Shown here: piece after piece, positions 1 to 64,000 of the stretch
Position numbering within the stretch: the first letter of the stretch is position 1
Layout: each line of letters opens with the position of its first letter
Assembly (NCBI GenBank): GCA_037447605.1
Contig: CM074812.1
Location: 3,100,001-3,164,000, forward strand
Length of the DNA: 64,000 bases
From: Zygnema circumcarinatum SAG 698-1b
Lineage: Eukaryota > Plantae > Zygnematophyceae
Direction: 5' to 3'
The notes under the pieces: generated by a model
Told to the model about the DNA's origin: nothing
The model's input: the letters and a program-made list of their open reading frames with translations, nothing else
The model's database searches: none
Program-made: the position numbers and the translations under genes

Positions 1-15
1 AGAGAGAGAGAGAGA

Positions 16-64
<49 letters not shown>

Positions 65-450
65 AGCGAGATCCTCGCCTTCGATAGCCGGAGTCCGACC
101 ACTTGAGTTTCGCCAGTTTCCGCATCTCGATCGTACATCACTTCTTTGCAGACCTGCCTCAAATGCACTCTGCAACATCACATGACATCGGCAACATCAT
201 TTTCTCGCGCACATACACATCACAATCCCCTCATCTCACCATACATCCAGTTTCCTTCTCATCCTCAAAACTGAAATAACCTTAAACAACACTAAAACTC
301 TAAACCCCAAAAGAAAAATCACACCTAAACCTAAAAATTCTTAAGAACCACCAAAAAGCTCACCCAAGAAATACCCTCACACTACTCAAAAAAAGGGCCC
401 TCCCTCCCTCCCTCCCTCCCTCCGTCCCTGCCTTCTGCCTCCCTCCCCAT
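1..450 (-). repeat. Near-exact second copy of 1697-2146, including a duplicate ZDS exon (168-78)
   Basis: The sequence attgagcgagatcctcgccttcgatagccgg... is at 61 and again at 1757 (offset 1696). The copies are separated by the 10-N gap at 634-643. Confidence 0.9.
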
Positions 451-672
451 TCCCATCCCTCCCTCCCTCCCTCCCTCCCTTCCCACACCACCTCACTCCA
501 CACACTCCCATCCTCCCCTTACTCCCTCATCCCCTCTCCCACACTCCACCCTGTCGACCTCCCTCCCTCCCTCTCCTCTCTCTCCGTCCCTCCCTCCCTC
601 CCTCCCTCCCTCCTCCCCATCTGTCCTCATTTCNNNNNNNNNNGAGAAAGATAGCGAGAGAGAGATGCTGAC

Positions 673-1118
673 CTGGACAGTTCCATGTCCTGCATTTCCG
701 TTACCCATCCGTTGTACCGCAGCTGCACCGTTATGACCGGCACTCCCTCTAACGCGTAAATGCGATCGAACAGTTCCCACTCTCTCCACTCCGAAGGGAG
801 GACCTTCTTTATGCCGGGGACGTCTAGGGCTGACGTCACCCCCACCACACAAAAACGCTACGTCATCACTCATTGGGATGGCATCATCACATCGATGACA
901 TCACATCATCATGGAACAGATGGGTCGCTCGCTCATCACTTTTGGGGCATCGACGACATCACATGTTGACGATTACATCACTTCAGGGAAGGCAACCGAC
1001 GACGTCTTCTTATACTCATTACATCACTTCACAGCTATCCGTTACATCATCTTTCGTCGATAACACCCTTCTTCAATAGAAATACTTCAATGTATGCCAA
1101 CATCGACTCCCACTACAC

Positions 1119-1151
<33 letters not shown>

Positions 1152-1668
1152 ACTCTCTCTCTCACAATCTCTCTCTCTCTCTCTCTCTCTGAAATCTCTC
1201 CCACACATCGCTCAACGTCTCTCGCACCTCTCCCACACCTCTCTACCTCTCGCACACCTCTCACCTCCGTCAGGTAGTCTCTGTTCTGCTGTTCTCACCT
1301 GCCACATATACGTCTGCTGTCACTATCTGCTCCTCCCCTGCCTGCAAAAACCTCCATTTTGATTTTCTAACCTTTAAATTCAGCAAAAAAAAGAGAAAGA
1401 CAAGAGAGAGAGGGAGACAGAGGTGGGAGAGAGAGGGAGAGGAGCGAAAGGGAGAAAGGAGGGAGAGAGGAGGGAGAGAGGAGTGGCAGTGGGAGAGCGA
1501 GGGAAAGGGGGGGGGAGAACGAGAGGGGAGAGTGAGAGAGAGAGAGGGAGACAGGGAGATGGGAGAGAGGGAGAGGAGCGAGGGGGGGAGAGGGAGGGAG
1601 AGAGGAAAGGCAGAGTGGGAGGAAGAGGGAAAGGGAGGAAACGAACGAGAAGGGACAGCGAGTGTGGA

Positions 1669-1759
<91 letters not shown>

Positions 1760-2646
1760 AGCGAGATCCTCGCCTTCGATAGCCGGAGTCCGACCACTTG
1801 AGTTTCGCCAGTTTCCGCATCTCGATCGTACATCACTTCTTTGCAGACCTGCCTCAAATGCACTCTGCAACATCACATGACATCGGCAACATCATTTTCT
1901 CGCGCACATACACATCACAATCCCCTCATCTCACCATACATCCAGTTTCCTTCTCATCCTCAAAACTGAAATAACCTTAAACAACACTAAAACTCTAAAC
2001 CCCAAAAGAAAAATCACACCTAAACCTAAAAATTCTTAAGAACCACCAAAAAGCTCACCCAAGAAATACCCTCACACTACTCAAAAAAAGGGCCCTCCCT
2101 CCCTCCCTCCCTCCCTCCGTCCCTGCCTTCTGCCTCCCTCCCCATTCCCATATCTTCTCCCTCCTCCCTCCTTCCCACACCTCACCATCTACTGACATCT
2201 CATCTCTTTGCTTCCTCATCCCTCCACACTCCACCCTGTCGATTCTCCTCTCCTTCTCCTGTCCTCCCTCCCTCCCCATCTGTCCTCATTTTCCTCCTCC
2301 TCTCCTCCTCCCCTGGTTCCTCCGCCTCCTCCTCCTCCTTCCTGTCTTCCTCCTCCTCCCTGCTCTTCCTCTTCCACCTCCCATAAACACGTCATTACCC
2401 CTCACCTTCCCGATGTACTTAACGATCGAACTGCCTGCGAAGTTTTTCTTCGTCCGGCGATCCGTTCAACATCCGTAGAACTGACGCCTCCGTTTTGGTC
2501 GCAAAGAACGCGAAGATGGTGAGCATGCACCGCGCGGAGATGGCGTCGCAGTCGATGAACCCCAAAGCGTACGCGATCGGGTCCCACAGGCGGGAGATGC
2601 TCGCACGGGACCCGCCGTGGGAGAGAAACCACTCGGAGAAGCTGAT
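673..2646 (-). CDS. ZDS: Zeta-carotene desaturase, internal exons only (2646-~2394, 1864-1774, 1341-1299, 829-673)
   Basis: Exon translations [80 protein letters not shown]...[22 protein letters not shown] and [53 protein letters not shown] match plant/algal ZDS. Splice phases agree for the last three exons. The 3' end of the first exon (2394-2450) is out of frame. The 5' exons were not found (N gap at 3206-3305). Confidence 0.93.
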
Positions 2647-3914
2647 CTGAGGGGAGGAGGAGGGAGGGAGGGAGTGGAGGGAGGGAGGAGGAGAGAGGAA
2701 GAGGGGAGTGAGGGAGGGGGAGGGAGGAGGGGAGGGAGAGGGGGGGGGAAGGGAGTGGAGGGGGGAGGAGGGATGGAGGGGAGGAGGGGAGGGGGAGATG
2801 GGGAGGGGAGGGGGGGAGGGAGGAGGGAGGGGGAGGGATGGGGGAGGGAGCGGGGGAGGGGGAAGGGGGTGGAGGGAGGAGGAGGGAGGGAGGGGGGGAG
2901 GAGGGAGGGAGGATGGGAGGAGGGAGCGGGTGGAGGGAAGGGGGAGGGGGGGAGGCGGGAGGGAGGGAGCAGGGGGGAAGGGCGGGAGGGAGGAGATGAG
3001 GGAGGGAGGATGGGGGAGGGGGGGGTGGAAGGAGGAGGGAGAGGGGGGAGGGAGAGGGGGAAGAGGGAGGAGGGGTGGGGAAGGCTGAAGGAGGGGGGGG
3101 AGAAGGAGGGAGGGCAGAAGGGGAGGGAGGGGGGGAGGGGAGGGGGGAAGGGGAGGAGAAGGGGGCAAGGGGTGGAGGGAGGAGGGAGAGGAAGGAGGGA
3201 GACGGNNNNNNNNNNNNNNNNNNNNNNNNNNNNNNNNNNNNNNNNNNNNNNNNNNNNNNNNNNNNNNNNNNNNNNNNNNNNNNNNNNNNNNNNNNNNNNN
3301 NNNNNCACTCCGTTCCGTTCTCCGTTTGCTGCCCGGAGAACATTTCAGGCTCTGCAAGGAGAAAAAAAACCAAAAAACACAAAAAAAAAAGATGTACATA
3401 TGTATAGAAACTGAAAAGCTGCAATTTTACTTTATCATTGTTGATCCTAAAAATCATAACAATAATACAACATGTTACTTGAAGGTAATTTCCTATTTCA
3501 ACAAAAGGCTTTATTAATTATTCAAATGCTTCTCTATCTTGAATGATGAAGTACCTTCTTCAAAGTGCTCCTCAAGATGCGAGAATCAGAGAGACTTTGC
3601 ATCTGCATCTCCAAAAGAAGGGGAGGGGTGAGAGGAGATGGAGGGAGGGAGGGAGGGAGAGAGAGAGGGAAGAGAGAAAAGAGAGGAGAGGGAGGGAGGA
3701 AGGAGAGAGTCGAGGGAGGAAGGAGAGAGTCGAGGGAGAGAGAGGTGAGAGCAGAGGGAGGGAGGAAGAAGAGAGAGGAGGGACGGAGGGGTGAGATGAG
3801 AGGGAGGGAGGGAGGGAGAGAGCAGGGAGAGTGGGGTGAGATGTGAGGAAGGGAGGGAGAGAGAAGAGGAGAGGAAAAAGAGGAGAGTGAGGGAGGAAGG
3901 AGAGCGAGGAGGAG

Positions 3915-4045
3915 AGGGTGGAGATGAGAAAGGGGAGGGAGGGAGAAGAGAGGGAGAGCATGGCGGACGAGAGGGGAAAGTAGAGAGGGAGGTTGAATGC
4001 ACAGCAGCATTAACGGTTTATATGTAAGGAGTATGTGAGGGAACG
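3915..4045 (-). repeat. Short dispersed repeat; second copy in the opposite orientation at ~10030-10150 (FEX intron 3)
   Basis: The reverse complement aaaccgttaatgctgctgtgcattcaacc...cccctctcgtccgccatgctctccctctc aligns with aaaccgttgatgctactgtgcattcaacc...cccctctcgtccgccatgttctccctctc. Confidence 0.75.
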
Positions 4046-5392
4046 AGGGGAGAGAGGGAGAGTGGGAGTTTGGGAACGAAAGCGAGAAGAGAGAGGGAGA
4101 TGGCGAGATGGAGAGTGAGAATGGAAAGGAGAGAGTTGGGAAAAGGAGTAGGCGACCTAGAAGGTGGAGGAGAGAAGAAGTAGAGAGGGAGAGGAAGAGG
4201 GAGAGGTGCAAGGGCAGGTGAGGGAGAGGGTTGGAACGAGAGAGGAGAATGAAAGGGAAGAGGAGATAGAGGCAATTAATGGAGGAAATGGGGCGGGTGG
4301 GGAGGAAGCGGAGGAGGGGAGGGAAATGGAAAGGGGGAAGAAATATAGAGGGAGAGGTGGGAAGAGAGAGAGAGAGAGGCGGAAGGGAGGGAGGGAGGGA
4401 GGGAGAGAAAGTGGAAGTGAGAGAGAGGAGGGGAGCAAAGATGGTGCGAGAGGGGGAGAGAAAGAGGGGGAGAGAGAGCGAGGAAGAGGAAGGGAGAGAG
4501 CGAGAGAGAGAGAGAGGCACAGATAGGGAGAGAAGACACCCCTCCTTCCCCCTACCTGTGAAGACGCCAGCTGGCAGCTTCCAAGGCCTGCCACGTGGCC
4601 CATCCTCTCCACCGAAAGACCCAGTTGCATGCTGCCACGTGTCGCCATCTGGTTTGCCAGAGGCGCCCCCTCCCTCTTCCCCTCTCCTCCCCTTCAACCC
4701 TAAACCCTAAATCCCCCAAAAATCCGAAAACCCTAAAACCCAAAAAAACCCAGAACCCAGAAACTAGGGCTTGTCCAGAGCCACTTTGGGAAAAAAAACA
4801 GGGAAAAAATGGTGGGAGGTGGGCTTTCTCCGAAGAGAAGTTTTTACTTCGAGTGTCCGCTAATGACGGTGCGCCACGTGGACACATGTGTTGACTTGGC
4901 GAATGGGCATTGGTGGAATCTTTAATGAAAGTTCGCAATGGGTCAAAAGGACTAAGTTTGTTAAATGTTTTAGATTTGAAGGGGCGGGATACCGCTTTTT
5001 CATTTTATTTTTCCAGCCACAATGTTTGCGCCACGTGGCGGCTTCTAATTGCGCCACGGGTGTAACTGGATAGCTCTGATCTACGCTTCGCAATTAACGG
5101 AGCTTACACGGAACCGTTGTGTGAAAGTTCCAGTTCTGGTGCAGATTTACTGCACTAGTTCTTCCTATGGCTGAACAAAAAACGAGTACTATACGGCAGT
5201 GTCCCACGGAATATTTTAGTTTTTAAATGGGAAACTGCAGTACTGATTCTTTACTGGGTCATTTGATGTACGGCCACTGACGGACAGGGAAAACGACGGG
5301 TCAGGGTCAAACAGACAAGATCTCCTGGACGAATTTTAAACTAAATTATTACTTATGGTGTTCATTTCTTTGTAGGAACTCGGTATCACATG

Positions 5393-5487
5393 AACGCAAA
5401 CTTTCATTGAACTCGCGATGGCGAGGCCATCAAATTTACATGGATAAAGGCAAAATGTGGAACCACGAAGGACTGGTCACAAAGGAC
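5393..5487 (+). repeat. Dispersed ~95-bp hairpin-containing repeat, copy 1
   Basis: Exact reverse complement of 12602-12696. Diverged relatives are at 26069-26151, 26208-26327 and 55755-55862. Confidence 0.9.
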
Positions 5488-8388
5488 CGAAACACAATAA
5501 AACGAAGCTAGGAGCGGAAAACTACGCCTAGGCACAACAACGCANNNNNNNNNNGAAAGGAAGGGGATGGGAAAGGAAGGGAGGAGGGAAAGGAAAGGAG
5601 AGGAGGAGAAACGGGGAGGAAAGAGGGAAGGGAAGGGAAGGGAGAAAGGAAGGGGAGGGGAAATGAGAAGGGGGGGGGGAGAAGGAAAAGGTAAAGGAAA
5701 AGGAAAAGGTATCACATGGTTCTAATTCTACTTACAATCTTTGACACGGAAATGTCGGTGGAACAGTTGTCCACGTCACTTTATGACCTGTCGATCTCCC
5801 ATTGGTTTAGCGTCAGACAGCAAACGGCGAAACTCTGTTCCATGTGAAGCCACGCAAGGCCAGTTCTTGTTCTAACTTCCAACGCTTGACACGCTGCGCC
5901 TGTATAGCCAATAGCAGTCCAACACGTGGAGGAAACCGTACGGATGCAGCCGTACTTCGAGAACGCGAAAGGAGACCCGACCGCATGGTTTTTTAGGGTT
6001 TCTAGGGTTTCTAAGGTTTGCAGGGTTTTTAGGGTTTAGGTGCGTGCGTGTGCGAGCGTAAGCACTGTACCAAAATTGGATCGGGGTTCCAGGCATGGAG
6101 TGGCGCCAACCGTCCGATTTGCCACGAGGTTACATCGAGTAGTAGTTACAGTACATGGATCAACGGTGGATCACCTTCTGTCACGACACCACTCCTACGC
6201 CCCTATGCGATTCCACTACAGTAGTAAGTGTCCGTACACGTTGTCAGTTGGTGCGAACTCCGTCCGTACAATTTTAGCTGTTTCGGGGTTTTACTGTACT
6301 GTAGGTTCTTTAGGTCTTGGAGGGTACTAGGATTTCTAGGGTTGAAGGGTTTAAGGTTTTCTAGCGTTCGTAGGGTTTTTTTTTTTTTCTGGGTTTTAGG
6401 GTTTTTAGGGTTTTTCGGGTTTTTTCAGGGCTCTAAAACCCTAGAACCCTGCCCGTACGAATGTAGACACTTCCCTTCATGAACACCTTTGGCGGCGCTT
6501 GGCCGCAACGCGACAAATGTAGAATCTTAGCCGAATCTTGACTAACTAGAAAAGGACAAATGTCAGCTTGCTGGACCAATAGGAATTCTGCCTTACACAT
6601 TTCTAGCCGGGGCACGGGCGGGCAGCTTTGTTGTCATGCTTCCAGCTGTTGTACGGTGATGTGTACAAAGGACTGGACTTAACATAACGACAAAACTGTC
6701 CTGCCTGACAGTCACCACAGTCCAACAGGATGCTGACGTTGTCCAGCCGGATGGATCGATGATAACGTATGATGATGACGTTTCAATTTGTCGTATTATC
6801 TGGCCATTCCTAACTGAGGGTGGGCTGCCAATCTTGAATAAATGGAAGGCGATTTGATTCGGGCTGCATTTCGAATTTAGTACATTTTGAGTCCACTTTT
6901 GTCTTACATTTGGTACTAACTTCGATTTTGCTATCTTATGGAATTTTTTCGGAAGACAAGCTCTCAAAGTCAGAATCAGTACATGAAAAATTGAAATTGT
7001 CCCAAGAAATTTACTTTTTTCGGAAAAGGATATTGAAACGATACCCATAAGATTTTCTCCATCAAATTTTTTCAACGATCGACAGTCCCTGAAGGTTACT
7101 CTATTTTGAGAAAGCCAATGAAAGGTCGCCACGTGAGCACGTATGCTGACGTGGGGTGCTCTGATTGGCGGAAATCTGTCATGTCAGCCTCGTCCCAACC
7201 CCCACTCCCACAGCCCCTCTCTCCGTTTCCATGCTCCCTAAGGGTACCGTTCCGCGTTTCTGGGCTTACCTCCGGAAACCGACAAAAACCTCCACCGCAC
7301 GATACCCCCATAGGGTGAAACCTCCAAATCTGAACCGTCCAATGATGGCCTTAGCAACCTCTGATGTAATCGGACGGTCCAGAACCAACCACGTGGCTGA
7401 TCTTAGTCGCGCTGTCAGCCAATGGACGGCTCAGATTCGATCCAGGTTAGGTGTTATCTGCAGCCGTTGTGACCTCCCTCAGAAAAAACCGTTTTTTTTA
7501 GGGTTGGAGGTAAGCGGGGTTGGTAGGGAAAGGAAGGGAGGGGAGGTAGATCTGCGCATGTCCTTCTCCAGGGGAGGTGGTATCTGGCGCGAGTGTAGAC
7601 TGGAAGGGGTCAATTTTGTGGGGGAGGTTCATCACTTAGAGCCTGAGGAGGTGATCGGAATTACGGAGTACGGGACTGAGCACATGGAGAGGAAGGCAGC
7701 GGCTGAGGCTGAGCGAGAGGGAGAGGGAGGGCTAAGAAAAAATTGAGCGAAAAAATTAAAAATTAAAAAGTGGGGTTTTTAGAAAACCAGATTTGCGAAG
7801 TGGGTTTTTCTTTTTGGGGCGATTTCTGAATTGGGTTTTCGATTTTTGGGGGATATTTGAAAGTGGGTTTTTGATCCAGAGCAGTTTTTTGAAGAGGATT
7901 TTTTTATTTTTTTTTAAAGGAGGGAGGTGTTAAAGGAGGCATAGGAGGAGAGCTTTTTAAGGGTTAGGGTTAGAACCTGTTTTTCCCTTAGTTGAAGCTC
8001 TCTCTCTCTATCACTCGCGCTCTGTGTCTCTACTCTCTCTATTCTCCCTCCCTCTCGCTCTCTATCTCCCTCTCTATCTTCCCCCCCCCCCTCTCTATCT
8101 CTCTCTCTGAGAACAGATCCTACTTATGTCGCTTTGAATTGGGAAGAAAAGGAAAGCAAAGTGAGGGAGGGAAGATAAGGCTCTCCTCCCACCTATGGAC
8201 TCTGAGCTCTTGCTATACGACAAAAATGATGACGTCAACGGCCAATGTAATCACCAGAAAGAGAGAACTGGGCAGAGAATAAATTACTGAAAGAGAGAGC
8301 GAAATCGGAAATACCTGTCCGTTATCTAGGAGCTGGGGTTTACTTTATCGAGGGAAAGGTAACTTAATCGAGGGAGGCAGTCGTAGTA

Positions 8389-11300
8389 ATGGCATTGAAT
8401 GGAGAGAGAAGAGGAAGGGAGAGATTTGAGGACGCGGGGAAGCAATGCGAGGAGGGGAGCTGCTCTCGGGATGTCGAAGCAGATGATGGAATAAACTCGG
8501 AATGGAATTCCAGAGCTTCAAATTTCCGCAGTTCCACGGATTTGTTGCATGGAGAAGGAGGTCAGCTTGTGGTGATGGATGTGGGGGAGTCTTCAGGAAG
8601 CGGAAGAGATGAGAAGCGGCGGAATAACGTGCAGGTGAGTTGGAAGGAGGGGCCGAGGGGAGGGGGAGGGAGAGGGAGGCGGGAGGGGAGGGGGGAGGGG
8701 GGAGGGGGGAAGGGGAGAAGGAAGGGGGAAAGGAAGGAAGGGGGAAAGGAAGGGGGAAAGGAAGGGGGAAAGGANNNNNNNNNNAGGGGGGAAGGGAGGG
8801 AGGTGGGGACGGGGGGTGGGAAGGGGAAAGGGAAAGGGGGAGGGGGAAGGAGGAGGGGGAGGGGATAGAGGGTAGCGTGGGGGGGGGAGGTGGGGGAGGG
8901 GGAGGGGAAGGGGCGAGGCGTGGGAGGGGGGAAGGGGAGAGGGGACAGAGGAGAGGGGAGAGGAGGGGGGGGGGGGGAGAAACGGGGAGGGGCGAGGAAA
9001 GTGGGAGAGGGGGTGGAGGGGTAGGCGGAGGATGGAGCGAAGGGGGGGAGGGAGGAGGGGAAAGGGGGAGAAGGGTGGGAGGAGTGGGGAGGGGGGAGGG
9101 GGAGGGGGAGGGGGAGGGAATGGTTTCCTGCTGTGATGGTTGTGTAATAAGTTTTTGGTTTTTTGGTTTTTCGAACAATATTGATGTTATGAAATGTGTT
9201 GTTATGATGTTTCAGGACTCTTAAAACCCTAAACCCTAAACACCCTAAAGTCAACGTTGCCTTAACGATGGTGGATTAAAAAAAGTTTTTTTTATGTCGG
9301 CGGCGCAGGTCTCTCCAAAGAGCTCCGATAGTTGCAGTTTGGGAAAAATTCTCGACTTAGTTTCTATTTTGAGCCATTTGGCCTTTTTTAGTATGGTGGG
9401 GGTAAGCCCCTAAAATCTCTGAACCCAAAAATTTAGGAACGGATCGACACCCTTTTATTTGCTTTTTATTTCTTTATTTAATGTATATTTTTTTTTTCCT
9501 TAAGTCATTGTCAAGTAACTTCAAGTGAAGGCGTGCTTCGATTCGAACTAATTTTGGATTTTTTTTTTTTTTTTTTTTTCCTTCAGGTTCTGTTGCGGGT
9601 AGGATTAGAAACTCTTTTTGGACCCAAAATCGGTCACGTCACGGATCCCTATCAAGCCCTTTATGTTGGACTTCTACCGAACATGGTAAACTGCTTCGAA
9701 CACAAAATTTCCACTTACAAGAAACAAAAAAAAAATTGATTTGTTTGTTTATATTTTCGTTTTATTTTGTTTTCTTCTTGTTTTCCCGACTCTTTGAGCA
9801 TTTTTTGAAGATCATTTTTTTGAATTTGTTTCAAGCTATTGGTTATAAGAGGACTCGTTGGTGTATATATCCTCGTTCCTCCTCTACATCTTCCTTCCCC
9901 TCTCTCTCTTTCTCTCGCTCACTTGCTGTCTCTCTCTCCCCCTCTCACTCTCTCTCTCTCTCGTTCTCTCCCCCTCTCTCTCTCTCTCCTCTCTCCCGTT
10001 CGCACTCTCCCTCTCTCCCCTCCCTTCCCTCTCATTCTCCCCACACAAACCGTTGATGCTACTGTGCATTCAACCACGGTCTCTGCTCTCCCCTCTCGTC
10101 CGCCATGTTCTCCCTCTCTTCTTCCTCCCCTTTTCTTATCTCCACCCTCTCCCCCTCCCTCTCCCCCTCCCTCCCTCACCCTCCCTTCCCCCTCCCCACC
10201 TGCTCTCCCCCCTCCTCTCTCCCCTCCCTACCACTCCTCCCCACTTTCCCTTCCCCACTCTCTCCTCCCCCTTCCCCTCTCTCCCCCGCTTCCCCTCCNN
10301 NNNNNNNNTCCCCCTTCCCCTCTCTCCCCCGCTTCCCCTCCCCCTCCCTCCCCTCCCTCCCTCCCTCCCTCCCTCTCTCTCCCTCTCCCTCCCTCCCCCC
10401 CCTCCTTCTCCCTCTCCCTCCCCTCTCTCCCTCCCCACTCTCCCTCCCCCCCTCCCTCTCCCTCTCCCTCTCTCTCTCAGGTGGGCTCCTTCCTCGCCGG
10501 GTGGGCGCACGTGGTGTTCCGTCCCCCCCTCGTCCTCTTCTCCCTCCCCCTCTCTGCGGGCCTCAGCGCGGGTATGAGCACACTCGTGGACTGGAACATG
10601 CGCATGCTCGCAATCGCCGCACAGGGGTGCTGGGTGAGGGCGGGAGTGGGCTACGTTATAGGTATCCCTCTATCTCTCTCTCCCTCTCTTCCCCCTTCTC
10701 TCTCTTTCTCTCTCTCCCTCTCTCCCCCTCTTTCCCCTTCTCTCTCTTTCTCTCTCTCCCTCTCTCACTGTCGCCCTCTCCCTGTCTCTTTCCCATCGTT
10801 ACACTCGCTCTCTCTCTCCCGCTCACTCTCTTCCCCCCACTCTCTCTTCCCCTCTCTCTCTCTCACTCTCACTCTCGAACTCTCTCTCTGTGTCTGTCTC
10901 TCTGTCGCCCTCTGTCTCTCTTTCTCTCTCTGTCTCCCGTTGTATGTCACTGTCGGTTGCGCTCTCTCTGTCCCTCTCTCTCTCTCTCTCTCTCCCCCTC
11001 TCTCTCTCTCTTTCGCTCTCTCCTCCCTCTCGCACGTGTGCCTCGTGTGCTCGCACTCTGCCGCGATCTCTGTCTCGCTCGTCCTTTCTGTCTGTTTGTC
11101 CTTTTCTCTATCGTTGTTCTTCTCTCTCCCTTCTCCTCTCTCTCTCAGCTTCCCTCTCTCTGTATTTCTCTTGGCGTACGTGACTCTTTCGTTTTCACTC
11201 TCTCCCTCTCTCGCACTTGCTCTATCTTTAATTATCGCTCCTTATCTCTTTCCTATTCTCTCTTCCCTCGTTTCCTCTCTCATCTATAAACTTATCTCTC

Positions 11301-12376
11301 TTCCCCCCTCTCTCCCCTCTCTCTCCCTCTCCTCCCATCTCCCCCTCTCCCTCCCTCCCTCTCCCTCCCACTCCCGCAGGCTTGGAACTAGCTTACTTCT
11401 CCCTACTAGTCGGCATTGACTCCGCAAACGCACTCTCCCACTTCATCGAACGGTGGCGCGAAGCCCGAGAAGGGGAGGGCAAATCCCGACCGTTGGATTA
11501 CGCCCCAGATAACGTCGATCGACGGTGGAGATCGCTCCTTTTCATGTTCCCTGCTTCCGTACTTCTTTGTTTTGGAGCCGCGGCTGGAACAGCGGTTGAT
11601 CTGAACTGCCTGGCGAGGAGGAGGATTTGGCTGGCCGTACTGTCGGGTCCACTTGGGACGTGGATCCGGTGGTACTTGGCGCAGTTCAACGGGTGGGGAT
11701 ACGGGAAGGACAGAAAATTTTCGTGGCTGCCCGTGGGAACGCTCATGGCGAATTTGTTGGCGACGATGTTGGCGGCAGCGATTTCAGTTGTGGAGGTTTG
11801 GGTAAGTGAAGGGGGGGAGGGAGAGGGGGGGGGGANNNNNNNNNNGGGGAGGGAGAGAGAGGGGGGAGGGAGGGTGAGGTGGGGGAGGGAATGGGGGGGG
11901 AGGGAGATGAGGGGAAGAGGAAGGGAGAGGGGGAGAGGGGGCGAGAGGGGGCGAGAGGGAGAGGGGGACGGAAGGAGAGAGGGGGGGAGGGAGGGAGTGA
12001 GGGAGGGAGGGAGAGGGGGAGGAGTAGGAGAGGGGGATTTTTCTTTCATTTTTGTCCCTCCTATATCGACTTAAACATTTATTAATATTTGTTTTAATTT
12101 AATTCTTTATTTATTTTTCTTTTACAGGCTGACAGTACGGCTGCCTCTCTCGTGGCGAGAGGCCTCCAATTGGGCCTTCTCGGCTGCATGAGTACTGTTT
12201 CTGGTCTCACGGTTGAGATGTACCAACTCTACAAAACCGGCTCCCATAGGTGGAGGGTCTACGCCTATCCCATCATTACAATTTTGTCGGCTTGTGTGAC
12301 CGGTGTCCTAATTTACAATGTGCCCATAAGCGCGCTTGGGTTACCTTCACAGTCGAACCACAAAGACACTTGTTAG
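8389..12376 (+). CDS. FEX: Fluoride export protein (FEX; two Fluc/CrcB domains), ~429 aa. Exons 8389-8634, 9309-9401, 9587-9685, 10481-10661, 11380-11801, 12128-12376
   Basis: All five introns are GT-AG with consistent phases (0,0,0,1,0). The spliced product contains HLAFFSMVGVLLRVGLETLFGP, LLPNMVGSFLAGW, GPLGTWIRWYLAQFNGWG, WLPVGTLMANLLA and QLGLLGCMSTVS, matching plant FEX. Confidence 0.93.
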
Positions 12377-12601
12377 GGTGTGTTTGTACCCTAGTGGTAT
12401 GGAGTAAGATAGGGTTCTGTGTGTTGAGAGGGAGGGAGAGGGAGAGGGAGGGGGAGGGAGGGGGGGGGGGAGGGAAAGGGGTAGGGAGAGGAAGCGGGAG
12501 AGGGGGGGGGGAAGGGAGAGGTTGAGGGAGAGGGAGAGGGGAAAGGGAAAGAATGAGGGAGAGGGGGAGGGGAGAGGGAGAGGGAAAGATAAAGGGAGAG
12601 A

Positions 12602-12696
12602 GTCCTTTGTGACCAGTCCTTCGTGGTTCCACATTTTGCCTTTATCCATGTAAATTTGATGGCCTCGCCATCGCGAGTTCAATGAAAGTTTGCGTT
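12602..12696 (-). repeat. Dispersed ~95-bp hairpin-containing repeat, copy 2
   Basis: Exact reverse complement of 5393-5487, lying ~225 bp after the FEX stop codon. Confidence 0.9.
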
Positions 12697-14418
12697 ACAT
12701 TATTTGTTTTCTCTCATTTGTACATTTTTCGTTCTCTGAATAATAAGGAAGAACTGATAGAAATTGACTTTCATTCTCGGATTTCGGGTTGAAGCCTTTT
12801 GGGGGCCCTTGCATTTTGGGTTTTAGGGTTTTGGGGGATTTTGGTTGTCTCTTTCCTATCACTTGACTTGTGATTTCATCTCTTGAAAAAACAATGTTGT
12901 TGCTAATCTAGCCGATTAAGAAATAGTTGAGGAATATCTTAAAAACAGGTTCTCCTCCCTCTCCCTCTCCCTCTCCCTCTCCCACTCCCTCTCCATCTCC
13001 CTCTCCCTCTCCCACTCCCTCTCCTTCTCCCTCTCCCCCTGCCTCTCTTACCCTCTCCCTCCCTCACCCCTGTCCCTCTCCTCTTCCTCTTCCCCACCTC
13101 TCCTGTCACCCCCCTCCCTCCCTGTCCCGCTCTCTCCCTCTGCCTCTCCCTCCCCCTCCCTCCCATCCTCCCTTTCCACTCCCGCCTCTCTCCCTCTCCC
13201 CTGTCGTCCTATCCCTCCCTCTCCCCATCCCCATCCACATCCCCATCCCGTTTCCCCATTCCCTCCCTCCCTCTCCCCTGTCCTTCCGTCCCTCCCGCTC
13301 CATCTCCCCTCCCTCCCTCTCCATCTCCCCTTCCTCCGCCTCCCTCCCCCCCTGTCCTCCCCCATCCCCTCTCCCTCTCCCCTCCCCTGTCGTCCCCTCC
13401 ATCTCATCCTCCCTTTCCACTCCCGCCTCACTCTCACTCCCCTGTTTTCCTCTCCCTCCGTCTCCCCATCCCCATCATCTCTCCCTCTTCCCTCCCTCTC
13501 TCTCCCCTGTGCTTCCCTGTCTCCCTCTCCCTCTCCCCTCCCTCCCCCTCCCTGTCACCCACCATCCCCTCTTCCTCTCCCCTCCCGGTCCTCCCTCTCC
13601 CTCCCCNNNNNNNNNNCTCCCTCCCTCTCAATCTCCCCTCCCTCCCTCTCCCTCTCCCCTCCCTCCCCCTGTCCTCCCTCCCTCCTTCACCCTCTCCCCT
13701 CCCCTGTCCTCCCCTCCCTCCTCCTCCCTCCCTCTCAATCTCCCCTCCCTCCCTCTTCCTCTCCCCTCCCTCCCCCCCTCTCCCCCTCCAGTCCCCCATC
13801 CCCTCTCCCTCTCCCCTCCCTCCCCCTAACTCCCACTCCCTCCCACATCCATTTCCCTCCCTCCCCCAGCCGTGTCCTCTACCATTCCCTCTCCCTCATG
13901 ATGCGTCCCATTCATGACAACAACAATTCTTCGCATCAAAATCCAAACCTTTAACGGCTTCCTTTAGAAAAACCCATCTACCAATTTATGGAAACTTTCC
14001 CACAATTCCATCCCAAATGTTTTCAAGACCTTCTAACGCTGTAGCAGGCGGCGGCGTTATACCCCATTTATACACCATCTAGGAGTGTCTAGCATTTGAA
14101 TATAACTATAATTAAGCAACCCGCCTTAAAAATCACTTTTTATTCGAGCATCGACGAGGGAGGAGGGGGGTCCAATACTGCTACGCCCAAGACCTTAACG
14201 GAATCCGTTCAACAGAACTGAAACAGCACTTCACAGAACCTCACGTTCCATGTGTTGCTCCGTTGGCTTTGAGAACTCGACTTCCTTACCCTCCCTGGCA
14301 ATAAAATAAAAAAAAGAAATATAAAAAAATTAAACAAGGAAAGATTTCTTTTTACAGCATTTTTAATATTAATTAAAATAGACTTTAAAAAAAAAAAAAT
14401 AGGGTTTGTGGGGTGTCC

Positions 14419-15434
14419 TTACATGGGCATGCCGTGTTCCACCTCCTCGATGTCAGGGAGGTCGTACGGAAGGATGAGATTGAGGAGAAGTGCAATGAAC
14501 CCACCGATCGAAAATCCGTTGGACAGAACCACAATGAGAGCGTCACGGAACCCTGCTCGCTCAGAGAGAGAGAGGGAGAGTGAGGGGGAGAGAGAGAGGG
14601 AGGGAGAGGGAGGGAGAGGGAGAGAGAGAGAGGGAGAGGGAGAGTGAAAGAGAGCGAGAGTGTGAGAGAGTGTGTTGAAGCCGAAGCTAGAAGAGATAAG
14701 TGAGATAAGTGAGAAAGAAGGGAGAGTAGAGACTACAAACCCTACGACAGCTAAAACGCCCCCCCTCCTCCCCTCCCGCTCTCCCCCTCCCTCCCCCTCT
14801 CCCCCTTCCTCCCCTTCGCCCCCCCCTCCCTCCCNNNNNNNNNNGAGGGAGAGAGGAAGGAATAGGGGTTAGGAGATAGGGGGGAGGGGGGCAATGAGGA
14901 GAGAAAGGTAAGAGGGGGAGAAGGGGGGGAGGGGGGGGGCAGAGAGTGGGGCAAAAGGTTAGAAAGGAAGGGAGACATCGATCGAAAGAGAGCGAGGGGG
15001 AGATAAGGAGCATAAGAAGGTAAATGGAAAGGGACGGAAATGGAAAGCTGGGAAGAGAACAGGCAGGCAGGCAGACAAATATACACAGAGGGAAAGAGAG
15101 AGAGAGAGAAAGAGAGAGAGAGTGAGAAAGAGAGCGAGAGAGAGAGAACGAGAGAGAGAGAAAGACAGAGACAGAGACAGAGAGAGAGAGAGAGAGTTAT
15201 CCCTTACCAGGAATCGACAATATAATTCCGGCAAACTTCGCAAACACTCCCAACACTACTAGAATGGTCCCGCATGCCCATCCTGCTCTCCGTGCCCCGC
15301 AGCGAGTGAGGGAGATGATTCCGTTGTTCTCTGCGTACGTTACAGTCGGAAGGACGGAGGCGGAGGCCGCCCACAGACAGTTCAAACCGTCGGAGAGAAC
15401 GCCGCCCTGGACAGCTTTCTCATGCTCGGGACCT

Positions 15435-15518
<84 letters not shown>

Positions 15519-16503
15519 GAGAGGGAGAAGAAGAGGGGAGGGGAGGGGGGAGGGGGGTGAGAAGGTGAGGGACGGAGGGGAGAGAAAGAGAGAGGGGGAG
15601 AGGGGGAGAGGGAGAGGGAGAATGGAAGAGGAGAGGGGGGGAGGGGTGAGGGTGAGAAGGTGAGGGACGGAGAGAAGGGGGAGGGAGAGGGAGAGTGGAA
15701 GAGGAGAGGGAAGGGAGGGGGACGGTGAAAAGGTGAGGGACGGAGAGAAGGGAGAGGGAGAGTAGGAGGATATGAGCGTTAAATGGGTTGTTCGGATTTG
15801 TGAGTGATTGAAAGTGCACTCTCACGAAAGGAACAGAGTGAACTTACCAACTGGAATGAGTCCAGAAGCTTCCATGGTGGCTGTCACGTCACCAACGCAT
15901 TCCTGCATAATAAAAAACATTCAACTGAATATCTAAATTGACTCACACAGAAGTGGATCAACTGCTTGACTGAACAAAAAGCCAAAAGCCAAGTAAAGCA
16001 AAGCAAAGGAAAGCAAAGCAAAGCAGTTGAATGAATCATATGCAATGTTTTTTAATTTAAGAATTAAGTTTAATTTCCGCACTGAAACTCACCATAGTTG
16101 AAACCATGAATCCGAACATGAGAGGCAACAGAACGGGAGCATAGAAACCGAGCTTGAAATTTTCGACCCACAAAAATGTGACCCACTTGGCTTCGTTGAT
16201 CTGACGGCTCGTGACATATCTGCGAGAGAGATATACCCCATTTGTACCCGAAGGGAGCGGGAGGGAGGAAGAGGGGGAGAAAAACAGGGGAGAGAGGAAG
16301 GGCGGGGGAGAAGAAGGGGAAGAGTGGGAGGAAGGGAATGGGGGAGGGGAGGGAGGGGGGGAGGGAATTGGGTGAAGGAGGGATGAAAGGAAGAAAAGGG
16401 CGAGTGGGAATGGTAGGGGAGGGAAGAAAGACCGACAGATATGGAGGATTGGGGGTTCGCCCCGGGAAGATAATCCAAGACATAGAAAATAAAGTCAATT
16501 TGC

Positions 16504-16537
<34 letters not shown>

Positions 16538-16695
16538 TTTTCTGCCAACCTGTTCTTTGAGCAGACTGGGGGTGCGCAGGTTGGATCGCCGCATGATTTG
16601 AGGCAGATAGTTGCATTCGGAAAGAAGCTCGTTGCGGCTCCTGAAATGGTTTGAGTCACATTGTCGTAGGCGACTCCCTGCAGAGAGAGAGAGAG

Positions 16696-16740
<45 letters not shown>

Positions 16741-19700
16741 GGGGGAGATGAAGGGAGGGAGGATATGGGGTGAGGGAATGATTAGTGTTTGCAGAGGGAT
16801 GGAGAGGCCTGACGAAAGCGAAGGAGAAGGTAGCAGGGTCAAGAGCAGGAGACGAGTGAGAGAACGAGAGAGAGAGAGAGAGGGGGTGAAGCAGGAGACA
16901 GGGACTAAGAGAAAGTTCAAAATAAGCTTGAAGAGGAGAAGTGACGAAAGAGATGGAACATGGAAAGGGAGAGGGCGAGACTGGGAAAGGGGGAAAGGTA
17001 GTGAATGAGAGCTATTGAGAGAGAGTGCACGGGGGACCTAAAGCAAGAGAGGGCAGAAAGAGAGGTGAAAGTGGGAGAGAGGACAGAGAGAGAGAGGGGG
17101 AGAGAGAGCAAGCACAGAAGAGCTAAACAAGAGAACAACGAGTGGTGAAACGTGGGAGAGGGTGAGGGGTAGAGAAGACAAGAGAGCGGCGCACTAGCGT
17201 GAAAAGGAGAGAGAGAGGGAGAGGGAGAGGGAGAGAGGGGCGGTGCGAGAGAGGAAGAGAGACAGGAAAAGAGAGCGGGAGGGAGAGGGAGAGAGAAGGA
17301 GAGAGAGGGAGAGAGTGGGAGACAGAAGGAGAGGCTCTACCGCAGGGAGGACATCGAAGCAGGGGCAGGTCGGGTATGTGCAGACGGGCTCGTCACATTG
17401 CGTGAGATGAGTGGAGGAGGCAATGATCATTCCGACGAGGAGTCCAATCACAACCTGACAATCAAACAAAAACGATCAAAATCGAAAAAAAAAAAGTTAA
17501 AAAAAAGGAGAAAACAATGAATAACGAAAGAGAAAAATGAGTGATCATGAGTGGGAAGGGTTTGAAGCCTTTTTTTTTTTTTTTTTTACCGAAATATTGC
17601 GAAGGAAGGGTGATCCGAAAAGTTCGACGACGAGGAGAGTGGCGAAGACGGAGAAGCCCAAACCCACGTACTGCTTCGCGCCGAAGGGGAGCATCACCTC
17701 GCCGTTGTTGTCGCACAGGGGCTTGGAGGTGAGGACCTGCGGGAGGGAGGGAGGGAGAGAGAGGGAGGGAGGGAGGGAGNNNNNNNNNNGAGGGAGGGAG
17801 GAGGGAGGGGGGAGGGGGAGGGAGGGGGAGAGGGATAGGGAGGAGGGAGAGGGAGGGAGAGGGAGAAGGGAGAGAGGGGAGAGAGAGGTCAGTGGGCGTG
17901 AGGATGAAAAGGGAAACGTTCGAGATTGAGGGCATAATTTACAGGATTGCGATGAGGAAGCAGCAAAAAAGGGGGAGAGGAGAGAGAGAAGGAGAGAGGG
18001 AGAGAGTGATGGAGAGAGAGTGGGGAAGGAAAGAGACAGATGTGAGAGGACAGGGAGAGAGGAGAGGGAGAGGGGGGAGTGAGAGAGAGATGGGAGAGAC
18101 CCTTTTTTTCCTTTCGGGCAGCCCGAATTACCTGGTCAGCGCAATAAGCGCCTCCTCCCCAGCTCTTGAATCCGGCGGCTGTGAGCGCAAATCCTGGGCA
18201 GCCAAAAAAGTAGAAAAATAGATCAATTCTGTACCACATCTGCAAAGTATTCAGATTGTACCATCAGTGAAACTTTTTTTCACTGCCCGTAGCCTGGCAC
18301 GGCCAGAAAGCAACACATCACAAAAAACTGAATTATTTTTAATTTTTCGAACGAATTAAATACATGAAATTAAAGAAATGGACAAAAAATGATTCTATGA
18401 GTATTATTCCTCTAATTTTTATTTTTATTTTCTTACCGATCAGCGTCACGGTGGTGCCCGTAACGACCGGAGGGAAAATTTTTCGGAGAACGCTCGCCGG
18501 CAAAAATGCGATTCCGATTTCCAAAACACTCGCCACCATGATCTGCGGAAAACCAAAATGACGTCAGCAAACCAACAGACAGGAAACCACTTGCATCAGA
18601 TGATGTCAGAACTGACGTCATATGACGTCAGTTCAAAGTCAGTGGATAACTGCGGGAACCCAGCTGACTCCAGATGTGAACATGGCGTCATCTGGTCTCA
18701 GTTTCACGGCAGATGACGTCAGTTAACAGTAAACCAGTTGACTCAAAATGACGTCAGGTGACGTCAGCTCTGAGCAGTGGCGTCAGTTCAGACAAAACCA
18801 GCTGGCACCAGCTGACGTCAATTCACATCATATGACGCCAGTTCCAGTTTCAGGTAGTTCCATGCAGATCACATCCAGTTCAGTCTTTTCATTTCCATAT
18901 TTCTGTTATCCGTAAACCCATCTCCGTTTCTGAAAACAGTTCCCGTTCAACTGCCGTTGTGTCCATCCAACTGTTTTCTTTCCGTTATAACATGTCGCCA
19001 CTATTCCTGTAGTACTGTTCCCCGCAAAAATGTTTCCCGTGGACCTGTCCTCAGTGGAACTGCTTTCCGTAGAACCCTTCCCCGTAGAACCCTTTCCCGT
19101 TAAACTGTTTCCCGTAGAACTGGTTCCCGCAAAACCCTGTGCCGTAGAACTTTTCCCGTAGAACTGTTTTCCGTAGAACTGACCGTTCCCAGGATCTTCC
19201 CGAACGCGTCCGGCCCCTCCATGCACGGCCCGGCGATGTCCTCGGGCGCGCAGCTCGCGAAGGCGTCCGTACCGGCCTGTACGGACACGCCCTTGCAAGT
19301 GCACGCGCGGAGAATGGGGAGGGTCGTTTGCGCTGCGAACAAAAACCAAAAAAAAAAAGGTTAAAATAGGCTTCAGCCAATCAGAAGGCGCCACGTCAGC
19401 ATAATTTTTTCGTGAATCCATGGTGATGATCTCCCCAATTTGAGTTATGGTCAAATGTCGAATTGGGATCCACCACGTGGTTAACCGAATGTTGGTCACC
19501 AGGAGGAGAATCCCCCATAGAGGAGGATTACATTCGGGGGGGGGGGATTACATTCCGGGGGGGGGGGGGGAAGGGATGGGGTTAACTTTATTGAGAGACA
19601 TGGTGTTTATCTTATGGAGATAGTTTGATAATACAGATCGGGTATGTCAACTTTATCGAGGGACCAGGGTGATTCTACCATGGGGATTCCATGATAACAT

Positions 19701-20098
19701 AGTAGAGCGGGTGCGTTGACTTTAATAAGAGACAGGGTGTTATACTATGGGGATACCATGTTGACATTATAGAGCGGATGAGTTGACCTCATCAAGGGGT
19801 AACTTACAAATTGGGAGGAAGGTGAAACTAACGCCCATAACGGAGAGCAGTCCGCTGCCTGTGACATGGAAACGGAGGAAAGCATTAGGCTGCAGAATGG
19901 GACGAAAGAGTTCAACTGTGAAGGGGGTGGGGGACGGGGGACAGGGAGGGAGGGAGGGAGGGAGGGAGGGAGAGAGAGAGAAAGAAAGAGAGAGAGAGAG
20001 AGAGAGTGAGAGAGAGAGAGAGTGAGAGAGAGAGAGAGCGAGCGAGAGAGAGAGAGAGAGAGAGAGCGAGCAAGCGAGAGAGAGAGAGAGAGAGCGCG

Positions 20099-20142
<44 letters not shown>

Positions 20143-20407
20143 GGAGAGGCGACAGAGAAGTAGCAAAGGAGTGGAGGCGGGAGGGCAGAGAGAGAGAGGG
20201 AGAGAGAATGAAAGAGAGATAGAGAGAAGAGAGAGAGCGAGAGGGAGTGAGTGGAGAGGGAGTGAGAGAGAGAGAAAAACAAGCGGAGAGAAGTACAGGG
20301 AAACCCATAGAGACAGGAGAGTTGACCGAGGGGGAAGGTAGAGAGACAAAGTGGAAGAGCGGGAGAGAGAGGGGGAGAGAGAGGGAGAGAGTGGGCGAGA
20401 GAGAGGG

Positions 20408-20438
<31 letters not shown>

Positions 20439-21866
20439 GAGGAAGAAATAGGGAGAGAGAGGTAGAGAGGGAGAGAGAGGGGGCGAGAGAGAGGGAGAGA
20501 GTGGGGGAGAGAGGGAGAGAGAGAGGGAGAGAGAGAGGGAGTGAGAGAGGGAGAGAGAGGGAGAGCGAGAGAGAGGACGAGAGGTGGGGAGAGAGAGGGA
20601 GAGAGAGGAAGAGAGAGAGGGAGAGAGGGAGAGAGAGAGGGCGATAGAGAGGGGGGGAGAGAGACGGAGAGAGGCCCACCAATGACATATGGTGTGAAGG
20701 GGATGTGAATCTGCGTGACTTGAATGAGAGTGGCGAAGCCCGAGGCAATGAGGGACGCCGCGATGACATCTGTCCTCAAAAAGTACGCAATTAAGAAATT
20801 AGTAAAAAAAAAAAAAATAGTATGACGGAAGCAAAAATGTGAAAGCATCAATTGCGAAGCATGACCAAATTTTCAGGTACAAAAAAAAAAAGCATTAGAT
20901 AATCTTACATTGCTTTTGGTCTGTGCTGAAATTTCCGAAGTACGGTCCGCTGAGAATTAACGGCACAGTGATAATTCCGGCAACCTGAGGGAACATGAAA
21001 CCCCACGAATTCGATTTTTAGAACTAAAAATTAGCGAAAATTTAAAAAAAAATTGTTTATATCAATTAAAGGAAATTGGGGTGATCTGGGAACAACAAGT
21101 ATATATACTCTTCGGGAAATTTCATATTTTGAAAATTCAAGAAATTTTCGTGGAGGGGACACATAGAAACAGTTCAGAGTTGTTTGGACGGAAAGAGAGA
21201 TAAATGCATGGTTGGAAGGAGTGGGGAATGGAGAGGGGAGGAGGGGAGAGGAGGGAGAGGGAGGGGGAGGAGGGGAGGGAGGAGGCGAGTGGGAGAGGGG
21301 AGAGAGGGAGAGCGANNNNNNNNNNGGGGGGGGGGGGGAAGGGATGGGGTTAACTTTATTGAGAGACATGGTGTTTATCTTATGGAGATAGTTTGATAAT
21401 ACAGATCGGGTATGTCAACTTTATCGAGGGACCAGGGTGATTCTACCATGGGGATTCCATGATAACATAGTAGAGCGGGTGCGTTGACTTTAATAAGAGA
21501 CAGGGTGTTATACTATGGGGATACCATGTTGACATTATAGAGCGGATGAGTTGACCTCATCAAGGGGTAACTTACAAATTGGGAGGAAGGTGAAACTAAC
21601 GCCCATAACGGAGAGCAGTCCGCTGCCTGTGACATGGAAACGGAGGAAAGCATTAGGCTGCAGAATGGGACGAAAGAGTTCAACTGTGAAGGGGGTGGGG
21701 GACGGGGGACAGGGAGGGAGGGAGGGAGGGAGGGAGGGAGAGAGAGAGAAAGAAAGAGAGAGAGAGAGAGAGAGTGAGAGAGAGAGAGAGTGAGAGAGAG
21801 AGAGAGCGAGCGAGAGAGAGAGAGAGAGAGAGAGCGAGCAAGCGAGAGAGAGAGAGAGAGAGCGCG

Positions 21867-21910
<44 letters not shown>

Positions 21911-22175
21911 GGAGAGGCGACAGAGAAGTAGCAAAGGAGTGGAGGCGGGAGGGCAGAGAGAGAGAGGGAGAGAGAATGAAAGAGAGATAGAGAGAAGAGA
22001 GAGAGCGAGAGGGAGTGAGTGGAGAGGGAGTGAGAGAGAGAGAAAAACAAGCGGAGAGAAGTACAGGGAAACCCATAGAGACAGGAGAGTTGACCGAGGG
22101 GGAAGGTAGAGAGACAAAGTGGAAGAGCGGGAGAGAGAGGGGGAGAGAGAGGGAGAGAGTGGGCGAGAGAGAGGG

Positions 22176-22206
<31 letters not shown>

Positions 22207-23829
22207 GAGGAAGAAATAGGGAGAGAGAGGTAGAGAGGGAGAGAGAGGGGGCGAGAGAGAGGGAGAGAGTGGGGGAGAGAGGGAGAGAGAGAGGGAGAGA
22301 GAGAGGGAGTGAGAGAGGGAGAGAGAGGGAGAGCGAGAGAGAGAGGACGAGAGGTGGGGAGAGAGAGGGAGAGAGAGGAAGAGAGAGAGGGAGAGAGGGA
22401 GAGAGAGAGGGCGATAGAGAGGGGGGGAGAGAGACGGAGAGAGGCCCACCAATGACATATGGTGTGAAGGGGATGTGAATCTGCGTGACTTGAATGAGAG
22501 TGGCGAAGCCCGAGGCAATGAGGGACGCCGCGATGACATCTGTCCTCAAAAAGTACGCAATTAAGAAATTAGTAAAAAAAAAAAAAATAGTATGACGGAA
22601 GCAAAAATGTGAAAGCATCAATTGCGAAGCATGACCAAATTTTCAGGTACAAAAAAAAAAAGCATTAGATAATCTTACATTGCTTTTGGTCTGTGCTGAA
22701 ATTTCCGAAGTACGGTCCGCTGAGAATTAACGGCACAGTGATAATTCCGGCAACCTGAGGGAACATGAAACCCCACGAATTCGATTTTTAGAACTAAAAA
22801 TTAGCGAAAATTTAAAAAAAAATTGTTTATATCAATTAAAGGAAATTGGGGTGATCTGGGAACAACAAGTATATATACTCTTCGGGAAATTTCATATTTT
22901 GAAAATTCAAGAAATTTTCGTGGAGGGGACACATAGAAACAGTTCAGAGTTGTTTGGACGGAAAGAGAGATAAATGCATGGTTGGAAGGAGTGGGGAATG
23001 GAGAGGGGAGGAGGGGAGAGGAGGGAGAGGGAGGGGGAGGAGGGGAGGGAGGAGGCGAGTGGGAGAGGGGAGAGAGGGAGAGCGAGAGAGGAGGGGAGGA
23101 GAGGGCGAGTGGGCGAGGGGAGAGAGCAGAGAGGGAGAGGGAGAGAGGAGGGGAGGGAGGAGGCGAGTGGGAGAGGGGAGGGATCAGAGAGGGAGAGGGA
23201 GAGAGGAGGGGAGGGAGGAGGCGAGTGGGAGAGGGGAGGGAGAAGAGAGGGAAAGAGGAGGGGAGGGAGCAGGCGAGTGGGAGAGAGGAGAGAGAGGCGA
23301 GAGAGGAGAGAGGCAGAGGGGGTAGAGGAGAAAGGGGGGAAGACAAGAGCGAGAGGGAGAGCGAGAGAAGGAGAGGGAGGGGGGAGAGGCGAGTGCGAGA
23401 GGGGGGAGACGAAGGGGGAGCAAGTGTGTGAGAGGGAGAGTGATACAAAGTATATGAGAGAGAGAGAGATCACGAGGGAGTGGGAGTGTGTGAGTGCTAG
23501 CGAGAGCCACAGTGAGAGCAATTGTGTGTGAGAGAGATAAAGAGAGCAATTCTTAGAGAGAGGGAGTGTGTTAGAGAGAAAGAGAGAGAGGGCGAGAGAG
23601 GGAGAGGGAGAGAGAGCGGGAGAGGGAGAGAGATAGAGAGAGAGCGAGTGAGGGACCCTACCATGGCCAGCGCATGCTGCAGCCCCATAACGAATGCCAC
23701 AAATACAGAGATTTTGTCGTCCCTCTTAAAGAGCGGCGGCGCGGGCTTCATTCCTCCCCAAGGCGTGCGGGGAGTGCAGAGGAAGCCCCAATCGTAGTCG
23801 CCGATGATCACATCCTTGAAGAGCCCCAT
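14419..23829 (-). CDS. NAT/NCS2-family uric acid-xanthine permease, fungal UapA/UapC-like. Exons 23829-23662, 22754-22679, 22539-22450, 21626-21576, 19332-19184, 18542-18437, 18193-18132, 17736-17590, 17454-17341, 16677-16550, 16219-16093, 15902-15848, 15432-15208, [probable missing exon(s)], 14552-14419
   Basis: The N-terminus IIGDYDWGFLC...GLQHALAMVAGIITVPL, LRKIFPPVVTGTTVTLIG, LPFGAKQYVGLGF, ECVGDVTATMEAS and the NAT signature AENNGIISLTR are all present. All listed junctions are GT-AG and phase-consistent. The segment expected between SIP and GFRDAL (late TM helices) was not found and probably lies in the gap at 14835-14844. Confidence 0.92.
18559..18845. repeat. Intronic cluster of TGACGTCA palindromes
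   Basis: Seven perfect copies (18559, 18613, 18623, 18714, 18749, 18759, 18813) plus near matches. Confidence 0.8.
19040..19182. repeat. ~15-bp intronic minisatellite (GTAGAACyyTTyCCC-like)
   Basis: About 9-10 degenerate tandem units abutting the donor site of the exon ending at 19184. Confidence 0.8.
19550..21315 (-). repeat. Tandem duplicate of 21326-~23080, carrying second copies of permease exons 2-4 (20986-20911, 20771-20682, 19858-19808)
   Basis: Near-identical sequence at offset 1768, separated by the 10-N gap at 21316-21325. Confidence 0.92.
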
Positions 23830-25239
23830 GGCGGGAGAGGGAGAGAGAGAGAGAGAGAGAGAGGAGGAGAGGGGGGGAGAGGGAGAGGGAGAAGGAGAGA
23901 GGGAGGGGGAGAGGGAGAGAGAGGGAGAGAGGGGGGCGAGGGAGAGAGAGAGGGGAGCAGAGGGCCCACCCGGGGCGACAGCGAAAGCGTCAGGAAGTGG
24001 GAGAGAGAGCGAGAGAGAGACAGGTTCGAGTGGTAGAGAATGAATCGAGAAGTGACGTGACGTGACGTGACAGTTGAGACAGGCAGTCGGTCTGACAAAA
24101 AATCGACCCGCCGCGGCCCGAGACACGTGGGAGGTGGAGATGCGCTCTGATTGGCGGGGAGCCCGGAGAATCCGGAAGGGAAGAAAATCCACCGACATTG
24201 TGTGAGTAAAATTTGGATTCGAGGACGGGCAGCTGAAACTATTTGGGCTGTTCTTGGGAGGAAACGTGCTTGAAACAATGGGAGAGGGGCCAGAAAAGAC
24301 TTTATTTTCCTGCCCGGTAGCCTCGTTTTGCGTACGGAATCGCAGTGAGGCAAGCCTGGACAGATGAGAGAAAGGGACTGAGTCACGATTGGTGGGCGGC
24401 ACAGGTTGTCTTGAGTCAAATTTGGCGCAAGTGCGATCGGCGGCGAGTCGGGGAAGGTTATGGCGTACAGTCACAAAAGGTCAGAGATTTCGTATGGTAC
24501 ATCCGTACTTGTGCCGTACACATAAATTGTACGTATAGTACGGGTTTGTTTGTTAAAGGTGTACGGAAAGGGCTCGTTGCAACAACGCTATCATACGGGC
24601 TCTTGTCGGTGCGGCGCATCGACCAATGTATGAACGCCACGTGCTAGAGAGGCACACGTGGCAGATGGTCATTGGAGGTAACTTTGGAAGGGACAGGGCC
24701 CAATGCCGTTGTCTCTGACAAATCGACAGAAGGATGATAGTCAGAGGAGTCGTTCTCATGGTGTGAATGGCAAGATTTGGAAAAGATCTCGATAGAAGAT
24801 TCGGTTCGAGCTCAGATTCACTGCGGAAGTGCTGCGCTCTGATTGGTCCATTTTTCGAGCTCGCGATACTCACGTGGGCTCACGTGGCCGCCCACGATGG
24901 CCCCACCGACACTGACGTGACAGTTCGAGATTGGCCAAAAAAAGCTGACGTGACAGTTCGGAACTGGCCAGAAGGAAAAAAAAAGGAGGCAGAGTTTTAA
25001 TTTTGAAAGCTGTACATCGGGTTATTTCTGGACCTGGTTACATACATTATAATTATGTTCACACTGGTTCGTTGTTTTCGGTTTCCTCGGTGTGGAAAAA
25101 AATGGATTCCACCGCCGAGGCGAGATTTCGAATCCGTTTCAATGATCTGATATTATTCCTAAAACGACAAATGCTATGTACGGCCTTTTAAGGGCAGCCT
25201 GACGGCGCCGTACTGTACTGTTTTGTACAGTACTGTACT

Positions 25240-25745
25240 GTACAGTCCAGTAGGGGGTCCTCATATTTTCCACCCTGGTTTTGGCCAATATATGAGGCGA
25301 AAATATTGATTTTGCATATATAAGGTTCGTGTTACCAATAGACGGGCGGTATTCTGTTAGAGTTCATGTTGAACCGTACATATCGTACCGTATCGTACTG
25401 TATCGGCTACTACTACAGCTCTTATGGCTAGTACGGATAGTACCGTATCGTGGCGTTTCGTATCGTACCGTATCGTATCGTGTCGTATTGAAGCCAAGAA
25501 GAAGGGGAGAAGAGCGAGCGCCTCTTACGGCGGCTCGTGCGGGGAGATTAGGTGACTTTTGCGTAAGCCCGTAACCGCTAGTACAGCTAGTACGGTAAGT
25601 ACGGTAAGTACGATTAGTACGAATAGTACGGCTAACACAAGTTACCGTACAAAAAGGTGGTTTCGGCAAAATCGGGGCGAAAATATTGAGGACGCACTCC
25701 TCAGGGCGGTAAATACGAGGACTGTTGACTGTACGTGTACGAGAA
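25240..25745. mobile_element. MITE-like non-autonomous element related (inverted) to the core of the element at 53454-54504
   Basis: 25641-25681 is the exact reverse complement of 53816-53856. 25315-25400 matches 54040-54126 with a few mismatches. The ends are imperfect inverted repeats (gtacagtc...gtcctcrtattt). No TSD was identified. Confidence 0.6.
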
Positions 25746-26068
25746 AATTGAAGGTACAATAAATGAAGGCGAACGGGCGAATCAGCGCACGCCACGTAGG
25801 ATTACGTAACTGATGTGGCAGCTTTGGATTGATCCAAGGATTGTTAGGATTTTTCTCGACCGTTGGCAAACCACCGCCTAACCAATGGTTGGAAACCTTC
25901 CAACCAACGGTTGGCTAGCTAACCATCTGGTTAAACGACTAGCGTCAATGCAAGTGCCTGTTGGAAAGTTACGACCTTTTGGAACGTTTCCACAAACCCC
26001 TAAAACCCCAATGGCCCCAATGGGCCTAGACGTAGTTTTCAGCTCCAAACTTTTTCTTTTTGTTCTTA

Positions 26069-26327
26069 GGTCCTTTGCGACCAATTCCTCGTGGTTCCCC
26101 ATGCTGCTGGTTTTGTGCATGTGATGGCATCATCGCCATTCTGAGTTCAAGGCCACATCCATTGGACCTAAACCCTAAATCTCAAAACCCTAAACAGCCC
26201 CTCTTTTCCCTTTGTCCTTAGGTCCTTTGCCACCAGCTCCTCGTGGTTCTTTCCCCATGATGATGATGTTGTCCACGGACATTTGATGGCATGCATCATC
26301 GCCATCGTGAGATCAATGCCACTTCCC
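26069..26327 (-). repeat. Two tandem diverged copies of the ~95-bp hairpin repeat family (26069-26151, 26208-26327)
   Basis: They share ggtcctttgc.acca..tcctcgtggttc and atttgatggc...gccat..gag.tcaa with 12602-12696. Confidence 0.8.
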
Positions 26328-26332
26328 CTCCC

Positions 26333-26482
26333 CCTAAAACCCCAATTCCCGTCCCCTTTAAACCCCAATTCCTCTCCCCCTAAAACCCCAATTCCTCTCC
26401 CCCTAAAACCCCAAGTCCCCTCGCCCTAAAACCCCAACCCCCCTCCCCCTAAAACCCCAATTCCTCTCCCCCTAAAACCCCA
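26333..26482. repeat. ~24-bp minisatellite (CCCCTAAAACCCCAATTCCTCTC)
   Basis: About six degenerate tandem copies. Confidence 0.8.
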
Positions 26483-27157
26483 CTGCATTAGTTTTTTGAT
26501 TGATGCATATGGAAGTGTTTGAATGCGTGCATGAGTACACTTGGAAAGAAAAAGAACAAAAGGGCAAAAAAATCCTAAAGACAGCAGTTAGAACAAGTTG
26601 GCAGCCGCCGCAGGTGTATGGGCCGTATGTTTGGTTGGCTGGTTTAAAAACCCTAAAAAACCTAAAAACCCTAAAAACCCTACAAGACCAGTCAAGTCAG
26701 TCAGTCAGTCAGTCAGTCAGTCAGTCGCCGCGAATCCATCCAATCACAGTTAACAAATAGCACTCGAGACTTCCTTTAAAAACTGCAGTCAGTCAGTCAA
26801 CCCAGTCACCGCAGTTCCATGTTCCAGTTCCAGTTCCAAGTTGTCAAAATAACGGAGCACATCTGACTGACAGTTCGCTTCCCCGCGTTCTATGATAACA
26901 ATTAAAAACAGTAACAACCGTGAAACAGAACAACAACTGCGTTGAACTGAACTATGTACACATAGAGCAAGGCACACACCCCCTCTACACAAATTTAAGA
27001 AACAAAAAACTAAGCATAAGTGAACTACCAGTACACGACTTGTAAGAAATTTCAAAGTTCCCAGTGGATCCTAGTGGTTTCTAGGTTGACAACAGGGGTC
27101 CTATGCTCGCAGATTCAGTTGATTCCGTTGGCCCCTACAAGCTTGAGGGTTTCTGAA

Positions 27158-28156
27158 TTATTCTCCGTCTGAGTCCAAGTCGATGACAGGCACCTGTGAA
27201 GCCGGAAGCTTCCTGGAAGGTTCACCCCCTGTTATTAGAGCCGGATTTTGCTCGTTTCCATGTTCTCCACATGCGTTCGATAGAACAGGCGTTCCGAGTG
27301 TCCGTGAAACGGGAACGGGAACTGAAACTGAAACTGAAACGGGGGTGGGACCTGTTGCAAGGAGAGGCCTCGCCTGCTCGCTCGTGTGGCCTCCTCCTGC
27401 TCTCACACTTCTCACAACTCCACCTGAACGTTTCGAGGGTTGGAGTTAATAGCCAGATCGGTGGAGGGAGGGAGGGAGGGAGGGAGAGAGGGCGGGAGGG
27501 GAAGGGGACGAGGGGAGGAGGAGGAGGGGAGGAGGGGTGGAGGGGAGGAGGGGTGGGAGGGAGAGAGGGAGGAGGGAGGGAGAGAGGGAGGGAGGAAGGG
27601 GGATGTGAGGGGATGAGGGGATGAAGGGAGGAGGGGAGGAGGGGTGGGAGGGGAGGAGGGGTGGGAGGGAGGGAGGGAGGGAGAGAGGGAGGGAGGGAAG
27701 GGGGGATGAGGGGATGAGGGGAGGAGGGGAGGAGGGGTGGGAGGGGAGGAGGGGTGGGAGGGAGGGAGGGAGGGAAGAGGGGAGGAGGAAGGGCGAGAGG
27801 GAGGGAGAGAGAAAGAGGGAGGGAAGTTGAGGGAGAGAGGACAAAGGCAGGGAGGGAGAGAACGAAAGGGAGGGGGGTTGAGCGAGGGAGGTTGGCAAAG
27901 GGAGGGAGGCTGGTTGAGGGAGGGACGGACGGCAAGAGTGAGAGAGAGAGAGAAAGGGAGGGAGGTTGAGCGAGGGAAGTTGTTAAAGGGAGGGAGGAAG
28001 GTAGAGGGAGGTCAAGAAAGGAGGGAGGATGACGATGGATGCAGGGAGGGAGGGAGGGATGGAGGGAAGGAGATTGAGGGACGGGCTGAGCAAAGTTGAC
28101 AGAGGTTTAGAGTGGGACTGAGGTTAAGGGAGGGAGGGAGGGAGGGTGGGAGGGAC

Positions 28157-28252
<96 letters not shown>

Positions 28253-31200
28253 TGGGTTTTCAAGGGATTATGGTCTGGATAACTTACCTCCTGCTGCGGG
28301 AGAGCTATCGCGGACTACAGGATGGCCGGTGTGAACTCCAAAAAATTGAGATGTATTGGTTCCGGGAATTCGCACCGGGAGCCGACTCCCCCCCTGAACC
28401 TGCTGTTCCATGCTCACAGTTCCGTTATTCGTTGAGAAATGGAGAGCTCCTATTGGGGCAGAAGTAGTCTCTCCCATTGGACCGTTACTGAAGTGAGAAG
28501 TAGACTGGGATGCAGCGAGATGTAGAGTCTGCAGAGCTGACTGAGAGTGAGAGGAGAGAGAGGTAGAGAGAGAGGGAGAGAGTGGGGAGGAGTGAGGTCG
28601 TAGCATAGGAAGGGGGCTGCGAGTGGTTCGCATTCCGGCAGCCATGGATTGAGCTTGAGCTGCTCCTCCACCAACAGGTCTTCCAGATGAAGGGTGGGAG
28701 AGGGGGGGGTGGAGAGGGAGGGAGGATGGGAGAGGGGGTGAGAGAGAGGGAACAGTAGAGGTAGGAGATGTTCCAAATACTGGATACCCATGGACTATAT
28801 TTACTTGATGCTGAGAATTGGCATTTTGGGGGGGTATGGGAGGGGTAAGAGGAGAAGGTTGGAAGGAGGAGGAGGAGGAGAAGGTTGAATCTCCTCTCAG
28901 AGCAGCTCCTAACTGTGGCGTTCCATGCGTCTGCAGTTCCGTGCTAGACAACAACGAGAACTGCGAAGCTCCATGTGACTGTTGCGGTGGAACTGTCCGT
29001 TGAACAGGCCTTGAATTTCCCTTGTTACGGTTCCGTCTAACGGTATATTTTGTACGGAAAAGCTCTGCAAGGGCCCGATTCTGAAGGAGAATTGCTTTCC
29101 GTTCTTCTAACGGTTTACGGAAAACGGAAAACTGTTTTTCCTTTTCCTGCTGCCACCTGTCAAACTGATTGCTCGCTTCCTCAATACGAGCATCCTCTTG
29201 CGCTATCTGCTGCTGCAGTTCCGTAATTTTCCGTTGCAATTCCTCTTTTACCATATCCGCTTTTTGGATTATTTTGTCCCTTTCCTCGAGCTTCATCGCC
29301 CTTTCCTTGTCCATCTGTGAAAAAAAAAAATTTCGTGGGCTTTTGGGATTTTCAGTTTTTCAGGGTTGTTAGAAATTTGGGGCTTCTAAGAATGTTAAGG
29401 GAAGTGTATTCAAGAACTAAGAAGAAAGGAAGAAAGAAAGAAACCTAAAACATATAATAAGAAGTAAGAGATATCAGAAACAAGTTTAATGATTGACGAC
29501 ATTTTCCGATTCCCCGGGAGGGGGAGGGGGAGGGGGANNNNNNNNNNGGTCCTACCTCCTCTTTGAGTGTTCTCTCCATCAGCCGCTGCTCCTCCTTCAC
29601 CAACCTCTCCTCCACTTCAACCGGATCCAAATTTTGCAATCGCATGTGATGAATGTGTTGAATGAACTGGTTCATTATTAGAATTCTATGGGGGGGTCTC
29701 CTCCTCTCCGGGGTTCTCGCTCTTTCTCCGCCCGTCTCCCGCCCACTCTCAGGCTGCCCTTCCCTCTCCCTCCCCCTCTCCCTCTCATTTTCTCCCACTC
29801 GCTCACTTTCCATCTCCGTTCTGCTCTCCATCTCCCTCTCGCTCTCCGTCAATCTCCCTCCCCCCCCCTCTCCCTCCCTCTCCCTCTCCATTTCTCCGAC
29901 TTGCTCACTTTCCATCTCCGTCCTAGACTCCATCTCCCTCTCGCGCTCCGTCAATCTCTCTCCCTCCCCCTCCCCCGCCCCCTCTCTCTCCCTCCGCCTC
30001 TCCCTCTCCCCCTCCGAATCCTGAATTACGACTGGAGAATTAGATATCAGGGTTTGCTCATTCCCTCCTACTGCCTCCCTCACCTCCCTCTCCGATTCAT
30101 CCTGTCGTCCCTCTCTCTCTCTACACTCTGTCTCTCTTCTCTCACTTTCCCTTCCCACTCCCTCTGCCTCTCCTCCCACTCTTTCTCCCTGCTCCTTTAC
30201 TCGTTTCCTCACGTCCAAAACCATCTGCTTTGCTGCTGAAATAATCTTATTTGATTTTTCCACATTCAAATCTCCTCCCCTTCTCAATGTTCCCAATTCC
30301 TCATTATGAACTTGCTTTAAATTTGCTAACAAAATATTCTGCTCTGAAATTATTTTCTCTTTGCTTTCCTCCAACTCCCTAATACTCCCTCCATTTTGAA
30401 CACCATCAAGGGAAGTAGAGAGTAGAGAGAGAGCTTCCTCCATATCAATCATTAGCTGAGAAACTTCTCTCGTCTGCTCCATCCTCCTTTCCTCAACTAT
30501 CCTCTCCCTCCCTTCTTCCTCCTCCTTACTCTCACCTCTGCCACTAACCAATCCGCTATCAATCCCCTGATTAGCTTGTATTTCTCCCTCTCCTTCACAT
30601 GCATCAATTAGATTCTCCCTCACTATTTCAGGTCTTCCCTCTTCCCTTGTCTCCCTCTCCACTCCCTCTCCCTCTCCCTCTCCTTCTCTCTCTCCCACTC
30701 CCTCTTTCAAAGAGGCTCCTCCTTCACCAATAGAAGGCCCTCTCTCTCCTTCTGCAGAATTCGACTTCAATGTATGTCCCATAGTAGGTCCGACAGGAAT
30801 GGAAGCGGGAACAGAAACGGGCACGGAAATAGGTTCGGAAACAGGTTCGGGAGGATGTTCGGAAACTGCAGCAGTGGAGCTGGGATTCGAACGGAGTTGA
30901 AAATTGGGACAAGGAACAGGCACTGCCAACGGAACAGGAACAGGAATGNNNNNNNNNNGGGAGGGAGAGGGGGAGGGGTCCTACCTCCTCTTTGAGTGTT
31001 CTCTCCATCAGCCGCTGCTCCTCCTTCACCAACCTCTCCTCCACTTCAACCGGATCCAAATTTTGCAATCGCATGTGATGAATGTGTTGAATGAACTGGT
31101 TCATTATTAGAATTCTATGGGGGGGTCTCCTCCTCTCCGGGGTTCTCGCTCTTTCTCCGCCCGTCTCCCGCCCACTCTCAGGCTGCCCTTCCCTCTCCCT

Positions 31201-34200
31201 CCCCCTCTCCCTCTCATTTTCTCCCACTCGCTCACTTTCCATCTCCGTTCTGCTCTCCATCTCCCTCTCGCTCTCCGTCAATCTCCCTCCCCCCCCCTCT
31301 CCCTCCCTCCCTCTCCCTCTCCATTTCTCCGACTTGCTCACTTTCCATCTCCGTCCTAGACTCCATCTCCCTCTCGCGCTCCGTCAATCTCTCTCCCTCC
31401 CCCTCCCCCGCCCCCTCTCTCTCCCTCCGCCTCTCCCTCTCCCCCTCCGAATCCTGAATTACGACTGGAGAATTAGATATCAGGGTTTGCTCATTCCCTC
31501 CTACTGCCTCCCTCACCTCCCTCTCCGATTCATCCTGTCGTCCCTCTCTCTCTCTACACTCTGTCTCTCTTCTCTCACTTTCCCTTCCCACTCCCTCTGC
31601 CTCTCCTCCCACTCTTTCTCCCTGCTCCTTTACTCGTTTCCTCACGTCCAAAACCATCTGCTTTGCTGCTGAAATAATCTTATTTGATTTTTCCACATTC
31701 AAATCTCCTCCCCTTCTCAATGTTCCCAATTCCTCATTATGAACTTGCTTTAAATTTGCTAACAAAATATTCTGCTCTGAAATTATTTTCTCTTTGCTTT
31801 CCTCCAACTCCCTAATACTCCCTCCATTTTGAACACCATCAAGGGAAGTAGAGAGTAGAGAGAGAGCTTCCTCCATATCAATCATTAGCTGAGAAACTTC
31901 TCTCGTCTGCTCCATCCTCCTTTCCTCAACTATCCTCTCCCTCCCTTCTTCCTCCTCCTTACTCTCACCTCTGCCACTAACCAATCCGCTATCAATCCCC
32001 TGATTAGCTTGTATTTCTCCCTCTCCTTCACATGCATCAATTAGATTCTCCCTCACTATTTCAGGTCTTCCCTCTTCCCTTGTCTCCCTCTCCACTCCCT
32101 CTCCCTCTCCCTCTCCTTCTCTCTCTCCCACTCCCTCTTTCAAAGAGGCTCCTCCTTCACCAATAGAAGGCCCTCTCTCTCCTTCTGCAGAATTCGACTT
32201 CAATGTATGTCCCATAGTAGGTCCGACAGGAATGGAAGCGGGAACAGAAACGGGCACGGAAATAGGTTCGGAAACAGGTTCGGGAGGATGTTCGGAAACT
32301 GCAGCAGTGGAGCTGGGATTCGAACGGAGTTGAAAATTGGGACAAGGAACAGGCACTGCCAACGGAACAGGAACAGGAATGGAAACAGAAACAGAGACAG
32401 AAATCGGTTCGGAAACGGGAGCAGGCTCAGAAACAGTACGAGATCAGAGATGGAAACAGGCATGGAAAGAGGTTCGGAAGAGGTGCGGAAGCCGAAGTGG
32501 GTTGGAGGGAAAGGGAAGAAATCGATTCGAGAAGAAGTGAGGGAGAGTAGAGGAGAGTGAGGGAGGGTGAGAGAGTGGGACAGTGGCTGAGAGTGGGGAC
32601 ATGGAAATGGTAGAAAATGCAGAGTCAAGATTTGGAGCAGGCAGGGAAAGGGGCTTACAATTAGGCTCGGAAATAGGCTCGGTTATAGGTTCGGAATTAG
32701 GTTCGGAATTAGGTTCGGAACAAGGTTCGGGAATAGGAACAATATGAGTGTTTTCGGAAAGGCATCCAGAAACAGGCACAGGAACAGGTAGACAGAGAGA
32801 GGGAACGGGAGGAGCTTCGGAGACAGGTTCGGGAAGTAGGGCAGGTCTGGAAACAGGTTCGGAAGGTGAGATAGGTTCGGGAACAGGTTCGAGAGGTGGG
32901 GCAGGTCTGAAAACAGGTTCGGAAGGTGAGATAGGTTCGGGAACAGGTTCGGGAGGTGGGGCAGGTCTGAAAACAGGTTCGGAAGGTGAGATAGGTTCGG
33001 GAACAGGTTCGGCAAGTGGGGCAGGTCTGGAAACAGGTTCGGAAGGTGAGACAGACTTGCGAAAAGTTTCGGGAAGGAGTTTGGGATGTGGAACAGGTAC
33101 GGAGGGAGGTTCGGGAAGAGATTTGGAATTCTTGAAGCAGAGAGCCATAACTTGTTTTTGCAAAGTTCGAATGTTTCCGAGCGTGAATTTGAGCTGCATT
33201 TTGCGTCGTACTAATTCATGCGAAAGTTGGTGGTCCAAATCGTACTTCATGTCAGAGGCAGCCTGCCAACACTGCTCGTTCAATGGAGAGACAGCGAGAG
33301 AGAGAGAGAGAGAGATATATAGAGAAAAGGGTTTTAGAGTTTTAGGGTTTTTAGGGAGAGAGAGGGATTGAGAGAGGGAGCGAGAGAGGTGGGGAGAGAG
33401 AGAGGGGGGAGAGGGGGATGGAGAGAGGGGTGAGAGAGGGAGAGGGAGGAAGAGAGGGAAAGAGGGAGAGGGAGTGAGAGACAAGGGAAGAGGGAGAGAG
33501 GGAGAGAGAGACGGAGGGAGGGAAGCGGGAGAGAGGGGCGAGAGAGAGAAAAAGTAATAATTTAGAAAGGAAAAAAAAAGAAAATAATATCAGATATCAG
33601 TATAAGTGGGAAATTTGAAAAGCGGAAGGACCTCATTGCACTAACAATTGTTAAGGAGAGAGAGANNNNNNNNNNGGATTGGGGAGGGGGGAGGAGGGAG
33701 GGGAGAGAGGGGATGAAGGTGGTGGTAGAGGTGGTTGGGAGGGAGGGAGGGAGGGAGGGAGGGAGGAAGGGAGGGAGGGGAGGAGTAGGGGGTTGGGAGG
33801 ATGGGAGGGAGGGAAGGGTAGGGGAGGGAGGGAGGGAGGGAGTTACCATTGCCAAGGCGATAGCCGGGAGAGCCTGCCGATTTGCAAACTTGTCCTTATC
33901 CCATTTGAGAACTTTTTGAACCAAATAGTTTACTTGCTCCTCCACATGCTTCTGCAAAGAGAAAAAAATAAAATTCAATGACAATTGCATTAGGGAGAGA
34001 GCGGGGAAAGAGCGGGGTAGAGAGGGATAGCGAGAGATGGGGAGAGATGGAGGAAGTGGGAGTGAGGGAGAGATTGAGAGGAAGGAGAGTAGAGAGAGGG
34101 GAAGGAGAGTGGGAGAGAGCGAGAAAGGGAGTGGGAGGTGAGAGGGGACGAGAGAGAGGATCAGAGGGCGGGGGGAAGGGAAGCGTCACAAGAGAGGGGG

Positions 34201-37200
34201 AGAGTGCGAGGAAGGGGGGGTTACACAGGGGAAATGACAGGTGGAAGGAGAGACAGAGAGGGCAAGGAGAGAGATAGGAAGGAGAGGGAGGTGAGAGGGA
34301 GAGAAAGGAACCGCTAGCGAGAAGGATACCAAGGGTGAGTGAGGGGGGAAGAGTGCGAGGAAGTGTAAGATAAGGAGGGGAAGTTAGCGAGGGATTCAGA
34401 GACAGAGGGAGAAAGAGAAAGGGAGACGGAAGGGGAAGGGGGGGCGAGAGAAGGAGAGCGAAAGAGCGAGAGAGAGAGAGAGAGAGAGAAAGCGAGAGAG
34501 AGAGAGCGAGAGAGAGAGAAAGAGAGAGAGAGGGAGTTGTTTTGTTTCGTACCGGTATCTCCAAAGCTTTGTACATTGACTGTAAAACAGGTTCATATTT
34601 CTCCCAACTTTCTTTAAATTTTTTTTCTGAGTCCGATTTTGGAGTGAGAGAGAGAAAGCCGGCAGAGGACGAAATTGGCGATCCGGAGTTTGATTTTTCG
34701 AACAGTTTAGAATTCGGTTTAGTGGCACTATACGGGTGGGAAATTTTTACTCCAATGGGGCTTGAAATAAATTCCAAATCGGAGCCTTGTGGGAGGGAGG
34801 AGGGAGTAGGTAAGGCTAAAGCTTCAGGAAATGAGGATATTTTTGAAACCCCATTCTCTCCCACACCTATCTCCCGCCTGTCGGAGACTCTCTCCCCTCT
34901 CCCTTCCATCACTCCTCTCTCACTCCCATTTTCTGGCCCTTCTTCGACCTCATTTTCGACCCCATATTGCATTACGTTTGCTAATATCACTCCTTCCACT
35001 CCCACTCTCACTCCCACTCCTGCTCCCACTGCCTCTCCCACTCCCTCTCCCACCCCTCCCCTTTCTCCTTTCCCAACTTCCACTATCTCCAGAGATAGCC
35101 TTCTTTCCTTAGCCGGAGCATTCAAATCGTACAATTTTTTCCGTTTTTTCCGTTTCTGATTTTCCGGCTCTGAGTTATCTGTTTGAATCTCTTCCAGTGC
35201 TCCTCCTTCCCCTCCCTCTCCTCTCTCCTCTCCTTCCTCACTCTCATCCTCCTCTCTCTGTCCTTCTCTCCCTCCCCACCTTCCCCCATTCTCCTCTGCC
35301 TCCCTCCCTCTCTCCTTCCGTTTCTCTCCCACCGTCGCTCCCATTTCTGGAAGTCCTCCACTCCCACTCTCCCAGCTCTCCTCACTCGCTGAAGTATCAT
35401 CTATGGCTACTCTCTCTTCCACCCTACTATTAACAGTATCAAGCTTTGAAGAATCTTTCCCTCCTCCTCCCTCCCTTCTCTCACGGAACATTGTTGCCCA
35501 GAACTCATTTGGGTCATGCATTTCAATAGACCTTTCTTGTGAAAACTTCTCCTCCAAAAAGATCTCTATCTGCCCTCTCCCTCCCTCTCTCCCTCCCTCC
35601 CTCCCTCCCTCTCCCGCTCCTTCTCCCATTTCCAGCAACATAAGGACCTTTTCCGGGGTGTATCGATATCGTCTTCGAAGATAAACAGGAAGTCCCCATT
35701 GTAGCAAAGCTTGACAGATTTCTACGGAGCTAAAATCGTTGAATTTCAGTTCTCCGTTTAACGGATTCAACGCATTTTGCACGATATCGCTTCCGCAATT
35801 CTTTCGGGAACTCGAAGTCGGTACTTCTTGAAATCGAGCCATTAGCATTGCACATTCTTCCATACTTCTGCTCGTGAAGAATCGGTACACCGCAACTTCC
35901 TTGTCCTTTGCATCCGGAAAAACTAGGGAGAGGGCCTGTATTCGTTTCAGGAAAAAGAAAAAAGAAAAAAAGCAAATAGACGTAGTAAATGTTAAAAAGT
36001 AGATAATTTAACGAATGTCTTCAATTAAAATGAAGACATTTAGAAAAAATCCAGCGATGTAGGGCTCATGTGAGAGGAAATAACAAAATAAAAACATGTT
36101 TTTATTGCAAATGAAGATGCTGGGAAGCTAACAGAGACTGAGAGGACGAGGACGAGAGAGGGAGAGGGAGAGGGAGAGAGAGGAGGGGAAGCGTGAGAGA
36201 GGGAGAGGATGAGGGCGAGAGAACAAGAGCAGGAGCGCGGGATGGAGATGGAAGAGGTGGGAACAGGGAGGAGAGGCAATTGGAGAGCGAAGAGATACAG
36301 AGTACGAGAGAGGAAGACAGAGGGAGAGAGGCGACGAGGAAGAGAGTGTCAGCTGTACGTTTTGCCTCACTTGACTCACCTTCTCTTATCTCAATTCACT
36401 CCCTTCTCTTGCAACTTTCCCTATTTCACGTATCTATTCCTGTCTATACGGATCTTTCCTTCCCTCTTTCCCCTCTCCCTCCCTCCCTGCTCTTTCCCTC
36501 TCCGCTCCCTCTCCGTCTCCCTCCTCTCGTTCTCCTTCTCCTCTCCGTCTATGTCCATCTCCTCTCCCTCTCCTCGCCCTCTCCTCTCCCTCTCCTGTCC
36601 CTCCCCACTTTCTCTCCCTATACCTCTCCGTCTCCCTCTCTCTCCTCTCCTCTCCCAATCCCTCTCCTGTCCTTCTCCTCTCACATTCCTGCCCCTCTCC
36701 TCTTCCTCGCCTCTCCCTCTCCTCGCCCTCTCCTCTCCCTCTCCTCTCCCTCTCCACTTTCTCTCCCTATACCTCTCCGTCTCCCTCCCCTTCTTCTCCT
36801 CTCCCAATCCCTCTCCTGTCCTTCTCCTCTCACACTCCTGCCCCTCTCCTCTTCCTCGCCTCTCCCTCTCCTTGCCTCTCCTCTCCCTCTCCTCTCCCTC
36901 TCCTTAGTCGTTCCCTAAACCTCTCCGTCTCCCTCTCCTTCCTCTCCTCTCCCAATCCCTCTCCTGTCCTTCTCCTCTCCCACCCTCTCCTCTTCCTCGC
37001 CTCTCCCTCTCCCTCTCCCTGTACCCAAGTCGAAAGCAGAGATGCAGAGGCTTACCTCCACATCCTTTGACGGGTTCCATGCGCTGTCGAAAAGAAAAAC
37101 TGTTCGAAATTTCGTTAAATTAAGCCCCAAATTGCAAGCCTTTGTGGGCAAAAGGAGAGCCGCCAAATTTTCATTCTTTCCTACCCCCGAAATTTTTTCA

Positions 37201-40200
37201 ATTAAATCTTTGTTTTCGTAGTAAGCTCTCCCTCCTTTTTGCCTTATTCTCTTTACGGACCCTCCTTCAAAATTTCTCTCCAAAAAACTTTCCAACAAAT
37301 CAAGCATTCCGGGCACCTGCAAAGGAGTGAAAAAGTAAACAATAAGAAAATGAAGTAATAGAAGAATTCAAACATAGAAGCATCGAAAAAGATTCATCAA
37401 AGAGAAGATTGAATAAAGAGTTGACAAAAAAAAAAAAATAACGTTATGTGGGAAGGTAGGGGTGGTTAGACCCTGCAAATATTGAGATATCGAAGATATT
37501 TCAAGAGGAGGCTCCCTCCCTCCTCCCTTCCCCTTTCCCCCCCTCCATCAAATTCCCTCCCCTTCCCTATCTCCCCACTCCTCGCTTCCCTCCTCCCTCT
37601 CTCTACCTCCCCACTACTTTCGTCCCCTCCTTTCTGCTTCTCTTCTATCATCACCTCATTCCCCCAACCCCTCTCACTCCAATCCTCACTCCCTCTCTCT
37701 CTCTTTCTCCCCTCCGCTTTCACCCTCCTTTCCCCTCCCGCTCTCTATGTCTCTCGTCCGCTCCCTCTCTCTCTCCCCTCTCCTATCGTACCCTCGTTCC
37801 CCCACCCTTTCCACTCCCCTATCTCACTCTCTCCCTCCTCCCTCCCCCACAATTCCGCTCCCTCAATCTCTCCCTCCATCCCCCCTCCCCCTNNNNNNNN
37901 NNCTCCCTCTCCCTCTCCCTCTCCCACTCACATGCGAGAGTACCGCCACCGGCCCCTCCGCCCTCCTGAGCCCCGCGAGCACCTTCCCCAGCAGGAGCAG
38001 CTTCCCGCTTGCCGCCGCCATCCGCCGGAGACCGCGCTCGGCGAACCGCTCCGAGTGGACCCTTTGCGGCTTCTCATTTTTTAAAGTGGGTCGTTCGACA
38101 AGGTAGGGGTGGTCGCAGCACTGGAGGAAGGAGGAAAGGGAACATGGGGAAGCGTGAGGGAGAGAGAGAGGAAGAGAGAAAGAAGGGGGGGAGAGAGAGG
38201 GAGGAAGGGATGGAGGGGGTGGAGGCAGAGGGGAATGGGGGAAGGGGGGAAGGGGGGAGAGGGGGGAGGGAAGGGGGAGAGGGGGGGGNNNNNNNNNNGG
38301 AAGGGAGGGAGGGAGGGAGGGAGTGAGGGGAAGTTGGGGGAGAGGGAGAGAGGGAGGGGAGGGAGGGAGAGGGGGGTAGAGTGGGGGAGAGGAGGGGAGA
38401 GAAAGGGATAGTGGGGGGGGGGAGAGGAGGAGAAAGAGGGGTGAAATTGGGAGGGCGAGAGGGGGAGGGGGGAAAAGAAGAAGAAAGAGAGAGAGGGAAA
38501 GCGAGAGAAAGAAATGGGGAAGCGGGGAGGAGAGGACGAGTGGGAGCGGGAGGGAAAAAGCGGGAGGGAAAAAGTGGGAGAAAAGGTAAGGGAGGGGGGA
38601 TAGGGAGAGAGGAGGGAGAGCGAGAGAGAGAGAGAGAGAGATGGGGAGAGAGCGAGAGAGAGATTGCCTTTCTGAGTTGCCGAACAACATGTGCGAGCGT
38701 GACACCTGAGTTGTCACTCCATTGTCCTGAAGCCAAGAGGACTTCATAGCGCTTCAAAACTCCCCTGTAAGGCAGAACCGAACTTTGGATTACCACAGGA
38801 GGGAGGGGGAGGGGTGGAAGAGGGCGGGAGAGAGGCGGGAGGGGAGAGGGTGAGGGGAGAAGGAAGAGAGGGGCAGAAAGGGAGAGGGGGAAAGGAGAGG
38901 AGAAGAGAGGAGGGGAGAGCGAGAGGGGGAGGGGAGTGGAGGAAGAGAAGGGCAGAACGGGAGAGGGTGAGGGGAGAAGGAAGAGAGGGGCAGAACGGGA
39001 GAGGGTGAGGGGAGAAGGAAGAGAGGGGCAGAACGGGAGAGGGTGAGGGGAGGAAGAGAGGGGCAGAACGGGAGAGGGTGAGGGGAGAAGGAAGAGAGGG
39101 GCAGAACGGGAGAGGGTGAGGGGAGAAGGAAGAGAGGGGCAGTACGGGAGAGGGTGAGGGGAGAAGGAAGAGAGGGGCAGTACGGGAGAGGGTGAGGGGA
39201 GAAGGAAGAGAGGGGCAGAACGGGAGAGGGTGAGGGGAGAAGGAAGAGAGGGGCAGAACGGGAGAGGGTGAGGGGAGAAGGAAGGGAGAGGGTAAGGGGA
39301 GAAGGAAGAGAGGGGCAGAACGGGAGAGGGTGAGGGGAGAAGGAAGAGAGGGGCAGAACGGGAGAGGGTGACGGGACAAGGAAGAGAGGGGCAGAAAGGG
39401 AGAGGGGAAGGGAAAGTGAAGGGAAACGGAAAGGATTGGGAAACGGGCAGCGGGCAGCGGGCAGTGGGCAGACGAATAAAAAGTTTGTTGACGAGTCGGC
39501 GGATAGGAGGAGGCGAGGGAGGGGGGAGGGAGGGAGAGGAGACGAGAAAAAGAGAGCGAATGAAATTGAAGGAGAGTGGGGGGGGCGGTGGATCCAACGC
39601 ACAGTGGGAAGTGGAGAGAGAGAGAGAGAGAGAGTAAAGTCAGCCCTTACCTATAATGTCTGCATTGGGCTGCACTCATATCTACTGGGACCCAAATTTC
39701 TCTCCTCCTCGGGAGAGGAGGGAGAATTTTGTCCTTTTCTCGACAAAGCGCATACTCCTTCAGTATCTCCCTCCCCTCTCCCACTCCTCCCGTTTCTAAT
39801 TTTTTGTCCGAAAAGAGATATTTCTGCAAGTCAGATTCCTCTAGTGTTGTTTCCTGACACAAAAAGAAATGGTTAGTACTGGTGAAGGACGATCAGAAAA
39901 AGAAAAAAAGGAAAAAACAAGTCAATTTCGAATGTGAAATTGAAAGTAAATAAATGCCGTAAGATGAAGAAAGTGACTATTTTCGTTTCATGTGGAAGAG
40001 AGAGATGAAGGAAGGAGAGAGAGGAGATGGCGGAGAGGAAAGAAAAACGAGGACATGGCAGGAGAGGTAAGGAGATAAAGGAGAGGTTAGGAGAGAACGG
40101 AGATGACGAAAGAGTAAAGGAGAGAGTGGCGGGAGAGGATAGGAGAGCAAGGAAGAGGAAGGGAGAGGAAAGGAGTGAGAGGAAGAGGAAGGGAAATAAC

Positions 40201-41880
40201 TTGGTGTGGGAAACAACAGATATCGGGAGAGGAAGGAAGTTAGGGAGAGCATTGTAATAAAGAAGAGGGAGAGGGAGTGGGAGAGGGAGAGGGGGCAGAG
40301 GACATAATGGAGGAGAAGGAGAGGGAACAGTAGAGGGAAGGAGGACGAAGGATAGGGAGTGGGAACGGAAGCGGGTAAGAGGGAGAGGGAACGGGAGTGG
40401 GTGCGAGAGGGGAAGCGGGAGAGGGTGAAGGCGAGGGAGGGAGGGAGGGAGGGAGGGAGGGAGGGGGGGAAAGTAGTTAACAATATTTGAAGGCAATTGC
40501 TTGCTTACTGGCAATTTCTGTCGATAAATGACAAGCCGAAAGTTGGTCGTCAGTTTGGCCAAAAGTTGACGGAGGGAATTCTTTGCCTTGTTGTTGCCGT
40601 CCGTTTCAGTTTCAGTTTCCGATTCAGTTTCAGTCGTGAGAGGAAGATCCAACGCCATCACCTCCCATTCAAGAGAACTTAAAAATGCCGATTCCTGAAA
40701 AGGGCAAAAAAAAATTAAAATTTTCAGGTATTTTAAATTTTAGGTAACTCAAAATTCCACATAGTTTAGTTAAAACTAGTCAACTAGTTAGCTTTTGGTG
40801 TGTTTGAGTATTAGGTGTTTACGCTATGCTAGGGAGTGAGGAGAGAGAGAGAGTGGGGACGGGGTGGGAGAGGGATGGGAGTGGGGTCTGAGAGGAGTGG
40901 GAGAAGGGTGGAAGGTGGGTGGGAGAGGGGTCGGAGAGAGTTGGAAGAGTGGGAGAGGGGTGGGAGAGGGGTGGGAGAGGGGTGGGAGAGGGGTGGGAGN
41001 NNNNNNNNNGTGGGAGAGGGGTGGGAGAGGGGTGGGAGAGGGGTGGGAGAGGGGTGGGAGTGGGGTCTGAGAGGAGTGGGAGAAGGGTGGCAGGTGGGTG
41101 GGAGAGGGGTGAAAGAGACAAATGTTACAAGGAGAGAACAAGGAAGCATCAACCTTAGAAATTTCACCTTTGTTTCCTTTCTTTTTTTGAATCATATTCT
41201 CACCTCCATCAACACCTGAAAAGTAGTGACCACGATCTGCACTCTCATTGGTCGGTGGTCTAAATGGAATTCCCATCGTTTAATTAAATTTCGATTTTCC
41301 GAATTTCCGCGGAGGCCCACTACATGTAAATTCGGGCACCATGAAGAAAATCCGTTCAGCCAATGGGAGGCCTTGGAGGGGGGAGCGATAATTAAAACCG
41401 GTTTTGTAGTGAGAAATTTTTCAAAAAGGGTACAGAAAAAGCTGATGGTTGTGGTGGATTTTCCCTGCGAGAACAAAAGAAGCAAAATGATAAAGAAGCG
41501 GTTAGTTAAATTCGTCGATTGCTCAACATTTCTGTACTCTGTCTGAACGTGTGTTTGTGAGAGAGAGCGAGGGGTGGAGAAAGGCAGAGGGAGAGAAAGG
41601 GAGAGAGAGGGAGAGAGAGGGAGAGAACTGGGGGGAGGGAGGACACAAAGATTCAAACCATTAAGACTCAATGAGTGCGTTTGATGATAAGTCCTTGAGT
41701 ACACACATTTGCGGTACTGTGCGTTTGTGTGTGAGAGAGAGAGAGAGGGGGAGAGAGCGAGAGAGGGAATGGGGGAAGAGGAGAAAGAGTGCGAGAGTGG
41801 GAGTGAGGGAGACACAGACAAGAGAGACTGTGAGAGAAAGCGGGAGGAAGAGAGAAAGGGAGAAAGTGAGAGAGAGAGAG

Positions 41881-41919
<39 letters not shown>

Positions 41920-44900
41920 GAGAAGGTGAAAGATTCCCACACTCACCAGACCAGCTTCATCTCCGAGAATAGCATCCTTGCGTTCAGACCAGCGCTTGAG
42001 CAGCCAATCAGAGCCCGCCAGCTGGTGGGGTCTCAAAATATCCAGAAACCGTTCACATTGCAAAGTCGGGCCGGGCAGAGAAACCCTTTTTCGTCGCTCC
42101 ATCTTTTTACGTGTTGAAAAGAAAAAGGGAGGAAAAAACGGGAGGCAGGTTAGACTAAAAAAACTACCAGTTTCTCGATGTTTTTAGGGCTTTTTGGGAT
42201 TTTAGGGTTTCAAGGATGAAACTCAGTAAAGGTTAAGACAGTCAGAGGGAAGGAGGGAGGGAGGGAGGGAGGGAGGGAGGGAGGGAGGGAGGGANNNNNN
42301 NNNNGGGAGGGAGGGAGAAGAAGAGTCCGAGTGAGAGAGAGAGAGAGAGAGAGAGACTTCGCCGGCTGTGAACCAACCTTACCTCCTCCTTCCAGCTCGC
42401 CTGCGTGTGCTTCCGCATCTCCTCTCCCGCTGCAAAGGCCGAGCAGAGCTCCCTCCCCTCCTTGTCCTTTAGCGGCCCCGGGAAGGCGGGCTCCCACGAA
42501 CAGTGGCGGTACGGCAGGCCCCGCCACTTGACCAGCCTGCATGGGCATGCATGAGGATGGAGGCCATGTCATCACCATTGCTGCACATACATCATTCTAC
42601 ATCGTTGGTTCCGTCCCTCTCTCCCTCCCTCCCTCCCTCCCTCGATCCCTTCCTCCCTCCCTCCCTCCCTCCCCTCGATCCCTCCCTCCATCTCTCCCTC
42701 CCTCCTTCCCTCCCTCCCTCCCTCGATCCCTCCATCCCTCCCTCCCTCGATCCCTCCCTCCTCCTCCCTCCTCCTCCTCCCTCCTCCCTCCTCCTCCCTC
42801 TCCCTCCCTCCTCCTCCCTCCTCTCCCTCCCTCCTCCTCCCTCCTCCCTCGATCCCTCCCTCCTCCTCCTCCTCCCTCTCTTCCTCCCTCCTCCTCCTCC
42901 CTCCTCCCTCGATCCCTCCTCCTCTCTCCCTCCTCCCTCGATCCCTTCCTCCCTCCTCCCTCCTCCCTCGATCCCTCCCTCCCTCCCTCCCTCCCTCCCT
43001 CCTTCCCTCTCTCCCTCCTCATGCATCATCTGCTCCAGCATCATCATTTCAAACGTCGACATCAATTCTGAAATTAGCTCCTTCCCTCCCTCCATCCCTT
43101 TCACAACATGTCATGTGTTTTGACATCGTCCGCTGCAACACGACTTCTCCTCCCAACATGACCTTGCTAAGAACACTTCCAAAAAGCACCATTTCTGACA
43201 TAATCTTTCCCAAATCATTTGTTCCAACATCATTGTCATTTTTTACAAACACCAACATATTTCTCTCCCTCTCTCTCGAGATCATCAATCGATCTTCACC
43301 TAATTCAGCCCATGTATAACATGGGAGGGAGGGAGGGAGGGAGGGAGGGAGGGAGGGAGTCGAGAACAGAGAGATGATCAACAATGCAATGATCACATGT
43401 GACGGCAACACCTTTTTTGATCTGTTTTCCGTTTCCCGTTCCAAACCATTTTACAATCCATTCTAACTATATTTTACTTCATTATGCAACCAGTTACTAG
43501 AAAAGTAAAATAGAAAGAATAACATGAGAAAGGAAAATGGAAAAGGAGGGGCGATGTTTTTGGTGCGTTGCCGAATTTCCAACATAATGCACTGACAAAT
43601 AAAGAAAAAGGTAAAAAGAAATAGGGTAGGATTCCGTCGATGAAATGGGCCAATCTAGGTCTGCCACGTCAGCTTTTTGATTGGACGACACGTCACAGGT
43701 ACTCTCAATGGAATGCACACCAACAGTCAAATTTCATAAACCGTCCCTTTTCCCTCCCTCCATCCTGTCCGCCCATCCCTCCCTCCCTCCCTCCCTCCCT
43801 CCCTCCCTCCCTCCCTCACTCCCTCCCTCCCTCCCTCCATCACTCCCTCCCTCCCTTCCTCACTCCCTCCCTCCCTCCCTCCCTCCCTCCCTCACTCCCT
43901 CCCTCCCTCCCTCCCTCCCTCCCTCCCTCCCTCCCTCCCTTCCTCCCTCACTCCCTCCTTCCTCAGCCCTCCTCTCTCACTCTCGTTGTATCACACTAGA
44001 TAGGACTCCAAGGCTACACTAAAAGTAAACTTTGAATGGGAAAAAAAAAATCCAAAAAATCAAAGATGTCACAAACATCCCTCAACTATTATCACCTCCT
44101 GTAACAAACATCACAATGTCATGTTCATCATCATGAACGTGAAATTTTTTTCTTGCAAATGTTCTCACATGCATTCGAAGAGATGAAGAAAACCCAAAAA
44201 AAAAAAACGTTGAGGAGTTTCGTAGGGATTTTGCTTTGAAAAAATCCCCAAAAACCCATATCGATATATACCGAAAAAGGACCCTTCTGTTTCGTGAAGA
44301 CTATTGGGAGAAGGAAAAGGACGGAAAGCGAATGATTCAAATTTTCAAAATTCAAAATTTCCTTCTCTAGCAGCTGGATAAAGGATGTACGTTTGATCCT
44401 TACAAAAGAACGGAAATAATAACTTTGTCGAAAATCAATTTGATTTCGCTTGCTTTTTTTCACCTGTTCTTCAACACCCACAACATGTAACATCTGTCCC
44501 CCTCTTATCTCATGAATAGCTCACAGCCAAACGCATCAAAGCCTAAGAAACGGACATCGAATGTTCGTCTAGTCCTTCTCGCCTCTCGCCCTCCCTCCCT
44601 CCTTCCCCTCCCTCTCCCACCCTCCTTCCCTCCCTCCCTCCTCTCTTCCTCCCTCCCTCCCTCCTTCACTTCCTCTCCCTCCCTCCCTCACTTCCTCTCC
44701 CTCCCTCCCTCACTTCCTCTTCCTCCCTCCCTCCCTCCATCCCTCCATCCCTCCCTCCCTTCCTCCCTCCCTCTCTCCCTCCCCCTCCCCACCTCTCTTC
44801 CTCCCTCCCTCCCTCACTTCCTCTCCCTCCCTCCCTCCCTCCCTCTCTCCCTCCCNNNNNNNNNNAGGGGGGGAAGGGAAGGGGGGGTAAAGGGGTGGGA

Positions 44901-47652
44901 GGGGAGAAAAGAGGGAGAGGGTAAATACAGAGAGGCACGAGTGGCAGAAAAGAGTGGTGAGAAAGAGGGAGGGGACGAGAGAGCAAGAAGCCGAAAGGCA
45001 AGGGTAAGAGTGCAAGAGAGGGAAGACAGAGAATGGACAGGAATGAAGGCAGAGAGAGAGCGAAAGCAAGGAGGACAAAGGAGAAGGAGAGGGAGGAGAG
45101 AAGAGTGAGAGAGAGCGAAAGGAGGACAGAGAAAGGAAAAGAGAGGGAGGCGATGAGAGAGGAAGGGAGGGACGAGGAGAGAAAAGGAGAGCAAAGGGAG
45201 GGAAGGAGGGAGATGAAGGGGAGTGAATAGAACATTAAAAATCTAAGAAATTGTAGAAAAGAAAATGCAGATAAGAAGAAGAAGTAGGATGCATATCTGT
45301 ATAATAATAATAATTAAAAACAGGAACTTACATTCTTCTTGAATGCAGCCAGCTTCTCGTGGTAGTGCTTCTCCAGCCACTCCTCTCCCACCCATGAGTT
45401 GTATGCATGAGCCATCCCCTCCCACTTCACAAAGTACTCCCACTCCACATCTGCCTCCTCCTCCACCTTCCTATTGGGTCTGCTTTTTTGACCTTTCTCC
45501 TGCCCAGACTGACCCAAATTGTTCAAACGCCGCAATTTGCTCTTCTTTCCGTTCTTTTTTTCTCTTTTTCGGTCTGCCCGATCCCGCCTATTGACCCTTT
45601 TTTGGACCCGTCCGAGCCTCTGACTGAGTCCGTTACCTCCGTTTCCGTTACCGTTTCCGTTACCGTTTCCGTTTTCCTTCATTCCATTGTCCTCGGACCC
45701 GTCAGAGAAAAAACTTTTCTCCAATATCTCCACCGTTGCCACTAACGGAACGTCCTCCGTTACAAGATCAGCAGTTTCTTCATCTTCTTCAAACACAACT
45801 GAAAGACATGGAACGTCGGTTGTGTCTTCATCATTGTCAGTCTCCCCTACTTGCAGTTTCTTCGTCCCCTCTCCTCTCTCTCCCACAGCTCTCCCTCCAT
45901 CTGTCGTCATAAACGACTTCCAAAAGTTGCCCTTCTCTAACCCTGAATGATCCTCAGTTCGATAAACTTCTGCCATGTTGAAAGCATCAACAGCCATCCT
46001 CTCTCCAGCTTCACTCCCACTCCTACCACGTGCATCTCGTTCCAAAATATCTCTCTCGCCCTCCCCATCATCCTCTCTCTCCTCCCTCCCTCCCTCTCCT
46101 CCAGTCCTTTGACCCACATCCGCATCGGCCTGTTCATCACGCCTTTTCAACACACGTTCTCTCTCCTCCCCATCAATCTCCTCCTCTCCCTCTCTCCCTC
46201 CCGCTGCCCCAACAACTTCCGGAATTCCAGCATACTTTCTCCCTCTGCCACTCCCATCTTGAACTCCCCCATTTCCTGCAGAATGGCTGAAAGTTGTTCT
46301 ACCCCATCTCACTCTCTCTCTGCCTCTCCCTCCTCTCACAACATTCCTTACTCCCCATATAGAATTTACTCCTTCACTTACCACTTCGGGTCCTTTATTC
46401 GCTCTCTTATGTAGACATGCAGGGCAAAACCAATTCCCTGCAGGGAGATTTTCCAAAGGAGGATACAAAGCCTGAAGATGATATGTGGTACTACAATCCT
46501 TGGCACTGCATATCCTGCAAAAATTTCGAACCAAAACATGCAAAGAATCCAAGCAATGTAAATAATGAAGGGGACGAGGAAAGGGAGGNNNNNNNNNNTG
46601 AGGGGAGGGAGAGGGAGAGGGGAGGGGAGGGGAGGGATGGACACGTAAGAAAAATCCTTAGAAATTTCAACCACTGCAGTAAGCATGAAGACCACACGAA
46701 ACCTGAACATCCTCCCTCTTGTTAACGGAAGTGCACATACTACTTACAAAATAGACTGAGGCTCCCTGCTTTGAAATCTATAGCGCTTCACTGCAGCCGT
46801 TCCATCTCTCTCCTTCTCTACCTCGTCTCGTTCTCTTTTTTCTACCTGTGCAGAGATTGGGAGATCCAAAAATCCTTCCCAATTTTCGCCTTCCTCTTCC
46901 TCAAATTCACTCCACTGCAGACTCTCCAAATCATCTTCTGTGATGAGCTTTGACGGATCAATCTCCGCTACCCGTTCCGTTAGCCGCTCCTTTCCCCTCC
47001 CATGGAACAGTTGGGGCCTGATGTCATCTCCCCCAATGCCAAACCCAATGGCATCTTCCTCCTCGTCTTCCTCCTCCTCTTTCTCCTCCTTCTCCTCCTC
47101 CTCCTCCTTCTCCTCCTCCTCCTCCTTCTCCTCCTTCTCTTCCTCCTCCTCCTTCTCCTTTTCGTCCTCGTCCTCCTTCTCCTCCTTCTCTTCCTCCTCC
47201 TCCTCCTCCTCCTCCTCCTCCTCCTTCTCTTCCTCCTCCTCCCCCTCCTCATCACTTGACTCTAGGGATCCGGCTACTTCTGTTAAATTGTTCAAGTTGA
47301 AAGAACCATTCCTTCGAACACTCCTTCCTGTTTGCTCTATGATAAGTTCCGTACCTTTTATTCCAGCAAATTTAAGCCTCGATTCCGTTCCGTTAAACTG
47401 CTCTGCTGTTTCATCGATCGCTGTTGGAGAGAGGTCTTCCATTTCTTCCTTGTTGAGGTCCACCTCCATTTCGTCTGATATATATCCTTGAACCAAATCA
47501 TCCTCAGTCACCTCTCTCTCCTCTCGCTCCTCTCCTCCCTTAAGCTCTCCATTCTTCACCAATCGCCTCTTTCGAACGGGACTAACGATAGTCAATTCCT
47601 CTCCTGCTCGTTTCTTTCTTTTGTTCGATTCCACCATCTTCCTTGCGTCCAT
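27158..47652 (-). CDS. MOM1: MOM1-like (CHD3-derived) protein: acidic N-terminus, degenerate PHD, two chromodomains, degenerate SNF2 lobes, CMM2-like coiled coil, C-terminal SIM. Exons 47652-46748, 46514-45332, [missing], 42536-42383, 42102-41947, 41464-41204, 40694-40509, 39853-39651, 38764-38668, 38120-37932, 37316-37056, 35935-34553, 33951-33847, 33271-~30985 (frame errors, partly duplicated at 30948-29556), 29314-28288, 27423-27158
   Basis: PHD-like ICSAKDCSTTYHLQALYPPL...WFCPAC. Chromodomains EYFVKWEGMAHAYNSWV and LVKWRGLPYRHCSWE. SNF2-like LRPHQLAG...ILGDEAGLGKS, LRKCCDHPYL, ASGKLLLLGKVL, FDSAWNP and VYRFFTSRSMEE. MOM1-type ALLQWG, IALAMCWQAAS...DHQLS, EKEKQF...LLQNRALAELFRTK and terminal VIDLDSDGE. 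Splice phases are consistent except across the missing exon. The start codon is tentative. Confidence 0.85.
29548..30948 (-). repeat. Tandem duplicate of 30977-32370 (3' part of the large MOM1-like exon)
   Basis: Near-identical at offset ~1430 and bounded on both sides by 10-N gaps (29538-29547, 30949-30958). The copies differ by a 4-nt indel in a C/T run. Confidence 0.92.
32830..33050 (-). repeat. Coding 60-bp tandem repeat (20-aa PEPVPEPISPSEPVFRPAPP-type units)
   Basis: Three to four units lie in frame within the MOM1-like exon. Confidence 0.85.
38955..39400. repeat. 38-bp intronic minisatellite (GGGAGAGGGTGAGGGGAGAAGGAAGAGAGGGGCAGAAC)
   Basis: About 11 near-perfect tandem copies. Confidence 0.85.
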
Positions 47653-49739
47653 AAACAATAAAATGTAATTCTGAAAGCATATGTATTTGTCAGTCAAATA
47701 TTGCAACTGAAGTAGGATCATTCGGCAGTCGATGGTTAAATAAATGACTTCTCAAATCACTCGGGTACTCGTATATGAGAGTTACAAGACCTGCCAAAAG
47801 GAAGAAAAAGAATATGAGAACATTGCATTGTGAGAGGAAACAGAGCAGCAACTGATCACTCCTTCTCACCTCCCATCTTTCTGTCCTCCTCTTCCCTCCC
47901 TGCTTTCTTCCCCCTGCTCACTTCTCCCCTATCCTCACAAGTTCCTTTGTTGCTCTTTCTCCTCTCCTTCAACCACTACCTCCTCCAAAACAGTCGTTCA
48001 AAGATAAAGAAAAAGGAAAGGGAACTCTTTCAAGACATGAGCTGAACATTCTAAAACTAGTCACACCACATATGGACAATGGTTCAGACTCTGATGAAGG
48101 ACTGGATCCAAATAATGACTACGACTTACAAAGACAATAGCAAGTAGTACTTGCAAGAAAGTTCCACAAAACATGTCTTCTAGGAGCCATATAGTAGCCA
48201 TACTCTAACTCTTCTGATCAGAGCCTCAATTTTGTTATTTTACTACAAAAACTCCGTCCCCTTCACCCTCACCCCATCGTTTTTCTCCTACTCCTTCCTC
48301 CCTCCCCTCATTCCCCTACCCTCCTCATCCCCTCTCCCTCCCTCCACCGCTCCCTTCCTGTCTCCCTTCCCCCCTCCTCCCTTCCCTCCCACAACCCCTT
48401 TCTCCCTCCACCCCTCCCTCCTTCCCTCCCTCCCTCCCTCTCTCCCCCCTCTCATCCCACGCCCCTCCCTCCCCGCCCTCCCTCCCCGCCCTCCCTCCCC
48501 CCTCCCTCCCCCATTGATACAATTGAACTTTGATTTAATCTCTCCAGCACTCAGCGAAACAGTTTGGTCTACAAACCTACAATAGCTTGAAAGCATCCAA
48601 ACGCTTCTGGATTTGAAGTGCCTTGTTACAAAACCTAAGTGAAGCAGCCGTTTAAACTTGCATTTTTTCAACTGAAAATCGCTGACTAAGGGCTCCGTAA
48701 ACGCAATCTGGCAGAATGTTGGAAGCGGTATTTGCAGAACTGAGCCAAAATTAAGGTTAGGGCTTGGTTGCATTATTTGGTTAACCAGTTTAAGGTTTGG
48801 TTGTTTTCAGGGCGTTGAGTCTCTCTCTCTCCCTCTCTCTCTTTCTCTCTTTCTCTCTCTCTCTGTCAGTTTCTCTCCCCCTCCTTTCTCCCTCTCTCCC
48901 CCCTCTCTACCTTCTCCCACTCTCCCCTCTCTCTCTCCCTTTCTCTCTCCCCTCCTCTCCCCCCCTCTCTCTCTTCCCCCTCTCTCTGTCCCCCTCTCTC
49001 TCCCCGATAAGTCCAAGCCCTAACAAAACTCTAAATCAGAACAAGACACCAACAACCTCCGCCAGCTTGCTTGAATATTAGGGTTTCATGAGTTTCCAAA
49101 CCCTAATTCCCCGCTCTTTCTCGCTCTCTCTCCCTCTCTCCCCATCTCCCCTCCTCTCTCTCTCTCTCTCCCTCGCCCCTCCCCTCTCCCTCTCTCCCTC
49201 TCCCCTCCCCTCTCCCTCTCTCCCTCGCCCCTCCCCTCTCCCTCTCTCCCTCTCTCCCTCTCCCACCCCCTCTCTCTCTCTCTCTCTCCCTCTCCCCTCC
49301 CTTCTATCTCTTTCTCCCCCTCTGACGGCCTCTCCCACATCCCACCCATCCGCTCACCTCTGATAATAAAGCATGTCCATAATGATGATGCTGCTCCGCT
49401 CGCCTGCAGCACAAACCATGGCCATATGCAGCAGAATATTATGAGGGATGAATGGATGCTCATGTATGGCATGGATGGATGGCATGCATGATGGCACCTA
49501 TGGCATCCATGGCATCTATGGAATCTCTATAATATCATGGATGGCATGTATGCATGCATACACATACCATGGCATGGCATGGTCACATACATGCTCAGCC
49601 CCATGGCCTGCGCCTGCAGGGCCCCATCCCTTTCAGGCTCAAACTCGCGCGCTATGAGAGGGGAGGGGGGACGGGAAGGGGACGGCGGCGGCCATTGTAC
49701 GGATGGCAGGAATTAGGGCTCGCTCAAACGGGAAGTTTG

Positions 49740-50036
49740 GGTGTGGGCGTATCTCTAGACGGTCAACCAAAAGAAGGCCGTACATAAATGGTACGGGCTA
49801 GCTTAAAGTGTGGGCGTATCGCTACTCTGAACGGGGAGGCCATACATTACTGGTGCTAGGCTGGCTTTAGGTGTGTGGCTTATCGCTGTACGGTCTCACC
49901 AACCAAAGGAGGCCGTACATAACTGGTACCAGGGCTAGCTTAGGATGTGGGCGTATCTCTGAACAGTACATCAGGGGACCTGACATAAATGGTACGGATG
50001 AAAGGGATAGCTTAAGGTGTGTGCGTATCTCTGCAC
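49740..50036. repeat. Degenerate ~65-75 bp tandem repeat with conserved blocks and variable spacers
   Basis: gtgtgggcgtatc(t/g)ct-like blocks recur at ~49740, 49807, 49870, 49945 and 50016, alternating with gg(a)ggcc(g/a)tacat(a)...tggtac blocks. Confidence 0.7.
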
Positions 50037-50760
50037 GGCAGCAAGAACAAAATGATTCCGTACAAAAACCGTACTTCCCTAGAGGAGCTAGGCCGCAGGC
50101 AGTAGGCCTGACAAGTGAGTCAAGAATTGGCTCGGCCTCGCCCGAGCAAGATCGAAGATGGCTCGTATTCGTACACAATGGTACAGACCGTACATGTTCG
50201 TACAGTAGGACCCCGTCATATTTTCCACCTTCAAAAGTGCGTCCCTGTAGCGTAGTGGAGCTGCGCTCGACGGATCCGCGTCAGTTCAGTTGTACTTGAT
50301 ATATGCCTCTTCAGAATCACGGATCAGCAGGATCCAGGAGCTGCCAACGGAGGATGCGAGAAGGCAGTACCATGTGTTGGCGGCCCACGGAACAGCACAT
50401 CATCCAGCAAGGCGCACTCGGAGCGCCGCAAATTGCCGCCGATAGTTATTAGTTGACCAATCATAAGGCTCCACATAGTCAGCCAGGTCACTCAGTGGTC
50501 CGTTGGCCAATCAGAGACTGTGACTACTAAGACTCAGGATTTACTGTCAGAGATAGATAGATTGGCTGGGCTTAGTATTTGTATTTGCTGTGTGGTTTGT
50601 TGTCCTGTTCTTCTTTTCTTCCTCTCAAGCTGTAACAAACCTGCCCTCAGCAAGGTTCGAACACAGGACATCCCGGTACCCACACCAGTGCTTTACCATT
50701 AAAAGGCAACCGCGGATGTAAATACTAGGCCATACAACACATGTATAGCGTTTCGCTACA

Positions 50761-51210
50761 TTCCTCCCCACCTAAACCGGGCTCGTCCTCGAGCGCACTC
50801 AAGGTTTTTCACGNNNNNNNNNNNNNNNNNNNNNNNNNNNNNNNNNNNNNNNNNNNNNNNNNNNNNNNNNNNNNNNNNNNNNNNNNNNNNNNNNNNNNNN
50901 NNNNNNNNNNNNNNNNNNNNNNNNNNNNNNNNNNNNNNNNNNNNNNNNNNNNNNNNNNNNNNNNNNNNNNNNNNNNNNNNNNNNNNNNNNNNNNNNNNNN
51001 NNNNNNNNNNNNNNNNNNNNNNNNNGGGTTTCCCACCAGGGCAATCGATGATTGATTATCGGTGAACAAGGTAATCGGGCGTTGTTCTCTCTTGCATTCA
51101 TCAAAGAACTGCTGAAACCATACGCCCTCCTTTGCAGCATGACAAGCACCCATGTACTCGCCTTCCGTACTCGATAACGCTACCGAGTCCTGCAACTTGG
51201 AGCTTTTCCC
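50761..51210 (-). mobile_element. Ty1/copia LTR retrotransposon remnant: RNase H domain, polypurine tract and start of the 3' LTR
   Basis: SKLQDSVALSSTEGEYMGACHAAKEGVW...ITLFTDNQSSIAL is the copia RNase H motif. After the 212-N gap the frame ends ...REKP*, followed by GGTGGGGAGGAA (50772-50761) and TG at 50760. Confidence 0.88.
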
Positions 51211-52005
51211 ACAATGAAGTTCTCCCACTACTTCAAGGTCCCTCTCACTCACTACCTCACGACACAAGTGTAGGCAGCCTAGCAGCACGAGCAGGCACAG
51301 AATAAGACCCGAGACTATGACAAAGTAGTGTGGGTGGGTTACTTCCCATAATAAAACTATGCACTATATAATATGGTGTCTGTGACGTGACACACATGTC
51401 GCGTCGCGTCATGCGTACAAACCCATGCCAGCGAGTGCAGTGGAGCGCTTCAGTGGAATAGCGACCGACTGGAAACGCACCGTGGAAACCCCTCTGGCGC
51501 CGGAGCCCACAGTTCTTGATAGGCACCATTGCACTGAAAATACGGTTTGCCCGTTCCCAAAGCGGCCCGCTCCTTCGATCTTAAGCCAGCGAGCACCTCG
51601 GTAGTACACTCGAACTCGCGGACCCGGTAAGTAGTCCCGCATCAAAAGCGCGTTCCGGTTAGCCGCCAAATAATATATCTTATGTCGTTTCGCGCGCCCG
51701 CAACTGCTGGGCAGCGCGCGCGCGACGCCAATCAAAGTTGTAGCGGCGTCCGTGCCAGCGAATCGGCGGCGCTGTTATCAAAGTTAGCGCGTCCGTTCTC
51801 AGCGCACATGTGTGGCCGCCCATCGATGGCGGCTAAGTTTCCATTACTGCATGGCTAAAAGCGCCTCACTGAGTGAACACCGACATTCCTAAATCTAAGA
51901 GCACTGACTTTGGCAGATCTCATGTTCAGAACTGAGTACCACAACAAGTTAGTGTGTGCCATACAATGTCTAACTATCATACACTAACACTAACAGATTA
52001 TGGGA

Positions 52006-52806
52006 TCAGGTATGAGAGGGGGCCAACCAGAGTGATTGGCTATACAGACTCAGATTGGGGCGGTGATGTAGACATTGTGTCATCTTCAGTGTCTCACTTA
52101 ACCCCATGGAGGTGAGCAATTTTGCCTTGCTAACACCCATAATACGCAAGTATATATTCTGCTGACCCTTAATTGGGTGAGAACACAAAGAAAGGAGAGC
52201 TTGTCCTACACACTGCGGCCTATGCGGACATGATACACGGACGGAAAGAGCAGTGCCAGAGGAGTTGCCGCCGTTGACATTGGCAGGGAGGAATGGCAGG
52301 GGATGCGAATGAGGATCACTCTGGTTCACAGGGAGCCTACGCAAGGCCGCTGCAATCTGTGCGATACGGGCTTGAGCACCCTCCTCTGATTTGATGGGGG
52401 ATTCAGACCAAGCCGGTTGCAATGCTGCGGCAATCGGCGCAGTGCGTGCGCGGGCAGCCAGATCGGACTCGGCCCCTAAGGCGTTTGTCAAGGAAGGGGA
52501 CTCCATAGGATGCAGATGGATCGGCGGACGTTGCAGGATGGTATAAGAGGGTGAAGGAGGTGGATGAGGGCGAAAGGGGGGAGGAGTTCTCAATGGTGTG
52601 TGAGTAGCCGGAAGCATGTCCATGAAAGTGATCTCTGCAGGAGAGTTCCCTGCAGCTGCATCCTTCCCCTTTCGGGCTCTCTCACTGGAGAGTCTCCGCA
52701 TGCATACACGGGCATCATGTCCTGTAATTTGGCAGAAAGTGCAGGTCCATGGCCCACAGCGCAGCCTCGGATTATGATTCGTGCCACAGGCAAGACAAAC
52801 CCCCAT
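52006..52806 (-). CDS. Gag-like zinc-knuckle ORF, probably a retroelement remnant
   Basis: CTFCQITGHDARVC is a CX2CX4HX4C knuckle, preceded by CLACGTNHNPRLRC. The remainder is low complexity and not recognised. Confidence 0.55.
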   Translation of the reverse strand: MGVCLACGTNHNPRLRCGPWTCTFCQITGHDARVCMRRLSSERARKGKDAAAGNSPAEITFMDMLPATHTPLRTPPPFRPHPPPSPSYTILQRPPIHLHPMESPSLTNALGAESDLAARARTAPIAAALQPAWSESPIKSEEGAQARIAQIAAALRRLPVNQSDPHSHPLPFLPANVNGGNSSGTALSVRVSCPHRPQCVGQALLSLCSHPIKGQQNIYLRIMGVSKAKLLTSMGLSETLKMTQCLHHRPNLSLYSQSLWLAPSHT

Positions 52807-52851
52807 CTGGAACCCCTGCCTCTATCATCCGACGGCGCAAATCGGCCCTGG

Positions 52852-53343
52852 CAGAATAGATTCAGACCTTTTTTCGTCGGATGTACGGATAGTGATTTGA
52901 AATGTACAAAGCCTGCGCGTCTACAAGGTATAAGGGCGCAACACGTGGAGCGACATGATTGGTCGCAGCAACATATGACGTGACAAGTATGTTTGGGACC
53001 GTGACGTGACAAAACGAGACGCGACAAAAGTGGAGTCCGCGGACGGCAGTCGGAAATGACGGGAAAAAACTGACAGAAAAAGATAGGGCACATAACGTAG
53101 CGTGTTTCAAGAAAAATCTTTCAGGTTTTTTCCCGCCATTTCCGACTGCCGTCCGCGGACTCCACTTTTGTCGCGTCTCGTTTCGTCACGTCACGGTCCC
53201 AAACATACTTGTCACGTCATATGTTGCCGCGACCAATCATGTCGCTCCACGTGTTGCGCCCTTATACCTTGTAGACACGCAGGCTTCGTACATTTCAAAT
53301 CACTATCCGTACATCCGACGAAAAAAGGTCTGTATTTATTCTG
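52852..53343. mobile_element. Foldback/MITE-like element
   Basis: Arms 52852-53070 and 53125-53343 are reverse complements with few mismatches, around a ~55-bp spacer. No TSD was found. Confidence 0.8.
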
Positions 53344-53453
53344 AAAAGTATGAAACAGCGCCGGGCAGCAAAAAAAAGGATTTTCTTGCTGCCCGGCGAG
53401 AACGTACACTACATTCAGAAAAAGTACACTGTAAATAGTCGCCCCCTAAATAA

Positions 53454-54504
53454 GGAAAATGATACAGCGGCCCCACTTTTTGGATATCGGCGCCCCCTTT
53501 TGGGAAAAAAATGTACTTTTTTTTTTGGCTAATCATCCCCCCCCTTGGATCTTTCGGGAGGAGAGATCTTGTAGACAATCGGACCCCGCGCCTCGCGCGC
53601 AGGATCCGACCGTGCACCGACGTACAGCGCCGCGCATCGCGGCGTGGCCCGCGAGATGCGGCAAGCCTACGGAAAAGTTGTCCTCACCTGACCCGTTTGG
53701 GTCAGAGGTTGCCATGTGGCAGTCTGCCATTGGACAGCCCTGCTTCCGGTCCCCCATGCCGATACAGTGGACCCCCATAATATTTTCCACCTTCTACAGT
53801 GCGTCCCCAAGAAATTCGCCCCGATTTTGCCGAAACCACCTTTTTGTACGGTAACTCAATGTTAACGTATTAGGGGTGTTAACCTAACCTGACCTACTCT
53901 CCAATACAAAATCTGTTAATCGAAACGGATTCCAAACATGGGTCACGCTTTTACGATGTACGGTAAAACGAATAAAATCTCTAAGTCGTACGGTATACGT
54001 ACGGCACCAATACGAGCTCGTGTGTCTAAATAACGGTACGATACGATATGATACGATACGATACGTACGAACAGACATGAACTCTAACATAATACCGCTC
54101 GCCTATTGGTAACACGGACCTTATATTTACAAATTACAATATTTTCGCCCAGTATTTGTCGAAACCATGGCGAAATATTATGGGGGTCCACTGTATCGGC
54201 ATGGGGGACCGGCAGCAGGGCTGTCCAATGGCAGACTGCCACGTGGAAACCACTGACCCAAAAGGGTCAGGTGAGGACAACGTTTCCATGGGCTCGCCGC
54301 ATCTCGCGGGCCACGCTGCGATGCGCGGCGCCGTACGTCGGTGCACGGTCGGATCCTGCGCGCGAGGCGCGGGGTCCGATTGTCTACAAGATCTCTCCTC
54401 CCGAAAGATCCAAGGGGGGGGGATGATTAGCCTAAAAAAAGGTACAATTTTTTCCCAAAAGGGGGCGCCGATATCCAAAAAGTGGGGCCGCTGTATCATT
54501 TTCC
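53454..54504. mobile_element. Non-autonomous Mutator-like (long-TIR) DNA transposon
   Basis: TIRs are 53454-53785 and 54173-54504 (~332 bp, starting GGAAAATGATACAGCGGCCCC). CTAAATAA is directly repeated at 53446-53453 and 54505-54512. Confidence 0.85.
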
Positions 54505-54591
54505 CTAAATAAAGTCACATTTCCGGCGTATATGTAGTTATGCACACGTAAGAACATGTACGAACATGTACGAACACGAGTTGCGCCAAAT

Positions 54592-54870
54592 CCATTGGCA
54601 ATGGCTGTCTGGATCCGTCAACCAATGGTTGCAACCTGCTAACCAATGGTTGGAACAATTGGCAATGGCTGTCTGGATCCGTCAAGCAATGGTTGCAACC
54701 ACTGCTAACCAATGGCTTCAACCATTGGCAACGGCTGTCTGGGTCCGTCAACCAATGGTTGCAACCATTGCCTAACCAATGGTTGGAATCATTGGCAATG
54801 GCTGTCTGGATCCGTCAACCAATGGTTGCAACCATTGCCAATGGCTGTCTGGATCCGCCAATCAACGGTT
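54592..54870. repeat. ~65-bp CCAAT/ATTGG-rich tandem repeat
   Basis: a(t/c)ggctgtctgg(a/g)tcc occurs at 54601, 54665, 54731, 54798 and 54841. A related ctaaccaatggttggaa motif is at ~25878. Confidence 0.85.
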
Positions 54871-55754
54871 GTCAACCATGGCCAATAGCTAGCTGAGTCA
54901 ACCAATCAATGGTTGGTTGCCAACCATTGCCACCCTCATATTCTAAAAGAAACTACAACAGTTGCTCCACCTCGGCTGCAGCTGACCCAACTTCAAATTC
55001 AACTTCAAATTCGAATTTGAAGCAACTTCAAATTGATACCACAGAAATTGGTCTCCTCAGGAGCACTTTTCAAATGTTGAACCACAACTTTGGGTGGCAA
55101 CTGCCAATAAGCTTCCTTAATAAAAATAGAATTCTCTTCTGTGATCCGCAGTGGAGGTCAAGGGTGGATCCGGGATTTTAGGTCAGGGGGAGGGCTGACC
55201 AATGAATCGGAAAAAAAAAAAGCCAAAATTTGAGTCCGTTGTATTTGTGCTATTCAACCTTCAATTCGTTTTTTTCAGTTCTAACGCAAATGTGAGCAGC
55301 TTTGAGACATAGGGCGGCAGTCTCTCGTTGGGTTCAGTCATAATCCCCGCCCTCCACAAGACAAGCAATAGAATTTGCATTGATCCCGCTCATGGGTGTT
55401 GTTGTTTAAGGGTGTCGTCTTCGATAGTTATTCCAATCCGAAGTTTGGGGGACCCAAGAAGTCTCTCTCTCTCTCTCTCTCACTCTCTCTCTTTCCCTCT
55501 CTATCTCTCCCTCTCCCTCTCGCCCTCTATCCCTATCAAGGAGTACTGCGAAACTCATCTACTTGGAATACATGTAAGCTCCCTAAGATACTTCGATGTA
55601 ACTAAGGAAACGGACATGTATGGGACTTCGATTCTCAATGAATTTTTCTGGAGTTGAGTATGCATGGGTGGACTATTGTAGTAGAACATTCCTTCGCTCT
55701 GTACATCTAACAAACGGATTCGAACTTTGATTCGAATTCGCCCTTAGCTTTTTT

Positions 55755-55862
55755 CGTTTGTGCTTAAATTCTTTGCACCAGTTCCTCGTTGCTCGCCATA
55801 CAGATGTTGGCCATGTACATTTGATGGCATCATTGCCACCGTGAAGTCAATGCCATTTCCCC
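55755..55862 (-). repeat. Fifth copy of the ~95-bp hairpin repeat family
   Basis: ctttgcaccagttcctcgttg...catgtacatttgatggcatcattgccaccgtgaagtcaatgccatttccc aligns with 26221-26327 and 12602-12696. Confidence 0.78.
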
Positions 55863-56972
55863 CTATACTAACTCGATATGCGCTCTACGGCTTCTCACGA
55901 ATACAAAGGGTTTGTGCTCTCTGCCACCAGCGGTCCTCCTAGTGTAGTCCAAACGATGTGGTGAGAATTGCTTACGTTCCATTCAAATTAGTAAGGTGTT
56001 TTTCACTATCATAAAATTTGAGGGCAGCTGGCAAGGCACCTCAACACTTGTACATTTCAGAAGGTTGACGTTTGCTCTTTCTGAAGGGGTAATGATCTGT
56101 AGTAATGTACTTATGTTTCCGTAATAGACGAGGTGTGATAGTGTTGTGGTGATAACTCTCTCTCTCGCGTCCCTCAATTCAACATCTCAGAGAACAAAAG
56201 ACCGGGATTTCCAAAACTTGAAGAAAATAAAAAGAACCACACAACAGATACTTTTATAACAACAAACAGGGCAAGGCAAATACCCCAACAAATGAAAGAG
56301 TCGCATTCATTCCATTTCTCCACCGTTACTCGCCAAGTGACATCGATTGAGAGAGATGGAGAGAGAGAGGGGTGGGAGGAGTGACAGCCAGAGAGGATAG
56401 ACACAGAAAGAGAGGAGAGACAGGCAGCCAGAGAGAGAGAGAGAGAGAGAAAAAAGAGGCCCCTTCTGATTGACTGTTTTAAGTAAGTAGTTCGACACTG
56501 CAGCAAAGGAAAAGCCGCACCCGCCTGCCACCCGCCTGGCATACATCCGTTCATCCGTCCATGCCATGCCATGCCATGCATACATACATGCATGCATGCC
56601 TGCACGCACGAGGCCTGCCTTGACTTCTTCCGCTTCAAAGAAACTTTGTGGACCACAGTTCCGTTCCGTGCCAGAGCAGTTACGGTTCCCTGCCCTCAGT
56701 TCCGTGCCGTTCCGTTCGACCGAGTACGGGTACGACTCGCTCTGCTGCTTCCAGCCATTGTTACGGCGGTCGAGACTTTGACCAAAGTTGACCAAGCTTG
56801 ACTAACCGCTTTATGGCAGCGAGAGCACCTTCTAGAGAGAGTGAGAGAGAGAAAGATAGAGAGAGAGAGAGACTCCTCCCACCTCCCATAAGCCTCCTTC
56901 CCTGATTTCCTCCTTTCCTTCTGCGGAGCCAGCTGGCAAGGGGAGAGCCCTGCCGAGCGCTACCACTGAGTT

Positions 56973-57011
<39 letters not shown>

Positions 57012-57396
57012 GAGAGTGCTCCCGCCGAAGTAAGACAGACAAAGAATGAGAGAGTCCCATAGACAAACAGACCGACCTCTACAGACATCGAAAGGGAGCG
57101 CCAGGAAGCTTCAGCTGGCAAAGGGAGAGAGAGAGAGAGATAGAGAGCTCTCACTATTCCCTTCTCCGTCGCCTCCTTTGCTCGCCTCCCTTCCGCTGAC
57201 ACTAAAAACCCAACCTCCTCCCGCCCCAACTAAGTACCCCCACACTCCCTCCTCTCCCTATCCCTCTCACACACCCCAAGTGCTGCTTCCCTCTCTCCGC
57301 CCCCTCCCTCACTCCCATCTCCTCATCTCCTCCCTTCCCCTCCTATCCCTCCCCCCTCAGCACCAAGTAGAGAGAGCCTCCACCTCCCCTCTCCCT

Positions 57397-57957
57397 CTAT
57401 CCCTGATTGGGGCAGTCCCGGCTGATGTGGCCCGGCTGGCTGCACGTATAGCAGACCCGTGTCGACCCCCCTCCTCCTCCTCCTCCACCACCTCCCCCTC
57501 CTCCTCCCGAAGGACAATCCCTCGCAATATGTCCCGGCTCCTCACAGTTATAACACACCCTCTCTCCTCCATAGCCCCCTCCGCCTCCCCCTCCCCCTCC
57601 TCTCCCTCTCCCTCCCCTCCCCCTCCCTCCCCCTCCTCCTCCCATATACCCTCCCCCTCCTCCCCCTCCTCCCCCTCTCCCTCCTCCCCCGTAGCCACGT
57701 GGCGCCCCCTGCACGTGCGAGCCTCCCGGGCCTGTCACATCCAGCGCCTTAGTGCGGCCCTCGCTCTCCTCTACGGCGAACTCCACGGCCTCGCCCTCCC
57801 TGAGGGAACGAAACCCAACGGCGTGGATGGAGGTTTGGTGGACGAAGAGGTCTTCGCCGCCATCGTCAGGAGTGATGAAGCCGAAGCCCTTGGAGCTGTT
57901 GAACCACTTCACCTTGCCGGTCTTCTTATCGACAGCTTCCGCCACCACCGCCGCCAT
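57397..57957 (-). CDS. CSP: Cold-shock domain protein (CSD, Gly-rich linkers, two CCHC zinc knuckles), intronless, 186 aa
   Basis: [33 protein letters not shown] (RNP1/RNP2), [14 protein letters not shown] and [14 protein letters not shown]. This is the plant CSP2/GRP2 architecture. Confidence 0.97.
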
Positions 57958-59414
57958 GGCTTCAAGCTTGCTGCGTGCCTGTCTCTAGAGTTCTCTCTCT
58001 CTCTACGTCTCTGAATTGCCTTTTAAGGGCCTCAGGAAACTCTCCCTCCCTCTTTCTCTCTCCCGCTATCCCTTCCTCTTTACCTCTCTCTCTCCCCCTC
58101 ACTCTCCGTCCCTCTCCCTCTTTCTCCCTCTCTCTCCGGCGGCGGCGCTCGAAAGCGTCGAAGAAGAGGCCGACAACTGGCGGGAAAGAGCCCCATACAG
58201 GGAGCGTGCGACTCTGTGCGACGTCCTGCGAGACTCTGCGACTCCTCTCCGCGATCTGAAGAAGGACATTCATTGGTCCTGCGACTCCCTTTTTGTCACA
58301 CGTCAGTCGCCGTCCAATGGGAACAAAGGAAACATCTAAGGGCAAACCCTAAAGTCGCCGGTGGCGTGCGACCGTGGCCTGCGAGGAAATGGACGGACGC
58401 GATTGGCTGAACGACGGTTTATCGAGTCGCAGAGGAGTCGTCAGCCAATGGCGTTACAGGAAGCGTCGCAGGGCTCAAACCCTAAAGCCGCCGCCGAGCG
58501 GCGGGGACTTGTCGGCGAGGGTTCAGGAAGCGGAGGGTTTTGGAGGCAGAGCTCACCGCTGATTGGCTGCGAAATGTTGATCTGACGGCTAAGCGCATTT
58601 TACGGGACGAGTAAACGGTCAAGATTGTCTCAAATTCTGCAGAATGGAGGGCTTGTCGGAAGTGAGGTCGTCACTACACGACAAAATTATGATGAGGTGG
58701 TGCCGTACAGGCAGTGCTGTGCGTACAGTACAGTACATGACTTCCAAAAGTTTCGTACTGTACAGTCAGAACCGTACCAATTCGTACGGTACCTTCGACC
58801 CTAGGGCTTGGTACAATGAAGTACGGAACTGTACTTTTTGTATGTGTCAGAAGTGCAAGCTTCTGGCTCCTGATTGGTTGCTTTGACTTTGAGGTGTGTG
58901 GTCAAGCTCGAAGGTTGAAAAAGGAAGTCCGATACTGTACTGTACATCCCAGAAAGGGAATTGCGAGTTACACACTTTTTTTGTCTAGATACACACCTTA
59001 TAAAAAGGCCCAATACTCTAAGAACCCTTAAATGAAATCTGACTGGCGGAAAAAGGTGTGCATCTAGACAACAAGGTGTGTAGATAGCAATTTTCCTCCT
59101 AAAAAAACCAACAAAAAGAAAGCCAGTGTCCACCTTGGCTTGGTCTATCAGGTGTGGAATTTAACTCGTGTAGTGTGCCGATAACAAGTATCTCGATATA
59201 TTCTAGAATTATGTAACGTATCGGGATAATAACGATATGGAATCACAACCATCGACCAGAGTGCTGATTATGCATCTGACGATATATCGGAGCGTACCGT
59301 CTTATATCGGGATATACCGAAGTGAAACTACTAGTATCAACCATAGTAGTTAGCTTGGAATGAGGTTCTCGGGCCATTCAAAGATATGGAAAATAGGACA
59401 TCAAAGTCTGGCAG

Positions 59415-59705
59415 GCCATGGCATGGGTCGGATGGCATGGGATGAATGGCATGGGTCAGATGGCATGGGTTGGATGGCATGGATCGGATGGCATGGGTCG
59501 GATGGCATGGGTCTGATGGCATGGGGTGGATAGCATGGGTCGGATGGCATGGGTCGGATGGCATGAGTCGGATGGCATGGGTCGGATGGCATGGATCGGA
59601 TGGCATGAGTTGGATGGCATGGGTCGGATGGCATGGGTCGGATGGCATGAGTCGGATGGCATGGTCGGATGGCATGGGATGGATGGCATGCCATAGCATG
59701 GGATG
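59415..59705. repeat. 15-bp minisatellite (GGATGGCATGGGTC-type)
   Basis: About 19 degenerate tandem copies. Related ATGGC runs occur at ~49460-49585 and ~56560-56600. Confidence 0.9.
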
Positions 59706-60008
59706 GAGGCCATGAACAGAAAGAGACTCATGATTTCTATGCATTCCAAAATCAACAAAATCCGTTTAACGTGACGGAACGGAACATGGGTTGGTTACAC
59801 ATGTGGCTGGAAATTGAATTTGAGTTTAAGGTTACGCAGAGCCGCTGAACCCTCCGATTGGACGCTGAGGAGCACACTACAACATGCTAAGGTAGAAAAA
59901 AAAAAATGGATTCCGTACATCCGTACGATGAGTTCCATGTGCAAACCCCAAAACTGGGGATTGGCGGTCGTTCAACGGAGAACGGAACAGCGGCTCCGTG
60001 CGCTCGCA

Positions 60009-63629
<3,621 letters not shown>

Positions 63630-64000
63630 CTGCAGGTAGCGATAGGGGAGGGGAGAGAGTGAGAGAGCGGGAGAGGGAGGGAGGAGCGATGGAGAAAGAG
63701 CGGGAGGGAGAGGAGGGAGGGAGTGGAGAGGGAGAGGGAGAGGGAGAGGGGAAGGGGATGGGGGAGGGGGGAACGAGAGAGTGAGAGAGCGGGAGAGGGA
63801 GGGAGGAGCGATGGAAAAAGAGCGGGAGGGAGATGAGGGAGAGAGGGAGAGGGCGAGGGCGAGGACGAGGGGTAGGAGGAGGGGAAGGGGAGGGGGAAGG
63901 GAGGAGGGGGGAGGGGGAAAGGAGAGAGTGAGTGAGCGGGAGAGGGAGGGAGGAGCGACGAGGAAGGAGAGAGGTAGAGTCCGAGGGAGAGAGTGGGTAT

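Follow-up and report, generated by a model that had tools for sequence, protein, structure and literature searches.

A probable MOM-type gene with a CHD core and a degenerate ATPase in a streptophyte alga

The window analyzed here is a 64,000-nucleotide stretch of the genome of Zygnema circumcarinatum SAG 698-1b (contig CM074812.1, positions 3,100,001 to 3,164,000), and all positions below are counted from its first letter. On the minus strand, running from 43299 to 27158, it contains 15 predicted exons with consensus splice sites, which read as a single stop-free frame of 2,102 codons. The splice borders are AG/GT, with one GC donor. Two exons upstream, E1 and E2, contribute 696 further codons, and the length of the predicted protein is at least about 2,800 residues.

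E1 (46748-47652, minus strand, as are all the exons described below) encodes an N-terminal region that is acidic and has basic patches of the KRKKR type, in an open frame that leads to a GTAAGT donor at 46747. The start codon of E1 is a predicted one, and a second in-frame ATG lies at 47721. E2 (45332-46514) encodes the remnant of a PHD finger (approximately 46346-46504), an acidic spacer and the first half of chromodomain 1 (approximately 45383-45466). The connection from E2 to the next placed exon, C2a, is predicted to run through one or more small exons between 45332 and 43299.

The PHD segment starts at ICSAKDC, and is without the first Cys pair; the Cys that should follow the His is Ala. 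It scores 17.4 bits against Pfam PHD, which is below the cut-off, and over 53 residues shares 41.5% identity with the PHD region in grass MOM1 (E 4e-11). It is followed, between SIWGVR and EWEYFVKW, by a spacer of approximately 300 acidic and Gly-rich residues. Chromodomain 1 matches Pfam Chromo at 25.2 bits. Chromodomain 2 starts in C2a (43257-43299), which has a weak donor, GTTGGT; the sequence NM/LVKWRGLPY is obtained only from the phase-compatible junction, which we infer to be the one used. The core of chromodomain 2 (LVKWRGLPYRHCSWEP) is in C2b (42383-42536), and matches Pfam Chromo at 30.1 bits (E 4.6e-7, on 42383-42535).

The SNF2 ATPase is spread over the next eight exons. S1 (41947-42102) encodes the start of lobe 1 (LRPHQL...ILGDEAGL), including the first half of motif I, and scores 11.7 bits against Pfam SNF2-rel. 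The P-loop sequence GLGKS spans the junction into S2 (41204-41464), which carries the GKS and motif Ia and matches Pfam SNF2-rel_dom at 38.6 bits. S3 (40509-40694) encodes degenerate motifs II and III together with a TE-repeat insertion, as read from the translation and a published SNF2 alignment. S4 (39651-39853) is a linker exon ending in EIWVPVDMS, which is EYWVP... in land-plant MOM (MORPHEUS' MOLECULE) proteins. S5 (38668-38764) ends in ...QLRK and has the GC donor, with its intron at the same position as in grass MOM1 (LRK/CCDHPY). S6 (37932-38120; CCDHPYLV...ASGKLLLL) is 33-38% identical to two grass MOM1 loci, L001 and L002, with intron positions in common. S7 (37056-37316) encodes lobe 2 with motifs IV-V (PTKACNLGLNL, DSAWNP), and scores 23.6 bits against Pfam Helicase_C. 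Finally, the large exon B1 (34553-35935) starts with a dead motif VI (EALSLVFPDAK), and continues with a post-helicase segment containing ALLQWG, an acidic and Gly-rich region, the NLS-like sequence KRKKRKK, and the start of CMM1 (...YKALEIP). A missing exon for motif VI was considered and is ruled out, since the degenerate motif is found at the start of B1.

The loss of the catalytic motifs was read directly from the translation. In motif II, DEAH is replaced by LDLP, and the Walker B glutamate is gone; in motif III, TGTPLQN is replaced by IYRQKLP; and in motif VI both arginines are gone. The P-loop GLGKS is retained. Motifs II, III, and VI are thus lost and motif I is kept, unlike the situation in land-plant MOM. 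The earlier note on this stretch had described a PHD-like segment, two chromodomains and both SNF2 lobes: the chromodomains and lobes stand, on the Pfam scores of 25.2, 30.1, 38.6, and 23.6 bits, but of the PHD finger only the back half is present.

Among solved structures, the top matches of lobe 1 (exon S2) in the PDB are to CHD1 (36.5 bits), and the best match of lobe 2 (exon S7) is human CHD4 (34.4 bits). Both lobes score equally well or better against CHD1 and CHD4 than against angiosperm MOM, and for this reason a tree based on SNF2 alone might place the gene outside the MOM clade. Neither DUF1087 nor CHDCT was matched on any exon in exon-wise Pfam scans (E<=0.1-10).

CMM1 is encoded by the end of B1, by M1a (33847-33951) and by the first part of M1b (32659-33271), in which the second half of the domain (CWQAAS..., 33128-33271) is followed by tandem repeats of Pro, Glu, Val, and Ser. 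M1a is 105 nt long, and has the same length, phase, and borders as the corresponding exon in the Ranunculus and Sesamum MOM1 loci; the 105-nt exon and both flanking CMM1 introns are common to land-plant MOM1. When M1b alone was compared with the Pfam family PF25029 (MOM1), it scored 19.6 bits (E 8.6e-4). This is short of the 27-bit cut-off, as M1b is only one of the three exons over which the domain is divided. A CMM1 profile was built from three sources, namely the grass, Ranunculus, and Sesamum MOM1 loci, and tested locally on the spliced protein. It matches at a single place, with 26.8 bits (E 2e-10), compared to a best score of 3.9 bits in 2,000 shuffles. In grass MOM1, the PF25029 family domain lies approximately 240 residues after Helicase_C. 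Here, the motif VI remnant and the start of CMM1 are physically connected by B1.

The MOM1 loci used for comparison were obtained by scanning metagenomes with exon S6, which gave grass MOM1 contigs; these led to MOM1 fragments, and these in turn to loci L003-L007. Exact look-ups of the open reading frames of the window and of the L001 product found no record.

Downstream of CMM1 there is an acidic/coiled-coil exon, followed by K1 (28288-29314). K1 encodes a long helix with a CMM2-like C-terminal core (29045-29185), and then a Ser/Pro-rich tail. In a tblastn comparison with grass MOM1, the CMM2-like segment scores 29.3 bits and is collinear with the other matches. A CMM2 profile from four species matches at the segment LLQNRALAELFRTKY with 11.1-14.7 bits, which is weak (E 1.8e-5 for one target); no shuffled sequence scored as high, whether the shuffling was local (2,000 shuffles) or preserved the heptads (5,000 shuffles). 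When the whole window was scanned in six frames, the K1 segment was the best match. The helix is predicted as one long helix with a pLDDT of 90.5. Other searches with this region gave nothing specific. The AtMOM1 CMM2 sequence in the PDB (entry 3VEM) had no pairwise match with any of three cuts of the helix at E<=10, and a phmmer search of 1.84 billion representatives with the coiled-coil exon found no match, itself included. Foldseek with the single-helix model returned no matches, and look-alikes for the helix and the CMM1 exon in the ESM Atlas were generic or chance matches only.

The last exon, T1 (27158-27423), ends in VIDLDSD (27167-27187) followed by GE and the stop codon. It is reached by joining a phase-1 donor (AG/GTAAGT) to the first AG past a pyrimidine tract, which is the predicted acceptor. 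The C-terminal end of grass MOM1 is VDVVCLSDDEPEEH. VIDLDSDGE before the stop corresponds to VVCLSDDEPEEH before the stop in grass, and to VVCLS in AtMOM1; the motif is short, and its place in the protein depends on the predicted acceptor. It resembles CMM3, and is a putative SUMO-interaction motif.

The earlier note had proposed a single MOM1-type gene and quoted a few short strings, which are all found on the minus strand: ALLQWG at 35687-35704, IALAM/CWQAAS, interrupted by a GT-AG intron (33847 / 33271), the helix that ends in LLQNRALAELFRTKY in the exon 29314-28288, and the terminal VIDLDSD, with the stop at 27158. Its claim is borne out, in that the predicted protein continues after the CHD core with CMM1, then a coiled coil resembling CMM2, and then a CMM3-like motif, which is the right order. 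The relationship of the coiled coil to CMM2, which it had also suggested, is upheld by a profile match, albeit a weak one.

The assembly contains six gaps in this region (29538-47, 30949-58, 33666-75, 37893-902, 38289-98, and 41000-09). The frame is nevertheless intact, because the gaps sit in low-complexity introns or bound a redundant contig. This contig (29548-30948) is delimited exactly by two of the gaps, and carries an in-frame copy of the acidic/coiled-coil exon, 1,367 nt long, at 29556-30922. The other copy, at 30977-32357 on the main contig, has 4 extra nucleotides at 31299-31302, which put it out of frame. Comparison of 29548-30948 with 30977-32381 shows 1401/1401 identical positions and no mismatch, with the 4-nt indel at 31299-31302 as the one difference. 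The duplicate is probably an assembly artefact, and the gene should have the acidic/coiled-coil exon once. The other reading of the tandem 1.4-kb repeat, as a real exon duplication, is rejected.

The frameshifted copy also bears on the question of whether this is one working gene at all. Together with the vestigial PHD finger, the lost catalytic motifs and the unplaced exon or exons between 45332 and 43299, it could indicate a decaying pseudogene, or a dead CHD gene and a neighboring coiled-coil gene that have been joined on paper. Either is very improbable. The exon with the frameshift is present a second time in intact form and lies at a gap in the assembly, and a stop-free frame of this length over 15 exons is unexpected for a pseudogene. 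The two halves are joined within one exon, B1, and the order of the domains and the introns match land-plant MOM1 over the whole length. Moreover, exon K1, in the 3′ part of the gene and encoding the CMM2-like helix, is present at 100% in each of seven RNA-type runs, which come from three studies. The 3′ exon of the MOM1-type gene is expressed.

We consider it likely that the locus is one intact, transcribed gene of the MOM branch of CHD subfamily II, encoding a putative scaffold-type silencer with a disabled ATPase. The published working definition of MOM is a CHD protein with at least CMM1 (PMC9113485), and under this definition the predicted product is a MOM. MOM has been reported to be nested within PKR1, the clade from which it is presumed to originate (PMC9113485), and PKR1 has a disordered spacer of approximately 300 residues between the PHD finger and the chromodomains. 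The gene could accordingly belong to the PKR1/CHR4 lineage, or be a PKR1/MOM-type gene from before the duplication, without being orthologous to the land-plant MOM clade. In that case the CMM modules would go back to the ancestor of both lineages, and PKR1 would later have lost them. A PKR1-type spacer is present here and not in grass MOM1, and the lobes are as near to canonical CHDs as to MOM, which would both fit. We nevertheless think this unlikely, given that PKR1 is described with DUF1087 and presumably has a working ATPase, while the gene described here has dead motifs and no DUF1087 match, and fits the published definition of MOM. The gene does have features that look less derived, namely the retained P-loop, the scores of the lobes against CHD1 and CHD4, and the PKR1-like spacer.

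By analogy with Arabidopsis MOM1, the ATPase would be unable to hydrolyze ATP, and the protein would act as a scaffold. Placement of the protein on chromatin may be aided by the chromodomains, and perhaps by the P-loop if it persists as a nucleotide-binding relic. The CMM2-like helix would dimerize and dock PIAL-type SUMO-ligase-like partners and MORC-type partners, and the C-terminal motif would bind SUMO. The predicted outcome is that repeats are silenced transcriptionally. Silencing via CMM2 dimerization and binding of PIAL and MORC is known only for Arabidopsis.

MOM1 is among the few plant silencers that work without large changes in DNA methylation. MOM is known from lycophytes, ferns, and one liverwort (PMC2507757; PMC9113485), and its origin was traced to the base of the vascular plants in 2008 and to an early point in the embryophytes in 2022. 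Published surveys report no MOM in streptophyte algae, and the novelty of the present gene lies in its host. Given a streptophyte algal host, the combination of CMM1, CMM2, and CMM3 with a CHD core appears to predate land plants, contrary to those surveys. With all three CMM modules present in an algal member, the origin of MOM would shift to before the move to land, and this would fit the reported appearance of the MOM1 partner PIAL in zygnematophytes, where it is described from Mesotaenium and Spirogloea.

The earlier note had taken the whole CHD3 chassis as the sign of an intermediate between CHD3 and MOM1. This argument does not hold, because a PHD finger, a full-length ATPase and tandem chromodomains are also found in most land-plant MOM homologues, from which Arabidopsis departs as a derived case (PMC9113485; PMC2507757). 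In the sequences compared, the motor is disabled at one set of motifs in the alga and at another in the land plants, and the two losses were presumably independent. It is plausible, although somewhat less than probable, that the full MOM module (CMM1, CMM2, and the C-terminal SUMO-interaction motif) was already fused to the CHD core in an ancestor shared by zygnematophyte-type algae and land plants, at a time when the ATPase still worked, and that the motor was later killed independently, in the alga by loss of Walker B and motifs III and VI with the P-loop kept, and in land plants by loss of the P-loop with D[DE]xQ kept. If this is true, MOM-type methylation-independent silencing is an algal invention, and not one of land plants or vascular plants. 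The destruction of different ATPase motifs in the two groups would be a natural contrast, helping to reveal what in the dead motor is still important, and an algal CMM2 would permit a tractable test in which it is swapped for the Arabidopsis CMM2; the poplar motif has already been put through such a swap, in a miniMOM1 in Arabidopsis mom1.

The closest known systems are the land-plant MOM proteins, as represented by rice OsMOM1, poplar PtMOM1 and the grass transcript L003. They have the same order of PHD finger, two chromodomains, degenerate SNF2 ATPase and CMM1, followed by a long variable region, the CMM2 coiled coil, a Ser/Pro-rich tail and a C-terminal SUMO-interaction motif, the last of these being putative in the alga. 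Five intron positions are in common, including those of the 105-nt CMM1 exon and three others in the ATPase (in grass), as are the residues WVP, CCDHPYLV, and LLxWG. However, ATPase identity is just 20-27% or so, and the P-loop retained here is lost there (DDQE...); at Walker B the land-plant proteins read D[DE]CQ where the alga reads LDLP. The algal protein has half a PHD finger, and a long spacer before chromodomain 1 that is absent from grass MOM1; its host is an alga, for which there is no earlier report of MOM.

Arabidopsis MOM1 (2,001 aa) has CMM1, CMM2, and CMM3 in the order predicted here, with an NLS upstream of the coiled coil and an ATPase that is unneeded or unable to work, but it has lost the PHD finger, the chromodomains and SNF2 lobe 1, which are kept here. 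The PKR1/CHR4 clade shares the PHD finger, tandem chromodomains, ATPase, and long disordered spacer, but has DUF1087 and no CMM, in contrast to the predicted CMM1-3 modules, dead motifs, and lack of a DUF1087 match found here. CHD3/4/Mi-2 and PICKLE share the domain chassis; they differ in that they remodel actively with ATP, have all of motifs I-VI intact, and end in CHDCT, DUF1087, and DUF1086 tails.

Judged from its sequence, the minus-strand gene running from 47652 down to 27158 is a genuine member of the MOM family. The earlier note had called it MOM1-type, and this is borne out by a match to a CMM1 profile, by introns shared with land plants, by a distant CMM2 and by collinear matches to a grass MOM1 transcript.

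Exon borders on the minus strand were set by open frames and splice consensus. Joining 15 exons, from 43299 down to 27158, gives a stop-free frame of 2,102 codons, in which the acceptor is AG in all 15 exons and the donor is GT in 14 and GC in one (at 38667). A further 696 codons come from two exons that lie upstream (47652-46748 and 46514-45332, minus strand), and one or more small exons are presumed to link 45332 to 43299. The apparent GC donor (AAG/GCAATC, 38660-38668, minus strand) follows the QLRK exon; in grass MOM1 the donor at exactly this position is GT. All the strings quoted in the earlier note are found in the window; IALAM/CWQAAS is joined across a GT-AG intron, and VIDLDSD is seven codons from the gene end, including the stop. 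The exon carrying the terminal helix (28295-29314) is complete in seven RNA-type runs from three studies, and one of these runs covers 44% of 33896-37322, which is approximately the exon share. Just upstream of the exon that starts chromodomain 2 (43257-43299, minus strand), the modelled intron contains a short chromodomain-like string, LEWIVKWFGTG (43434-43466, minus strand), which matches VEWLVKWKGLG of grass MOM1 with 21 bits and is perhaps a relic, perhaps an alternative exon.

The DNA of the window is eukaryotic, with a G+C content of about 50%, and its introns are mostly CT- or GA-rich low-complexity sequence. Of the 19 assembly gaps in the 64 kb, nearly all fall in intron sequence that is rich in CT or GA and resembles microsatellites. 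Gaps of 10 N and of 100 N occur together, which would fit the assembly of a zygnematophyte such as Zygnema. On the sense strand, the introns of the MOM gene consist almost entirely of pyrimidines or of purines, which explains the strong alternating GC/AT skew; the stretch 36711-36758 is intronic and GA-rich. The six gaps at the MOM gene are all in low-complexity introns or at the edges of one small contig (29548-30948), whose edges coincide exactly with two gaps. This contig differs from 30977-32381 by a single indel of 4 nt (31299-31302, within a GA-rich run) and contains a whole exon, splice sites included, which is in frame in the small-contig copy and frameshifted in the other. A second repeat flanks a gap inside the adjacent UapA-like permease gene, where 19558-21315 matches 21326-23085 (1,760 nt, 99.9% identity, either side of the 10-N gap 21316-21325) and one exon is duplicated. 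Both repeats are probably unmerged assembly redundancy, and the real MOM gene should therefore have the duplicated exon once. Elsewhere in the window, 52006-52806 (minus strand) is an intronless ORF of 266 codons, in which Cys and His residues form a zinc-knuckle-like cluster close to the start. No called-gene record was found for it, and it may be a gag-like mobile-element remnant.

The window exons, used as direct queries (including in homologue searches), recovered no land-plant MOM1. A metagenome scan with the CCDHPYLV...ASGKLLLL exon (37932-38120, minus strand) gave two grass MOM1 contigs, and a homologue search with one of these as query gave 31 MOM fragments. Through the fragments we fetched a 7.7 kb, partly spliced grass MOM1 transcript (L003), and genomic loci from Ranunculus, potato, Sesamum and taro. 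Within the 10 kb downstream, the MOM-like gene of the potato locus (L005, about 15018-16474) has lobe 2 and a CMM2-like helix. By tblastn no CMM1 was detected there, and this gene may be a CMM1-less paralogue.

In grass MOM1, Pfam PF25029 lies approximately 240 residues past Helicase_C, which is the described location of CMM1. The same family is the sole match of the CWQAAS exon of the window (19.6 bits, E 8.6e-4). A profile built from the three available land-plant CMM1 sequences has one match in the spliced protein, of 78 residues (26.8 bits, E 2e-10 with one target), compared with a maximum of 3.9 among 2,000 shuffles that preserve composition. In both Ranunculus and Sesamum, a 105-nt phase-0 exon makes up the middle of CMM1; the exon before it ends in LP in Ranunculus, and the exon after the CMM1 middle opens with TGTTGG (Cys-Trp) in grass, Ranunculus and Sesamum. 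The window gene has the 105-nt exon with the same borders. At the level of sequence and gene structure, we regard the homology of CMM1 as established.

By tblastn, the collinear matches of the model to L003 run along the ATPase, ALLQWG/SLLSWG and the two halves of CMM1, and then reach the terminal helix, where KAILLQNRALAELFRTKY of the window aligns to GKVLLNQSLADDFRVKF with 29.3 bits; the eudicot counterpart at this point is ...MNKILAEAFRSK. The coiled coil, put forward in the earlier note as CMM2, does match a four-species CMM2 profile, weakly (11.1 bits, or 14.7 on the exon alone). Within the whole protein the terminal helix is the best match, and it also ranks first when the 64 kb are scanned in six frames; no shuffle reached its score, whether local (2,000) or preserving heptad register (5,000). 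The segment is predicted to fold as a single 90-residue helix (pLDDT 90.5). The Arabidopsis CMM2 sequence in the PDB gave no pairwise match to it, the similarity being too weak. The terminal helix thus appears to be a real but distant CMM2. The model finishes in VPVIDLDSDGE and grass MOM1 in VDVVCLSDDEPEEH, and the SUMO-interaction motif of Arabidopsis reads VVCLS. The likeness is short, and the CMM3-like ending depends on an inferred last acceptor, taken as the first AG past the pyrimidine tract.

In the CHD core, Pfam matches two chromodomains (25.2 and 30.1 bits), SNF2 lobe 1 (38.6 bits) and Helicase_C (23.6 bits), and the nearest solved structures are CHD1 for lobe 1 and CHD4 for lobe 2. 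The PHD finger is a remnant: its exon starts ICSAKDC, without the first cysteine pair, and Ala replaces the Cys after His. It is 41.5% identical to the PHD region of grass MOM1 over 53 residues, and is separated from chromodomain 1 by an acidic spacer of approximately 300 residues. Motif I (GLGKS, across an intron) is intact, while DEAH of motif II is replaced by LDLP, motif III reads IYRQKLP, and motif VI (EALSLVFPDAK) is without its arginines; from these changes we infer that the ATPase motor is dead. Three more intron positions, in the ATPase, are common to the window gene and grass MOM1 (LK/E, LRK/CCDHPY and following LSQ). By overall score the lobes are at least as near to CHD1 or CHD4 as they are to angiosperm MOM, which fits a less derived ATPase, and a tree of SNF2 alone may therefore not decide the placement.

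The earlier note took the complete CHD3 chassis as the sign of an intermediate between CHD3 and MOM1. This is not special, since the full chassis is present in most MOM homologues (Trujillo et al., 2022, PMC9113485), and the MOMs of poplar and rice have lost neither the PHD nor the chromodomains nor any helicase motif (Caikovski et al., 2008, PMC2507757). What does look ancestral is that the P-loop is retained, that the lobes look canonical and that the spacer resembles that of PKR1. The alga and land plants differ in their pattern of motif loss, which suggests separate inactivations of the motor.

One possible definition of MOM is a CHD with at least CMM1, and MOM is nested in PKR1 (Trujillo et al., 2022, PMC9113485). 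Its origin was put at vascular plants by Caikovski et al. (2008, PMC2507757). It was later found in one liverwort, five lycophytes and six ferns and in no streptophyte alga, so that an origin in early embryophytes was considered probable (Trujillo et al., 2022, PMC9113485). No report of an algal MOM was found in the literature searched; PIAL, the partner of CMM2, has been reported in Mesotaenium and Spirogloea. With an algal host, the MOM module would be older than land plants, and the published picture would need a revision that is modest but real.
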